From NCBI GenBank assembly GCA_963829875.1, contig CAWHKR010000017.1, forward strand, positions 6,057 through 70,056: 64,000 nt of DNA, written 5' to 3'. The first letter of the stretch is position 1. Each line of letters begins with the position of its first letter. Made by a program: the position numbers and the translations under genes. Positions 1-64,000 of the stretch are shown piece by piece. The notes under the pieces are model-generated. The model did not search any database. It was not told the DNA's origin and saw only the letters and a program-made list of their open reading frames with translations. The DNA comes from an uncultured Pseudomonadota bacterium. GTDB taxonomy: Bacteria > Pseudomonadota > Alphaproteobacteria > Acetobacterales > Acetobacteraceae.

Positions 1-661
1 CCCGCCGCCGTCGGCGCCGCCGTTCCGGATCGTGCTGCACGCCCGCTACAACCCCGAGCAGGTGACCGCCCTCAACATCGTTCCGGGTCTGATCGCGGTG
101 ATCCTGACCATCTCCACCCTGGTGCTCACTTCGGTCGCCATCACGCGGGAACGCGAGACCGGCACGATGGAGAACCTGCTGGCGATGCCGGTGCGCCCGC
201 TCGAAGTGACGCTGGGCAAGATCATCCCCTACGTGGGGCTGGCCTATGTGCAGACGGTGCTGATCCTGTTCATGTCGGTGGCGGTGTTCGGAGTGCCGGT
301 GCGCGGGTCGGTGCTGCTGCTGCTGGGCGCGCTCGGGCTGTTCATCGCCTGCAACCTGGCGATGGGGCTGGCGTTCTCCACCATCGCGCGGACCCAGATG
401 CAGGCGCAGCAGATGGCGCAGTTCGCCTTCCTGCCGAGCATGCTGCTGTCGGGGTTTCTGTATCCGTTCGCCGGGATGCCGGCCTGGGCGCGGGCCATCG
501 GGGAATGCCTGCCGATCACCCACGCGCTGCGAATCTGCCGCGGCATCCTGCTGAAAGGCAACGGACCGGCCGAAATCTGGCCCGACCTGTGGCCCATGGC
601 CGCCTTCGCGCTTGTGGTCGGCGCCATCGCCGTGCGCATGTACCGCGAGACGCTGGACTGA
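1..661 (+). CDS. ABC-2 type transporter permease, C-terminal part (5' end lies outside the window)
   Basis: The reading frame is open from the window edge (...FRIVLHARYNPEQVTALNIVPGLIAVIL...). The translation is multi-TM with the ABC-2/YhhJ-YbhS-like segment TRERETGTMENLLAMPV. Stop at 659-661. Confidence 0.8.
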   Translation, partial: PPPSAPPFRIVLHARYNPEQVTALNIVPGLIAVILTISTLVLTSVAITRERETGTMENLLAMPVRPLEVTLGKIIPYVGLAYVQTVLILFMSVAVFGVPVRGSVLLLLGALGLFIACNLAMGLAFSTIARTQMQAQQMAQFAFLPSMLLSGFLYPFAGMPAWARAIGECLPITHALRICRGILLKGNGPAEIWPDLWPMAAFALVVGAIAVRMYRETLD

Positions 662-700
662 ACCCTGTCGGCCGTGGGGGGCGGGGTCCGGCAAGAAAGT

Positions 701-730
701 AAGGCCAGGGGGCAGCTGCCCCCTGGCCTT
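701..730. terminator. Perfect 30-bp GC-rich palindrome, probably a bidirectional terminator; copy 1 of a REP-like hairpin family
   Basis: AAGGCCAGGGGGCAGCTGCCCCCTGGCCTT, with flanking AGAAAG/CTTTCT extending the stem. It lies between the convergent stops at 661 and 753. Related copies are at 4408-4433 and 42566-42593. Confidence 0.6.
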
Positions 731-752
731 GCTTTCTGGACGGCCCCGTTCC

Positions 753-1736
753 CTACAGCGACAGCTTCAAGGCCGCGGCGATTTCGCCGACGATGCCGCG
801 GCGGAAGGCGAGGACGCAGACCACGAAGACGGCTCCTTGGGTAACGGTGACCCAGGAGCCGAACTGCGCCAGGTAGTTTTCCATCGAGGTGGTCAGCACC
901 GCGCCGACCACCGGTCCGAACACGGTGCCGAGCCCGCCGAGCAGGGTGGTGAGGACCACTTCGCCCGAGCGGGCGGAGCCTACTCCGTCCAGGGTGGCGA
1001 TGCCGAACACCACGGCGCTGGTGGCTCCGGCGATGCCCGAGAGGAAGGTGGAGAGCACGAAGGCGATCAGTTTGTAGTCCTGCGTGCGGTAGCCGAGCGA
1101 GGTGGCGCGCGGCTCGTTTTCCCGGATCGCTTTCAGGACCTGGCCGAAGGGGGAGTGGATGACGCGGTGGATCAGCAGGAAGCCGGCCAGGAAGATGCCC
1201 GCGGTGAGCCAGTACATCGTCATGTCGTGTCGCAGCGAGAAGATCCCGAAGGCGGTGCCGCGGGGCACCTGCTGGATGCCGTCCTCGCCGCCGGTGAACG
1301 GCGCCTCGACGCAGAAGAAATAGACCATCTGGGCGAGCGCCAGGGTGATCATGGCGAAGTAGATGCCCGAGCGGCGGATCGCCAGGTAGCCGAGCGCGAG
1401 GCCGAGCAGCCCGCCCGCGGCGCCGCCGATCAGGATCGCGACCACCGCATCGACGTGCCAGAACTTCAGGGTCCAGGCGCCGAGATAGGCGCCCATGCCG
1501 TAGAACGCGGCATGTCCGAAGGACAGCAGGCCGACGTAGCCGATCATCAGGTTGAAGGCGCAGGCGAACAGCGCCGCGGTCAGGACCCGCATCAGGAAGA
1601 TCGGGTAGAGCACGTACGGCAGCACGGCGATCGCCGCCACCAGGATCACGAAGCCGATTGCCTGGGACCGGCTGAAGCCGAACAGGCCGGGGCGGGACGC
1701 GGCGACGGTCGCGGGTGCGGAGGAGACGGACATCAA
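753..1736 (-). CDS. livM: Branched-chain amino acid ABC transporter permease (LivM-like)
   Basis: 327-aa polytopic membrane protein with LivM-type motifs (GYVGLLSFGHAAFYGMGAY, VGSARSGEVVLTTLLGGLGTVFGP). Its start overlaps the livH-like stop by 4 nt. Confidence 0.85.
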   Translation of the reverse strand: MMSVSSAPATVAASRPGLFGFSRSQAIGFVILVAAIAVLPYVLYPIFLMRVLTAALFACAFNLMIGYVGLLSFGHAAFYGMGAYLGAWTLKFWHVDAVVAILIGGAAGGLLGLALGYLAIRRSGIYFAMITLALAQMVYFFCVEAPFTGGEDGIQQVPRGTAFGIFSLRHDMTMYWLTAGIFLAGFLLIHRVIHSPFGQVLKAIRENEPRATSLGYRTQDYKLIAFVLSTFLSGIAGATSAVVFGIATLDGVGSARSGEVVLTTLLGGLGTVFGPVVGAVLTTSMENYLAQFGSWVTVTQGAVFVVCVLAFRRGIVGEIAAALKLSL

Positions 1737-2620
1737 GCGGTCTTTCCGAACAGGCCGCGGGGCAGGAACAGCAGCACGATCACCATCACCAGGAAGATCA
1801 CCGTGGCCGAGGCCTGCGGGTAGAACACTTTGGTGAGGCCCTCGATCACGCCGAGGCCGAAGCCGCTGATGATCGAGCCCAGGATCGAGCCCATCCCCCC
1901 GATCACCACGATGGCGAACACCGTATTGATGAAATTGTCCCCCATGCCGGGGTTCACCGAGTAGATCGGCGCTGCCAGGACGCCGGCAAAGGCGGCCAGC
2001 GCCACGCCGCAGCCGTAGGTGATGGTGATCAGCCGCGGCACGTTCACCCCGAAGGCGCGCACCATGGCCGGGTTCTCGGTGGCCGCGCGCAGCCGGGCGC
2101 CGAGGAACGTCTTTTCGATGATGATCCAGGTGGCGAGGCAGACCACCAGCGCGGCGAGCACCACCCAGCCGCGGTAGATCGGCAGGTACATGAACCCGAG
2201 ATTGACCGCACCCTGCAGCACGGGGGGGATATCGTAAGGCATGCCGGAGCTGCCGTAGTAGTTGCGGAACAGCCCCTCGATCACCAGGGCGAGGCCGAAG
2301 GTCAGCAGCAGGCCGTACAGGTGATCGAGCTTGTAGAGCTGGCTGATCAGCGTGCGTTCCAGCACGATCCCGAAGATGCCGATCAGGATCGGCGACAGGA
2401 TCAGCGAAGGGAAATATCCGATCCCGAGGTAGTGCAGCAGGATCCAGGCCGCGAAGGCGCCCATCATGAACAGCGCGCCGTGCGCGAAGTTGATGATGTT
2501 CAGCATGCCGAAGATGATCGACAGGCCGAGCGCCAGCATGGCGTAGAACGCCCCGTTGATCAGCCCGAGCAGCAACTGGCCGAACAGCAGCGGGGCAGGG
2601 ATGCCGAAGATCATCATCAT
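1733..2620 (-). CDS. livH: Branched-chain amino acid ABC transporter permease (LivH-like)
   Basis: 295-aa membrane protein with GLINGAFYAMLALGLSIIFGMLNIINFAHGALFMMGAF, typical of LivH. Confidence 0.85.
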   Translation of the reverse strand: MMMIFGIPAPLLFGQLLLGLINGAFYAMLALGLSIIFGMLNIINFAHGALFMMGAFAAWILLHYLGIGYFPSLILSPILIGIFGIVLERTLISQLYKLDHLYGLLLTFGLALVIEGLFRNYYGSSGMPYDIPPVLQGAVNLGFMYLPIYRGWVVLAALVVCLATWIIIEKTFLGARLRAATENPAMVRAFGVNVPRLITITYGCGVALAAFAGVLAAPIYSVNPGMGDNFINTVFAIVVIGGMGSILGSIISGFGLGVIEGLTKVFYPQASATVIFLVMVIVLLFLPRGLFGKTA

Positions 2621-2650
2621 GGCGAGAATATCCTGAGACAGGCGGGCCGG

Positions 2651-3338
<688 letters not shown>

Positions 3339-3346
<8 letters not shown>

Positions 3347-4106
3347 GGATCGGCTCCGGTGCGTCCGAGCCGAGATAGGCCTCGATAACCTCGGGGTGGC
3401 GCGAGACGGTGGCGTAATCCCCTTCCGCCAATACCCGCCCGCGGGTGAGGACGGTGATGGTGTCGCACAGACCTTCCACTACCGAAAGATTATGCTCGAC
3501 CATCAGGATGGTCCGCCCGCCGCGGATCGAGCGGATCAGTTCCACCACCCGATCGACATCGGCGTGCGTCATCCCCGCGGTGGGCTCGTCGAGCAGCAGC
3601 ATCTCGGGGTCGAGCGCCAGGGTGGTGGCGATCTCGAGCGCGCGCTTCTGGCCGTAGGCGAGCTGGCCCGCGGTGGTGTCGGCGAAGCCGGACAGGCCGA
3701 CGTCGAACAACAGCTGGTGCGCCCGGTCGTCGTAGCGGTGAAGAGCGGTTTCCGAGCGCCAGAAATCGAACGAATTGCCGCGGGCGCGCTGCAAGGCGAG
3801 GCGCACGTTTTCCAGCGCCGACAGCTTGGGGAACACCGCCGAGATCTGGAAGCTGCGCACGAGCCCGAGCCGCGCGACCTGGGCCGGTTTGAGCCCGGTG
3901 ATATCGCGTCCCTTGAAACGGATGTGACCCCGTGTCGGCTGCAGGAACTTGGTCAGCAGGTTGAAGCAGGTGGTCTTGCCGGCGCCGTTCGGGCCGATCA
4001 GCGCGTGGATCGTGCCCGTGCGCACGCGCAGCGCCACGTCGTCCACCGCGACGAAGCCGCTGAACTCCTTCGTCAGGCCGGCGGTTTCCAGGATGTTGTC
4101 GGCCAC
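3339..4106 (-). CDS. livG: Branched-chain amino acid ABC transporter ATP-binding protein (LivG-like)
   Basis: Walker A GPNGAGKTT, signature QLAYGQKRALEIATTL, Walker B LLLDEPTAGM. I prefer the GTG start at 4106 (VADNILETAGLTKEF) with GAGGGG about 10 nt upstream. The 78 aa upstream in the ORF track are low-complexity. Confidence 0.8.
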
Positions 4107-4218
4107 AGGTGGACGTGCCCCTCGTTTGCAGTTTGCTGTCTCCCGAGCGGGGCAGATTGCATATCGGCCGGAAAGGCGCAAGATCGACGTTTGTCGACAC
4201 GATGGTGCCAGGACCCCC

Positions 4219-4390
4219 ATGCGACCGCGAAGCCCGCTGTTCGCGCCCGGGGATGCGCCGCGGAAACTCCCCAAAGCGATCGATTGGGCCGCGGACGCGG
4301 TGATCCTCGATCTTGAGGATTTGGTCGCGCCGCCGGCCAAGCCGGAGGCGCGGATCGCGGGGGCGCGACGGCTGGCGGCCCGTGCGCCGC
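4219..4390 (+). pseudogene. N-terminal remnant (~55 aa) of an HpcH/HpaI aldolase or citrate-lyase beta (CitE)-like gene
   Basis: MRPRSPLFAPGDAPRKLPKAIDWAADAVILDLEDLVAPPAKPEARIAGARRLAA matches the conserved CitE/HpcH N-terminus (LFVPGD...K......ADAVILDLEDAVAP..K..AR). Similarity ends where the ORF runs into the hairpin at 4408-4433 and then the antisense of the kinase gene. Confidence 0.5.
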
Positions 4391-4407
4391 GGTGGGGTGG
4401 GGCACGT

Positions 4408-4433
4408 AAGGCCGGGGGGCAGCCCCCTGGCCT
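4408..4433. terminator. GC-rich hairpin, copy 2 of the REP-like family; probable terminator of the marR-RR-HK operon
   Basis: AAGGCCGGGGGGCAGCCCCCTGGCCT lies immediately downstream of the kinase stop at 4451 on the minus strand. It shares the GGCC(A/G)GGGGG...CCCCTGGCC core with 701-730. Confidence 0.5.
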
Positions 4434-4450
4434 CGCTTCCTTTCCCGCCC

Positions 4451-5785
4451 CTACACCGGCAGCCGGATGCGGGCGCGGAGGCCGCCGAGGGGGCTGTCTT
4501 CCAGCACGATTTCGCCGCCGTGGGCGCGCACGATGTCGCGGGCGATCGTGAGGCCGAGGCCGGTGCCGCCGGTGCTGTCGCTTTCGAACGGGCGGAACAC
4601 GCTTTCGCGGCGTTCGGGGGGGATGCCGGGTCCGTCGTCGTCGACGGTCACCAGCACGCTGCGTCCGCCCATGGGGACGGCGGTCAGCACCACGTGCCGT
4701 GCGTGGCGGCGCGCATTGTCGACCAGGTTGGTCAGTGCCCGCCGGACCGCATCGGCGCGCAGGCGCAACGGCAGGGTTTCCGGCGCGTCGACGTCCACCC
4801 GCGCGCCGGCGCGGCGGGCGTCGGTGGCGACGTCCTCGAGCAGGGTGGTGAGGTCGGCGGGTTCGGCCTGTTCGATGCCCTCGCCGCGGGCGAAGGCGAG
4901 GTAGGCTTCGATCATCCGCTCCATCTCGCCGACGTCGGCAGTGATTTCGGCGACGTCGTCGGCCTGTTCGGGGCGCACCGGCAGCATGGCGAGCGCGAGG
5001 CGCATGCGCGTCAGCGGCGTGCGCAGGTCGTGCGACACGCCGGCGAGCATTTCGGTGCGCTGGGCCAGGAAGCGGCGGATGCGTTCCTGCATCCGGTTGA
5101 AGGCGGTGGCGGCGCGCCGCACTTCCACCGCGCCTTCAGGGCGGATCGGCCCAGGGTCGCGGCCGATCCCGAACGCCTCGACCGCATCGGCGAGCCGGCG
5201 GATGCCGCGCACCTGGTTGCGCATGAACAGGGCGGCAATGCCGAACAGCAGCGCCGAGGTGCCGACCAGCCAGCCCACGAACAGCCAGATGGTGCCGAGA
5301 TCGACCCGTTTGCGCGGGGCCAGGACGTCCATCACCCCGTCGGGAAGTTGCACCCGGATCAACACGGCCTGGGGATCGTAGGTCCAGTCCAGGCTGAACT
5401 GTTCCCGCAGGGTCTGGCGCAGCGCCTTGTCCAGGTCGTCGTCCATCGGGCCGAGCACGTTGACCCGGGTTCCGGTATGGCGCAGCACCGCGCCCGGCTG
5501 CAGCCGCAGCCTGATGTCGAACTCGCGTTGCGCCATCGCGACGACCCAGGCGCGGCGAGAGGGATCCGGTTCACGCCTGATCAGTTCGAGAGAGAAATTG
5601 ATCTCCCCGGCCAGGCTGTCCGACAGCCGGCGGTACACGAGGTTGAGGTGGCTGCCGTAGTAGATTTGCAGCGCGACCGCCTGCAGCAGCACCAGCGGGA
5701 TCAGGATCATCAGCAGGCTGCGCCCGAGCAGGGAGCGCGGCAACGCCCGCTTGACCGCCCGGTGGAACGGCAGGGAGATACGCAT
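4451..5785 (-). CDS. Two-component sensor histidine kinase (EnvZ-like: two TM segments, HAMP, HisKA, HATPase_c)
   Basis: H-box SHDLRTPLTRMRL and ATPase motifs NLVDNARRHA, DDDGPGIPP, GTGLGLTIARDIV. The ATG at 5785 directly abuts the response-regulator stop. Confidence 0.85.
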   Translation of the reverse strand: MRISLPFHRAVKRALPRSLLGRSLLMILIPLVLLQAVALQIYYGSHLNLVYRRLSDSLAGEINFSLELIRREPDPSRRAWVVAMAQREFDIRLRLQPGAVLRHTGTRVNVLGPMDDDLDKALRQTLREQFSLDWTYDPQAVLIRVQLPDGVMDVLAPRKRVDLGTIWLFVGWLVGTSALLFGIAALFMRNQVRGIRRLADAVEAFGIGRDPGPIRPEGAVEVRRAATAFNRMQERIRRFLAQRTEMLAGVSHDLRTPLTRMRLALAMLPVRPEQADDVAEITADVGEMERMIEAYLAFARGEGIEQAEPADLTTLLEDVATDARRAGARVDVDAPETLPLRLRADAVRRALTNLVDNARRHARHVVLTAVPMGGRSVLVTVDDDGPGIPPERRESVFRPFESDSTGGTGLGLTIARDIVRAHGGEIVLEDSPLGGLRARIRLPV

Positions 5786-6481
5786 TCAGCTCCCTGGCTT
5801 CAGGACGTAGCCGCGGCCGCGCACGGTGTGCAGGAAGCGCGGCTCGCGCGGGTCGGACTCGATCTTGCGCCGTAGCCGGGTCACCTGCACGTCGATCGCA
5901 CGCTCTCCGGCATCGTCCATCCCAAGCGCGGCGGCGATCGCTTCGCGCGACAGCACCTCGTTCGGTTGGTGGATCAGCGCGGCGAGCAGCGCTGCCTCGC
6001 CGCCGGTCAGGCGGATCGCCCCGTCGGGGCCGCGCAACTCGCCGCGGGACGGATCGAACACCAGCGGCCCCAGGCTGACCGGCGCGGTGGCGGCGAGGGC
6101 AGGGGGGGCGGCGCGGCGCAGCAGCGCCTTGATGCGCAACACAAGTTCGAGCGGCTCGAACGGCTTGCCGAGGTAGTCGTCCGCCCCGGCCTCGAACCCG
6201 GCGATGCGGTCTTCCGGCGCCCCGCGCGCGGTCAGCAGGAGCACCGGCAGCTCGCCCGGGTGTTCGTTGCGCAGCGCGGCGGTGAGGTCGAGGCCGCTTT
6301 CCCCCGGCATCATCACGTCCAGCACCAGCAGGTCGGGGCTGACCGAGCGCAGCCGGGCGCGGGCTTCGGCGGCGTCCGCGGCGGTGGTGACCCGAAACCC
6401 GCGCTCGGCCAGGTAGCGCGAGAGCAGCGCGCGCAGCCGCGCGTCGTCATCGACCACGAGGATGTGCGCGTCCTCGGTCAT
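5786..6481 (-). CDS. OmpR-family response regulator
   Basis: Receiver domain (ILVVDDD...LLVLDVMMPG...LLLTARG) plus a winged-helix output (IDVQVTRLRRKIE...LHTVRGRGYVL). Confidence 0.9.
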   Translation of the reverse strand: MTEDAHILVVDDDARLRALLSRYLAERGFRVTTAADAAEARARLRSVSPDLLVLDVMMPGESGLDLTAALRNEHPGELPVLLLTARGAPEDRIAGFEAGADDYLGKPFEPLELVLRIKALLRRAAPPALAATAPVSLGPLVFDPSRGELRGPDGAIRLTGGEAALLAALIHQPNEVLSREAIAAALGMDDAGERAIDVQVTRLRRKIESDPREPRFLHTVRGRGYVLKPGS

Positions 6482-6488
6482 CGGCCGG

Positions 6489-7046
6489 TCAGCTGCCGCC
6501 GGGGCGGCCCGGCGGGGCGTCCGCGTGATCGAGGTAGGATCGTGCCGAGCCGTTCATGATCGCGCGCATCACCCGGCGGAAGCCATCGACCGCCGGGCCT
6601 CCGGCCTCCCGATAGGCGGCCGCAAGCCGGTCCCGCTGGCGTTCGAACAGGCGTCGTTCCAGCGCCGCGCCGGCCGGGGTGAGGGTCAGCAGGCGCTGGC
6701 GGCGGTCGGACCGGCCGGGCGCTTGCGCCACGTAGCCGCGCAGGACGAGGACGCTCAGCACCCGGGCCAGGCTCTGTTTGGTGATGCGCAGCAGTGCCAG
6801 CAGGTCGGAGACGGTGATGCCGGGATTGCGGCCGATGAAGTGCAGCGCCCTGTGGTGCGCGCGGCCCAGGCCGAGTTCATCGAGGATCAGGTCGGCGGCA
6901 TTGGTGAAGTCACGATAGGCGAAGAACATCAGGTCCTGGGCGAGGCGGATTTCCTCCTCCCGCAGGAACAGCAGGCCGGCGCCGGCGGCCGGCGGGTGCT
7001 TCGGCTCAGGCGGCGGCGGGGCGGCGGGGCGGTGTGCGGCACTCAT
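6489..7046 (-). CDS. MarR-family transcriptional regulator
   Basis: Winged-HTH pattern GITVSDLLALLRITKQSLARVLSVLVLRGYV...DRRQRLLTLTPAG. Its stop is 8 nt upstream of the response-regulator start on the same strand. Confidence 0.8.
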   Translation of the reverse strand: MSAAHRPAAPPPPEPKHPPAAGAGLLFLREEEIRLAQDLMFFAYRDFTNAADLILDELGLGRAHHRALHFIGRNPGITVSDLLALLRITKQSLARVLSVLVLRGYVAQAPGRSDRRQRLLTLTPAGAALERRLFERQRDRLAAAYREAGGPAVDGFRRVMRAIMNGSARSYLDHADAPPGRPGGS

Positions 7047-7211
7047 AGGCAGACCCCAGGATACCCACCTTGGAGCGATCGTCGGGAGGCGGCGCCCATC
7101 GGATCGGGCATGGCAGGCATTCCTTGGTTTTCCGGCAGGGTTGTTGACGTATATGACTGGCTATTATACCTTGCCCCTGGCTAGAGCAACAAAATTGCGA
7201 GGATCGCTCCC

Positions 7212-8111
7212 ATGGCGTTGGTTCCGTTCGACGACCGTGACGGCTTCATCTGGTGGGACGGCGCCCTGGTGCCGTGGCGGGAGGCGAAGCTGCACGTGCT
7301 GTCGCACGGGCTGCATTATGCCTCGGCCGTGTTCGAAGGCGAACGGGCGTACAGCGGGCACATCTTCCGGCTGCGTGCGCACACCGACCGGCTGATCAAT
7401 TCCGGGCGCATCCTGGGCTTCGAGATTCCGTACACGGCCGAGCAGATCGACGCCGCCTGCTATGAGACCTTGCGGGCCAACAACCTGACCGATGCCTATG
7501 TCCGTCCGCTCGCCTGGCGGGGGACGGAGATGCTGGCGGTTTCGGCGCAGCACACCAGGATCCATCTGGCGATCGCCACCTGGCAGTGGCCGAGCTATTT
7601 CGGCGCCGACCGGATGTCCGGCATCGGGCTCGGGATGGCGGAGTGGAAACGCCCGTCGCCGGAGACCGCGCCGACCGCGGCCAAGGCCACGGGGCTGTAC
7701 ATGATCGGCACCCTGTCGAAGCACAAGGCCGAGGCCGAAGGGTTTGCCGATGCGCTGATGCTGGACTGGCGCGGGCTGGTGGCGGAATCCACCGGGGCGA
7801 ACATCTTCTTCGTGTTTGACGGCGAGGTGCACACGCCCACCCCCGACTGCTTCCTGGATGGCATCACCCGGCGGTCGGTGATGGCGCTGGCGAAGCACCG
7901 GCAGATGAAAGTGGTGGAACGCCAGATCCGGCCGGAGGAGATGGCGCGCGCGAGCGAGGTGTTCCTGGCCGGCACGGCGGCGGAAGTGACGCCGGTGCGG
8001 GTGATCGGTGATCTGTCCTTCACCCCGGGCCGGATCAGCGAGACCTTGATGAGCGATTACGAGGCGCTGGTGCGCAAGGACCCGGCGGAGGTGGCGCGAA
8101 TCGTCGGGTAG
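7212..8111 (+). CDS. ilvE: Branched-chain amino acid aminotransferase (class IV)
   Basis: 299 aa with EAKLHVLSHGLHYASAVFEGERAY, AKATGLYMIG and GITRRSV, typical of IlvE. GAGGA lies 8 nt upstream of the ATG. Confidence 0.9.
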   Translation: MALVPFDDRDGFIWWDGALVPWREAKLHVLSHGLHYASAVFEGERAYSGHIFRLRAHTDRLINSGRILGFEIPYTAEQIDAACYETLRANNLTDAYVRPLAWRGTEMLAVSAQHTRIHLAIATWQWPSYFGADRMSGIGLGMAEWKRPSPETAPTAAKATGLYMIGTLSKHKAEAEGFADALMLDWRGLVAESTGANIFFVFDGEVHTPTPDCFLDGITRRSVMALAKHRQMKVVERQIRPEEMARASEVFLAGTAAEVTPVRVIGDLSFTPGRISETLMSDYEALVRKDPAEVARIVG

Positions 8112-8227
8112 GGGCGCCCGGCGCGGCGCCTGGTTCTTCGGTGCAGCCGTCGGAAGGCGGCTTGTGCCGGGTCGGTGCTTCGGATAGGAAAGCGGCGTGT
8201 CGCCGGTGGCGGCACGCTGTTGGCGTG

Positions 8228-8303
8228 GTCCCGTTCGTCTAGAGGCCTAGGACGCCGCCCTCTCACGGCGGCAACAGGGGTTCGAATCCCCTACGGGACG
8301 CCA
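8228..8303 (+). tRNA. tRNA-Glu (anticodon CUC), CCA encoded
   Basis: A 76-nt cloverleaf with acceptor stem GTCCCGT/ACGGGAC, anticodon stem CCGCC/GGCGG, loop CTCTCAC and T-arm GGGGTTCGAATCCCC. It is near-collinear with E. coli tRNA-Glu apart from the anticodon. Confidence 0.9.
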
Positions 8304-8321
8304 GCCTGGCACTTCCCGCCA

Positions 8322-11088
8322 TCATTCCAGCACCAGCACCCCAACCGGCAGCGCCCGCAGCACCGTGGCCAGCGGCAAACGACGCCCCACTGTCGCCACG
8401 GCAGCCCCCCCCAGACCGTCCGCCATCTCCCGCCCCGCAAGCCGCGCCGGCAACACCGCTGCGGTATCGTCCCAGGCCGCTTCGTCCACCAGCGGCGCCC
8501 GCGCCACGCCGGGCAGCCGGGCCGCCAGCCGGCTGACGACAACCACTGCGGCGGCATCGCGATGCACCCGCGCGAAGGCCAGCGCGTGCCGCGCCTGCGC
8601 GCCCGTCACACGCAGCGGTACATAGGCGCCCGCGCCGAACAGGGCCGGAAGCCGGGCGCGCACCGCCAGCAGCCGCGCGATCAGCGCCTGCTTCACCCGC
8701 CCGTCCCGCCACCGCGCCAGCAACGCCGCCGGCGCCGCCCCGTCGTCCAGCGCCGCCTGGCGGGCGGCGAAGTCCACCGCCCGGCGATTGTCCGGATCGA
8801 CCAGGCTGAAATCCCAGAACTCGGTGCCCTGATAGAGATCGGGCACCCCAGGGACGGTCAGCCGCAGCGCGGTCTGCGCCAGCCCGTTCAGCGCGCCGGC
8901 GGGGGCGATCCGGTCCGCCAGCCCGGCGATCTCTGCCGTCATCCCGTCCGACCGCGCGGGATCGAGCAGACGGCGCAGGAACGCCTCGCAGGCGGATTCG
9001 TAGGCTTCGTCGGGCAGCGCCCAGTCGGAGCGACGCCGGCCCTCGCGCAGCGCCTTGCGCTGCCAGCCCGCCAGCCGGTCCGCGAACGCCGTCAGCCCGG
9101 CGGTGTCGTCGGCCGGCAGATCCAGCGGCCAGGCGCCAATCACGGACTGATAGAGCATCGCCGCGTCGGCCGGGTCGGGCGCCGGCTCCGTGCGCCAGCC
9201 GGCGGTGCGGCGCTGCCAGGCGGCCAGCCGTTCCGCCCACAGCTCCGGCACTTCGCTCAGCACCGCCAACCGGGCGCGCGCGTCCTCGCCGCGCTTGTGG
9301 TCGTGGGTCGCGGTCGCCAGCAGCGACCGCGGCCAGTGCCGGCGGCGGGCGCGCATGCGCGCGTGGAACGCCTCCGGCGGCGCGCCGAGCACGCCCGGAT
9401 CGCTGCCGACCTCGTTGCGCGACAACAGCCGGCCGTAGCGATAGAAAGCGGTGTCCTCCACCGACTTCGCCGCCACCGGCGCCGACAGGTGCTGGAACCG
9501 GACCATCGCCCGCAGACGCCGCTGGCGCGTCTCGGGCGCCAGCGCGGCCAGCCCATCGCCGCGCAGCCATCCGCCGACCCGGTGCAGCAGCGCATGATCG
9601 GCCGGGCGCAGCAGCCGCCGCGCGGTCGCCTGCGCCGCGTGCCATCACCGCGGCGCAGGGGGGAGCCGCGCCGTCGCGGCCGGCATAGATCCGATAGACC
9701 GGAAATCCGATCAGCAGCGCCTCCAGCACGCGCCGGATCGCGGTCCGTGTGTCGTCGCGGGTGGTGATGTCGGCGCGGGCGATCGCGTGCAGGGCGGTCG
9801 CCAGGCTCTCCAGCTCGCCGGGCAACACGGTGCGCAGGATCTGCCGCCGCGCGGCCTGCGCCTCGGCCGCGAAATCCCCGCCCTGGCCGCCGACCCCGGC
9901 CCAGGCGGCGGTCAGCGCCGGGGCGCCGTCGGGATCGTGCAGGACCAGGGCCACCTGGTCCATGAAATCGTAGCCGGTCGTGCCGTCGGTCTGCCAGCCT
10001 GCCGGCAGGTCCTCGCCCTCGGCCAGGATCTTCTCCACCCACACCGGCGCCGGCCCGCCCGGCGCCGCGGCCGGGCGGCGCGGGGCCTCCTGCGCGAGCC
10101 GCCGGCGCAGCCGCCGGCAATACCCTTCCGGGTCGGCCAGCCCGTCGACATGGTCGATGCGCACCCCGTCGATCAGCCCCGCCGCGTACAGCCGCAGGAT
10201 GCCGGCATGCATCGCCTCGAACACGTCAGGGCGCTCCACCCGCATCCCGGCGAGGCCGTTGATGTCGAAGAAGCGGCGCCAGTTGATCTCCTCCGCCGCC
10301 CGCCACCACGCCAGCCGGTAGGCCTGCCGCTCCAGCACCGCGTGCAGCCGCGCCCGCCCCTCCGGCCGGGCCGGATCGAACCCTGCCAGGGCCCGCGCGA
10401 TCGCCGGGGCGAGCGACGGCGCGCGCAGCGCCGTACGCGCCGCCTCCGCCCTGCCGCGCGCGGCCGCGTGGCCGCCCGTTCCTCCGGGACGGGCAAGGAG
10501 CGGCTGCACCGCCGCGGCCAGCGCGTCGCCGCCCGCCGCCAGCACCGCGGGATAGTCGCGCGGCGCCAGCGGAAACCTGGCCTCGTAATAGGCCGCGAAC
10601 AGCCGCCCGTCGGCGGGATCGAACCCGAGCGTGAGCTCGCCCGCCTCCAGGCAGGCGCCATAAGGACGGCCGAGGAAAGGGGCGAGCAGCCGCCCGCGCA
10701 GACCGGGCGTCGGCGGCGTCCAGTCGATATCGAAGAACCGCGCGTACGGGCTGGCACGGCCCCATTCCAGCACGTCCCGCCACCACGGGTTCTCCGACCC
10801 GCCCACCCCCATGTGGTTGGGCACGATATCGAGGATCAGCCCCATGTCCCGGGCGCGCAGCGCCGCCACCAGCCGGTGCAGCGCCGGTTCCCCCCCGAGC
10901 TCCGGGTTCACCCGGGCGGGATCGATCTGGTCATAGCCGTGCGTCGAGCCGGGGCGGGCGGTCAGCAGCGGCGAGGCATAGAGATGGCTGATCCCCAGCC
11001 GGTGCAGATACGGCACCACCGAAGCGGCGTCGTCCAGGGTGAACCCGCGGTGGAACTGCAGGCGGGCGGTGGCGCGCGGCGCGCTCAC
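8322..11088 (-). pseudogene. treY: Maltooligosyl trehalose synthase TreY, interrupted by an apparent +1 frameshift as sequenced
   Basis: The N-terminal ~480 aa are in one frame (LQFHRGFTLDDAASVVPYLHRLGISHLYASPLL, DIVPNHMG, GVRIDHVDGL, FPVYRIY). The remainder (AAQATARRLL...RFQHLSAPVAAKSVEDTAFYRYGRLLSRNEVG...) is in the +1 frame. The junction is at about 9630-9648. Length is 2767 nt = 3n+1. The GTG start overlaps the malQ stop (GTGA). Confidence 0.85.
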
Positions 11089-13154
11089 CGGCGGGCCCTG
11101 CCCCGCCCGAGCGTGGCGAGACGGCGGCGCACCTCCGGGGCATCCAGCAGACGCGCGGCCGGGCCGGGCAGCCGTCGGCGCCAGTTCGGATGCTCGCCGA
11201 CCGTGCCGGGCAGGTTGGGTTGCTCGTGCAGCGCCAGCGCGTCCTCGATCGGCAGCAGTGCCAGGCCGCAGGCGGTGGTGCCGAGATGGGCGCAGGCCGC
11301 ATCGGCCGCGGCGGTGCCCGCCTGCGGTGCCGGCGGCGGGCCGGATGCCGCGCCGCTGTCCTGGAAGGCGCGCCACAACGCCGCCCGATCGCGCGCGCGT
11401 CCGGCGCGCAGGCTGCCCGTGGCCGCCGCATCGGTCAGCCCGAGCCGGGCCAGCCAGTCGATGTCGCGCTCGCTCCACCACCCGGCGACGGGCGGCAGGT
11501 CGTGGGTGGAACTCATCGCCACCGCCTCGCGCCGCCAGCGCGCCGGGGGGAGGAATTCGCCGGCGCGGTCGCGCTCGAAGATCAGCACCTGCAACCCGAG
11601 CAGCCCGGCGCGGCGCATCCGCGCCCGGAACCCGGGCGGCACCGTGCCCAGATCCTCGCCCAGCACGATCGCGCCCCGGCGGGCCAATTCGAGTGCGACG
11701 AGGCGCAGCAGATCGGTCTCCGGGAAACCGAGATAGGCCCCCTCGGTCGCCGCAGCGCCGTGCGGGATCACCCACAGCCGGCGCAGGCCCAGCACGTGGT
11801 CGATGCGCACGCCGCCGGCGTGCCGCAGCGCCGCGCCGAGCATCTCGCGGAACCCGTCGTAGCCCGAGACCGCCAGGCCGGCGGGCGAGAATGCGGCCAG
11901 CCCCCAGTCCTGCCCGTTGCGGTTGAACGCGTCGGGCGGGGCGCCGATGCCGAGCCCGGCCAGCATTTCCGTCGGACGGCTCCAGGCATCGCTGCCGGCG
12001 GCGTCGGTACCGACGGCGAGATCGGTGATCAACCCGACCGGCATGCCCGCCCGGCGCGCCGCCGCCTGTGCCGCGGCAAGCCCGGCGTCGGCCAGGAATT
12101 GCAGGAAGGCGTGGAACGCCACCTCCGTCGCCTCCGCCCGCGCGAACTCCGCCACCGCCGGGCTGGCGGGATCGCGGAACGGCGCCGGCCAGCGGCGCCA
12201 GTCCCAGCCGGCCTTGTCCTCGCGCAGGAACCGCGCGTGCAGCGCCTCGAAGCGTGCATGGCGCTCCAGCGCCTCTCCCCTTGCGGCGCGGAACGCGGCG
12301 AAGGCCGCCTTCGCCGGGCCGGACGCGGCAGAGAAGGCGGAGAAAACGGCGCGCAGGCGCGACAGCCGTGCCCGGCTTGCCGCTGGCCAGTCGATGAGGG
12401 GGAGCTGTTCAAGCCGCGCCAGTTCGCCGCCCAGCTCCGGCGGCAGCGGCACCGGTGGCAACGCGCCCGCCAGGCTGTCCGGATCGGCATGGACGGCGTT
12501 CAGCAGCACCCGGCTGGACGGCGCATAGGGGCTGAACTTCGTCGGATCGGCGCTGAACTGCGCGTGCACCGGGCTGATGGCCACCGCCGCCGCGCCGGCG
12601 GCTCCGGCCGCGGCGACGAACCGGGCCAGCGCCGGATAGTCGCCGACCCCGCCATCCCCCGGCCGCCGCAGGCCGTACAGCGGCACCGAGAGCCCCCACA
12701 GCCGGGGGTTTGCCGCCGGGCCTTCGGCCAGTTGGGCGAGGCCGAAGCAGCGCGGCGGCGCCACCGCGAGAACGGTCTCCCCTGCCGCCGTCTCCAGCCG
12801 ATGATAGCCGGCCTCGGCCACCGCCGGCGCCAGGGTCCGGCCGTCCGGGCCGGCGACCAGCATCCCGTCCTGCACGCCCCCCAATTCGAGCCGCAGCCGG
12901 AACCGCCCCGGGGCGAGCGGGAGCGGCACGGACCGGCCCGTCTCCGCCGTCACCAGCGGTGGCAGGGACGGCGGGCGGCGGAGCGCGTCGAGGCTGTCGG
13001 CCACCTCCGCTTGCGTGCCGGCAGGCCGGCCGACCGCGGCCAGCACGGCGCGCAGGGTGGGCGGCGCGACCCGTTGCGCGGTGCCGAACGCATCCCGCCA
13101 GCGCACCGCGATGCCGGCTGCGGCGGCCAGCCGGTCGAGCGCGGACCGGCTCAT
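11085..13154 (-). CDS. malQ: 4-alpha-glucanotransferase (amylomaltase)
   Basis: 689 aa with GH77 motifs (GVRIDHVLGLRRLW, LGEDLGTVP, STHDLPP). The ATG overlaps the treZ stop (ATGA). Confidence 0.9.
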   Translation of the reverse strand: MSRSALDRLAAAAGIAVRWRDAFGTAQRVAPPTLRAVLAAVGRPAGTQAEVADSLDALRRPPSLPPLVTAETGRSVPLPLAPGRFRLRLELGGVQDGMLVAGPDGRTLAPAVAEAGYHRLETAAGETVLAVAPPRCFGLAQLAEGPAANPRLWGLSVPLYGLRRPGDGGVGDYPALARFVAAAGAAGAAAVAISPVHAQFSADPTKFSPYAPSSRVLLNAVHADPDSLAGALPPVPLPPELGGELARLEQLPLIDWPAASRARLSRLRAVFSAFSAASGPAKAAFAAFRAARGEALERHARFEALHARFLREDKAGWDWRRWPAPFRDPASPAVAEFARAEATEVAFHAFLQFLADAGLAAAQAAARRAGMPVGLITDLAVGTDAAGSDAWSRPTEMLAGLGIGAPPDAFNRNGQDWGLAAFSPAGLAVSGYDGFREMLGAALRHAGGVRIDHVLGLRRLWVIPHGAAATEGAYLGFPETDLLRLVALELARRGAIVLGEDLGTVPPGFRARMRRAGLLGLQVLIFERDRAGEFLPPARWRREAVAMSSTHDLPPVAGWWSERDIDWLARLGLTDAAATGSLRAGRARDRAALWRAFQDSGAASGPPPAPQAGTAAADAACAHLGTTACGLALLPIEDALALHEQPNLPGTVGEHPNWRRRLPGPAARLLDAPEVRRRLATLGRGRARR

Positions 13155-14922
13155 GCCGCCGGCCGGTCCAGGAAGACGGCGCAGGCCTGCGGCGGCAGGC
13201 GTCCGTCCCGCACCGCCGCCCCGGCAGCGGCGGGCGTGGCGCAGAGGATCTCGCCGGCCGCCGGCGCGATCGGGGCGGGGGTGGCGGCAAGATTGACGGC
13301 GATGGTCAGCTCCGCGCCGTCACCCAGGCGCCACGCCGCGCGCACCGCACCCGGGCCGACCGCGCGGGCACCCTGGCTGCGGCAGCCCGGCAGCCCCGGC
13401 ACGACGTGCCGCGCGCGCAGCGCAAGCAGGCGGGCGATGCGCCGGCTGGCCCGGCGGCCGGCCGGGCGGCCGGCCTCGACCGGATCGGGGATCGAGGCCA
13501 GCAGGGTCGCCGGGTCGTTCGGATCGGGAATGCGGGCGCGGGTTGCGGGGTCGGCGAAGGCGGGGAAGCGTGCGAATTCCTGCCGCCGTCCCTCGCGCAC
13601 CAGCGCGGCGAGCTCGGGGGTGTGATCGGTAAAAAACTGGAACGGCGTGGTGGATCCCCATTCCTCGCCCATGAACAGCAGCGGGATCTGCGGGGACAGC
13701 AGCAGCAGCATGGTGGCGGCGGCGAGCGCCGCGGGATCGGCAAGCCGGCTCAGCCGTTCGCCGAACGCCCGGTTGCCGATCTGGTCGTGGTTCTGCAGGA
13801 AGCCGACGAAGGACGTGGGCGGCAGGTCCCCGCTCGGCTCGCCGCGCGGCTGGTGGTCGCGATGGGCCGAGATCTCGCCTTGCCAGGCAAAGCCCTCGGC
13901 GAGGCAGCGGGCGAGTTTCCCGGCCGGGCGCGTCGTAGTCGGCGTAATAGCCGCCGTCCTCGCCGGTCAGCAGCCGGTGCAGGCAGTGGTGGATGTCGTC
14001 GTTCCACTGCGCGACGAAGCCCCCATGGTCCGGCCCGTCGCGCAGCAGGGAGGCGCGATTGCCGTCGTGCTCCAGCACCAGATGCACCTGCCGCCCGGGG
14101 GGGATGCCGGCGCGGATGGCGGCGCCGAGCGCGGGCAGCGCGGCGGGCGGGCTGATCGCGTGCACCGCGTCGAAGCGCAGCCCGTCGAAACGATATTCGT
14201 TCAGCCAGTAGAGCGCGTTGTGGGCAAAGAACGCGGCCACCGCCGGCTGGCGGAAGTCGATCGCCTCGCCCCACGGCGTCGTGCTGTCGGAATGGAAGAA
14301 CGGGGCCGCGTAGGCGTGCAGGTAGTTTCCGTCGGGACCGAAGTGATTGTAGACGACGTCGAGGAACATCATCAGCCCCAGCCCGTGCGCCGCGTCCACC
14401 AGCGCCTTCAGCTCGTCCGGGCTGCCGTAGGCTTCCGTCGGGGCGAACGGCAGCACCCCGTCGTAGCCCCAGTTGCGGGTCCCCGGGCAGGCGGCCACCG
14501 GCATCAGTTCCACCGCCGTGACGCCCAGCGCCTGCAGCCGCGGCAGTTGCGCCATCACGCCGCGAAACCCGCCCAGCAGCCCCGGGTGCAGCTCGTACAG
14601 CACCGTCTCGTGCCACCGACGCCCGGCCCAGTCGGCGTGGCGCCAGGCATAGGCGCGGGGATCGACGACGACGCTCGCCCCGTGCACGCCGCCCGCCTGG
14701 GCGCGCGCCGCCGGATCGGGCACCGCGGTGCCGTCGGGCAGCCGGTAGCGGTAGCGCGCGCCGGCGCCGCACGTCGCCTCGGCGACGACATACCCGTCGG
14801 CCTCGGGCCGCATCGCCACCGGGGCGAGCCCCTCCACCTCCAGGCGCACCGACCCGGCCGACGGCGCCCAGAGGCGAAAACATGTGGTGCCGTCGGCGCG
14901 CAGGGTGGCGCCGAACGGCAGG

Positions 14923-14945
<23 letters not shown>
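13151..14945 (-). pseudogene. treZ: Maltooligosyl trehalose trehalohydrolase TreZ, interrupted by an apparent +1 frameshift as sequenced
   Basis: The N-terminal ~340 aa (FGATLRADGTTCFRLWAP, NWGYDGV, DVVYNHFGPDGNYL, GLRFDAVHAI, EHDGN) are in one frame. The continuation LARCLAEGFAWQGE...FLQNHDQIGNRAFGERL...LLFMGEEWG is in the +1 frame. The junction is at about 13915-13925. Length is 1795 nt = 3n+1. Confidence 0.85.
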
Positions 14946-17091
<2,146 letters not shown>

Positions 17092-17112
17092 CGGGGGGCT
17101 TCCTTGCCGCGG

Positions 17113-19296
17113 TCAGGCGGGGCTCAGGAACAGGGTGGCAAGCGGCGGCACGGTGAGGGAGAGCGACGCGGGCAGATCGTGGCTCGGTTCCTCCGTCGCC
17201 GTCAGCGCCGGGTCGTTGGCGAGCCCGGCGCCGCCATAGGCGACGGCATCGGTGTTCAGCAGCTCGCGCCAGCGGCCGGCCTGCGGCACGCCGAGCCGGT
17301 AGCCGTGGCGCGGCACCGGGGTGAAGTTGCTGACCACGAGCACCGGCGGATCGGCCTCGGTGCCGAAGCGCAGCCAGGCGAACACGCTCTGCGCCCGGTC
17401 GTCGATGACCACCCAGCGGAACCCCGCGGGCTCGGTGTCGCGCGCATGCAGCGCCGCGGTGGCGGTGAGCAGCCGGTTGAGGTCGCGGGTCAGCCGTTGC
17501 AGCCCGCGATGGGAGGGATCGTCCAGCAGGTGCCAGTCCAGCGCCGCGTCGTGGTTCCATTCCCGCTCCTGGCCGAACTCTCCGCCCATGAACAGCAGCT
17601 TCTTGCCGGGATGGGCCCACATGAAGCCCAGATAGGCGCGCAGGTTGGCGAAGCGCTGCCAGCGGTCCCCCGGCATGCGCCCGAGCAGGGAGCGTTTGCC
17701 GTGCACCACCTCGTCATGCGACAGCGGCAGCACGAAACGTTCGGAGAAGGCGTAGACGAGGCCGAAGGTCATCCGGTCGTGGTGGTAGCGGCGATGCACC
17801 GGGTCCTGCTGCATGAACTCCAGCGTGTCGTGCATCCAGCCCATGTTCCACTTGTAGTCGAACCCCAGCCCGCCTTCCGCCGCGCCGCGGGTGACACCGG
17901 GCCAGGCGGTGGATTCCTCGGCGATCAGCAGCCGGTCCGGGCAGCGCTCCGCCACCACGTCGCTGAGTTCCTGCAGGAAGGCGATCGCTTCCAGATTCTC
18001 CCGCCCGCCATAGCGGTTGGGCACCCATTCGCCGGCCTTGCGGCTGTAGTCGCGGTAGAGCATGGACGCGACCGCATCCACGCGCAGCCCGTCCACGCGG
18101 AAGCGCTCCAGCCAGTGCAACGCGCTGCCGATCAGGAAGCCGCGCACTTCGTTGCGGCCGAGGTTGTAGATCACCGTGTTCCAGTCCGGATGCCACCCCT
18201 CCCGCGGGTCGGCGTGCTCATAGAGCGCGGTGCCGTCGAACCGGGCCAGCCCGTGCGCGTCGCCCGGGAAATGCGCCGGAACCCAGTCGAGAATGACGCC
18301 GAGACCGGCGGCATGGCAGCGGTCGATGAAGTCGGCGAAGGCCTCCGGCGGGCCGAGCTGCGCGGTCGGCGCGAACTGGCCGAGCGGCTGGTAGCCCCAG
18401 GAGCCGGCGAACGGATGTTCCATCGCCGGCAACAACTCGATGTGGGTGAACCCCATCGCCGTGACATAGGGGATCAGCCGATCGGCCAGCGCGTCCCATC
18501 CGCAGGGGCTGGCGCCGGGCAGGGGCATCCACGAGGGCGCGTGGACCTCGTAGATCGACAGCGGCGCGTCCGTGGCCTGGCGCGCGCCGCGCCGGGCCCG
18601 CCAGGCGGCATCGTCCTCGCGGTTGGTCAACGGCGCGGCGACGATCGAGGCGGTGGCCGGGGCCGGCTCGGCGGCGAAGGCCACCGGATCCGCCTTCAGC
18701 GGCAGCAGGTCCCCCTGCGGGCCGAGCAGCTCGTATTTGTAGAGCGTCCCGGGCAGCAGCCGGGGGACGAAGATTTCCCACACCCCGGCGACGTGACGCA
18801 GCCGCATCGGATGGCACCGTCCGTCCCAGGCATTGAAGCCGCCCACCACCGAGACCCGCTGCGCGCTCGGCGCCCAGACGGCGAAGCGCACGCCGTGCAC
18901 GCCTTCGATCTCGACGCAATGCGCGCCCAGGCAGTCGTCGAGCTGGCGATGCCGGCCTTCGGCCAGCAGGTGCAGGTCGAGATCGCCGAGCACCGGCCCG
19001 AAGGCATAGGGATCCTCGGTCTCGCGCAGGCCCTGCCCCTCATGGATGCGCAACACGTAGGGCACGCGGGCGGGCAGCGTCCCGACATGCAGACCGGCGG
19101 GGTGCGCACGTTCCATCGTGGCCAGGACTTGTCCCGCGACCGGATCGACCAGCTCCACCCGGCGCGCGGCGGGCAGGAATGCGCGGACGATCCAGCCGCC
19201 GTCGTGCGGATGCGGGCCGAGCACGGCAAACGGATTGCCGTGGCGCCCGTGCACCAGGGACTCGACGGTGGCGGGATCGAGGCTGGAGTCACTCAT
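17113..19296 (-). CDS. glgB: 1,4-alpha-glucan branching enzyme GlgB
   Basis: [38 protein letters not shown] prefer the ATG at 19296 ([15 protein letters not shown]). The 32 aa upstream are Arg/Trp-rich, and this ATG overlaps the treS stop (ATGAGTGA). Confidence 0.9.
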
Positions 19297-22200
19297 GCGC
19301 CATCTCCTCGGCCGGGGCCAGGAGCCGCGCCGCCAGGTCCGCGAGGCCGTGCAGCGGGATCGGCAGCCAGGACGGCCGGTTGGCGGCTTCATAGCGGATT
19401 TCGTACGCGGCCTTTTCGATCAGGAACAGGTCGAGCAACGATGTCTCGGCCTCCGCCCCGGCCCAGGGCTGCGGGGCCGCCGCATGGGCCGCGCGGTAGG
19501 CGGTGAGGAACGCCTCCTTGGCCTCATCGCGGAACCGATCCAGCAGCTCGGCCGAGCGCTGGGAAACCTGGGATGACGGGTCGGCATGTCCTTCCGCGGC
19601 GGTGGCCGTGAGATAGTCGATCGATCGCAGCAGCCCCGCCACGTCGCGCAACGGGGACGACTTGCGCCGCCGCTCGGCGAGCGGGCGGGCCGGCTCGCCC
19701 TCGAAATCGATGATGAAGACGTCGTCCTGCACCGCGAGCACCTGACCGAGATGGAAGTCCCCGTGCACCCGGGTGCACCAGGCGCCGGTCCCGTCCGCGG
19801 CCAGCCGCCGCACCGCCGCTTCGAGCGCGGGCCCCTGGGCGAGCAGGTCGGTCGCCAGCGTCTGGCTGGCCGGGTCGTGCCAGGTCTCCGTCGCGCGCAG
19901 CACCGCGAGCGCGCCGTGGATCTGCGCCAGCGCCGAGTCCGCCCAGCCGTGCAGCGCCGCCGGGCCGGCGGGTTCGGGCGTGAAGGCCGCGTCCTCGCAG
20001 GGCATCGCCAGCTGGGCGTGCAACTCCCCGAGCCGCTGGCCGAGCGTGTGGATGAACCGCAGGCCGGGCGCGAACGCGTCGGCCCGGGTGGCCTCGTCGG
20101 CGTCGGTCAGGGCCAGCTCTCCCACGACCCGGGCGAGGAAACTCTGGGCCCAGCTCCAGCCGTCGCCCTGGTTGCGCACGAAACTCTGCACCAGGATCAG
20201 GGTGTGCGGGGTGCCCTCGGCGTCGATCCGGACCACCTCGCCCACCAGCGCGGCGGTGTTCGGGAACCCGCGCTCGGTCAGGAATCGGGTCATCTCCGCT
20301 TCGGGATGGATGCCGGCCGCAACGTGACGGATCATCTTCATCACCAGCGCGTCCCCGACCACGAGCGAGCTGTTGGTCTGTTCGGCCGACAGCCGCCGGA
20401 TATCCGGCGTCTCCGGCAGGTCGAGCGCGGCGAGCCGTGCCGTGGGCAGGAACCGGATCGCCTCGCCCTCGGGCAAGGCGAACGTCGCGCTGCTGCGCAG
20501 CCCGCCCAGGATCACGTCGGCGAAAGCGTCCACGGCGAACCCGTCGGTCAGCATGCCGACCCGGCGGCCGCGGCGCAGCCGCGCGAGGCCGAGCTGCTGC
20601 GGCAGCGCCTCGATGGTATCTTCTTCCCACATCACGCCGAGCGGCAGCAGATAGCGTTCGTGGCTGGCGTCGAGCTCGGCGTCCACCTCGACCAGCAGGA
20701 TCTGCTCGGCGGCGCCGTGCAGCGGCAGCGCGTAGGCGATCCGGCAGCGGCGCAAGGCCTGGTCCTTGGAGGCGAACCAGCGGCGCTTGGGCAGATAGGC
20801 CGGCAGGATGTCGGTCTCGAGCAGCCGGCGCGAGGCGGGGGCCATCACCTCGGCGATGTCGTGGCGCACCACCAGGGTGACGAACTCGGGCAGCGGCTCC
20901 GGCGCGGGAAGGTGCCACGGCGGCAGGGCGGCCTCGGTGGTCAGCACGAACCACAGAAAGCCATAGGGCGGCAGGGTCAGCAGGTAGGGCAGCTGCCCGA
21001 TCGGCGGGAACACCGCGCCGCCGATCGCATCAACCGGCACCCGGCCCGCGAACTCGGCCAGCGCCAGCTCCACCGCCTGCGCGGTGCGCGAGAGGTTGCT
21101 CACGCACAGGATGGTCTCGTGCGTCTCGTCGTAGGCATATTCGCGCAGGAACGCCAGGATCTTGCGGTTGCCGGGATAGAGGAAGCGCTGCGTGCCGCGG
21201 CCGAACGCGTGAAACCGGCCGCGCACCGCGAGCATCCGGCGCGTCCAGTTGAGCAGCGAGTGCGGGTCGGCCGCCTGCGCCTCGACATTGACCGCATCGT
21301 AGCCATAGATCGCGTCCATGATCAGCGGCAGCATCAGGTTGGCCGGATTGGCCCGCGAGAAGCCGCCGTTGCGATCTGGCGACCACTGCATCGGCGTGCG
21401 CACCCCGTCGCGGTCGCCAAGGTGGATATTGTCGCCCATGCCGATCTCGTCGCCATAGTAGATGACGGGCGTCCCGGGCATCGACAGCAGCAGGTTGTTC
21501 ATCAGCTCGATGCGTCGCCGGTCATGCTCCATCAGCGGCGCGAGGCGGCGGCGGATGCCGAGATTGAGCCGCGCCCGGCGATCGCTCGCATAGGCTTCCC
21601 AGAGGTAGTCGCGCTCCTGGTCGGTGACCATCTCCAGGGTCAGCTCGTCGTGGTTGCGCAGGAAGATCGCCCATTGGCAGTTGCCGGGAATCTCGGGCGT
21701 CTGGCGCATGATGTCGGTGATCGGAAAGCGGTCCTCGCGGGCGATCGCCATGTACATGCGCGGCATCAACGGGAAGTGGAACGACATGTGGCATTCGTCC
21801 CCCTCGCCGAAATATTCCTGCGCGTCTTCCGGCCACTGGTTGGCTTCCGCCAGCAGCATCCGGCCTTGCGCATGCGCGTCCAGCTCGGCGCGGATGCGCT
21901 TCAGGATCGCATGGGTCTCCGGCAGGTTCTCGTTGATCGTGCCTTCGCGCTCGACCAGATAGGGCACCGCGTCGAGGCGCATGCCGTCGACGCCGAGATC
22001 GAACCAGAACCGCATCACCGACAGCACCGCCCGCAGCACCGCCGGGTTGTCGAAATTGAGGTCGGGCTGGTGCGAATAGAAGCGGTGCCAGAAATAGGCG
22101 TTGGCGACCGGATCCCAGGTCCAGTTGGATTTCTCGGTATCGACGAAGATGATCCGCGTGCCGGCATAGCGCTGGTCGTCGTTCGACCAGACATAGAACT

Positions 22201-22603
22201 TGTGCCAGGCGCTGCCCGGTTTTGCCCGCCGGGCGCGCTGGAACCACGGATGCTGGTCGGAGGTGTGGTTGATCACCAGCTCGGTGATCACCTTGAGGCC
22301 GAGCCGGTGCGCCGCCTGGATGAACCGGCGCACGTCCGCCAGGGTGCCGTAGTCCGGATGCACGTCGCGGTACTCCGCGATGTCGTAGCCGTCGTCCCGC
22401 CGCGGCGAGGGGTAGAAGGGCAGCAGCCAGATGGCGGTGACGCCGAGCTCCTTGATGTAGTCGAGCTTCTGCATCAGGCCCCGGAAATCGCCGATGCCGT
22501 CGTTATTGCCGTCAAAGAACGACTTGACGTGCGTCTGATAGATCACTGCGTCCTTGTACCACAGCGGATCGCCTGCCGGCGGCGAAGATTTGGCGCTGGT
22601 CAT
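19289..22603 (-). CDS. treS: Trehalose synthase / maltokinase fusion (TreS-Pep2)
   Basis: The TreS half has [52 protein letters not shown] and RNHDELTLE. The C-terminal kinase half has [11 protein letters not shown]...[12 protein letters not shown]. The start MTSAKSS at 22603 lies 8 nt after the glgE stop. Confidence 0.9.
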
Positions 22604-22611
22604 GGCGGCGG

Positions 22612-25600
22612 TCACCTCGGCCGGTTCAGGCGCCAGATCGCAAACGGCCGCGCCGCCGGATCGAGACGCAGATGTTGTTGCTTTCCGTGCCGCAGGAGGT
22701 CGCTCCCCTCCATCAGGTCCTCGGCCCGCAGGGTGCCGCTGTCCGGCAGTCCCCACTCCCACAGCGGCAGTTCGAAATCGGTTTCCTGCACATTGTACGG
22801 ATCGAGGCTGACCGCGATCAGCAACGCGTTGCTGCGATCCTCGGTGGCCTTGCCGTACAGCAGGATGGTGTCGTTGGCGGTATGGTAGAAACGCAGGCCC
22901 AGATGCGACCACAGCGCCGGATTGTCGCGGCGGATCCGGTTGAGGCGGGTGATCTCCGCCGTGATGTGGCCGGGCTGGGTCCAGTCCCGGACCCGCATTT
23001 CGTATTTCTCGGAATCGAGATATTCTTCCCGCCCCGGCAGCGGGGCCGCCTCGCACAACTCGAAGCCGGAATACACGCCCCACAGGCTCGACAGGGTGGC
23101 CGCCAGCGCGGCGCGGATCAGGAAGCCGGCGCGCCCGGAGTCCTGGAGGAACCGCGGGTTGATGTCGGGGGTGTTGACGAACAGGTGCGGCCGGAAGAAC
23201 TCGCGCGCCGGCCCGGTGGTCAGCTCGGTGAAATACGCCTCCAGTTCCGCCTTGGTGTTGCGCCAGGTGAAATAGGTATAGGACTGGGAGAAACCGATCT
23301 TGGCCAGCCGGTACATCATCTTCGGCCGGGTGAACGCCTCGGACAGGAAAATCGCGCCCGGGTCACGGCCCCGCACGTCGGCGATCAGCCATTGCCAGAA
23401 GGGCAGGGGCTTGGTGTGGGGATTGTCCACACGGAAGATGCGCACGCCTTCGCCCAGCCAGAACAGAACCACGTCGCGCAGCGCCATCCACAGCCCGGGC
23501 ACCGCGCCGGACCGGTAGAAGTCGACATTGACGATGTCTTCGTATTTCTTGGGCGGGTTCTCGGCATAGCGCAGCGAGCCGTCGGGCCGCCAGTCGAACC
23601 AGTCGGGATGCGCGCGCAGCCACGGATGATCGGGGGAGCACTGGATGGCGAAGTCGAGTGCCAGTTCCAGCCCGTGCGCCAGCGCGGCCTCGCGCAGACG
23701 GCGGAAGTCTTCCAGGGTGCCGAGCTCGGGGTGGATGCTGTCGTGCCCGCCTTCCTCGGCGCCGATCGCGTACGGGCTGCCCGGATCTTCGGGCGTCGCG
23801 CTGGGGGCGTTGTTGCGGCCTTTGCGGTTGGTGCGGCCGATCGGATGGATCGGCGGAAAATAGAGAACGTCGAAGCCCATGTCGCGGATGCGCGGCAGGT
23901 GGCGGATCACGTCGGCGAACGTGCCGTGACGGGTGGGATCGTCGCTCATCGAGCGCGGGAACAGCTCGTACCAGCTTGCGAACCCGGCCGCGGCGCGTTC
24001 GGCGTCGACAACGAGCGCCTGCTCGGTCCTGGAGCGGAACGGACGGTCGTCCGCGGCGCGCATCATCTCGGCTGTCGTGTCGGCCATCAGCGCAACCCGC
24101 CGGGCCGCACCGTCGCCCTGCTCCAGGCTGTCGGCCAGGGTCGCGAGCGCGCCACGCAACGGCTCGGCGCTGCGTCGGACCGCATGCAGAACCAGTTGGC
24201 GCCCTTCCTCGATCTCGACCGCAAGCGGCAGGCCGGCCGCGTGCTTCTTGGCAAGCTCGTCGCGGAACGTCGCGAACACGTCGCGCCACGCCTCGATGGC
24301 GAACTGGTGCCGGCCCGGCCGGCCGAGCGGAAAGCGTGCCTGCCAGCGGTCGTTGCCGAGCGGGCGCATCGGCGCTTCGTTCCAGGTGCCCTCGTCTTCC
24401 GCGCGCCAGAGCAGCATCGCCGCAAGCATGTCGTGTCCGTCGCAGATCAGGTCCGCCTCGACGGTCACGCTCTCTCCCATCACGCGACGGACCGGAAATG
24501 AACCGCCGGTCACGCAGGGACTGACGTCCTCGATGGCGATCCGCGGCGCCTTGGCGGCAGCGCGGACGGCGGGCCCTGCCGGCGGCGGGCGGCGCTGCAC
24601 CGGCGTGGCGGGAACCGCCTGCATCACGCGCACCTCCCCGGGGTCGACGCGCAGGGCCTCCCCCGGCCGCAGTCGTTCCGTCGCGTCCTCGAAATGTCCG
24701 AACGGGCCCGCCGCGCCCGGCAGCAGGGCCGAGGCGGAGATCTCGTGCGGCGCGGCGAGGTCGACGTTGGCGAGCACCAGCGCGGCCTGGCTGGCGCCGC
24801 GGAGATCCGGCGCCGCCGCCCGCAGCAGGGCGATCACGTCTGCGCCAGGACCGCTCAGCAGGCGCACCGCGCCGCCGCCGCAGTCAGCGGCTTGCGTGCG
24901 TCGTGCGTTGGCGGCGACGATGGCTTCGCTCAGATCGAACGGGGCGGCCTCGCGCGCAGCGATGAAATCCTCGGCCCGCCCGTGCCCGGCCCGCAGCGGA
25001 CCCCGGGCCGCGTATTCGAAACCCATCGGCATCAGCCAGCCGGATTCCAGCGCCGCCGCGCAGCCGATGGCGCGCCGGCAGGCCGCTTCCAAAGTCGCCG
25101 GATCGCGCCACGCGGCGGCCAACCGGGGACCGAACGGCGCCTCCGGCGCCGCGACAATCGGCGCCACAGGGCGCAGCGCGGCGGCTTCGTCCCACAGCCA
25201 GCCGGCACGGAAATCCCACCACGGCAGGGAGGAGAACACGCCGTCCAGCCCCGCGCCGCGCAACCCGGCCAACGCCGGCCGTGGCAGGCCGGGCGTCCAG
25301 CCGAGAAACAGGACCTCCGGCGCCTGCCGGTGCACCGCCTCGATCAGGGCCCGCAGGCCGGCCGGCGGCACGCCGTGCAGGGAGTCGATCCGCACCCCCG
25401 CCACCCCCGCCGCGGCCCAGCCGAGCACCCGCTCTGCCCACAAATCCACGAGACCGGCCGCCGCTTCCGGCTGGTCCCAGCGGGCCCGCACGGCGCCGAA
25501 CGCTCCGGCCGGCGCACGCGGGTCGAGCGCGGCGAGGCGATCCGCCGGCTCGAACAACTGCGGGTGCGCCGCCAAGGTGGTTGAATCCGCCGCAACGCGG

Positions 25601-25902
25601 TTGATCACGAGATCCATCAACATCCGCAACCCGCGTGCGCGGCATTGCTCCGTCGCGTAGCCGATCGCCGCGTGCGCATCCCCTTGCCAGCCGAGCGCGG
25701 GATGGGGACTTGTGTCGTCGGCGGTCAGGAAGATGTCGGCGACATGTCCGGGCGCAAACAACGGCGCGACCAGAACATGGTCGAACCCGAGTTCGGCACA
25801 CCGGTCGAGATGCGCATCCCACTCCCGCAACACTCCGGCAAGGAGAGGATGAAGATAATAGATCCCTGGAGAGAATGACGAAGATTTCTCGATGACCATC
25901 AC
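22612..25902 (-). CDS. glgE: Alpha-1,4-glucan:maltose-1-phosphate maltosyltransferase GlgE, long form with an extra N-terminal ~450 aa
   Basis: The C-terminal ~645 aa are canonical GlgE ([55 protein letters not shown]). The N-terminal ~450 aa look like a second, degenerate amylase-type unit. Start is GTG 25902 or ATG 25899. Confidence 0.85.
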
Positions 25903-27186
25903 TTTCGAAAGATAGCGGTCGCCCTCCGCAAGTCAAGTCTTTCTGCCGGCGACGCCGCGCTGGCGCAGCGTCTTGCCAGTCCTCTGTCGGGCATGACGTA
26001 CGACCATTGTTCGCTGTCTGTTCGAGGTGCCCGGCGCGGCCTGAATGTTGCGACCGTGCCGGGTGCATCCCTCGCACCGCCGGACCGCCGGATCCGATCC
26101 CGCGACAGCGGGCGGGGGGACGTCCGGGTCGGATTGCCGTTGCATCCTTGTCCGAAGGGTTGCGGATGAAGGCGCGCTGCCAGGCGCCTATCCGGTCGAC
26201 GTGTTGCACTCCGGGACTGCTGCTTTTCAGCCAGGTGACAGCCGGGGATTGCGACAGGCGGCTGCGAATGATCCCGAAGGATGAACATCGGCATGATACC
26301 GGGCCATCCGGGGTCGGGCGGTCAACAGGCATATCTCCTGCTGCCCATCGCCGACGAAGCGGCGGCAATACAAGAGACGAAAAGATAACGAAACCACAAG
26401 GGAAATTTCACTGTACCGCAGAGCTCGTGCAAGCTTGCTCCCGCAAGCCCAGGCTCGCCGCGATCAAGGCACGACAGGGTTCGCAGCCAAACACTGCGCA
26501 AAAGTAACGGACCTGAACCATAACAAGACTGCGGACTGGTCTGCCATGGGTGACCATGCGGCATCCGGGCGTGCCGGTCCGGGAAACCGCCGCGTGATCT
26601 CGGAGGCGCGTTCGCAGCGGCTTCCGTCCGTAGCCGGGGAGCGGGTGGCGACGTGGCGTCGTGATGCCCGTGGCGGGCGCGCGCGAAGCGACGACCCGGC
26701 TGCGTCCCTCCGGTGCGGCCGGCGTCCCGATCGGGCCGCGCTACCAGCCGCGCCGCGCAGGGAGGTCCGAGCGGAACCGCTCCCGACGTCTGTAACTTCT
26801 ACGTAACCGTCCGGGGGCTATCCGCAGGCAGAGCCTGGGGTGATTTCAGGTTCCGGAGATTTCGGCGCCCCCGGTTCGGCGTCCCTCGGCCGGACCTGCT
26901 GGCCTGGGGCCGTCACTTGGCGTGTGGCGGGCGCCGTGATCGGCTATGTCATGGTCTTGCCGTGCCGACCCGCTTTTCCGGCCAGGGGGGCATCCCATCG
27001 TCCGCCCGCATTGACCACGCCGGGTCATCGGATCGTCCGGCCGGCGGAAGGGGAGTTGCACCGATCACACACCCGACGTCGCGCGAACATCACGCGGACC
27101 GGTTCAACGAGCCGTCGGCCGGCGCCGCCCGCCCGGGCCGGATCCTGACCGGGTTGTTGCGGATCCAGACCTGGATCCTGCGCGAG

Positions 27187-30100
27187 ATGGCCGCCGGACG
27201 ACCGGCGCAGGCCCTGGCCGAGGAACTGTGCCGCCGCGTCCGCCACTACGCCCCGAACCATATCGTGACCTTGATGCAGGTCGGGCGGGACGGGCTTCTG
27301 CATCCGGTCGCCGCGGCCGGCGCCTCGCCGGCGGTGTTGGCGGCGATCGACGGGCTCGCGCCGGGGCTGAGCAACGGGTCCTGTGCCGCGGCGGTCTACC
27401 ACGGCGTGCCGGTCCTGGTGGAGGACGCCAGCCGCGATCCGCGCTGGGCGGAGCGCCGCGACCTGGCCGCGACGCATGGCATCCACGCCTGCTGGTCGCA
27501 TCCGGTCTCGCAGGGGGGGCGGCTGATCGGCAGCTTCGCCCTCACGGGCCCCGAGCCCGGCGCGCCGGTTCCCGCACTGCGCGGGCTGCTGGAACACGCC
27601 GCGGCGATCGCCGGCAGCGTCCTGCAACTGCTCGAGCTGCAGGACGCGCAGCGGCGCCAGGCGGAGCGGGTGCGGCGGCTGGCCGGGTTCAACGCCATGC
27701 TGGCGCAGGTGAACCAGCTTGCCGCCAGCCGACCCGATACGGCGAGCCTGTATGCGGGCATCTGCCGCATCGCGGTGGCGCAGGCCGGCCTTCGCCTCGT
27801 CTGGATCGGCGCGCCGGACGGCGCCGGCGTGGTCCGCCCGATTGCTGCGGCCGGAGTCACCGGTTTCCTCGATGAGGTGGTCGTCAGCGCCGATCCCGCC
27901 CTGCCCGAAGGCCGCGGCCTGTCCGGCACGGCCTGGCGGGAGGCACGCACCGTGGTGTGCCAGCGCTTCGCGCCCGACACGATGATGGCCCCGTGGTTCG
28001 AGTCCGCCCGCCGCGTCGGCCTCGGCGCCGGCGCCGCCTTGCCGCTGATGCTGCGGGGCGTTCCGCAGGCGGTGCTGCATGTCTTCGCCGCCGAGGAAGG
28101 CGTTCTGGATGCCGAGCTGGTCGGCCTCGTCGAGGAGCTGGCCGTCGACATCGGCCGCGCGTTGGAGGCACTCGACCAGCAGCGTCACCTCGATCGTCTG
28201 CAGGCGCTGCACACGGCGCTGCTGACCGAGGGCGAGATCCTGCTGCAGGCACGCAGCGAGGCCGAGATGCTGCAGAAGACCTCCGCCCAGCTCGGCACCA
28301 GCAGCCTGTTCCATGTCACCTGGATCGCGCGGCCGGATGCCGAGGGGGTGATGCGGCCGCTGGCCGGCGCGGGGCCGGGGATGGCGTTGCTGGCGCAGCA
28401 GCGCCTGGCGCTTGATGACGAGCCGCCGGCGTTCATCGTGCGGACCTGGCGCGCCGGACGGCCGCTGGTGCACAACGACCTGCTCGGCGACCCCGATCTC
28501 ACGCGCTACGGCGAGATGTTCGTGCGGGATGGATGGCGATCGGCTGCGGCGGTCCCGGTGCTGCGCGGCGGCGCCCAGTTCGCGGTGATGCTGCTGGGGT
28601 CCCAGCACCCGGCGCTGTTCACCCCCGACGTGCTCGCCCTGTGCGAGCGGATCGCCGGCCTGCTGGGCCGCGGCCTCGACGAGCTCGACCTCAAGGAGAC
28701 CCTGGAACAGGAGCGCAGCCGGCAGTTCCACCTTGCCCGGCACGATCCGCTGACCGGCCTGCCCAACCGGTTGTTGTTCGAGGAGCATCTCGGACACGCG
28801 CTGGCGCGCGCCGAACGGCGGGGCACCCCGCTGGCGGTGTGCCTCGTGGATATCGATGATTTCAAGCCGGTCAACGATCGCTGGGGCCACCACGCGGGTG
28901 ACGCGATGCTGCGCGAGGTCGCAACCCGGCTGCACGATGTGGTGCGCCGGTCGGACCTCGTCGCGCGCCTGGGCGGCGACGAGTTCGTGCTGGCGATCGA
29001 GGATCTCGGCACCCTGCGGGCGCTGCCGGGGCTGCTCGAGCGGCTGTCGGCCGCGATCGAGACGCCGATCGACCTCGGTCCGGGGGGCACGCCGATTGGT
29101 CTCAGCGTCGGCGTCGCGGTGTTCCCCGAGGATGGCGAGGACGCGGACATCCTGCTGCGCCGCGCCGACGCAGCGCTTTATGTCGCCAAGGCGCGCAAGG
29201 CGGTGCGGAACCAGGATTGGCAGCGTTGGAACGCCGACCTGGCACCGGATCCGGTCGCCGCTCCGGGACTGGACGACCCCTATGGGACGGAGGCGCAGCG
29301 GCTGCTGCGGGCCACGGCCACCGTCTGGCCCGACCTCGCGGCCGGGTTCCTGGACGATTTCTACCGCGACCTCGCCCGCCATCCGCTCGCGGCGCCGCTC
29401 CTGGCCGCCCTGGCGCCGGAGGAGCTGGCGCGGCTCAAGACCCGGCAGCAGGCGCATCTGCGCCTGCTGATGGACCCCGCCACCGACCGCAGGGCGCTGC
29501 GCCGCCGGGCCCGGGCGATCGGCCGGGTCCATGCCCTGGCCGGCGTCGATGGCGCGCTGCTGATGCAGGCGATTGGCATCTACCAGGCGCGTCTGACCGG
29601 GCAGCTCGCGGCGCAGCCGCTGCGTCCGGCCGACCGGCAGAACCTGCTGACCCTGGCGACCGCCCGGCTGCAGGAAGACGGCACCGCGCAGATGGAGGTC
29701 AGGACCGACATCATCGCCGCTTACTTCACCGCCTTGCTGCGCCGCCCGCCGCACCCCGATACCCCCTGGGTCGATGCCGTCCAGGCGCAGCTGGATGTGA
29801 CGGCGGGGTTGCCGGGGATCATGGCCGTCTGCCTGCAACATCCGGACACGGACGGGCGGTTCCAGGTTCTGGCGAGCAGCAGCGCCGTCGGCGTGTCCTT
29901 CCCCGACATCCGGGCCACGAGCGGGGCGGCGCCTGTGGTCGACCCGGCGCGGCCCGAAGGCCGCGGCCTGATGGCGGAAGTCTGGCGTACCGGCGAGATC
30001 GTGGTCTCGACCAATTTCCAGACCGACCCGCGCACCGTCCCCTGGCATGCCGCGGCGCGGCGGCTCGGCGTGCGCAGCGCCGCGGTGCTGCCGCTGCGTG

Positions 30101-31315
30101 ACGACGACGACCGGCCGATCGCGGCGCTGCTCCTGATGGGCGCCTATCCCGGACAGTTCAACACGATGTGGATGCGCCATTTCTGCGTTGGCATGGCGCT
30201 GACGTTCAAGCTGCTCTGGCGCCGGCGCCGGCGCCGCGGGGCGGACCCGGTGGCGGTGGTGCCGGAGACAACCGCCGTGGCCTGGCGGCGTCGCCTGTTC
30301 ACCGGCGGGTTCCGGTTCGATTACCAGCCGTTGGTCAGCCTGCGCGACGGCCGCGCGGCCAAGGTCGAGGCGCTGGCCCGGCTGGTCCAGGACGACGGCG
30401 CGGTCGTCATGCCCGCGCAGTTCCTGCCGGTGCTGGGCGCGCGCGATCTTGATGAGCTGTTCCGGCTCGGCGTTGACCGAGGCGCTGCGCCAGGTGAGCG
30501 GTTGGGAGGCAGACGGCCTGTCCCTGGGGGTGACCGTCAACCTCGCCCCCGCCACCCTGGCGCGGCCCGATTGCGTGCGGTGGGTGCGCGACGCGCTGCG
30601 CGCGACCGGCGTCGCCCCCGGGCGGTTGTGCCTCGAGATCACCGAGGATCAGGCCCTGAGCGAAACCGACGAAACCTCCGCCGCAACCTTGGTCGCCCTG
30701 GCGCAGCTCGGGGTGAGTCTGGCGATGGACGATCTCGGCTCCGGCTACAGCAGCCTGCGCCGGCTGCGCGCCTTGCCGTTCCGCGTCGTGAAGCTCGACC
30801 AGGGGTTGGTCCACGGCGTGCTGCGTTCGCCGGTGCGCACCGTCAGCTTCATCGGCGCCCTGGTCCAACTGGGTCGGGACCTCGAGATCGAGGTGGTGGT
30901 GGAAGGGCTGGAAAGCCCGGACATGGTGGAGGCCGCGGCGCTGCTCGGGGCCGACGTGGGCCAGGGTTTTTCGCTCGGCCGGCCGATGCCGGCGGAGGCG
31001 CTCGCGGCCTGGGCGCGCGACTTCACCTGGACGGTCGATCGCCATCTGCCGCGCACGCCGCTCGGCGCCCTGGCGATGATGTGGCGTGGCAGCCATGTCG
31101 GCGCCGCCGGTCCGGCGCCGCCGGAGGCCTGCTCGGTGTCGCGCTTCCTGGCCGCGCAGGGGTTGGGCGGGAGCAGGCTGGACCGGGCGCACCAGGCTCT
31201 GCATGCGCTCGCGGCCAGCGACGGCCGCCGCAGCCCGCGCTACCGGGCGGCCTACGGGCGGTTCCAGCAGGCGCTGGCGCGGATGATGACGGAGCCGGCC
31301 GGCGGACCGGCCTGA
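27187..31315 (+). pseudogene. Multidomain c-di-GMP enzyme GAF-GAF-GAF-GGDEF-sensor globin-GAF-EAL, with an apparent +1 frameshift inside the EAL domain as sequenced
   Basis: GGDEF (28972-28986) is preceded by the RRSD I-site. A globin-sensor-like segment is present (FYRDLARHP...LKTRQQAHLRLL...IGRVHALAGVD). EAL motifs are YQPLV, KVEALAR, then in the +1 frame LEITED, DDLGSGYSSL, VKLDQ, EGLE, GQGF. The frame junction is at about 30465-30475. Length is 4129 nt = 3n+1. The start is uncertain (ATG 27187, or TTG 27154/27157). Confidence 0.8.
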
Positions 31316-31402
31316 TCGCGGCGGGCGCGATGGCGGTGAACAGCTCCCCTGCGCGGGCGCGGGCTGGTGCGGCCTGGGGGAAGCGGCCACACTGACCGGG
31401 CG

Positions 31403-32923
31403 ATGTCCGGCACCGATCCGCATGTTCCCCACCGCGCCCTGATCACCGGCTGCGTCATGATGGCGACCCTGATGCAGGTGCTCAACTCGGCGATCGCCAA
31501 TGTCGCGCTGCCCTACATGCAGGGCAGCCTGTCGGCCACCCAGGACGAGATCACCTGGGTGCTCACCTCCTACGTGATCGCCGCGGCGATCATGACCGCG
31601 CCGGTCGGTTGGATGGCGGTGCGCTTCGGGCGCAAGCGGCTGTTCATCCTCTGCCTTGCCGGCTTCACCCTGTTCTCCATGCTCTGCGGCGCGGCCGAGA
31701 GCCTGACCGAGATCGTGTTGTTCCGCCTGGGTCAGGGCATGTGCGGGGCGGCGCTGGTGCCGCTGTCGCAGGCCACGATGCTGGACATCTACCCGTTCCA
31801 CCGGCGCGCCTATGCGATGGCGATCTTCAGCTCCGGCGTGATGCTGGGTCCGATCATGGGGCCGACCCTCGGCGGTTACCTTACCTACATGTACAATTGG
31901 CGGTACGTGTTCTATGTGAACCTGCCGTTCGGCATCCTGGCGATCGTCGGGCTCATGCTGTTCCTGCCGAACACCGACCCGAAGCGGGATCTGCGGTTCG
32001 ACTGGTGGGGCTTCTCGGTGCTGGCGATCGGCGTCGGCTGCCTGCAGATGATGCTCGACCGCGGCCAGCTGCTCGACTGGTTCTCCTCGCGCGAGGTCAT
32101 CCTGTACGCCACCCTTTCCGGGCTGGGGTTCTACCTGTTCGTCGTGCACATGCTGACCGCGCGCAAGCCGTTCATCGATCCGGCTCTGTTCCGTGATCGG
32201 AATTTCATCGCCTCGGTCACCATGGGCTTCTTCGTCTCCATGGTGATGCTGGCGACCTCGGCGCTGCTTGCCCCCTATCTCGAGGGGCTGGCGGGCTACC
32301 CGGTGTTCGATGCCGGCATCGCGCTGGCCCCGCGCGGCCTCGGCACCATGTCGGCGATGTTCTTCGCCTCCTGGCTCAGCGCGCGGGTGGACAGCCGCAA
32401 GATCATGGCCGCAGGGCTGATCGTGGTGGGGCTCGCGCTGCATGCCATCAGTCGCTGGACCCCCGATGTCACCGAAACGCAGACCATGCTGACCATGTTG
32501 GTCCAGGGGTTCGGCACCGGGCTCGTGTTCAACCCGATGACGGTGGTGGCTTTCCTTACGCTGCCGGCGCGACTGCGCGGGGATGCGACCGCCTTCCAGG
32601 CGCTGGGGCGCAACATGGGCCAGGCGATCGGCATTTCCGTCACCACCTTCATGCTGGCGCGCAGCGAGCAGGCGATGCACGCCGATCTCGCCGCGGGCAT
32701 CACCCCGTTCGACCGGGTGCTGCAGGGTGCGGGTGCGATCTCGCGCCTGTACGATCCGTTCACCGCGCACGGCGCCGCGCTGCTCAACGCCGTGATCGAC
32801 CGGCAGGCGCAGATCATCGCCTACAACAACGACTTCCACGCCATGGCCTTCGCCGTGGTGCCGCCGCTGCTGCTGCTGCTGTTGCTGCGCGGCCGGCGCA
32901 AGCCGGCGCCGGCGGCGGAGTAG
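31403..32923 (+). CDS. MFS transporter, DHA2 (EmrB/QacA-like) drug-efflux family
   Basis: A transporter of about 14 TM segments with the N-terminus ATLMQVLNSAIANVALPYMQGSLSAT and motif LFRLGQGMCGAALVPLSQA. The ATG at 31403 is preferred over the ORF-track start. Confidence 0.8.
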   Translation: MSGTDPHVPHRALITGCVMMATLMQVLNSAIANVALPYMQGSLSATQDEITWVLTSYVIAAAIMTAPVGWMAVRFGRKRLFILCLAGFTLFSMLCGAAESLTEIVLFRLGQGMCGAALVPLSQATMLDIYPFHRRAYAMAIFSSGVMLGPIMGPTLGGYLTYMYNWRYVFYVNLPFGILAIVGLMLFLPNTDPKRDLRFDWWGFSVLAIGVGCLQMMLDRGQLLDWFSSREVILYATLSGLGFYLFVVHMLTARKPFIDPALFRDRNFIASVTMGFFVSMVMLATSALLAPYLEGLAGYPVFDAGIALAPRGLGTMSAMFFASWLSARVDSRKIMAAGLIVVGLALHAISRWTPDVTETQTMLTMLVQGFGTGLVFNPMTVVAFLTLPARLRGDATAFQALGRNMGQAIGISVTTFMLARSEQAMHADLAAGITPFDRVLQGAGAISRLYDPFTAHGAALLNAVIDRQAQIIAYNNDFHAMAFAVVPPLLLLLLLRGRRKPAPAAE

Positions 32924-32927
32924 GGCA

Positions 32928-32947
32928 GGGGGCGGCGGCACGCCCCC
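32928..32947. terminator. Short GC hairpin between convergent gene ends
   Basis: GGGGGCG-GCGGCA-CGCCCCC lies directly after the MFS stop (32923) and before the convergent propeller-gene stop (32991). There is no T-tract. Confidence 0.4.
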
Positions 32948-32990
32948 CGTTCGGCCGCGCCCGGCTGCCGCTGATCCCGGCCATGCCGGA

Positions 32991-34547
32991 TCACCGATTC
33001 GGCGCCTCGCCCCAGCGGAACGCGAACACAAGCCCGTCTCCGGCCAGGTAGATCCGCCCCGCGGCCACCATCGGCGTCACGAAATGCCGCAGCCCGGGCA
33101 GCGCCTGCGGGCTGGTGAAAATCTCCCGTCCGTCCGCGGCGCGGACCCCGTGCAGCCGGTTGTCCCCCTCGGCCCCGGCCGCCCAGACGATCGGGTCCGT
33201 CCCGCCGTCGGCGGTGGTGACGATCGGCGCGCCGCGTCCGTCCAGCGGCGCGCACCAGGCAGGGCGCAGCGCCGAGGCGGTCACCGCCAGCGCCACGAGC
33301 CCGGTCCGGCGGCGCCCGTTGGGGCAGGCCGCGCCCCATGCCGGAAACACCACCAGCGTGCGGCCTCCGGCGCGCACCACCGCCGGAGCGGTGATGATCG
33401 GCCCCCGCGCCACGGCGTGCACCGCCACTGCCCCGCCGATCCCGCCGAGGTTGGCGCGGTCCAGCAGATAGGCCTTGCCGTCCTTGCCCAGCGCCAGCAG
33501 CCGCTTCGTCCCGTCCGGGAGGTCGATCGGCAACGGCGCCACCCCGCCGAGATCGAGGTCCGCCGCGCTCAGCGCCGCATAATCGTGCGGGGCGAAGACG
33601 TCGCGCGGATCGGCGCGGTGCGGCAGGGACGCGGGCTCGCGGAACACGCCGTTGCCGTCGTCGAACGGCCAGGCCGGACGCCGCGGCGCGCAGACGCCGC
33701 CGCCGCGCACCGTATTGCCGGTGGCGAAATAGAGCCGGTGGTCCGCCACGCTGATCCCGCCGGGCGCCCAGATCCCGCCTTTGTTGCCCCGTGTCATCCA
33801 CACCGCCGTCAGGCGCGGCGGGGCGGTCGACAGACCCACCACGATCCCGCGATAGCGCCCGCAGTCGCCCCAGTGCCCGCCGAAGGCCACGAACACCCGT
33901 CCGTCCAGCAGCGCCAGCGCCGCACGCTGGTTCTGGTCGCGTGCGACGAACCGGACGCCGCGGGCCGTCAGCGCCGCGCCCACGTCGATCGGCCAGCCGG
34001 GCAGCACCGCACCGTCCGCGAGCCGCAGGCCGAACACCTCGTGCCGGGGCCCGTTGGGGCCGGCCACCATCGCGTCGAGGTAGAGCGCGCCGGCAGCGGG
34101 GTCGATCACCGGCGTGCCGGTGATGCCGAGCGGATCGATGTTGCCGCAGGGCAAGGCCGCGCCCGGCACCGGCGCGCCGAGCCGGCGGCGCCAGACCGGG
34201 CGTCCCGTCGCGGCGTCCAGCGCCGTCACGACATTGGTCTCGCTCGCGACGATCACCCGCGCGCGACCGCCGCCTGGCGGCTGCCAGAACAGCGGCTGGG
34301 CATAGACATGGCCGTCCACCTGTCCGTCGAAGCCCGGGTCGCGCCGCAGCCGCGCGGCGGCGGCAAACGTCAGGCCCGGCGCGACGTAATGGCCGCTGCG
34401 GGCCGGGTCGGCGTGGTAGTCGGCGACGGTGGCCGGCGGCGCCGCCGCGGCCGGGGCAGGGGGGACTGCCAACACCGCCAGGGTCACCACGACGGCGCGC
34501 CGCACCGCCGCGCCGGGCGAGACTTGCCGGCCCCGCCGTGCCACCAT
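32991..34547 (-). CDS. Secreted PQQ-like / BamB-like beta-propeller repeat protein
   Basis: It has repeated motifs of the type VVTALDAATGRPVWRR and GxxYxxD, consistent with a propeller fold. The start at M102 of the ORF gives a signal peptide MVARRGRQVSPGAAVRRAVVVTLAVLAVPPAPAAAA. Alternative ATGs are at 34556 and 34562. Confidence 0.7.
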   Translation of the reverse strand: MVARRGRQVSPGAAVRRAVVVTLAVLAVPPAPAAAAPPATVADYHADPARSGHYVAPGLTFAAAARLRRDPGFDGQVDGHVYAQPLFWQPPGGGRARVIVASETNVVTALDAATGRPVWRRRLGAPVPGAALPCGNIDPLGITGTPVIDPAAGALYLDAMVAGPNGPRHEVFGLRLADGAVLPGWPIDVGAALTARGVRFVARDQNQRAALALLDGRVFVAFGGHWGDCGRYRGIVVGLSTAPPRLTAVWMTRGNKGGIWAPGGISVADHRLYFATGNTVRGGGVCAPRRPAWPFDDGNGVFREPASLPHRADPRDVFAPHDYAALSAADLDLGGVAPLPIDLPDGTKRLLALGKDGKAYLLDRANLGGIGGAVAVHAVARGPIITAPAVVRAGGRTLVVFPAWGAACPNGRRRTGLVALAVTASALRPAWCAPLDGRGAPIVTTADGGTDPIVWAAGAEGDNRLHGVRAADGREIFTSPQALPGLRHFVTPMVAAGRIYLAGDGLVFAFRWGEAPNR

Positions 34548-34578
34548 CCGAACCATCCCCATGACGGCGGAGGCGGCC

Positions 34579-35400
34579 ATGCCGGCATTCATCTGCACCA
34601 CCTGCGGCACCCAGTACCCCGTCGCGGCCGAGCCCCCGGCCGGCTGCGCGATCTGCCAGGAGGAGCGGCAATACGTGAACCCGCTCGGCCAGGCCTGGAC
34701 CACCACGGCGGCGATGGCGCGCACCCATCGCAACGCCTTCGCCGAGGTCGAGCCCGGTCTGCTTGGCATCGGTACCACGCCCTCCTTCGCGATCGGCCAG
34801 CGCGCGCTGCTGGTGATGACGCCCGCGGGCAATGTGCTGTGGGACTGCATCAGCTACCTCGATCCCGCCACGGTGCGGATCATAGCCGCGCTGGGCGGCA
34901 TCTCGGCGATCGCGATCTCCCACCCACACTACTACGCGTCGATGGTCGCCTGGAGTCGGGCGTTCGGCGATCCGCCGATCCTGTTGCACGCGGCCGACCG
35001 GCGCTGGGTGATGCATCCCGATCCGGCGATCGACTTCTGGGAGGGAGAGACACGGCAGGTGCTGCCGGGGGTGAGCCTGCTCCGCCTCGGCGGGCATTTC
35101 GCCGGCGGCACGGTGCTGCACTGGGCGGCCGGGGCCGGCGGGGCGGGGGCGCTGCTCTCGGGCGACATCGTCCAGGTCGGGCCCGACAAACGGGTGAGTT
35201 TCATGCGCAGCTACCCGGACCTGATCCCGCTGGATGCCGGGACGGTGCGGGCGATCGCGGCGAAGCTGGAGCCGTGGGCGTTCGAGCCGATCTACGGGGC
35301 GTGGTGGGAGCGGGTGATCCCGGCGCGCGGCAAGGCGGCGCTGGCCTATTCGGTGCGGCGGTATATCGATGCGGTGAGCGGGCCGCCGCGGGAGGCGTAG
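34579..35400 (+). CDS. MBL-fold metallo-hydrolase
   Basis: N-terminal Cys cluster FICTTCGTQYP...CAICQEE, a metal-binding-like motif ISHPHYY, and GGHFAGG. Start is ATG 34579 or 34561. Confidence 0.75.
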   Translation: MPAFICTTCGTQYPVAAEPPAGCAICQEERQYVNPLGQAWTTTAAMARTHRNAFAEVEPGLLGIGTTPSFAIGQRALLVMTPAGNVLWDCISYLDPATVRIIAALGGISAIAISHPHYYASMVAWSRAFGDPPILLHAADRRWVMHPDPAIDFWEGETRQVLPGVSLLRLGGHFAGGTVLHWAAGAGGAGALLSGDIVQVGPDKRVSFMRSYPDLIPLDAGTVRAIAAKLEPWAFEPIYGAWWERVIPARGKAALAYSVRRYIDAVSGPPREA

Positions 35401-35416
35401 GGCCGCCCGCCGCCGC

Positions 35417-35734
35417 TCAGGGGGCCGCCGTCACCCGCAATGTCACGCCGGCGTGGCGTTGCAGGCAGAGGATCACGCCGAACAAATTGCGCGCCTGCGG
35501 GTTGCCGCGCGGGCCGAACATGCGGATCAGGCTTTTCGGCGGCGTGCCGGTTTCCGCGGCCAGTTGCGCGAAGCCGAGCGTCGCCTTGATGTAGTCACGC
35601 AGGACCGTCTTGCCGGTCTCGACATCGCCGGCCAGCAGGGTGTCGATCGCCTCGCGCAACAGCGCCGCCCCGAACGCGGGGTCGGCGGCGACGCGGCGTT
35701 GCACCAGGTCCTTGAAGCTGCGGGTCAGTACCAT
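35417..35734 (-). CDS. HTH antitoxin (COG3636 'addiction module antidote', HigA-like), copy 1; orphan next to a decayed toxin
   Basis: 105 aa with ...GTPPKSLIRMFGPRGNPQARNLFGVILCL.... The protein is identical to copy 2, with 2 synonymous nt differences (35429, 35597). GGAGG lies upstream. Confidence 0.8.
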   Translation of the reverse strand: MVLTRSFKDLVQRRVAADPAFGAALLREAIDTLLAGDVETGKTVLRDYIKATLGFAQLAAETGTPPKSLIRMFGPRGNPQARNLFGVILCLQRHAGVTLRVTAAP

Positions 35735-35747
35735 CGGTCGCCTCCGT

Positions 35748-35816
35748 TCATGCCGCGCCGCGCGCCCAAAAATACACCCGGCGGCCTTGCCTCCGGTCGA
35801 TCCGATACGCTGTCAT
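35748..35816 (-). pseudogene. Remnant of a COG3657 (RelE/HigB-like) toxin gene
   Basis: MTAYRIDRRQGRRVYFWARGAA* aligns with YRIDWGPGYRVYFGRDGA...RGAA* of the intact toxin at 36423-36749. There is an internal deletion of about 107 bp, and everything N-terminal is lost. Confidence 0.55.
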
Positions 35817-35857
35817 CGCGAACCTTGTTGATGAGCGGCGGGCAGCGGAGGGATTCA

Positions 35858-36040
35858 ACGCAGATGCACGCAGATGCACGCAGATGTCCGCAGATATGCG
35901 CAAATGGACCGGGCGGAACGGCCGGTCGGCGGCACCGACCCGAGGCGGCAGCCTGCGCTGCCGCGCGGGCTCGGGTCGAAGCGGCATGCGGCATCTGCGT
36001 CTATCTGCGTTCATCTGCGTTCATCTGCGTTCATTTGCGT
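35858..36040. repeat. 183-bp palindromic element: two inverted arms of five tandem decamers (ACGCAGATGC-like) around a nested GC hairpin
   Basis: Left arm 35858-35907: ACGCAGATGC ACGCAGATGC ACGCAGATGT CCGCAGATAT GCGCAAATGG. Right arm 35991-36040: GCATCTGCGT CTATCTGCGT TCATCTGCGT TCATCTGCGT TCATTTGCGT, which is the reverse complement. The centre holds CGACCCGAG/CTCGGGTCG and GCGGCAGC/GCTGCCGC stems. Confidence 0.75.
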
Positions 36041-36091
36041 TTTGACCTTCCCGACTCCCAGCCGGGGCTGCGGGGCGCCTGCCGCCGCCGC

Positions 36092-36409
36092 TCAGGGGGC
36101 CGCTGTCACCCGCAATGTCACGCCGGCGTGGCGTTGCAGGCAGAGGATCACGCCGAACAAATTGCGCGCCTGCGGGTTGCCGCGCGGGCCGAACATGCGG
36201 ATCAGGCTTTTCGGCGGCGTGCCGGTTTCCGCGGCCAGTTGCGCGAAGCCGAGCGTCGCCTTGATGTAGTCCCGCAGGACCGTCTTGCCGGTCTCGACAT
36301 CGCCGGCCAGCAGGGTGTCGATCGCCTCGCGCAACAGCGCCGCCCCGAACGCGGGGTCGGCGGCGACGCGGCGTTGCACCAGGTCCTTGAAGCTGCGGGT
36401 CAGTACCAT
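36092..36409 (-). CDS. HTH antitoxin (COG3636, HigA-like), copy 2; paired with the intact toxin
   Basis: The 105-aa protein is identical to copy 1. It starts 13 nt after the toxin stop, with GGAGG in the spacer. Confidence 0.8.
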   Translation of the reverse strand: MVLTRSFKDLVQRRVAADPAFGAALLREAIDTLLAGDVETGKTVLRDYIKATLGFAQLAAETGTPPKSLIRMFGPRGNPQARNLFGVILCLQRHAGVTLRVTAAP

Positions 36410-36422
36410 CGGTCGCCTCCGT

Positions 36423-36749
36423 TCATGCCGCGCCGCGCGCCGCGCGCCGGTAGTCTGCCCACAGCCTCCGCGCCCGCTCGATATCCCGCTGCTGGCGCTG
36501 CTTCGTGCCGCCGGTCAGCAGGATGACGAGGGTTGCGCCGTCCCGCCCGAAATAGACCCGGTAGCCCGGCCCCCAGTCGATCCGATATTCCAGCACACCC
36601 TCTCCGACCGCTTGCGCGCGCGACAGGTTGCCCTGGCCGAGCCGCACCAGCGCCATCGTGACCTTCGTCGCCGCCATGGCGTCGAGCCGGCCGAACCACG
36701 TCGCGAACGGCTCGCTGCCGTCGTCGGTGACGAGGAAGCGCAGCTCCAA
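36423..36749 (-). CDS. Type II toxin (COG3657 'addiction module killer', RelE/HigB superfamily)
   Basis: ...FATWFGRLDAMAATKVTMALVRLGQGNLSRAQAVGEGVLEYRIDWGPGYRVYFGRDGATLVILLTGGTKQRQQRDIERA matches the family pattern. No ATG is available, so I infer a TTG start at 36749 (108 aa), which is uncertain. Confidence 0.7.
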   Translation of the reverse strand: MELRFLVTDDGSEPFATWFGRLDAMAATKVTMALVRLGQGNLSRAQAVGEGVLEYRIDWGPGYRVYFGRDGATLVILLTGGTKQRQQRDIERARRLWADYRRAARGAA

Positions 36750-36944
36750 TCGATTGGGAAGGTAACACTTAGGGCACCTTTGTGCAAGAGCTCCCGTTCG
36801 CCGCCTTGCCCGACCGCTCACGACCGCGCCGCGACCACGGGTCGATGGTTCTGAGGCCGGTCTCTCTCTTTTTGGTTGACGGGCGCGCCCGCCAGATCCG
36901 TCCCGCCCGCTTCCCCTTCCGCCCCACTCCGCTATCTTCCCCCC

Positions 36945-37760
36945 ATGCGCATCCTGTTCCTCGGCGACGTCGTCGGCCGCTCCGGCCGCGACACGGTCGC
37001 CGCCGCCCTTCCCGGCCTGCGGGCCACCCTCCGCCTCGATCTCGTGGTGGTGAACGCCGAGAACGCCTCGCACGGCTTCGGTCTCGCCCCCGACATGGCC
37101 GAAACCCTGTTCGCCGCCGGCGCCGACGTGCTGACCCTTGGCAACCACGCCTGGGACCGCAAGGAGATCATCCCCTACCTGGCCGGTCATCCGCGCCTGC
37201 TGCGCCCGCTGAACTTCCCCCCCGGCACGCCGGGCGCCGGAGCGGTGCTGGTCGAGCTGGCGGACGGGCGCCGCGCGCTCGTGCTGCAGGCGATGGGGCG
37301 GCTGTTCATGGACCCGCTCGACTGCCCGTTCCGCGCCACGGCGGAAGCGCTGAGCAACTACCGGCTGGGCGGGACCGTCGCCGCGATCGTCGCCGATATC
37401 CATGCCGAGGCGACCAGCGAGAAGATGGCCTTTGCCCATTCCTTCGACGGCCAGGTCTCGCTCGTGGTCGGCACCCACACCCATTGCCCCTCGGCCGATC
37501 ACCAGATCCTGCCGGGCGGCACCGCGTTCCAGTCGGACGCCGGGATGTCGGGCGACTACGACAGCGTGATCGGCATGCAGAAGGAGGGGGCGGCGATCCG
37601 CTTCTGGCGCAAGATGCCGGGCGAGCGGCTGGCCCCGGCGGAAGGCCCGGCGACGGTGTGCGGGGTGTTCGTGGAGACCGACGACGCCACCGGCCTCGCG
37701 CGGCGGATCGCACCGCTGCGCCAGGGCGGGCGGCTGGCGCAGGCGATGCCGGAGGTGTGA
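36945..37760 (+). CDS. YmdB-like metallophosphoesterase (TIGR00282 family)
   Basis: MRILFLGDVVGRSGR, VVVNAENASHGFG, TLGNHAWD, GTHTHCPSAD. The ATG at 36945 is preferred over the ORF-track start. Confidence 0.8.
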   Translation: MRILFLGDVVGRSGRDTVAAALPGLRATLRLDLVVVNAENASHGFGLAPDMAETLFAAGADVLTLGNHAWDRKEIIPYLAGHPRLLRPLNFPPGTPGAGAVLVELADGRRALVLQAMGRLFMDPLDCPFRATAEALSNYRLGGTVAAIVADIHAEATSEKMAFAHSFDGQVSLVVGTHTHCPSADHQILPGGTAFQSDAGMSGDYDSVIGMQKEGAAIRFWRKMPGERLAPAEGPATVCGVFVETDDATGLARRIAPLRQGGRLAQAMPEV

Positions 37761-37767
37761 GGCCCCG

Positions 37768-38880
37768 ATGACCGACCGCCTCCGCGCCACCTACCGCCTG
37801 CGCGCCGACCCCGCCGCGATCGACGCCCGCGCCCGGGCGATCGCGGTGGAGCAGAGCGTGGAGATGCCGCTCGACGCGATCGACGCCCCGCGCATCCTGG
37901 CCGAGGTGGTGGGCGAGGTGGCGCAGATCACCGATCGCGGCGGCGGCGTGTTCGACGTGCGGATCGGTCTCGCTGCGGAAACCGTGGGGCAGGACGCCGG
38001 GCAGTTGCTGAACATGCTGTTCGGCAACACCTCGCTGCACCCGGACGTGACCCTGGTGGGGATCGACCTGCCCGCGGCGATGGCGGCCGGCTTCGGCGGC
38101 CCGCGGCTCGGCCTCGCCGGGTTGCGCGCGCGGCTCGGGGTCGCCGGCCGGGCGCTGACCGGCTCGGCGCTGAAACCCCAGGGCCTGCCGCCCGCGGCGC
38201 TGGCCGCGCTGGCCGGCCGCTTCGCCCGCGGCGGGATCGATCTCGTGAAGGACGACCACGGCCTGGCCGATCAACCCACCGCGCCCTTCGCCGCCCGGGT
38301 GCCCGCCTGCGCCGAGGCGGTGCGCCGCGCCGCCGCCGCGACCGGCCATCCCACGCGCTACGCCCCCAGCCTGTCCGGCCATCATGGCCAGATGCGCGCG
38401 CAGCTGCTGCTTGCGCGCGAGGCCGGGGTGGATACCGTGCTGATCGCGCCGATGATCGCCGGCTTCGCCACGGTCCGGGCGCTGGCCGACGCGTTTCCCG
38501 ACATCGCCTTCCTCGCCCACCCCAGCCTGGGCGGCGCGGCGCGCATCGCGCCGGAGGTGCTGATCGGCACCCTGTTCCCGCTGATCGGCGCCGATGCGGT
38601 GATCTTCCCCACCCATGGCGGCCGCTTCGGCTACACGGAGACCACGTGCGGCGCGATCGCCGCCGCCGCCCGCCGCCCGGCGCACGGGCAGCGCCCGGCG
38701 CTGCCGGTGCCCGCCGGCGGGATGACCCTGGCCCGCATTCCCGAACTGCTTGATTTCTACGGCCCGGAGACGATGTTGCTGATCGGCGGCAGCCTGCTCG
38801 CCGCCGGTGCCGGCCTGACCGAGGCCACCGCAGACTTCGTCCGCGCCGTCGCGGACCATTCTTTCCGCAGGAACGCATGA
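37768..38880 (+). CDS. RuBisCO large-subunit-like protein (form IV RLP), short 370-aa type
   Basis: Counterparts of RuBisCO active-site segments are present: LKPQGL (KPKLG region), IDLVKDDHGL (KDDE region), AHPSLGG, PAGGM and GGSLL. There is no small-subunit or cbb gene nearby. Confidence 0.85.
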   Translation: MTDRLRATYRLRADPAAIDARARAIAVEQSVEMPLDAIDAPRILAEVVGEVAQITDRGGGVFDVRIGLAAETVGQDAGQLLNMLFGNTSLHPDVTLVGIDLPAAMAAGFGGPRLGLAGLRARLGVAGRALTGSALKPQGLPPAALAALAGRFARGGIDLVKDDHGLADQPTAPFAARVPACAEAVRRAAAATGHPTRYAPSLSGHHGQMRAQLLLAREAGVDTVLIAPMIAGFATVRALADAFPDIAFLAHPSLGGAARIAPEVLIGTLFPLIGADAVIFPTHGGRFGYTETTCGAIAAAARRPAHGQRPALPVPAGGMTLARIPELLDFYGPETMLLIGGSLLAAGAGLTEATADFVRAVADHSFRRNA

Positions 38881-39329
38881 CCGACACAACAGACCTGCTG
38901 CGCCCGTTCCACGACGACTTCCGCTGGGACGCGGTGCCCCGCCTGCCGTACAAGGACGACGCCAGCGCGCCGTTCAAGGCGATCGCCCGCCAGGTGCTGT
39001 TCGCCGAACCCGAGCTCGGCTGCGAGCTGCGCTATTTCGAGATGGACCCGGGCGGGCATTCCACCCTGGAACGCCACGAGCACGTGCACGCGGTGATGAT
39101 CCTGCGCGGCGAAGGGCAGTGCCTGCTGGGCGAGACGGTCCGCGCGGTGAAGCCGTTCGACCTGATCTCCATCCCGTCCTGGACCTGGCACCAGTTTCGC
39201 GCCACCGCGGGCACCCCGTTGGGCTTCCTCTGCATGGTCAATGCCGCGCGCGACCGGCCGCAGCTGCCGGACGCGGCGGCGCTGGCGGCGTTGCGCGCGA
39301 TCCCCGAGGTGGCGGCGTTCCTCGGCTGA
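38877..39329 (+). CDS. Cupin-domain protein
   Basis: 150 aa with cupin motifs GGHSTLERHEHVHAVMILRGEG and SIPSWTWHQF. The start overlaps the RLP stop (ATGA). Confidence 0.75.
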   Translation: MTDTTDLLRPFHDDFRWDAVPRLPYKDDASAPFKAIARQVLFAEPELGCELRYFEMDPGGHSTLERHEHVHAVMILRGEGQCLLGETVRAVKPFDLISIPSWTWHQFRATAGTPLGFLCMVNAARDRPQLPDAAALAALRAIPEVAAFLG

Positions 39330-39365
39330 TCCCCAGGCCCGCCCGCCGGACCGCGGGCGCGCCGC

Positions 39366-40787
39366 TCAGGGCAGCACCTTGCCGGGGTTCAGGATCCCCT
39401 GGGGATCGAGCGCCGCCTTGATCCGGCGCATCGCGTCCAGCTCCGCCCCGCCGCGCCACTCGGGCATCATGTAGGGCTTGAGCCGGCCCACCCCGTGCTC
39501 GGCCGAGAAACTGCCGTCGAAGCGGCGCACCACCGCGTTCACCGTATCCATGATCGCGTGGTCCTGGGCGAGGAACCAGGCCGGGTCGGCGCCCTCGGGC
39601 TGTTCCAGGTTGAAGTGGATGTTGCCGTCGCCGAGGTGGCCGAACGGCACCGCGCGGATCCCCGGCATCAGCGCGGCGCAGGCTTCGGTGGCGGCGGCGA
39701 TGAACTCGGGCACCGCGGAGACCGGCACCGAGACGTCGTTCTTCACCGAGGCGCCTTCGCGCTTCTGCGCTTCCGAGTGTTCCTCCCGCAGCCGCCACAG
39801 CGCGGCGCGCTGCGCCTCGGACTCCGCGATCGCCGCGTCGGTCACCAGCCCGTCCTCCAGCGCCGCTTCCAGCACCGTCTCCAGCCCCGCGCGCAGGCCG
39901 GCGTCGCGGCGCGGGGTGGCGAGGTCCACCAGCACGTAGTGGGCGGCCGGCCGCGCGAGCGGCAGGCTGGCGCCGGGAATATGCTGAAGCACGAACCCCA
40001 TGCCGGTGCCGGACATGTATTCGAACGCCTGCACCGCGCCGGGATCATGCGCCTGGAAGCGGCCGAACAGGTCGAGCGCGGCTTCGGGCGAGGCGACCGC
40101 GCACAGCGCCACCGCTGTCTCCCGCGGCGCCGGGGCGAGCTTCAGCACCGCGGCGGTGATCACGCCCAGGGTGCCCTCGGAGCCGACGAACAACTGGCGC
40201 AGCGCGTAGCCGGTGTTGTCCTTGCGCAGCCGGCGCAACCCGTTCCACACCTGCCCGTCGGCCAGCACCACTTCGAGCCCCAGCACGAGGTCGCGGGCGT
40301 TGCCGTAGCGCACCGTGTTGTTGCCCCCGGCGTTGGTCGCCAGCACGCCGCCGATCTGCGCCGAGCCTTCCGAGGAGATCGACAGCCCGAGCAGGCAGCC
40401 GGCTTCGGCCGCCGCCTCCTGCGCCGCTTTCAGGGTGAGCCCGGCGTCCACTGTCATCGTCAGGTCGCGCGGATCGACGGCGCGCACCCGGTTGAGCCGG
40501 GCGAGGCTGAGCACGATCTGCCCGCCGTCCGCATCCGGCGTGGCGCCGCCGACCATGGACGTGTTGCCGCCTTGCGGGACGATCGGCACGCCGGCCGCGG
40601 CGCAGAGCCGGACCACGGCGGCGACCTGCGCGGTATCGGCCGGGCGCACCACCGCCGGGGTGCGGCCGCGATAGAGCCGGCGCCAGTCTTCCACATAGGC
40701 CGCGGTGTCGGCGGGGTCGGTGAGCAGGCCGGCGGGGCCGAGGGTGGCGCGAAGCTGATCGAGCAGCGCGGGAATCGGGTCTTGCAT
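39366..40787 (-). CDS. FAD-linked oxidase (GlcD / D-2-hydroxyacid dehydrogenase family)
   Basis: 473 aa with VVRPADTAQVAAVVRLCAAAGVPIVPQGGNTSMVGG, VGSEGTLGVIT, SAEHGVGRLK and LDPQGILNPGKV. The start MQDPIPALL is at 40787. The upstream 318 aa of the ORF are Arg/Pro-rich and not credible. Confidence 0.85.
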   Translation of the reverse strand: MQDPIPALLDQLRATLGPAGLLTDPADTAAYVEDWRRLYRGRTPAVVRPADTAQVAAVVRLCAAAGVPIVPQGGNTSMVGGATPDADGGQIVLSLARLNRVRAVDPRDLTMTVDAGLTLKAAQEAAAEAGCLLGLSISSEGSAQIGGVLATNAGGNNTVRYGNARDLVLGLEVVLADGQVWNGLRRLRKDNTGYALRQLFVGSEGTLGVITAAVLKLAPAPRETAVALCAVASPEAALDLFGRFQAHDPGAVQAFEYMSGTGMGFVLQHIPGASLPLARPAAHYVLVDLATPRRDAGLRAGLETVLEAALEDGLVTDAAIAESEAQRAALWRLREEHSEAQKREGASVKNDVSVPVSAVPEFIAAATEACAALMPGIRAVPFGHLGDGNIHFNLEQPEGADPAWFLAQDHAIMDTVNAVVRRFDGSFSAEHGVGRLKPYMMPEWRGGAELDAMRRIKAALDPQGILNPGKVLP

Positions 40788-41108
40788 CGCGGCGTGTCCT
40801 TGGGCGGCGGCAGGTACGGCCGGGGTATAGCAGAGGCGGCGGAGGTCGGCTTCCCGTGCCCCCGCTGCCGTTCCGCCGCGTGCGCGGGCCGGGAGCGGCG
40901 GACCCAGGGGCGGCGGACCCAGGGGCGGTCGGTGGTAACCGTTTCTCAATCCGGTCCGCCGATGCTGCGGCGGTGCGCGTGGTGTTGGTTCTGCTGCTCG
41001 GGGCGTGCGTGCTGACCGGCGCGGCGGTGCTGCGCGGGGCCGAGTACCGATGAAGCGTACAGCCTGTTCGTCGTTGCCGGCACGCCGCGTCCCGATTGGC
41101 CGACGCGG

Positions 41109-42623
41109 GTGTTCGCGGCGCGGATGGAGCGCGCGGTGGCCGCGGGGCAGGCCGGGCCGGTGCGGATCGCCGCCGAACTGCGCGCGACCGATGTGCATCC
41201 GCCGTTGTATTTCTGGGCACTCGCCGCCTGGCGGCGTCTGGCGGGGCCCGGCCTGTTCGCGGCGCGGTTGCTGTCGGTGCTCGCCGGGCTTGCGGCGCTG
41301 GCGTCGGTGGCCGGGATTGCGGGGGCCGCGGGCGTGCCCGCGGTGCCGGCGATGCTGGTCACCCTCGGGTGCTACGGATTCGCCTACACCAGCGCGATCG
41401 CCCGCGATTTCGCGCTGGCGCAGGCGCTGGCGCTGACCGGGGTCTGGCTCGCGCTGCGCCGGGCGGGCGGCGAACCGGGCTCGGCCGGGCTGCGTCGCGC
41501 CGGTTGGGCCGGCCTGCTGCTGGGGGCGGCGAGCTTCACCAATTATCTGGCGGCGTTCACCGGGGGCGCCGTAGTGATCGGCCTGGGCGCGACGGCGGCG
41601 CGCACCGGGGCGGCACGGGATCGGCGGCGGGCGGCGGCCTGCCTTGCCGGCATGGCCCTGTGGTTGCCGGCAGGCCTGTGGTTCTTCCTGGCGCAGCGCG
41701 ACAGTCGGGTGGGTCAGTTCCCGCCCTTCCGTCCGGGGCAAGGCCTCGCGCTGCTGGCGCGGGATATGGCGGGCGCGGTGTTCGGCGGCCTGCCGCTGTA
41801 TCTGGAGGGCCCCGCGCGGCTGGCACTGGGCGGCGTGCTGGCGGCCGGGCTGGTCGGGTTGGTCGGGCTGATCGTCCTGCGCTGGCGCCGGATCGGCCGG
41901 CCGGAGGCGCGGCCGGTTCTGGGGCTGGCCGCGCTCGCCCCCGCGGCCGGGCTGCTGGGGCTGGGGCTGGTCTTCGACACGACCCCGATCGAGCTGCGCT
42001 ACCTGGCCTTCGCCACGCCGTTCTTCGCCCTGCTGCTCACTGGCGCGCTGGCAGCGGGGCCGCGGCGGTCGGGTCGGCTGATCGGCGGGGCGGTGCTGAG
42101 CGTGCAGGCGCTGGCGCTGGCCGGTCTGCTGCTCCGGCCGGAGACGATGCAGCCGGCGCGCGCGGCGGCGGCGGCGGCGGCGCGGCTGGCCGGGCGCGAC
42201 GGCCTCGTGCTGCTGCCGCGCGGCAATGACGGGGTGGGGGTGGTCGGGCCGTTCCTGGCCGAAGCGCCCGGCTGGCTGCGTGTGCGGCTGGTCACGGCGG
42301 ATGCGTCCCTGGCCGGGGTGCGCGCGGCGGCGGCCGGGTATCCGCGCGTCGTGCTGGCGCTGATCGGTGCGGACCGGCAGAGCCGCGCGACCCTGCCGCG
42401 GTTATGCGCTGCCTTTTCCGTGCCCGGCTGGCACCGGGTCGGCCGCGGGTTCGATACGGTCGCGCTGGCAAGGGACGAACCGGCAGGACGTGCAGCGCAC
42501 GGCGCAAACCCGACCGCCTCTCCTCCCCGGGAACGGGGTCCAGGGGCGGCGCCCTTGGGTGGGGGGCCAGGGGGGCAAAGCGCCCCTGGCCTTACTTGCG
42601 CGGCATCAGCACCGTCGTCGTGA
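41109..42623 (+). CDS. Polytopic membrane glycosyltransferase-like protein (GT39/ArnT-like); the N-terminus probably extends to about 40973 through a +1 frameshift
   Basis: A multi-TM protein with VHPPLYFW. Upstream in the same frame lies DEAYSLFVVAG (the DEAxS motif of this family). It is preceded, one frame off, by a TM helix VRVVLVLLLGACVLTGAAVLRGAEY. Deleting one C at 41047-41048 joins them (40973-42623 = 1651 nt = 3n+1). Confidence 0.55.
   Translation: MFAARMERAVAAGQAGPVRIAAELRATDVHPPLYFWALAAWRRLAGPGLFAARLLSVLAGLAALASVAGIAGAAGVPAVPAMLVTLGCYGFAYTSAIARDFALAQALALTGVWLALRRAGGEPGSAGLRRAGWAGLLLGAASFTNYLAAFTGGAVVIGLGATAARTGAARDRRRAAACLAGMALWLPAGLWFFLAQRDSRVGQFPPFRPGQGLALLARDMAGAVFGGLPLYLEGPARLALGGVLAAGLVGLVGLIVLRWRRIGRPEARPVLGLAALAPAAGLLGLGLVFDTTPIELRYLAFATPFFALLLTGALAAGPRRSGRLIGGAVLSVQALALAGLLLRPETMQPARAAAAAAARLAGRDGLVLLPRGNDGVGVVGPFLAEAPGWLRVRLVTADASLAGVRAAAAGYPRVVLALIGADRQSRATLPRLCAAFSVPGWHRVGRGFDTVALARDEPAGRAAHGANPTASPPRERGPGAAPLGGGPGGQSAPGLTCAASAPSS
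42566..42593. terminator. GC-rich hairpin, copy 3 of the REP-like family, at convergent gene ends
   Basis: GGCCAGGGGGGC-AAA-GCGCCCCTGGCC sits at the overlapping 3' ends of the GT-like gene (+) and the MaoC gene (-). Confidence 0.45.
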
Positions 42624-43104
42624 ACTCCTGCACCGGCTCGTCGTTCTGGTTCAAGGTGGTGCAGCGATAGGTCACCACGCCCGAGTCAGGCCGCGAGCGC
42701 GAAGGCCGCGCCGCCAGCACCGCGATCTCCACCCGCAGCGAGTCGCCGGGCAATACCGGCCGCAGCCAGCGCAGCTGCTCGATCCCTGCGCCCATGCCGC
42801 CGCGGGCGATCGGCAGGGTTTCATAGATCAGCCGCATGGTGGTCGCGCCGGTCTGCCACCCGCTGGCGCAGAACCGGCCGAACTGGCTGTCCTTGGCGGT
42901 CTCCTCGCCGAGATGCGCCGGCTGGGGGTCGTAGCGGCGGGCGAAATCGATGATCGCCTCGCGATCGAGGGTGATCGCGCGCGCCGAGCGCAGCACCTGG
43001 CCCGCCGCCATGTCCTCGAACCAGAAGCTGCCCTGCTGGGTCACCGGAGATCCTGTCTTGCCGTGGGGGGGCGTCAGTTCTAGCCGATAATCCGCCGTTC
43101 GCAT
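42592..43104 (-). CDS. MaoC-family (R-specific enoyl-CoA) dehydratase
   Basis: Hot-dog fold pattern FEDMAAGQVL...IIDFARRYDPQPAHLGEETA...FGRFCASGW. The start is uncertain: ATG 43104, ATG 43122 or GTG 43044. Confidence 0.7.
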   Translation of the reverse strand: MRTADYRLELTPPHGKTGSPVTQQGSFWFEDMAAGQVLRSARAITLDREAIIDFARRYDPQPAHLGEETAKDSQFGRFCASGWQTGATTMRLIYETLPIARGGMGAGIEQLRWLRPVLPGDSLRVEIAVLAARPSRSRPDSGVVTYRCTTLNQNDEPVQEFTTTVLMPRK

Positions 43105-43120
43105 CCAGGGGAACTCGTGC

Positions 43121-44635
43121 ATGCCGATCGATCCGGCCGCCGTGGTGGCGGGCCTTGCCGTGCTGGCCGCGCTCGGTTCCCTGATCGCCGTGCTGCGCCA
43201 GGGCGCGGCGCTGGAGCGGGTGCGGCTGCTCGCCGAGCAGGCCGCCGCCGGCACCAGGGCGGAGGCGGAGACGACACGGCGCGGTGTGACCGCCCTCGGC
43301 AGCGACCTCAGCGAGCGGCTGGCCGGCCTGCGCGGGGCGATGGAGACCGGGCTGGAGCAGGGCCGCACCGTGTTGTCGCGCGAGCAGGGGGAGCTGCGGC
43401 TGGCCCTGGCCGCGGCCCAGACCAAGGGGGTGGAGGCGCAGGCGGCGCAGTTCGAGACCGTCCGCGGTGCCCTGGACGCACGGCTGCGCGAGCTGCGCGA
43501 GGGCAACGAGACCAGGCTGGAAGCGATCCAGCGCACCCTCAATGAGCGGTTGCGCCTGGCGCAGGAGACCCAGACCCGCGAGCAGGGGGAGCTGCGCCTC
43601 GCGCTCGCCGAGGCGCAGCGCAAGGGCACCGAGGCAGCCGCCACCCAGTTCGAGGTGACGCGCAAGGTGCTGGACGACAAGCTGCGTGAGCTGCGCGAGG
43701 GCAACGAGGCCAAGCTCGCCGAGATCCAGAAGACGGTGAACGAGCAGCTCCACGCCGCGGTGGAGAAGCAGATGACCGAGAGCTTCAAGCGGGTGGTCGA
43801 TCAGGTCGCCACCTTGCAGAAGCTGATGGGCGACGTCACAGCCGTGACCACCCAGATCGGCGACATCAAGCGCCTGTTTTCCAACGTGAAGACCCGCGGC
43901 GGCTGGGGCGAGACCCAGGTGCGGGCGATGCTGGACGACATCCTGCCCGAAGGCGCCTACGAGACGAACAGCAAGGTGAAGGCGGATTCGGCCGAATCGG
44001 TGGAGTTCGCGGTGCGGATGCCGGGCCGCGGCGAGGACCGGCCGCTGCTGCCGATCGATGCCAAGTTCCCGGTGGAAGATTACGAACGCCTGCTGGCCGC
44101 CGCGGAAGCCGGCGACGCCGAGGGCGAACGCGTCGCCTCACGCAAGCTGGAAGCCGCGGTGCGGATCCAGGCCAAGAAGATCGGCGACAAATACATCAAC
44201 CCGCCAATCACCGTGGAATTCGCGGTGATGTACCTGCCGACCGACGCGTTGTTCGCGGAAGTGGCGCGCCTGCCCGGCCTGATCGACCAGATCGGGCGGG
44301 AGAACCGGGTGCTGATCCTGGGCCCGAGCCTGTTCCCCGCGCTGCTGCGCACCATCCACCTGGGCTTCATCACCCTGGCGCTGGAAAACAAGGCCGACCA
44401 GGTGCGCGGCCTGCTGGGCGCGACCCTGACCGAGATGCGCAAGATGGACGGGGTGCTGGAGACCCTGGCCAAGAACGCCGGCACCATGACCCGGACGATC
44501 GAGAAGGCGCGGCAACGCACCCGCGCGGTAGACCGCAAGCTGCGTGGGGTGGAGGCGGTGGACGGCGCCGCGTCCGCGCAGCTGCTGGAACTGGACGTGG
44601 AGGTGGAGGTGGACACGGTGGCCGAGGAGGAGTGA
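43121..44635 (+). CDS. rmuC: DNA recombination protein RmuC
   Basis: N-terminal TM segment, a long coiled coil, and a C-terminal RmuC domain (RGGWGETQVRAMLDDILP, FAVMYLPTDALFAE, ILGPSLFPALLRTIHLG). Confidence 0.85.
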   Translation: MPIDPAAVVAGLAVLAALGSLIAVLRQGAALERVRLLAEQAAAGTRAEAETTRRGVTALGSDLSERLAGLRGAMETGLEQGRTVLSREQGELRLALAAAQTKGVEAQAAQFETVRGALDARLRELREGNETRLEAIQRTLNERLRLAQETQTREQGELRLALAEAQRKGTEAAATQFEVTRKVLDDKLRELREGNEAKLAEIQKTVNEQLHAAVEKQMTESFKRVVDQVATLQKLMGDVTAVTTQIGDIKRLFSNVKTRGGWGETQVRAMLDDILPEGAYETNSKVKADSAESVEFAVRMPGRGEDRPLLPIDAKFPVEDYERLLAAAEAGDAEGERVASRKLEAAVRIQAKKIGDKYINPPITVEFAVMYLPTDALFAEVARLPGLIDQIGRENRVLILGPSLFPALLRTIHLGFITLALENKADQVRGLLGATLTEMRKMDGVLETLAKNAGTMTRTIEKARQRTRAVDRKLRGVEAVDGAASAQLLELDVEVEVDTVAEEE

Positions 44636-44694
44636 TGCCGAGGCCCGTTCCCCCCATCATCGCGGCAGCCCCGGAAAGCGCAGGGTCGGCCCAG

Positions 44695-44748
44695 TGCGTC
44701 CGCCGATCCGTGGGCGTCTGCCGATCCGTGTGCGTCCGCCGATCCGTG
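44695..44748. repeat. Three tandem 18-bp repeats in the leader of the second LIV-type operon
   Basis: TGCGTCCGCCGATCCGTG / GGCGTCTGCCGATCCGTG / TGCGTCCGCCGATCCGTG, located about 120 nt upstream of the GTG start at 44870. Confidence 0.7.
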
Positions 44749-44869
44749 CGGGGGCTGGTTGCGCTGGCAGCCTGTTGGCCGGGGTGGTAAAGCTCAGGTA
44801 AGGCCGGGCAACGACGAAGCCTGCTCCCGCAACCGGGCGCACGATGGCCGCAGAGGGAGGAGCACTGGC

Positions 44870-45760
44870 GTGGACCTGTCGGTCAGTCTGCTCGGCGATG
44901 CGATCGTGTCCGGGCTGCTGCTCGGGGGCTTCTACGCCGGCGTGACGATCGGCGTGTCGATCTCCTTCGGCATGCTCGACATCGTCAACATCGCCCAGCC
45001 GGCGTTCATCATCCTTGGGTCCTATTGCGCCTATTTCGCCAATTCGGAGTTCGGGATCGATCCGATCGTGGCGAGCGTGGTGCTGGCGCCCGCGTTCTAC
45101 CTGCTCGGCGCCGGGATCTATCAGGTCTACCACCTGTCGTTCGAGCGGCGCGGCGATAGCAGTCGCGGCAACAGCAGTCTGGGGGGCCTCGCCTTCTTCT
45201 TCGGCCTGCTGTTCATCACCGAGGTGGCGCTGGTGCTGGTGTTCGGGGTCGATTACCGGCTGGTCCGCGCCGCCTATATCGGGCCCAGCCTGCATTTCGG
45301 ACCGCTCGAACTGCCGCTGCGGTTGTTCGTGCCGTGCATGGTTTCGCTGGCGATGATCGGCGGGTTGTATCTGTTCCTGTCCCGCAGCTTCATCGGGCGG
45401 GCGATCCTGGCGGTGGCGCAGGACCAGGAGGCGCTGCGGCTGATGGGGGCGAACCCGGTGGCGATCAAACGCATCGCCTTCGCGCTGTCGATCGCCGCCG
45501 CCTCGATCGGCGGCGCGGTGCTGATCGTGATCCAGCCGGTGGAACCCTCGCTCGGGCGCGAATACATCGGCCGGGTGTTCGCGATCGCCGTGCTCGGCGG
45601 GCTCGGCAGTTTCGCCGGCACGGTGGTGGCGGCGCTGCTGCTCGGCATCATGGAAAGCCTGACCGCCACGTTCTACGGCCCGTCCTGGTCGCCGGCGGTC
45701 GCGTTCGGCTTCCTGCTGCTGGCGCTGGCGGTGAAGCCCTCCGGCATGTTCGGGCGCTGA
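44870..45760 (+). CDS. Branched-chain amino acid ABC transporter permease (LivH-like), second set
   Basis: The GTG start is preceded by GGGAGGAG. LivH-type motifs are GFYAGVTIGVSISFGMLDIVNIAQPAFIILGSY and AILAVAQDQEALRLMG. Confidence 0.8.
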   Translation: MDLSVSLLGDAIVSGLLLGGFYAGVTIGVSISFGMLDIVNIAQPAFIILGSYCAYFANSEFGIDPIVASVVLAPAFYLLGAGIYQVYHLSFERRGDSSRGNSSLGGLAFFFGLLFITEVALVLVFGVDYRLVRAAYIGPSLHFGPLELPLRLFVPCMVSLAMIGGLYLFLSRSFIGRAILAVAQDQEALRLMGANPVAIKRIAFALSIAAASIGGAVLIVIQPVEPSLGREYIGRVFAIAVLGGLGSFAGTVVAALLLGIMESLTATFYGPSWSPAVAFGFLLLALAVKPSGMFGR

Positions 45761-45763
45761 GCG

Positions 45764-46738
45764 ATGCGCGGGGGCCCGTTCCTGCTGGCCGCCGTCGCCG
45801 TTGCCGCGGCGGTGTTCCTCGCCGCACGCTGGACCGACAACGGCTACGTGTTCTTCGCCGGCTACGTGGTGCTGCAATACGTGGTGATGTCGACCGCATG
45901 GAACATCCTGGGCGGCTACACCGGCTACGTGAATTTCGGCACCGCCGGGTTCTTCGCGCTTGGCGCCTACGGCACGGTCGCGCTGGAGAAGCTGGCGCCG
46001 CTGCCGCTGCCGGTGACGATGCTGGCCGGCGGGGTCGTCTCCGGCGCGCTCGGCCTCGGCATGGGCTATCTGACCTTGCGCCTGCGCGGGGCGTTCTTTT
46101 CCATCGCCACCCTGGCGATGGCGGTGGTGGCGCAGACCTTCGTGGTGAACTGGTCCTTCGTCGGCGGCTCGGCCGGGGCGTTCAGCATCCGCCCGGTGAC
46201 GACCGAATATTTCGGCATCGACTATATCCGCTACCTGTTCCTGCTGATGCTCGGCCTCGCGGTCGTTTCCGTGGTCGTGGCGCGGCTGATCGAGCGCTCC
46301 CGCCTCGGCGACGGGTTCGCCGCGATCCGCGACGACGAGCTGGCGGCGGAGGCCTCCGGCGTGCCCACGTTGCGGCTCAAGCTGTTCGCCACCACCCTGT
46401 CCGGCGCGCTGCTCGGCATGGCCGGGGCGCCGCTTCCCTATTACGTCACCTATCTTGATCCGCCTTCGGCGTTCAGCCTGGCCTATGCGGTGAACACGAT
46501 CGCCATGCCGCTGATCGGCGGCACCGCGAGCTGGCCGGGGCCGGTGATCGGCGCGGTGCTGATCGCCACCCTGCAACAGCTTGTTACCGTCACGATCTCC
46601 TCGGCGCTCAATCTGCTGATCGTCGGGCTGGTCCTGGTCGGCTTCGTGATCGCGGCGCCGCGGGGAATCATCGGCTGGTTTCGGCTCGACCGGCGGGCGC
46701 GCCTGCGCCCGCGCAGGCTGGCGGCGGGACGGCGATGA
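45764..46738 (+). CDS. Branched-chain amino acid ABC transporter permease (LivM-like), second set
   Basis: 324-aa membrane protein with STAWNILGGYTGYVNFGTAGFFALGAY and AIRDDELAAEASGV. Confidence 0.8.
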   Translation: MRGGPFLLAAVAVAAAVFLAARWTDNGYVFFAGYVVLQYVVMSTAWNILGGYTGYVNFGTAGFFALGAYGTVALEKLAPLPLPVTMLAGGVVSGALGLGMGYLTLRLRGAFFSIATLAMAVVAQTFVVNWSFVGGSAGAFSIRPVTTEYFGIDYIRYLFLLMLGLAVVSVVVARLIERSRLGDGFAAIRDDELAAEASGVPTLRLKLFATTLSGALLGMAGAPLPYYVTYLDPPSAFSLAYAVNTIAMPLIGGTASWPGPVIGAVLIATLQQLVTVTISSALNLLIVGLVLVGFVIAAPRGIIGWFRLDRRARLRPRRLAAGRR

Positions 46739-47463
46739 CCCCGGTGTTGCTGGACGTGAGCGGGCTGGCCAAGCGCTTCGGCGGCTTCATCGCGCTCGAC
46801 GGGATCGACCTCGCGGTCGCGGCGGGCGAGCGGGTCGGGCTGATCGGCCCGAACGGGTCGGGCAAGAGCACCCTGGTCAACTGCCTCTCCGGCACGTTGC
46901 GCCACGAGGCCGGGCGGGTGCGGTTCGACGGGCGGGTGCTGAACGGCCTGGCGGCGCACCAGCGCACCCGGCTGGGTCTCGCCCGCAGCTTCCAGCTGCC
47001 GCGCCCGTTCCTCAGCCTGACGGTGGGGGAGAACCTGCGGATCCCGATCGAATACGTGGTCCATGCCCGCGGCCAGGGCCGCATCGACGTCGATGCCCGC
47101 TGCGCCGCGCTGCTGGAGATGGTCGGTCTCGCCGGCCGCGCCGACGAGCTCCCGGCCGGCCTGACCCAGGTGGAGATGCGCAAGATGGAACTGGCCCGCG
47201 CCATGGCCGCGGAGCCCAAGCTGCTGATCGCCGACGAGGCGATGGCCGGGCTGTCGCACCAGGAGGTGGACGACATCCTGGCCCTGTTGCTGCACCTGAA
47301 CGACCAGGGCGTGACCATCATCATGATCGAGCACATCATGCGCGCGGTGATGCAGTTCAGCCAGCGCCTGGTGGTGCTGGTGGCCGGGCGCAAGATCGCC
47401 GACGGCGCGCCGGCCGAGGTGATCCGCACCCCCGAGGTGGAGCGCGCCTACCTTGGCGAGTAG
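46735..47463 (+). CDS. ABC transporter ATP-binding protein (LivG-like), second set
   Basis: Walker A GPNGSGKST, Walker B LLIADEAMAGL, H-loop IEHIM. There is an ATGA overlap with the upstream permease gene. Confidence 0.85.
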   Translation: MTPVLLDVSGLAKRFGGFIALDGIDLAVAAGERVGLIGPNGSGKSTLVNCLSGTLRHEAGRVRFDGRVLNGLAAHQRTRLGLARSFQLPRPFLSLTVGENLRIPIEYVVHARGQGRIDVDARCAALLEMVGLAGRADELPAGLTQVEMRKMELARAMAAEPKLLIADEAMAGLSHQEVDDILALLLHLNDQGVTIIMIEHIMRAVMQFSQRLVVLVAGRKIADGAPAEVIRTPEVERAYLGE

Positions 47464-48184
47464 TCTCACCATCGCGAACCTGAGCGCCGGCTACGGCGCC
47501 GTGCGGGTGCTGGAGGACGTGTCGGTGACCGTCGGCGCGGGCGAGACCGTCGCCCTGCTGGGCACCAACGGCAACGGCAAGAGCACCCTGATGAAATGCG
47601 TGATGGGCCTCGTCGCCCCCGCCGCCGGACGCATCTTCGCCGAGATCGACGGCGTGCACCACGAACTGACCGGGCTGCCGACCGAGGCGATCGTCGATCT
47701 CGGCATCGCTTTCGTCCCCGAGGGGCGGCGGCTGTTTCCCCGGCTGACCGTCACCGAGAACCTGATGCTGGGCGCCTTCCGTCACGCCGCGCGGGCGGGC
47801 ATCGCGCGCAATCTCGATTTCTGCTTCGAGACGTTCCCGCGCCTCAAGGAGCGGCGCGGGCAGCTGGCCGGATCGATGAGCGGGGGCGAGCAGCAGATGC
47901 TGGCGCTCGGCCGGGCGCTGATGTCCACCCCGCGCATCCTGCTGATCGACGAGCCTTCGGTCGGGCTCGCCCCGGTGCTGGTGCGGCGGACGATCGACAA
48001 GATCAAGGAGCTGAAGGACGGCTACCAGCTGACCGTTCTGATGGCCGAGCAGAACTTCACCCAGGCGATCCGCATCGCCGACCGCGGCTACGTGATCGTG
48101 CACGGACGGATCGCGTTCGCGGGCGGCTCGGCCGAGGAGCTCAACAACAACGAGCTGATCCGGAAGTTCTACCTGGGCTTGTGA
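47453..48184 (+). CDS. ABC transporter ATP-binding protein (LivF-like), second set
   Basis: Walker A GTNGNGKST, signature MSGGEQQMLALGRAL, Walker B LLIDEPS. A TTG start at 47453 is inferred. Confidence 0.8.
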   Translation: MASSLTIANLSAGYGAVRVLEDVSVTVGAGETVALLGTNGNGKSTLMKCVMGLVAPAAGRIFAEIDGVHHELTGLPTEAIVDLGIAFVPEGRRLFPRLTVTENLMLGAFRHAARAGIARNLDFCFETFPRLKERRGQLAGSMSGGEQQMLALGRALMSTPRILLIDEPSVGLAPVLVRRTIDKIKELKDGYQLTVLMAEQNFTQAIRIADRGYVIVHGRIAFAGGSAEELNNNELIRKFYLGL

Positions 48185-49683
48185 CCGGCGCTGGCGAGCG
48201 CCGCGCGGGCCTGGGCGAGCGCCGTGCCCGCCTCGGTGGCGTCGATCCGGTGCCAGCGGCGCGGCGGGCGCCGGCCGCGGGCGCTGGCCCGCAGCACCGC
48301 GATCGTCGCGTCCGACGCGTCGCCCCGGCGCGCGGCGAGCCGGGCTTCCAGCGCCGGCAGCGGCGCTTCCAGCCACAGCCCGACGAACGGCGCCGTCCCC
48401 GCCGCCCGCGCCAGCGCGCGGCGGTGCTTCGGGTCGAGGAAGGTCGCATCCGCGATCACCGCCTGCCCGCACGCGGCCGCCTGCCGCGCGGCGCCGGCCA
48501 GGACGCGAAACACGCGCCGGCTCACGGCCTCGGCATAGGCCGCCTCCGGCAGCGCCACCTCCGGCGCCACGCCGTGCAGGCGCTTGCGGATCTCGTCGCT
48601 GCGCAGCACGAGCGCGCCCGGCGCGCGGCCGAGCCCGGGCGCCAGCGCGCGCGCCAGGGTCGATTTGCCGGTGCCCTGCAGGCCGCCGACGGCCACCACC
48701 ACGGCCGGCTCCGGCCGCAGATAGCCCAGCGCGGCCTGCAGATACCCCGCCGCCGCCGGCCTGGCCCCGCGCGCCTCGACATGCGCGCGCACCATCGCCC
48801 GCTGCGACAGGAACGCGGGCAGTCCGGCGACCAGCCCCGCGTCGCCGGTGCGCGCCACGTAGCGGTTCATCACCCGGTTGGCCGCCGCCCGCCCGGCGCG
48901 CCGGTCGAGATCCATCAGCAGGAACGCCAGATCGTAGCCGAGATCGACGGTCGCCATCGCCTCGTCGAACTCCAGCGCGTCGAACGGCACCGGGCGTCCC
49001 TGCCACAGGCAGAGATTGCCGAGATGCAGATCGCCATGCGCCCGGCGCACGAACCCCGCCCGCGCCCGCGCGGCGAGCCAGGGACCGAGGCCGGTGAGCG
49101 TCGCCGCCATCGCCTGCTCCCATCCGTCCACGGCGCGCGCGTCCAGCCCGGCGGCGCGGGCGGCAATCGCGTTGCCGTCGGTGACCGCGCGCATGCGCGC
49201 CAGCGGGTCGGTGACCGACGCGGGCGGGCAGGCGGCGTGATAGGCGGCGACCGCATCGGCCGTTGCGTCCAGCAGCGCGGGCGAGAGCCGCCCCGCGGCG
49301 GCGATCTCGTCCAGGAAATCCCCGGGCGGCACGCGGGCCATGCGCAGCACCCAGTCGAGCACCGGCCGCCCGTCGCCGTGACCGAACGCGAGCCGCCCGT
49401 CCGGCGCGCGCACCACCGCCACGACGTCGCGATAGAGGCCCGGCGCGGCGGCGGCGTTCAGCGCCAGTTCGCGTTCGGCGAAGTGCCGCCGCGCCGCCGG
49501 TTCGGTGAAGTCGAGGAACGGCAGCCGCACCGCCTTCTTCAGCTTCCACGCGGTGTCGGGGCCGAGGAACACGAGCGAGATCGGCGTCTCCACCGGCGCC
49601 GCCCCGGCCATCTGCCGCAGCCAGGAAGCGACCTCGGCCTGGGCGGGCGGGATGGGGGTCGGTGCCGGCCGGGTCCGTGTCAT
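48169..49683 (-). CDS. Bifunctional APH-like kinase / P-loop ATP-binding protein
   Basis: The N-terminal half has the kinase catalytic signature HGDLHLGNLCL...FDALEFD. The C-terminal half has the P-loop GGLQGTGKSTLA and resembles an AAA/zeta-toxin-like kinase fold. Confidence 0.75.
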   Translation of the reverse strand: MTRTRPAPTPIPPAQAEVASWLRQMAGAAPVETPISLVFLGPDTAWKLKKAVRLPFLDFTEPAARRHFAERELALNAAAAPGLYRDVVAVVRAPDGRLAFGHGDGRPVLDWVLRMARVPPGDFLDEIAAAGRLSPALLDATADAVAAYHAACPPASVTDPLARMRAVTDGNAIAARAAGLDARAVDGWEQAMAATLTGLGPWLAARARAGFVRRAHGDLHLGNLCLWQGRPVPFDALEFDEAMATVDLGYDLAFLLMDLDRRAGRAAANRVMNRYVARTGDAGLVAGLPAFLSQRAMVRAHVEARGARPAAAGYLQAALGYLRPEPAVVVAVGGLQGTGKSTLARALAPGLGRAPGALVLRSDEIRKRLHGVAPEVALPEAAYAEAVSRRVFRVLAGAARQAAACGQAVIADATFLDPKHRRALARAAGTAPFVGLWLEAPLPALEARLAARRGDASDATIAVLRASARGRRPPRRWHRIDATEAGTALAQARAALASAGHKPR

Positions 49684-49732
49684 GGCGCCGCGCCCGGCCC
49701 GGGATCAGGGGCCATGGGTCAGGGGCCCGGGG

Positions 49733-50341
49733 TCAGGGAAACAGCTTGCCGACGCTCCAGCCGTCGTCGCGGCGGGTGTAGACGCTGCGGTCGTGCAGCC
49801 GGTACGGCATGTCCTGCCAGAACTCGAAGCGCGCGGGGATCAGCCGGTAGCCGCCCCAGTGCGGCGGGCGGGGGATGGTCTCGTCCGGGAAGCGCACCTC
49901 CTGCTCGGCCAGGCGCCGTTCCAGCACGCTCCGTTCCGCCAGCGGGCGGGACTGGTCCGACGCCCAGGCGCCGAGTCGGGAAACCCGCGGGCGGGTGGCG
50001 AAATAGGCGTCCGATTCGGCGTCGGACGCGTCGATCACCGTGCCCTCGATGCGGATCTGCCGGCGCAGCGCCTTCCAGTGGAACAGCAGCGCGGCGCGCG
50101 GGTTGGCGGCGAGATCCTCCGCCTTGCGGCTTTCCTTGTTGGTGTAGAAGACGAACCCCCGCGGCGCCGTGCCCGGCGGATCGACCTCTTTCAGCAGCAG
50201 GATGCGCGCGCTCGGCGCGCCGTCCCTGGTGGCGGTGGCGACGGTCATGGCGTTCGGGTCGTTCGGCTCGGTGGTCTCCGCCTCTTCCATCCAGGTCGCG
50301 AACAGGTCGAAGGGATCGGGTGCGGCGGTGCGGTCGGCCAT
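49733..50341 (-). CDS. pdxH: Pyridoxamine 5'-phosphate oxidase
   Basis: 202 aa with PNAMTVATATRDGAPSARILLLK, FVFYTNKESRKA, RIEG, YFATRPRVSRLGAWAS, and the WGGYRL...FEFWQ C-terminus. Confidence 0.85.
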   Translation of the reverse strand: MADRTAAPDPFDLFATWMEEAETTEPNDPNAMTVATATRDGAPSARILLLKEVDPPGTAPRGFVFYTNKESRKAEDLAANPRAALLFHWKALRRQIRIEGTVIDASDAESDAYFATRPRVSRLGAWASDQSRPLAERSVLERRLAEQEVRFPDETIPRPPHWGGYRLIPARFEFWQDMPYRLHDRSVYTRRDDGWSVGKLFP

Positions 50342-50437
50342 GGCGGTCTCTCCCGTGCGCGGCGCTGCCTCTTGCCCCGCTGCGCGGGGCTGTGCCACCA
50401 GGAGCACGGACAAGACAACCCCCCTGAAGGAACCGCA

Positions 50438-51292
50438 ATGCCCGACCGCACCCAAGCCCACCGTCCCCCCGAGGGCACCCTGCTCGCGGGCCGGCGCGGC
50501 CTGATCATGGGGGTCGCGAACGAGCGTTCACTCGCCTGGGGGATCGCGGCGGCGGCGGCGGCGCAGGGGGCGGAACTCGCGTTCACCTTCCAGGGCGAGG
50601 CGCTGGAGCGGCGGGTGCGCCCGCTGGCCGCCTCGGTCGGATCGGACCTGGTGGTCCCGTGCGACGTGGCCGAGGAGGCGAGCATCGACACGGCCTTCGC
50701 CGCGGTCGCGGAGCGCTGGGACGGGCTCGATTTCCTGGTCCACGCCATCGGCTACGCCGACAAGGCGTATCTGCGCGGGCGCTACCTGGACACGCCGCGG
50801 GCGGCATTCCTGCAGGCGATGGACATCTCCTGCTACTCCTTCACCGCGGTCTGCCAGCGCGCGGTGCCGATGATGAAGCCCGGCGGCAGCCTGCTGACGT
50901 TGAGCTACATGGGCGCCGAGAAATGGGTGCCGCATTACAACGTGATGGGCGTGGCCAAGGCGGCGCTGGAGGGGTCGGTGCGCTACCTCGCCGCCGATCT
51001 CGGCACGTCGGGGATCCGGGTGAACGCGATCAGCGCCGGGCCGGTGAAGACGCTCGCCGCGTCGGGCATCGGCGACTTCCGCTATATTTTGCGCTGGAAC
51101 CAGATCAATTCGCCGATGCGGCGCAACGTCAGCACCGACGAGGTGGGCGGCGCCGGGGTCTATTTCCTGTCCGATCTGTCCGCCGGCGTGACCGGCGAGG
51201 TGCACCACGTGGATTGCGGCTACCATATCATCGGCATGAAGCACCCCGACGCCCCCGACATCGCCATTGCCGAGGGCGGCTCCGAGGCCTGA
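50438..51292 (+). CDS. fabI: Enoyl-[acyl-carrier-protein] reductase (NADH) FabI
   Basis: GLIMGVANERSLAWGIA, LVHAIGYA, SYMGAEKWVPHYNVMGVAKAALE, RVNAISAGPVKTLA. GAAGG lies upstream of the ATG at 50438. Confidence 0.9.
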   Translation: MPDRTQAHRPPEGTLLAGRRGLIMGVANERSLAWGIAAAAAAQGAELAFTFQGEALERRVRPLAASVGSDLVVPCDVAEEASIDTAFAAVAERWDGLDFLVHAIGYADKAYLRGRYLDTPRAAFLQAMDISCYSFTAVCQRAVPMMKPGGSLLTLSYMGAEKWVPHYNVMGVAKAALEGSVRYLAADLGTSGIRVNAISAGPVKTLAASGIGDFRYILRWNQINSPMRRNVSTDEVGGAGVYFLSDLSAGVTGEVHHVDCGYHIIGMKHPDAPDIAIAEGGSEA

Positions 51293-51301
51293 CGCGGAAC
51301 C

Positions 51302-52405
51302 ATGAGCCACAACAGCTTCGGCCATCTGTTCCGGATCACCACCTGGGGCGAGAGCCACGGGCCGGCGATCGGCTGCGTGATCGACGGCTGCCCGCCGCGG
51401 ATCGCGCTGTCGGAGGCCGACATCCAGCCGTTCCTGGACCGCCGCCGCCCCGGCCAGTCGCGCTTCACCACCCAGCGGCAGGAACCCGACCAGGTGCGGA
51501 TCCTGTCGGGCGTGTTCGACGGCATGACCACCGGCACGCCGATCGCGTTGCAGATCGAGAACGTCGACCAGCGCTCACGCGACTACGGCGAGATCGCGAC
51601 GACCTTCCGCCCCGGTCATGCCGACCTGACCTATGAGCTGAAATACGGCATCCGCGACTATCGCGGCGGCGGACGGTCATCCGCGCGGGAGACGGCGATG
51701 CGGGTCGCGGCCGGGGCGGTGGCGCGGCGGGTGCTGGGCGCGGGGGTGCGGATCCGCGCCGCGCTGGTGCAGCTGGGGCCGCACCGGATCGAGCGCGCGC
51801 GCTGGGACTGGGACGCGGTCGATGCCAACCCGTTCTTCTGTCCCGATCCGGTGGCGGCGGCGGCGTGGGAACAGGTCCTGCTGGCGGTGCGCAAGGCCGG
51901 CTCCTCGCTCGGCGCGGTGATCGAGGTGGTGGCCGAGGGCGTGCCGCCCGGGCTCGGCGCGCCCGTTTACGGCAAGCTGGACGCCGATCTGGCGGCGGCG
52001 CTGATGTCGATCAACGCGGTGAAGGGGGTGGAGATCGGCGACGGGTTCGCCGCCGCCGACCTGCGCGGGGAAGACAACGCCGACGAACTGCGGATGAGGG
52101 ACGGGGTCGTGGCGTTCGCCGCGAACCACGCGGGGGGGATCCTGGGCGGGATCTCGTCCGGCCAGCCGGTCGTGGCGCGGTTCGCGGTGAAGCCCACCAG
52201 CTCGATCCTGACGCCGCGGCTGACGGTGGACCGGGAGGGGCGGGAGACCGAGATCGCGACCAAGGGACGGCACGATCCCTGCGTGGGCATCCGTGCCGTG
52301 CCGGTGGGGGAAGCGATGGTGGCCTGCGTGCTGGCCGACCACCTGCTGCGCCATCGGGCGCAGAACCCGGATGCGCCGGAGGTGGCGCGGCTGCCGCGGA
52401 ACTGA
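51302..52405 (+). CDS. aroC: Chorismate synthase
   Basis: [55 protein letters not shown]. Confidence 0.9.
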
Positions 52406-52426
52406 CGGGCCGACCCCGCGGCCATC

Positions 52427-54001
52427 CTACCCCTGCGCCACCGCCGCCGACCACGGCGAAGCCGCGTCGCTGATCCCCCGCCGCATCCCGTCCGCGCCCA
52501 GCACCAGCGCGCTGGGACAGGCGAAGTTGATCGGCATCACCCCGTGCTCCACCACCTCGATCGGCCCGTCCGCCGCCAGCGCGGCGATCACGGCCGGATC
52601 CATCCGCCGGTCGACGCTGACCAGATCGGGGCCGGAGACGTCGATGCGCGGATGGTGCGCCGCCGCCTCCACGTCCATCCCGAACAGCGCCAGGAAGCTC
52701 AGCACCTGCACCACCGCGGCCATGATCCGCCGCCCGCCGGAGGCGCCGGCGGCGATCCACGGCCGGTCGCCGTCGCGCAGGATCACCGGCAGCATGTTGG
52801 TCAGCGGCCGCTTGCCCGGCGCGATCGAGTTCGGCTGATCCGGCCGCGGGTCGAACCACATCACCCCGTTGTTCATCAGCACGCCCGAGCCCGGCAGCAC
52901 CACGCGGCTGCCCATCGAGGACAGCAGGGTGGTGGTGATCGCCACCACCGTCCCTTCGGCGTCGCACACGCTCAGATGCGTGGTGCAGGTCTCCGCGGCA
53001 TGCGGATCGGTCTCGCCCAGGCCGGCCAGCCGTTCCGCATAGGCGGTCTTCATCGCGCGCGCCAACGCGGCGAACCAGGCGGGCGAGGGGGCGGCGCCGG
53101 TCGGGGCCTCGGCCATCTGTTCCAGCACCCGGGCCAAGGTGGGGGCCGCGGTCAGCCCGCCGGTGAGTTGCAGGGTCCGCCCGGCCCAGGGGACCTCGGT
53201 CGCGGCCAGCACGCGCGGGGCGCAGGCGCGCAGGTCCTCGCGGTCCAGCACGCCGCCCATCGCGGCGACGTCGGCGATGATCGCGGCGGCCACGTCGCCC
53301 TCGTAGAAATCGCGCAGGCCGGCCTGCGCCAGCCGCTCCAGCGTGTCCGGCAGGCGGCCGAGCCGGAAGAAGCCCGGCACGCCCTGATAGGGCGCGACCG
53401 GCGGCAGCCCGTCCGGCAGGTAGATGCGCGCGCTTTCGGGGTAGTGCCGCAGCACCGCGGCCGAGGCGCCGACCTTCAACGTGGTGTACCAATCCGCCGG
53501 CAGGCCGCGCCGGGCCAGCGCCAGGGCGGGGCTGATCACCTCGGCCAGCGGCAGCCGGCCCCAGCGTTCGTGCAGCAGGGCGTAGCCCGCGGTGGACGAC
53601 GGGACGGCGAAGGACAGCGGGCCGTGGATGTTGGCGTCGCCCTCCACTTCCGGCCAGGCGAACAGATCGAGCTTCATCCGCCCGGTCAGGCGGAAATTCT
53701 GCGGATTGAGCCGGCGCGGCGCCACCGGGCCGAAATCCACCACCTCCGCGCGTGCCTGCCCGGCCCGGTGCACGAGCGCGAAGCCGATGCCGCCGAGGCC
53801 GGAATTCCAGGGCTCCACGGTCGCGAGCGCGAGCGCGGTCGCCACCGCCGCGTCGATCGCGTTGCCGCCGGCGTCGAGCACCGCGACCCCGGCCTCCGCG
53901 GCGCTGGACGCCTGGGAGATGACCATGCCGCGCCGGCCGTTGGCCGCGGGCTTGGCAAGACGCCAGTTCTGGGTGACGTGCGGGGCAGGCGTGTAGGACA
54001 T
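52427..54001 (-). CDS. ggt: Gamma-glutamyltransferase family protein (no obvious signal peptide)
   Basis: 524 aa with GGNAIDAAVATALALATVEPWNSGLGGIGF, the autoprocessing-site context ETCTTHLSV, and PGKRPLTNMLP. The start MSYTPAP is at 54001. Confidence 0.85.
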   Translation of the reverse strand: MSYTPAPHVTQNWRLAKPAANGRRGMVISQASSAAEAGVAVLDAGGNAIDAAVATALALATVEPWNSGLGGIGFALVHRAGQARAEVVDFGPVAPRRLNPQNFRLTGRMKLDLFAWPEVEGDANIHGPLSFAVPSSTAGYALLHERWGRLPLAEVISPALALARRGLPADWYTTLKVGASAAVLRHYPESARIYLPDGLPPVAPYQGVPGFFRLGRLPDTLERLAQAGLRDFYEGDVAAAIIADVAAMGGVLDREDLRACAPRVLAATEVPWAGRTLQLTGGLTAAPTLARVLEQMAEAPTGAAPSPAWFAALARAMKTAYAERLAGLGETDPHAAETCTTHLSVCDAEGTVVAITTTLLSSMGSRVVLPGSGVLMNNGVMWFDPRPDQPNSIAPGKRPLTNMLPVILRDGDRPWIAAGASGGRRIMAAVVQVLSFLALFGMDVEAAAHHPRIDVSGPDLVSVDRRMDPAVIAALAADGPIEVVEHGVMPINFACPSALVLGADGMRRGISDAASPWSAAVAQG

Positions 54002-54176
54002 GGCTGGCCTTTCGGATCGTGCGCCGGGACGGGCCGGATGGTCGGGCGTGGCCGCGGGGTTGGCAAGGGACGGGCAGGCGTACGGCCCGGGGCCATCGCT
54101 GCGCCGGGTCGCCACTGCGATGCTCCGCAACAACCCGATTGCTCCGCGCCCGCGCGGCGTGGCAGAACCCGCGGCC

Positions 54177-55146
54177 ATGATCTCCCGCCGTTCGCTGTGC
54201 GCCCTGCTTCCTGTCGTGCTGGCCAGCCCCGCCGCCGCCGCAGGCGCCGGCCCGGGCGGGTTTGCCGCTTTTCTTGAGGGCGTCCGCGCCGAGGCGCGGC
54301 GGCGGGGAATCGCCCCCGCCGTGCTCGCTGCCGCCCTCGACGGGCTGCATCCGAACCAGGATGTGCTGGCGCGGGAACGCCACCAGCCCGAGTTCACCAT
54401 GACCTGGGCGCGTTATCACGCGTTGCTGATCACGCCCGCACGCATCGCCGCCGGCCGGGTCGCCTATCGGGAGCATCGGGCGCTGTTCGGCGCGGTCGCG
54501 CGGCGCTACGGCGTCGAGCCCGGCGTGATCCTGGGCATCTGGGGCATCGAGTTCGAACTTCGGCACCACCACCGGTCAGTTCCGCGTGGTCGATTCGCTG
54601 GCCACCCTGGCCTGGGCCAGCGGCCGGCCCAGCTTCTTTCGCAAGGAATTGCTCGCCGCGCTGCGCATCCTCGACCACGGCGATGTCACCGTCCCGCACA
54701 TGACCGGGTCCTATGCCGGGGCGATGGGCCAGCCGCAGTTCATGCCCAGCTCCTATTTGCACTACGCGGTCGATTTCACCGGCAACGGCCGGCGCGATAT
54801 CTGGTCCAACGTGCCCGACGTGCTCGGCTCGATCGCCAACTATTTGGCGCGCAACGGCTGGCGGTCCGGGCTGGGCTGGGGGATGGCGGCGCGTGTGCCG
54901 GCGGCGCACGCGTCGCTGCTCGGCGGGCCGGCGCGTTCGCTCGCCGCTTGGCGGCGGCTGGGGGTGGAGCCTGAGAAAACCTCCCGCCGCCATGCGGCGG
55001 GCGAGCGGCTCTCCCTGGTCCGCCCGGCGGGCGCCGACGGGCCGGCCTTCCTCGTCACGCCCGACTTCGCCGCCATCCGGCGCTACAATCCATCGGATTT
55101 CTATGCGCTCGCGGTCGGGCTGCTGGGCGACAGGATCCTGGGGTGA
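54177..55146 (+). pseudogene. Lytic murein transglycosylase (MltB family), interrupted by an apparent +1 frameshift as sequenced
   Basis: Signal peptide MISRRSLCALLPVVLASPAAAA. ...GVILGIWGIE is in one frame and SNFGTTTGQFRVVDSLATLAW...GAMGQPQFMPSSY...RRYNPSDFYALAV is in the +1 frame. The junction is at about 54548-54556 (an extra T in GAGTTCG). Length is 970 nt = 3n+1. Confidence 0.8.
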
Positions 55147-56045
55147 GGCGCCTTCTTGCGCTGGTGCTCGGCCTGCTGCCGGCGGCCTGCGTCTCCCATT
55201 CGGTGGTGCCGCACCCGCGCTACGTCCTGGGCGCGCCCTACAGCGCAGACGGCGTGTGGCACTACCCGCGCCGGCAACTGGATGCGGTCGGCACCGGCCT
55301 CGCCGCGGTGGTTCCCGCCGGTCATCCGCCGCTGACCGCGGACGGCGAGGCGTTCGATCAGACGGCGCTGGCGGCCGCGAGCCCCGACCTGCAGTTGCCG
55401 GCGATCGCGCAACTGACGAACCTCGCCAACGGGCGGCAGGTCGAGGTGCGGATCAACGATCGCGGACCGGCCGATCCCGGGCGGGTGGTTGCGGTGACCC
55501 GGCGGGTGGCGGCGCTGCTCCGCTTCCCGCCGTCGGGGGTGGCCGAGGTGCGCGTGCGCGTGCTGCCGGGGCCGAGCCAGATGGCGGAGGCGGCCTTGCC
55601 CGGCGCGCCCCGGTTGGCGATGGCGGCGGCACCGGTGGCGGCAGTGGTGGCGAGCCCGCTCGGCCCGCCCGGCAGCGCGCCCGCCGGCCTCGCGCGGATC
55701 GCGCTTGCCACCTCAGCCCCGGTTCCCGACCGCACAGGCGGCCCGACCGCGCGCATCTTGCCCGCCCTGTCGGGCCAGGTCACGCAGACGGCGCCGCTGC
55801 GCGAGGCGCTGTGGATCCGGCTCGGCCGCTTCGGCGAATACCAGTACGCCGCCATTCTCGCCGCCCGGGTGGCCGGGTTGCACCCGGCGGTCCGGCGCGA
55901 CATGACGGGCGGAGACGAACAGTTCGCCGTCCGTATCGGACCCTTCGCTGCCGGCGCGGCCGGGGTTGTGGCGGCGGATGCGATGCTGCGCCGGGCGATC
56001 CGGGCCGGGATTCGCGATGCCCGGATCGTGGTCGAACAGGAGTAG
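55143..56045 (+). CDS. rlpA: Septal ring lytic transglycosylase RlpA (lipoprotein with DPBB and SPOR domains)
   Basis: Lipobox LLPAAC, the DPBB segment LTADGEAFDQTALAAASPDLQLPAIAQLTNLANGRQVEVRINDRGP, and a C-terminal SPOR-like segment. There is a GTGA overlap with the upstream gene. Confidence 0.8.
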   Translation: MRRLLALVLGLLPAACVSHSVVPHPRYVLGAPYSADGVWHYPRRQLDAVGTGLAAVVPAGHPPLTADGEAFDQTALAAASPDLQLPAIAQLTNLANGRQVEVRINDRGPADPGRVVAVTRRVAALLRFPPSGVAEVRVRVLPGPSQMAEAALPGAPRLAMAAAPVAAVVASPLGPPGSAPAGLARIALATSAPVPDRTGGPTARILPALSGQVTQTAPLREALWIRLGRFGEYQYAAILAARVAGLHPAVRRDMTGGDEQFAVRIGPFAAGAAGVVAADAMLRRAIRAGIRDARIVVEQE

Positions 56046-56053
56046 CCTGCGTC

Positions 56054-57287
56054 ATGCTGACCCGCCGTCTTGCCGTGCTCGGCACGCTCTCCCTTGGTCC
56101 CGCGATGCTGGCCGGTGCGCGGCCGGCGATGTCCGCGCCGGCCGGCCGCGGCGCGGCGCGGCGCGTGCGCAAGACGCTCGCCGCTCCCGCCGCGCCGCCT
56201 CCCACCCCGGCGACGACGCCGATCGGACCCGTCGCCACCGACGCCAGATGGGCTTATATCGAGGATTACGATACCGGCACGGTGCTGCTGCACAAGCAGG
56301 CCAACGAGGAGATGGCGCCCTCCTCGATGACCAAGCTGATGACCCTCTATATCCTGTTCAGCCGGCTGAAGGAGGGGCGGCTCAAGCTCGAACTCCATGC
56401 TGCCGGTGAGCCGTACCGCCTGGCACTTCGGCGGATCGAAGATGTTCGTCGAGGTCGGCACGAATGTCTCGGTGGAGGATCTGATCAAGGGGATCATCGT
56501 CGATTCCGGCAACGACGCCTGCATCGTGGTGGCCGAGGCGATCGCCGGCTCGCAGGAGCAGTTCGCCGCGTTGATGAACCAGGAGGCGAAGCGGCTCGGG
56601 CTGACGAAGTCGCATTTCATGAACCCGATGGGCTGGCCGGATCCGGACCATTACATGTCCGTCCACGACATCGCCCGGGTGACCGCGGCGCTGATCCGCG
56701 ATTTCCCTGAATATTACCATTTCTTTGGCGACAAGACCTTCACCTACAGCAAGATCACCCAGGAGAACCGCAACGGCCTGGTGGACCGGGGAACCGCCGA
56801 CGGGCTCAAGACCGGCCACACCGATGCCGGCGGCTACGGTCTGGTGGCCAGCGCGGAGCGCAACGGCCATCGCGTCATCGTGGTGCTGAACGGCATGCCG
56901 AGCGGGCACGACCGCACCGAGCAGGGCGAACGGCTGCTCGACTGGGCCTTCGCCAATTTCGAGGACGTGACCCTGGTGGCGGCCGGGGCGCCGGTCGACC
57001 GCGCCCCGGTCTGGCTGGGCACCACCCGTAGCGTGCCGCTGGTGGTGGCGCGGGACCTGGTGGTGACCCTGCCGCATGGCTGGCGCGACCGGGTGAAGGT
57101 CGCGGTCGAGTACGACGCGCCGGTGCCCGCCCCGGTGGCGCTTGGGGCGACGCTCGGCCGCCTGACCGTGACCGGCATCGGGGACAGCGAACGCAGCGTG
57201 CCCCTGCTGGCCGGGGCGGCGGTGCCGCGGCTCGGCCTGCCGGGCCGGGCGCTCGCGGTGCTGCTGCACGATCTGATCGGACGCTGA
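56054..57287 (+). pseudogene. D-alanyl-D-alanine carboxypeptidase (PBP5/6 class), interrupted by an apparent +1 frameshift as sequenced
   Basis: SxxK (SSMTKLMT) is in the first frame. SGN (DSGNDA), KTG (LKTGHT) and the C-terminal domain are in the +1 frame. The junction is at about 56385-56397. Length is 1234 nt = 3n+1. Confidence 0.8.
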
Positions 57288-57293
57288 GCGGCC

Positions 57294-57911
57294 GTGCCGG
57301 CGGGGCGGTTCATCACCCTGGAAGGCGGGGAGGGCGCCGGCAAGTCGACCCAGGCGCGGCTGCTCGCGCAGGCCCTGCGCGCGGACGGGCACGACGTGCT
57401 GGAAACCCGCGAGCCGGGCGGCGCCCCGGGGGCGGAGGCGCTGCGTGCGCTGCTGCTGCACGGGGCGGTGAATTTCGTTCCGGAAGCGGAGACCCTGCTG
57501 CACTTCGCCGCACGCGTCGAGCATCTCGCCCGCACCATCCGTCCGGCGCTGGCGGCCGGGCGATGGGTCGTGTGCGACCGCTTCGCCGATTCCACCATGG
57601 CCTATCAGGGCTACGGACACGGCGCGGACCGGACCAGGATCGCAACCTTGACGTCGATGCTGGACACCGTGCCGGACCTGACCCTGGTGCTGGATGTCTC
57701 GCCCGCGGTGGCGGCGCGGCGGCTGGCCGGGCGGGGCGGGGCGGCCGATCGCTACGAGGCGCTGGATCCGGCCTTCCACGCGCGGGTGCGGCAGGGCTTC
57801 CGCGCCATCGCCGCCGCCGCGCCCGGGCGCTGCGTGCTGATCGATGCGGACGGGGCGCCGGAGGCCGTGCACGCAGCGGTGATGGCGGCGGTGCGGGCAG
57901 GCGCCGGGTAG
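57294..57911 (+). CDS. tmk: dTMP (thymidylate) kinase
   Basis: FITLEGGEGAGKSTQ P-loop, TREPGG, and DRFADSTMAYQGYG. GTG start. Confidence 0.85.
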   Translation: MPAGRFITLEGGEGAGKSTQARLLAQALRADGHDVLETREPGGAPGAEALRALLLHGAVNFVPEAETLLHFAARVEHLARTIRPALAAGRWVVCDRFADSTMAYQGYGHGADRTRIATLTSMLDTVPDLTLVLDVSPAVAARRLAGRGGAADRYEALDPAFHARVRQGFRAIAAAAPGRCVLIDADGAPEAVHAAVMAAVRAGAG

Positions 57912-58058
57912 CGCTGTACCGGGATCCGGGCCGGTTGATCGCGGCGGATGGCCGGGCGCAGGTCTCGCGCACGTGCGTTGGAATGCCGGGACAAGATCCG
58001 GAGTGTCCGCCCGCGCCAGCATCGATACCTTCCCGTCGCGCCGGGGAGGGCGGGTTCG

Positions 58059-59210
58059 ATGGCAGACAAGACCGCAACGACGCCAGTGATGGGAGCCCGG
58101 GAGTGGGGCATGCTGATGGCCCTCGCCGTGCTGTGGGGTGGGTCGTTCTTCTTCTTCAAGGTGTTGGTCGCCCGATTGCCGCCCTTCACCGTGGTGCTTG
58201 GGCGGGTGGGCCTGGCCGCCGTGATCCTGAACCTGTGGCTCTGGCTGCGCGGCGACGTCATGCCGGCCTCGCCGCGGCTCTGGGCCGGCTTCATCGGCAT
58301 GGATATCCTCAACAACGTCATTCCGTTTTCGCTCATCGTGTTTGGCGAAACGCGGATTTCGAGCGGGCTCGCGTCGATTCTCAACGCCACGACGCCCATC
58401 TTCACCGTGCTGGTGGCGCACATGCTGACCGCCAACGAGAAGCTGACCTGGGGCAAGTCGGTTGGTGTGATGGTCGGTTTTGCCGGTGTCGCCGTGCTCG
58501 TCGGCCCGGGTGCCCTCGCGGGTATCGGCCGGGAGGGCATGATCGGCGAGGTTGCCTGCCTGGGGGCGGCGCTCAGTTACGCCTTCGCCGGCATCTATGG
58601 TCGACGGTTCAAGGGTATTTCGCCCATCAAGGTGGCGACGGGCCAGGTGACCGGCAGCACGCTGGCGCTGATCCCGGTGGTCGCGCTTGTCGATCGCCCC
58701 TGGACGCTGCCGGCGCCGGACGCGACGACCTGGGGGGCGTTGATCGGCATCGCGCTTCTGTGCACGGTCTTTGCCTATATCCTCTATTTTCGCATTCTTG
58801 CCGCTGCGGGGGCGACCAATCTGCTGCTGGTGACGTTGCTGATTCCGGTCAGTGCGATCGTGCTCGGCTCGCTTGTGCTGGGCGAGAAACTGCTGGTCCG
58901 GGAGTTCGCGGGAATGGCGTTGCTCGTGGTCGGCCTGGCCTTCATCGATGGGAGGGTCCTCGCGGCTTTCTTTCCGCGTCCGAAGCCGGTTCCGGTACTC
59001 TCCGAAAGGCCTGCTGGCGGTGAAATCTGGTGTCCTGCCCCTGAAATGCCTTCGCATTCCAGGGACCGGCAGGCCACTGAAAGCAAAGAGCTGGTATCCC
59101 GGAAATTCGGAACCGGATTTCCGAAACAGGATACTGGGACATCGTCGTCGGGACGACCAACCTTCGGGTTCGCTCACGACAAGCGTCCGGGTGGTGGATC
59201 GGCGTCGTGA
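58059..59210 (+). CDS. DMT-superfamily (EamA-like) transporter; the last ~80 codons run through intergenic-like, lower-GC DNA
   Basis: About ten TM segments and two EamA-type repeats (WGGSFFFFKV..., LYFRILAAAGATNLLLVTLLIPV). The start MADKTA is at 58059. The true 3' end is uncertain. Confidence 0.7.
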   Translation: MADKTATTPVMGAREWGMLMALAVLWGGSFFFFKVLVARLPPFTVVLGRVGLAAVILNLWLWLRGDVMPASPRLWAGFIGMDILNNVIPFSLIVFGETRISSGLASILNATTPIFTVLVAHMLTANEKLTWGKSVGVMVGFAGVAVLVGPGALAGIGREGMIGEVACLGAALSYAFAGIYGRRFKGISPIKVATGQVTGSTLALIPVVALVDRPWTLPAPDATTWGALIGIALLCTVFAYILYFRILAAAGATNLLLVTLLIPVSAIVLGSLVLGEKLLVREFAGMALLVVGLAFIDGRVLAAFFPRPKPVPVLSERPAGGEIWCPAPEMPSHSRDRQATESKELVSRKFGTGFPKQDTGTSSSGRPTFGFAHDKRPGGGSAS

Positions 59211-59240
59211 CGGGCGCTGTTGTCTCTCCGGCTCGACCGG

Positions 59241-60284
59241 TCAAACCCCTGTGCCGAGGTGCGAACCAGGCATCCCCGGCGCCGCCGCGCGCGCGAGCAG
59301 CACCGCCACCGCGCAGGAGGCGATGCGCGTGCGTTCCGAATCCGCCCGGCTGGTCAGGATGATCGGCACCCGCGCGCCCACCACCACCCCGGCGGCATCG
59401 GCGCGCGCCAGGAACGTAAGCTGTTTCGCCAGCATGTTGCCCGACTCCAGATCCGGCACCACCAGGATGTCGGCCCGGCCGGCGACCGGGGAGACGATGC
59501 CCTTCTCCGCCGCCGCCGCCGGGCTGATCGCGTTGTCGAAGGCGAGCGGACCGTCCAGCAGCCCGCCGGTGATCTGCCTGCGGTCGGCCATCTTGCACAG
59601 CGCCGCCGCGTCGATGGTGGAGGGGATGCGCGGATTGACCGTCTCCACCGCCGACAGGATCGCCACGCGCGGCGTGTCGATCCCCATCGCGCGGGCGAGG
59701 TCGATCGCGTTCTGCACGATGTCGCGCTTGGCGAGCAGATCGGGGGCGATGTTCACCGCGGCGTCGGTGATCAGCAGCGGACGCGGATAGGTGGGCACGT
59801 CCATCAGATAGACATGGCTGATCTGGCGCTCGGTGCGCAGCCCGGTCGCGTCCGCCAGCACCGCGTGCAGCAGTTCGTCGGTGTGCAGCGAGCCTTTCAT
59901 CAGCAGGCGCGCCTCGCCGGCGCGCACCAGCGCCACGGCCTGCGCCGCGGCCGCGTGGCTGTGCGGGGCGGGAACCAGGCGGTAGGGGGCGATGTCGGCT
60001 TCCGCCTCGGCGGCGGCGCGCAGGATGCGGGTTTCGGGGCCGACCAGGATCGGCACGATCAGCCCGGCCTTCGCCGCCTCCACCGCCGCGCCCAGCGCGT
60101 GGGCGTCGCAGGGGTGGGCGACCGCGGTCGGGATCGGGGCTGCGCCGGAGGCGCGGGCGAGCAGGGCGTCGAACCAGGCGTGGCGGGGGTGTTCCGCCGG
60201 GTCTTCCCCGATCGGCTCGGCGTTGGGCGGGATGGAGGCCGCGCCGGCCGCCGGCGCGATCGGCCCCATGGCGTCAGTGCTCAT
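59241..60284 (-). CDS. Phosphate acetyl/butyryl-transferase (PTA_PTB family)
   Basis: 347 aa with VAHPCDAHALGAAVEAAKAGLIVPILVG, LMKGSLHTDELL, LLITDAAVNIAP, GPLAFDNAIS, ILVVPDLESGNMLAK. Confidence 0.8.
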   Translation of the reverse strand: MSTDAMGPIAPAAGAASIPPNAEPIGEDPAEHPRHAWFDALLARASGAAPIPTAVAHPCDAHALGAAVEAAKAGLIVPILVGPETRILRAAAEAEADIAPYRLVPAPHSHAAAAQAVALVRAGEARLLMKGSLHTDELLHAVLADATGLRTERQISHVYLMDVPTYPRPLLITDAAVNIAPDLLAKRDIVQNAIDLARAMGIDTPRVAILSAVETVNPRIPSTIDAAALCKMADRRQITGGLLDGPLAFDNAISPAAAAEKGIVSPVAGRADILVVPDLESGNMLAKQLTFLARADAAGVVVGARVPIILTSRADSERTRIASCAVAVLLARAAAPGMPGSHLGTGV

Positions 60285-61947
60285 GCACGTAGGTCCCCGG
60301 GGCGTCGGCCAGCGGCGGGAAGTCCTGGCTGCCCATGGGTGGCGGCGGGCCGGGCGGGCCGGAGCGGGCGGCCAGGAACTCCGCCCAGGCCGGCCACCAG
60401 GAGCCTTCCCGCGGCGGCGTTCCGGCCAGGAATTCCTCCGGCCCCAGGTAGCGCTCGCCGTGCTGGCGGCGGGACAGCCGGTAGTGCCGGTGCGGGTGCC
60501 CCGGCTCGCTCACCACGCCCGCGTTGTGTCCGCCCGAGGTCAACACGAAGCTCAGATCCCCGTCGTTCAGCAGGTGCAGCTTGTACACCGATCGCCAGGG
60601 CGCGATATGGTCCGTCTCCGTCCCCACCACGAAGAACGGCGCGCGGATATCGGCCAGCGAAACGGGCCGGCCCTCGATCGGGAAGTGCCCCTCGGCCAGG
60701 TCGTTGTCGAGGAACAGCCGATGCAGGTACTCGCGGTGCATCCGCGCCGGCATCCTGGTGCCGTCGGCGTTCCAGGTCATCAGGTCGTTCGGCAGGTCCC
60801 GTTCGCCCAGCAGGTAGCTGCGCACGGCGCGCGACCAGATCAGGTCGTTGGAGCGCAGCAACTGGAACGCGCCGGCCATCTGCCGGCTGTCCAGATAGCC
60901 CTGCGCGGTCATCAGGTCGTCGAGGAAGTCGAGCTGGTCCTCGGTGATGAACAACTGCAGCTCGCCCGCTTCGGTGAAGTCGGTCTGCGCGGCGAACAGG
61001 GTGATGCTGGCCAGCCGTTCGTCGGCCTCGCGCGCGAGGCCGGCGGCGGCGATCGAGAGCAAGGTTCCGCCCAGGCAATATCCCACCGCATGCGTCTTCG
61101 CCGCGCCGGTGATCGCGCCCACCGCGTCCAGCGCCGCCAGCACGCCCATCCTTCGGTAGTCGTCGAGCGAGCGCTCGCGCTGCGCTTCGGTCGGGTTGCG
61201 CCAGGAGATCGCGAACACGGTGTGGCCCTGGGCCACCAGCCAGCGGATCAGCGAGTTCTCCGGCGACAGGTCCAGGATGTAGTATTTCATGATCCAGGCC
61301 GGCACGATCAGCACCGGCTCGGGGCGCACCTGGGGCGTGCTGGGCGCGTACTGGATCAGCTCGATCAGCTCGTTGCGGAACACCACCTTGCCGGGCGTGG
61401 CGGCGATTTCGGTGCCGACCCGGAATGCGGTGTCGTCGGGCCGTCCGCGCAGCGCCTGTTGCAGGTCGCGCAGGAAATTGGCGGCGCCGGTCGCGAGGTT
61501 GCGCCCGCCGCTGGCCGCCGTGGCCTCGATCACCTCCGGGTTGAGCCAGGGGATGTTGGAGGGGGAGAAGATGTCGAGCCACTGCCGCGCGGTGAAGGCG
61601 ACGATGCGGTCGTTGGCCCGCGTGGTGCCTTCCGGCGCGGTGGCGGCCTCGCGCCACCATTCCTCGGTGAGCAGGAACGCCTGATGCATCAGGTGGAACG
61701 GCGGGTTCTGCCAGCCCGGGGCGGCGAACCGGCGATCGCCGGGCAAGGGGGCGATGACGGTGGCGCCGGTCTCCACCACCTCCGCCAGCCGCCGTCCCTG
61801 GTGCAGCGCGGCGCGGGCGAGGCCGAGGCGGCGGAACGGGGCGTTGGCCAGATGGGTGGCCCAGTCGAGCCAGGCGAGCCCGAGCGCGGTCGGCGACAGG
61901 CCGAGCGTGGCCCGGCCTTCGGCGGCGTGCACCAGGTTGTCGAGCAC
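60274..61947 (-). CDS. phaC: Class I poly(3-hydroxyalkanoate) synthase PhaC; the N-terminus probably extends to ATG 62041 through a +1 frameshift in a C-run
   Basis: Lipase box GYCLGG, FAAQTDF, TWNADGTRMP, and GHNAGV with the catalytic His context. GTG 61947 gives 557 aa. ATG 62041 has AGGA 8 nt upstream. 60274-62041 is 1768 nt = 3n+1, i.e. about 589 aa after removing one C at about 62008-62032. Confidence 0.8.
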   Translation of the reverse strand: MLDNLVHAAEGRATLGLSPTALGLAWLDWATHLANAPFRRLGLARAALHQGRRLAEVVETGATVIAPLPGDRRFAAPGWQNPPFHLMHQAFLLTEEWWREAATAPEGTTRANDRIVAFTARQWLDIFSPSNIPWLNPEVIEATAASGGRNLATGAANFLRDLQQALRGRPDDTAFRVGTEIAATPGKVVFRNELIELIQYAPSTPQVRPEPVLIVPAWIMKYYILDLSPENSLIRWLVAQGHTVFAISWRNPTEAQRERSLDDYRRMGVLAALDAVGAITGAAKTHAVGYCLGGTLLSIAAAGLAREADERLASITLFAAQTDFTEAGELQLFITEDQLDFLDDLMTAQGYLDSRQMAGAFQLLRSNDLIWSRAVRSYLLGERDLPNDLMTWNADGTRMPARMHREYLHRLFLDNDLAEGHFPIEGRPVSLADIRAPFFVVGTETDHIAPWRSVYKLHLLNDGDLSFVLTSGGHNAGVVSEPGHPHRHYRLSRRQHGERYLGPEEFLAGTPPREGSWWPAWAEFLAARSGPPGPPPPMGSQDFPPLADAPGTYVHEH

Positions 61948-62307
61948 GGCGAGCTGCGACAGCGCCGCCGACCCGTCGGCCGACGCGTCGGCCGGGGTGG
62001 AACCGACCCGGGGAGAGGGGGGAGGGGGTGCGTGCGTTCATGACGTGAGTCCTGCCGGCTTCCGGGCGCGGCGCATTGAGCGAGATCAACAGGGGCGGCC
62101 GAGGGGACGGGACGCTCCGGCGGCCATCCTCTTTTATATTGCACCGCAGCAGAAACTGCCGTATCCGAGGGCATTCGAACGGACCCGGTGAGATCCCGGG
62201 TGGCTTTTCCGGCCGCCAATCCGCCGGACCACGCGATTTAAAGGACAGGCCGGCCGCCGCATCGATCGATGGCGGACGCGCGCGCCCTCCTGCGGACCAC
62301 GCACATC

Positions 62308-63792
62308 ATGAATTTTCTTGCTTCCCTGCTTCGCGGATGGCGATCGAACGTCCGCGCCGATGCGCTGTCGGGCGTCGTCGTCGCGCTTGCGCTCATCCCC
62401 GAAGCGATCGGCTTTTCGGTTGTCGCCGGCGTCGCCCCCGAGGTCGGGCTCTACGCCTCGGTGGTGATCTCCTGCGTCATCGCCTTCACCGGCGGGCGGG
62501 TGGCGATGATCTCGGCCGCGACCGCCTCGACCGCCGTGCTGATGACGGGGATCGTGCACGATCACGGCGTGCAGTACCTGTTCGCCGCGACCATCCTGAT
62601 GGGCGTGTTCCAGATCGTCGCCGGCGTCCTGAAGCTCGGCCGGCTGATGCGGTTCGTCTCCCGCTCGGTGCTGACGGGGTTCGTCAATTCGCTGGCGATC
62701 CTGATCCTTCTGGCCCAGCTGCCGCAGATGGTTCACGTGCCGCCGGTCACCTACGGGCTGATCGCGCTCGGGCTTGCCATCATCTACCTGTTCCCGCGGG
62801 TGACGCGGGCGTTTCCCTCGCCGCTGGTCGCGATCGCGGCGGTCACAATCGTGTCGGTGTCGTTTCATCTTGACGTGCGCACGGTGGCCGATCTCGGCGC
62901 GCTGCCCTCGACCTTGCCGCACTTCGGCCTGCCGCAGGTGCCCTTCACGATGGCGACCTTGCGGATCCTGGCGCCGGTGGCGCTGACCATGGCCGCGGTC
63001 GGGCTGCTCGAATCGCTGCTGACGGCGCAGATCGTCGACGACATGACCGATACGCCGAGCAACAAGAACCGCGAATGCATGGGGCAGGGGATCGCGAACA
63101 CGGCCGCGGCGCTGTTCGGCGGGATGGGCGGCTGCGCGATGATCGGGCAGACCGTCATCAACGTGTCCTCGGGCGGGCGGGGGCGGCTGTCCACCCTGGT
63201 CGGCGGCGCCTTCCTGCTCGCGCTCCTGGTGGCCCTGCAGGGGGTCCTTGCCGTGGTGCCGGTCGCCGCGCTTACCGCGGTGATGATCATGGTGTCGATC
63301 AACACCTTCTCCTGGAGCTCGATCCGGCAGCTGCGCACCAATCCGCCGGCGTCGTCGGTGGTGATGCTGGCGACGGTGGTGACCGTCGTCGCGACCACCG
63401 ATCTGGCGCTGGGCGTGCTGGTCGGGGTGCTGCTGTCGGGCCTGTTCTTCGCCGGCAAGGTCTCGCGCCTCAGCCACATCAGCTCGACCTTGTCGGCGGA
63501 CGGGCGGGAGCGGGTCTATGTTGTGACGGGCCAGGTGTTCTTCGCTTCGGCGGACACGTTCGCGGACGCGATCGACGGGCTGGAGACGGTGGAGCGGATC
63601 GTGATCGACGTGAGCGCCGCCCATTTCTGGGACATCTCGGCGATCGGCGCGCTCGATCGCGTGGTGCTGAAGGCGCGGCGCAGCGGGCGCGCGGTGGAGG
63701 TGATCGGACTGAATGCGGCCAGCGCGACGATGGTCGAGCGGTTTGCCGTGCACGACAAGACGGACGCGGTGCCGGCCCTGGCGACGCATTGA
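62308..63792 (+). CDS. SulP-family anion transporter with a C-terminal STAS domain
   Basis: [52 protein letters not shown], and the STAS tail [14 protein letters not shown]...[18 protein letters not shown]. The ATG at 62308 (MNFLASLL) is preferred. Confidence 0.85.
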
Positions 63793-64000
63793 GCGGGGGA
63801 TTGCGCCGTGGGTTCCTGCGCGGCGACGTCGTCGCCGGCCGCGTCGGTCCCACCCTTTCGATCGCGGCGGCGGGATCGACCGACGGTCGCCGTGCGGTCG
63901 GCGAGGGGCTTGTGCGGCTTCCGGCGTGCCGGCCCATCGAAGCCGGGAAGCACGGCAGGAGTGGTCTCGATGATGGCCTGGCGCGTTCCGGACCCTGCGG

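Follow-up and report, generated by a model that had tools for sequence, protein, structure and literature searches.

A sensor globin set between the GGDEF and GAF-EAL halves of a predicted c-di-GMP enzyme, and the large, apparently unstudied family that shares this layout

Sensor globins are as a rule described at the N-terminus of their proteins (PMC10882959; PMC8846402), which agrees with what the original prediction for this locus had said of them. In one gene of the 64,000-nucleotide stretch of DNA analysed here (“the window”, from an uncultured bacterium of the Acetobacteraceae), however, a globin-like domain lies at residues 701–850 of 1375, with three GAF domains and a GGDEF domain in front of it, although a GAF-EAL output does stand C-terminal to it as in the canonical globin-coupled sensors. 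Is this segment a real sensor globin, is the enzyme around it intact, and which of two opposing catalytic domains would such a sensor control?

The gene translates into 1375 amino acids when one extra base near position 30472 is skipped, and the frame-corrected protein reads as three GAF domains, GGDEF, sensor globin, a fourth GAF, EAL and a 100-residue tail (Table 1), the order originally predicted and now supported by Pfam together with our own HMMs. The profile searches on the corrected protein matched Protoglobin, GAF, GGDEF and EAL; for GAF, Pfam marked four GAF/GAF_2 stretches, the best being 8–143 and 187–327, and our own HMMs placed the remaining two domains at 345–500 and 866–1012. 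Orthologues (P0001–P0024) are single ORFs of 1349–1476 amino acids with 48–74% identity. Translation probably begins upstream of the ATG at 27187, which a conserved “LLRIQTxILRxM” stretch precedes; TTG 27154 and GTG 26962 are the candidates.

Table 1. Position of the gene and of its predicted features in the window.
Feature	Coordinates	Strand	Basis or remark
Whole gene (1375 aa, one base skipped)	27187..31315	+	Stop codon 31313-31315
GAF domain 1, residues 8-143	27208..27615	+	Pfam GAF best stretch
GAF domain 2, residues 187-327	27745..28167	+	Pfam GAF_2; own HMM 186-330
GAF domain 3, residues 345-498	28219..28680	+	Own HMM 345-500; Pfam GAF_3 451-498
GGDEF domain, residues 517-671	28735..29199	+	Pfam E 5.5e-45
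GGDEF-globin linker with DPYG motif	29200..29286	+	Family linker lengths; alignment A1
Sensor globin, residues 701-850	29287..29736	+	Pfam Protoglobin, AF2, Foldseek, profile alignment, conservation
GAF domain 4, residues 866-1012	29782..30222	+	Own HMM; one of four Pfam GAF_2 stretches
EAL domain, residues 1032-1266, over two reading frames	30280..30985	+	Pfam E 7e-51, corrected protein
Single extra base (frameshift) within EAL	30472..30475	+	Frames and orthologue reading
C-terminal helical tail, residues 1277-1375	31016..31312	+	Family conservation, AF2

The internal segment had been predicted to be a sensor globin of about 115 residues. Its identity holds, but its length does not, the domain covering about 150 residues once the 37-residue H helix of the AF2 model (814–850) is added. 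Pfam Protoglobin (PF11563) matches residues 701–822 of the full protein with 38.8 bits, the cut-off being 25, and the segment alone with 45.1 bits (E 1.4e-11). Structure prediction, which had been proposed as a check, returned a confident globin fold of eight helices (pLDDT 91.4), for which Foldseek gave target-normalised TM values of up to 0.81; the top match was the DosC globin (4zva, TM 0.81, rmsd 1.7 Å over 135 columns) and all of ranks 1–21 were sensor globins, namely those of DosC, AfGcHK, BpeGReg, HemAT, GsGCS and Tlr1989. The family profile, searched against the PDB, found Vibrio vulnificus RsbR (7o0i, E 8.7e-6) first, whose globin we take to bind heme, followed by HemAT, Tlr1989, AfGcHK and GsGCS. 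In the profile alignment Y726 (in “FYRDL”, 29362–29364) pairs with Tyr70 of HemAT, while H782 (29530–29532) pairs with His123 of HemAT and with the histidine of V. vulnificus RsbR. Taken together, sequence and model identify the internal domain as a genuine globin of the globin-coupled-sensor type, in which H782 and Y726 occupy the places expected for the proximal His and the distal Tyr.

A chance resemblance, the segment being no more than a helical linker rich in alanine and leucine, would fit the failure of a single-sequence PDB search to match any globin, and the identity of just 14–20% to solved globins. Against it stand the Pfam score above the curated threshold, the recovery of five different sensor globins by the profile with the heme residues in register, and the confident model whose first 21 fold matches are sensor globins; we consider this explanation extremely improbable, and the Pfam, PDB profile, AF2, Foldseek and HemAT residue evidence effectively refutes it.

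Whether the globin carries heme is a separate matter. The proximal His (F8), which in sensor globins ligates the heme iron, is conserved in 141 of 151 representatives (~93%), and the distal Tyr (B10), whose role there is to stabilise bound O2, in 122 of 151 (~81%). Since ~7% of the members are devoid of the former (His is replaced by Leu in P0006 and by Tyr in P0023) and ~19% of the latter, heme cannot be obligatory in all of them. An internal globin that senses no gas, but serves in dimerisation or as a scaffold without heme or binds another ligand, would be in line with these losses, with the tandem arrangement of the His-less P0006 and a His-containing paralogue, with a best PDB sequence match of the RsbR type, and with the documented existence of globin families without heme (PMC8717448). 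Yet both residues are kept at the above frequencies despite strong sequence divergence and both align with the heme residues of HemAT, the nearest folds are without exception heme sensor globins, and the RsbR match itself belongs to a stressosome described as an oxygen sensor (PMC9237108). A heme-free role is in our opinion quite unlikely.

The two catalytic domains retain their predicted active-site residues, and the GGDEF domain retains its I-site. As originally predicted, the GGDEF motif is intact (residues 596–600, 28972–28986) and is preceded, with five residues in between, by the RRSD I-site (587–590, 28945–28956); of 140 family members, at least 130 retain the motif and 118–124 retain RxxD. 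All the other motifs that had been listed are likewise found in the corrected translation, EAL at 1061, DDLGSG at 1181, KLD at 1202, EGLE at 1239 and QGF at 1259. The catalytic and metal residues of the EAL domain are EALAR (1061–1065), N1118, EITE (1150–1153), DD (1181–1182), K1202, E1239 and Q1259; among relatives E, L, R, N, DD, K, E and Q are kept in 119–122 of 122, a count which covers these residues, EITE being read from the window protein.

The EAL motifs are present, but not in a single uninterrupted frame, the coding sequence of this domain being broken in the assembly. Frame 1 reads “...DELFRLG” to 30471 and the remainder of the EAL domain follows from 30473 in the next frame. Because all orthologues read DELFRLG[VLM][ATS]EAL at this site, exactly one extra base lies at 30472–30475. 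The frame change falls inside the EAL domain, and therefore the EAL motif lies in a different frame from DDLGSG, KLD, EGLE and QG. The original prediction had written just “frame-corrected protein”, leaving this interruption unmentioned.

Is the gene, then, a pseudogene? If so, or if at least its phosphodiesterase is dead in this genome, the insertion would split the EAL motif (E1061, R1065) from the other catalytic residues, translation would yield GAF3-GGDEF-globin-GAF with about 300 out-of-frame residues behind it, and the architecture would be of consequence in relatives only. The frameshift does stand in the sequence, it lies outside the long homopolymers where long-read errors are commonest, and the identical shift occurs in an independent contig (L001) that is 99% identical. 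Being common to two assemblies that differ by 1–1.5%, it fits a real ancestral mutation and a systematic base-calling error alike. However, single-base indels are many in both assemblies, with about 35 indel events between the window and L001 in 23 kb, and other conserved neighbouring genes are broken in both as well. Every other orthologue is intact at the shift site; in a third long-read MAG the orthologue is broken at a different place, and in a short-read assembly it is intact. Moreover, 6 of the 10 substitutions 3′ of the shift are synonymous in the EAL frame (5 of 6 inside the EAL domain proper) versus a single one in the read-through frame, where the other nine are non-synonymous, an excess with P of about 0.02–0.05 under neutrality. 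With most changes 3′ of the shift silent in the EAL frame, a long-read assembly error appears more likely than true inactivation, and we regard the pseudogene as the less probable, though by no means negligible, explanation.

The C-terminal tail, modelled with a pLDDT of 89.6, contains Cys1315 (31130–31132), His1335 (31190–31192) and His1339 (31202–31204), conserved in 100, 100 and 95 of 114 sequences, respectively. This Cys...HxxxH core aligns with the zinc ligands of PAS-GGDEF-EAL-CZB proteins such as those of Rhodocyclus gracilis (P0444) and Propionivibrio limicola (P0455); among the nearest matches that are not family members, GGDEF-EAL proteins with a Pfam-marked CZB domain are numerous. 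CZB domains hold their zinc through one Cys and three His (H...C...HxxxH). Unlike these proteins, the window tail has Met at the first His-ligand position (His in 74 of 114 relatives) and no Pfam match at E<=1, CZB (PF13682) included. In two relatives CZB scored 24.5 and 15.4 bits, short of the cut-off of 29.4; hhalign of the tail against genuine EAL-CZB tails gave a probability of 56.8% (E 1.1e-4), and Foldseek of the tail model against the PDB gave no fold match. The tail may possibly be a CZB-like metal site.

It is worth asking whether this layout is peculiar to the window. The segment profile found 626, 361 and 154 protein clusters at E<=1e-3, 1e-10 and 1e-30, respectively, and domains were mapped on the best 150 representatives of the 361 clusters. 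In nearly all of these 150 the order GGDEF-globin-GAF-EAL-tail is the same, with short linkers and variable N-termini, and about 140 have GGDEF ahead of the globin; Pfam on samples and the precomputed domains of P0001 back this order, and with our own HMMs the window protein maps as GAF x3-GGDEF-GLOB-GAF4-EAL-TAIL, which makes it a member. All linkers of this cassette are short and tightly constrained in length, with medians of 20, 6, 16 and 6 residues; the GGDEF-globin linker ranges from 17 to 37 residues across the family and carries a conserved DPYG motif, with D8 and G11 nearly invariant (alignment A1), whereas the N-terminal part varies, relatives having 0–4 GAF domains, or PAS domains or a hemerythrin domain instead. 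The invariant core of the family is thus GGDEF, sensor globin, GAF, EAL and the Cys/His tail, here preceded by three GAF input domains.

The globin-GAF-EAL-tail module also exists alone, in six proteins, for example P0142 (662 aa), P0164 (678 aa) and WP_244817502.1 of Caballeronia sp. Lep1P3 (706 aa). These begin right at the globin (“MLDPYG...”) and have the same C-terminal module as the window protein and an N-terminal globin as in canonical sensors, but neither a GGDEF domain nor N-terminal GAF domains. The Caballeronia gene adjoins a divergently transcribed GGDEF gene. The original suggestion of a fusion between a GAF3-GGDEF protein and a globin-GAF-EAL protein gains from the existence of the separate module, while a recent or local origin of the GGDEF-globin junction is at odds with a cassette that, among the 150 best representatives, is fixed almost throughout. 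The architecture had also been thought not to be described. It is in fact common in databases (the 361 clusters at E<=1e-10), cultured Thiomonas and Halothiobacillus carrying members under generic names only; our literature search, on the other hand, found no paper stating the GGDEF-globin-GAF-EAL-tail order or characterising a member. The locus belongs to a large and conserved group of bifunctional c-di-GMP enzymes that is apparently uncharacterised.

Comparison with known systems shows what is shared and what differs. E. coli DosC (DgcO/YddV) and Bordetella BpeGReg share the sensor-globin fold, at a sequence identity of 14–18% to the window globin, and are likewise tied to c-di-GMP metabolism, but in these proteins an N-terminal globin acts by way of a middle domain on a GGDEF at the C-terminus, whereas in the window GGDEF comes before the globin and GAF-EAL after it. 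HemAT of Bacillus subtilis, AfGcHK, GsGCS, Tlr1989 and V. vulnificus RsbR, all matched by the family profile, have N-terminal globins with chemotaxis, kinase or stressosome outputs. DcpG of Paenibacillus dendritiformis unites sensor globin, cyclase and phosphodiesterase in one polypeptide, as does the window protein; its globin is N-terminal, ahead of both catalytic domains, while the window protein has the globin between them, and in addition three GAF domains at its N-terminus, one more GAF ahead of EAL and a tail at its C-terminus. For opposite gas effects DcpG is a precedent, O2 favouring breakdown and NO synthesis (PMC10882959). In AxPDEA1 and E. coli DosP (PdeO), EAL phosphodiesterases regulated by O2, the heme sensor stands N-terminal to EAL (PMC8846402) and has a PAS rather than a globin fold. 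By description only, the “GCS-EAL” proteins of Acidithiobacillus caldus and Azorhizobium caulinodans Chp1 (AZC_0308), the latter listed as a protoglobin heme phosphodiesterase, may be kin of the stand-alone module (PMC8846402; PMC6416229). Proteins that combine Protoglobin, GGDEF, EAL and CZB already figure in surveys of Acidithiobacillia; one is AFE_1712 of Acidithiobacillus ferrooxidans, “Protoglobin-GGDEF-EAL-CZB”, compared here by this label, which gives no globin position (PMC6416229).

The best overall explanation, which we hold with reasonable though not full confidence, would be a conserved bifunctional c-di-GMP family with an internal heme sensor globin, the frameshift being a probable artefact. 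Most likely the globin senses a gas or the redox state by means of heme and so adjusts the enzyme. It would bind heme b via H782, and its dimer would shift on binding O2, NO or CO, or on a change of the iron redox state; the shift would run along the long H helix into the neighbouring GAF and alter the EAL phosphodiesterase activity, a transmission modelled on canonical sensors in which the globin is N-terminal to the output. The movement may also alter the geometry of the cyclase dimer, since GGDEF lies only about 20–30 residues upstream. The enzyme would then switch between net c-di-GMP synthesis and net breakdown, with the N-terminal GAF domains and the tail as additional inputs. Gas gating of the phosphodiesterase half, as originally suggested, is plausible; which catalytic domain the globin controls we infer from the domain order and from the stand-alone proteins that start at the globin.

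Perhaps the globin mainly regulates the upstream GGDEF, GAF-EAL being run separately by GAF4 and the tail, or GGDEF is mainly a GTP- or c-di-GMP-sensing regulator of EAL. The short, length-constrained linker with its conserved DPYG, the position of GGDEF 5′ of the globin in about 140 of the 150 best representatives and the divergent GGDEF gene next to the Caballeronia module would agree with such a direction. Nonetheless, the stand-alone proteins manage without any GGDEF, the globin-GAF4 linker is still shorter (median 6 residues) and directly continues the H helix, and characterised globin-coupled sensors all have their output C-terminal to the globin (PMC10882959); we find this direction rather unlikely. 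A wider version of the sensor reading, which we offer as a tentative possibility, makes the internal globin a two-way hinge, whose heme ligand or redox state (O2 versus NO or CO, or Fe(II) versus Fe(III)) would turn the cyclase and the phosphodiesterase on either side of it in opposite directions, further inputs coming from the N-terminal GAF domains and from the Cys/His residues of the tail as a metal or redox site. If this is true, the cassette would be an unstudied kind of c-di-GMP switch that answers to several signals and occurs in hundreds of proteobacterial lineages, many from acid-mine habitats and from habitats of sulfur or iron oxidation.

Heme globin sensors controlling c-di-GMP are well known, and those studied all have an N-terminal globin. 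Every part of the present protein is already known too, its architecture lies in databases under generic names, and this copy is frameshifted in the assembly; the layout is that of a widespread and apparently unstudied family and not a one-off. A conserved family with the globin between the synthesising and the degrading domain is a natural test case for how one sensor balances two opposing activities and for whether a sensor globin can signal toward its N-terminal side, and these questions are directly testable because cultured hosts and a simpler stand-alone module exist.

An open reading frame on the + strand (26713–31395) encodes three GAF domains followed by GGDEF, the globin segment, a fourth GAF domain and the beginning of an EAL domain; past "...DELFRLGV" it turns into Arg/Gly/Pro-rich nonsense, and the remainder of the EAL domain is found, together with a 100-aa tail, in the next frame (ORF 30449–31315). 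Skipping one base at 30472 joins both pieces into a protein of 1375 aa, to which all residue numbers refer. Exactly one extra base is present at this point of the window, since every orthologue reads DELFRLG[VLM][ATS]EAL at the shift site, at equal length. Translation probably does not begin at the ATG at 27187, judging from a conserved "LLRIQTxILRxM" upstream of it; the N-terminus of an orthologue (P0018), "MLRIQT", matches a TTG at 27154, and a GTG at 26962 is the other in-frame start candidate. Profile HMM searches with Pfam on the corrected protein recovered the GAF, GGDEF, Protoglobin (above cut-off) and EAL domains that the original prediction had read from the translation, and all the motifs it had listed are present, whereas no Pfam match, CZB included, was found in the last 100 residues.

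Domains and motifs of the frame-corrected protein
Feature	Residues	Strand	Evidence
GAF/GAF_2	four stretches	+	Pfam, corrected protein
GGDEF domain	517–671	+	Pfam E 5.5e-45
Protoglobin	701–822	+	Pfam 38.8 bits, curated cut-off 25; segment alone 45.1 bits
EAL domain	1032–1266	+	Pfam E 7e-51
RRSD	587–590		motif
GGDEF	596–600		motif
EAL	1061		motif
DDLGSG	1181		motif
KLD	1202		motif
EGLE	1239		motif
QGF	1259		motif

The internal segment is a sensor globin, as had been proposed, and Pfam, profile searches, structure prediction and fold comparison agree on this. As a single sequence, the segment matched no globin in the PDB; a single sequence being insufficient, a profile was made from 23 family sequences aligned over the globin segment (alignment A1), which matched the V. 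vulnificus RsbR globin (7o0i, E 8.7e-6) and further HemAT (1or4), Tlr1989 (8h17), AfGcHK (5ohe) and GsGCS (2w31). In the HemAT profile alignment, "FYreL" stands opposite "FYKNL", as does "GevHALvG" opposite "ASIHLRIG"; Y726 falls on Tyr70, the distal tyrosine (B10) of HemAT, and H782 on His123, the proximal histidine (F8) of HemAT. The AlphaFold2 model obtained with A1 is confident (pLDDT 91.4, pTM 0.83) and has eight helices, the final one of 37 residues (814–850), and ranks 1–21 of the Foldseek search against the PDB were all sensor globins (DosC, AfGcHK, BpeGReg, HemAT, GsGCS, Tlr1989), headed by the DosC globin 4zva (target-normalised TM 0.81, rmsd 1.7 Å over 135 columns). A chance resemblance of a helical segment to a globin is ruled out by Pfam, the profile matches in the PDB, Foldseek and the register of the HemAT residues. 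The length of 115 aa initially assigned to the globin has to be revised: from the model, including its 37-residue final helix, and the Foldseek matches, it spans about 150 residues (701–850).

The full-length protein has about 24 orthologues, full-length or partial (48–74% identity, all single ORFs), from Rhodospirillales, Acetobacteraceae and "Rhodocyclaceae" MAGs, and remoter relatives (35–40% identity) begin with PAS or hemerythrin domains. An exhaustive search of 1.84 billion cluster representatives with the A1 profile matched 626 proteins at E≤1e-3 (361 at E≤1e-10, 154 at E≤1e-30). Among the best 150 of these 626, the match is nearly always internal and begins about 660–690 residues from the C-terminus; mapping the same best 150 with per-domain HMMs built from the orthologues gave the order GGDEF-globin-GAF-EAL-tail in nearly all of them, preceded by 0–4 GAF domains. 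PAS, hemerythrin or membrane regions, undetectable by our own HMMs, also precede this cassette, and the shorter patterns among the best 150 look like contig-truncated genes. The same order was found by Pfam in three representatives (P0122, P0128, P0126) and in the precomputed Pfam annotation of an orthologue (P0001). The linkers are short, and their lengths vary little (GGDEF-globin median 20, range 17–37; globin-GAF 6; GAF-EAL 16; EAL-tail 6). A recent fusion confined to the lineage of the window is thus ruled out by the family-wide cassette, and what had been taken for an unknown architecture, a singular fusion, is the layout of a widespread, generically annotated family.

Among the named hosts are Thiomonas sp. 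FB-Cd, Thiomonas sp., Halothiobacillus sp. DCM-1, Paludibacterium sp., Aquitalea, Acidicaldus, Ferrovum and Acidiferrobacterales; one mine-drainage metagenome entry is labelled "Diguanylate cyclase DosC", and the other named entries have generic labels only. A homologue search with A1 as query gave zero matches, and scanning a genome collection with the globin-GAF4 segment returned solely a MAG orthologue (OY970156.1, 69% identity), the window's own genome not being among the matches. The globin-GAF-EAL-tail part also stands alone, in six representatives, and two of these (P0142, 662 aa; P0164, 678 aa) lie within long contigs and start with "MLDPYG..." right at the globin. A cultured example is WP_244817502.1 (706 aa) of Caballeronia sp. 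Lep1P3, which on plasmid p1 (NZ_CP084267.1; L004 2573–6055) adjoins a divergent gene for a 327-aa GGDEF protein; the two genes together form a split version of the fused cassette. Several members (P0026, P0135, P0185, P0416 and others) have an N-terminal hemerythrin domain (PF01814) before the cassette; a single protein would then hold two candidate sensor domains of different kinds, each binding O2 or iron.

The proximal His is kept in 141 of 151 members and the distal Tyr in 122 of 151, being elsewhere Phe, His or others; the constraint on the heme ligands is therefore strong, not absolute. G779, G786 and R827 occur in 150, 148 and 151 of the 151 members, respectively. The GGDEF motif is present in at least 130 of 140 members (I-site Arg 124/140, Asp 118/140) and the EAL residues E, L, R, N, DD, K, E and Q in 119–122 of 122, a degree of conservation by which both enzymatic halves look active across the family. 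On one MAG contig (GCA_035531335.1, DATKTC010000022.1; L005 10001–18789), two paralogues lie in tandem: in P0006, which has no Pfam Protoglobin match, the proximal His is replaced by Leu and the distal Tyr by His, and P0008 retains both. By their residues, they look like a natural pair of a heme-less and a heme-competent protein.

The tail after the EAL domain (window 31016–31312, the last ~100 residues) is helical and conserved across the family, with the pattern T-x-L-G-A-L-A-(Y/F)-H-W, then C-P-L-T-x-F-L, then (W)H-x-x-x-H. Cys1315 and His1335 are each kept in 100 of 114 members and His1339 in 95; a fourth His, found in 74 of 114, is Met in the window. The CZB zinc site consists of three His and one Cys, which the Cys/His pattern of the tail seems to resemble. 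Support for a CZB identity is partial. Pfam CZB appears below threshold in the tails of two relatives (it is absent from that of the window), and many of the nearest non-family matches are GGDEF-EAL proteins with Pfam CZB. When the trimmed tail profile was compared by hhalign with the tails of 16 such CZB proteins, the Cys and HxxxH were aligned (probability 57%, E 1.1e-4). The AlphaFold2 model of the tail is confident (pLDDT 89.6) and has five helices, and the PDB held neither a sequence match nor a fold match for it. The tail may be regarded as a candidate metal or redox site.

The extra base in the EAL region recurs in an ENA contig that is 99% identical to the window (L001; ERZ25039549 contig_55520), as would be expected of a real, recent inactivation, a possibility to which we give limited credence; an assembly or base-calling artefact common to both assemblies is probable. 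Over 23 kb, window 16989–40108 and L001 are separated by 154 substitutions and by about 35 indel events, most of which affect one base and lie outside homopolymers; each assembly breaks genes that are intact in the other. The L001 copy of the gene has three more indels, which shorten its product (P0017) to 1046 aa. On the - strand of the window (19289–25902), overlapping ORFs (19289..23083 and 22612..25902) are one 2203-aa GlgE/trehalose synthase-maltokinase fusion gene (GlgE/TreS-Mak) that is whole in L001; another frame-breaking indel therefore lies in the window, near 22798, and this split gene points to error-prone long-read assembly. In a third long-read MAG (OY970156.1) the orthologue is broken at another position; in a short-read assembly it is intact. 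Moreover, 13 of the 20 substitutions between window and L001 in the gene are synonymous. Downstream of the shift this holds for 6 of 10 in the EAL frame (5 of 6 inside the EAL domain) as against 1 of 10 in the read-through frame. Under neutrality (about 25–30% of changes synonymous), P is ~0.02–0.05 downstream and 2e-4 to 1e-3 overall, and this synonymous excess indicates that selection kept acting on the EAL frame. Metagenome DNA scanned for either version of the shift site yielded a single match, which was unrelated and due to chance. The frameshift in the window copy of the gene is a probable assembly error.

The comparison with L001 also revealed a diverged block of ~30 bases with many gaps near window 26071–26079 and an 11-base repeat-copy difference (TCTGCGTTCA-type repeat) at 36022–36032. 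Two stretches of ~360 bases (35402–35766 and 36082–36441) each match a second, non-collinear L001 position as well, which suggests a local repeat or rearrangement. Downstream, L001 20800–21912 (collinear with ~window 37768–38880) holds a 370-aa gene of the RuBisCO large family, probably encoding a RuBisCO-like protein, after a YmdB gene (split in L001) and before a cupin gene. The studied gene itself is flanked upstream, on the opposite strand, by glycogen/trehalose genes and downstream by an MFS transporter. A conserved neighbourhood is ruled out, because the neighbours of the P0001 orthologue are entirely different, and the neighbours give no clue to function. No Rfam family, riboswitches included, was found upstream of the gene, and a promoter/terminator scan gave a single promoter-like site, on the - strand, zero terminators and no site able to serve the + strand gene.

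Heme gas sensors are described in reviews with an N-terminal sensor and a C-terminal output (PMC10882959). Protoglobin-linked c-di-GMP enzymes include DgcO, BpeGReg, AvGReg, PccGCS, DosD and the phosphodiesterase Chp1 (PMC8846402), and the globin-coupled sensor DcpG contains GGDEF as well as EAL domains, with O2 and NO acting in opposite directions (PMC10882959). A survey of 387 GGDEF-EAL proteins in Acidithiobacillia reported Protoglobin in 80 and CZB in 62 (PMC6416229); this is compatible with the family described here, although the label used in the survey gives no domain order. Our literature search found no paper on a GGDEF-globin, Protoglobin-GAF or globin-EAL arrangement, and a plasmid tblastn for the Acidithiobacillus "GCS-GGDEF-EAL" protein returned only Caballeronia and a spurious Natrialba match. 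H782 probably binds heme, and a gas ligand on the heme iron, or a change in its redox state, would alter the globin dimer; this change would travel via the long H helix and a link of 3–10 residues into GAF4 and then the EAL domain, and the adjacent GGDEF domain may be affected too. The family is apparently an uncharacterised variation on the globin-coupled sensor theme, and its GGDEF-globin-GAF-EAL-tail proteins are readily testable.
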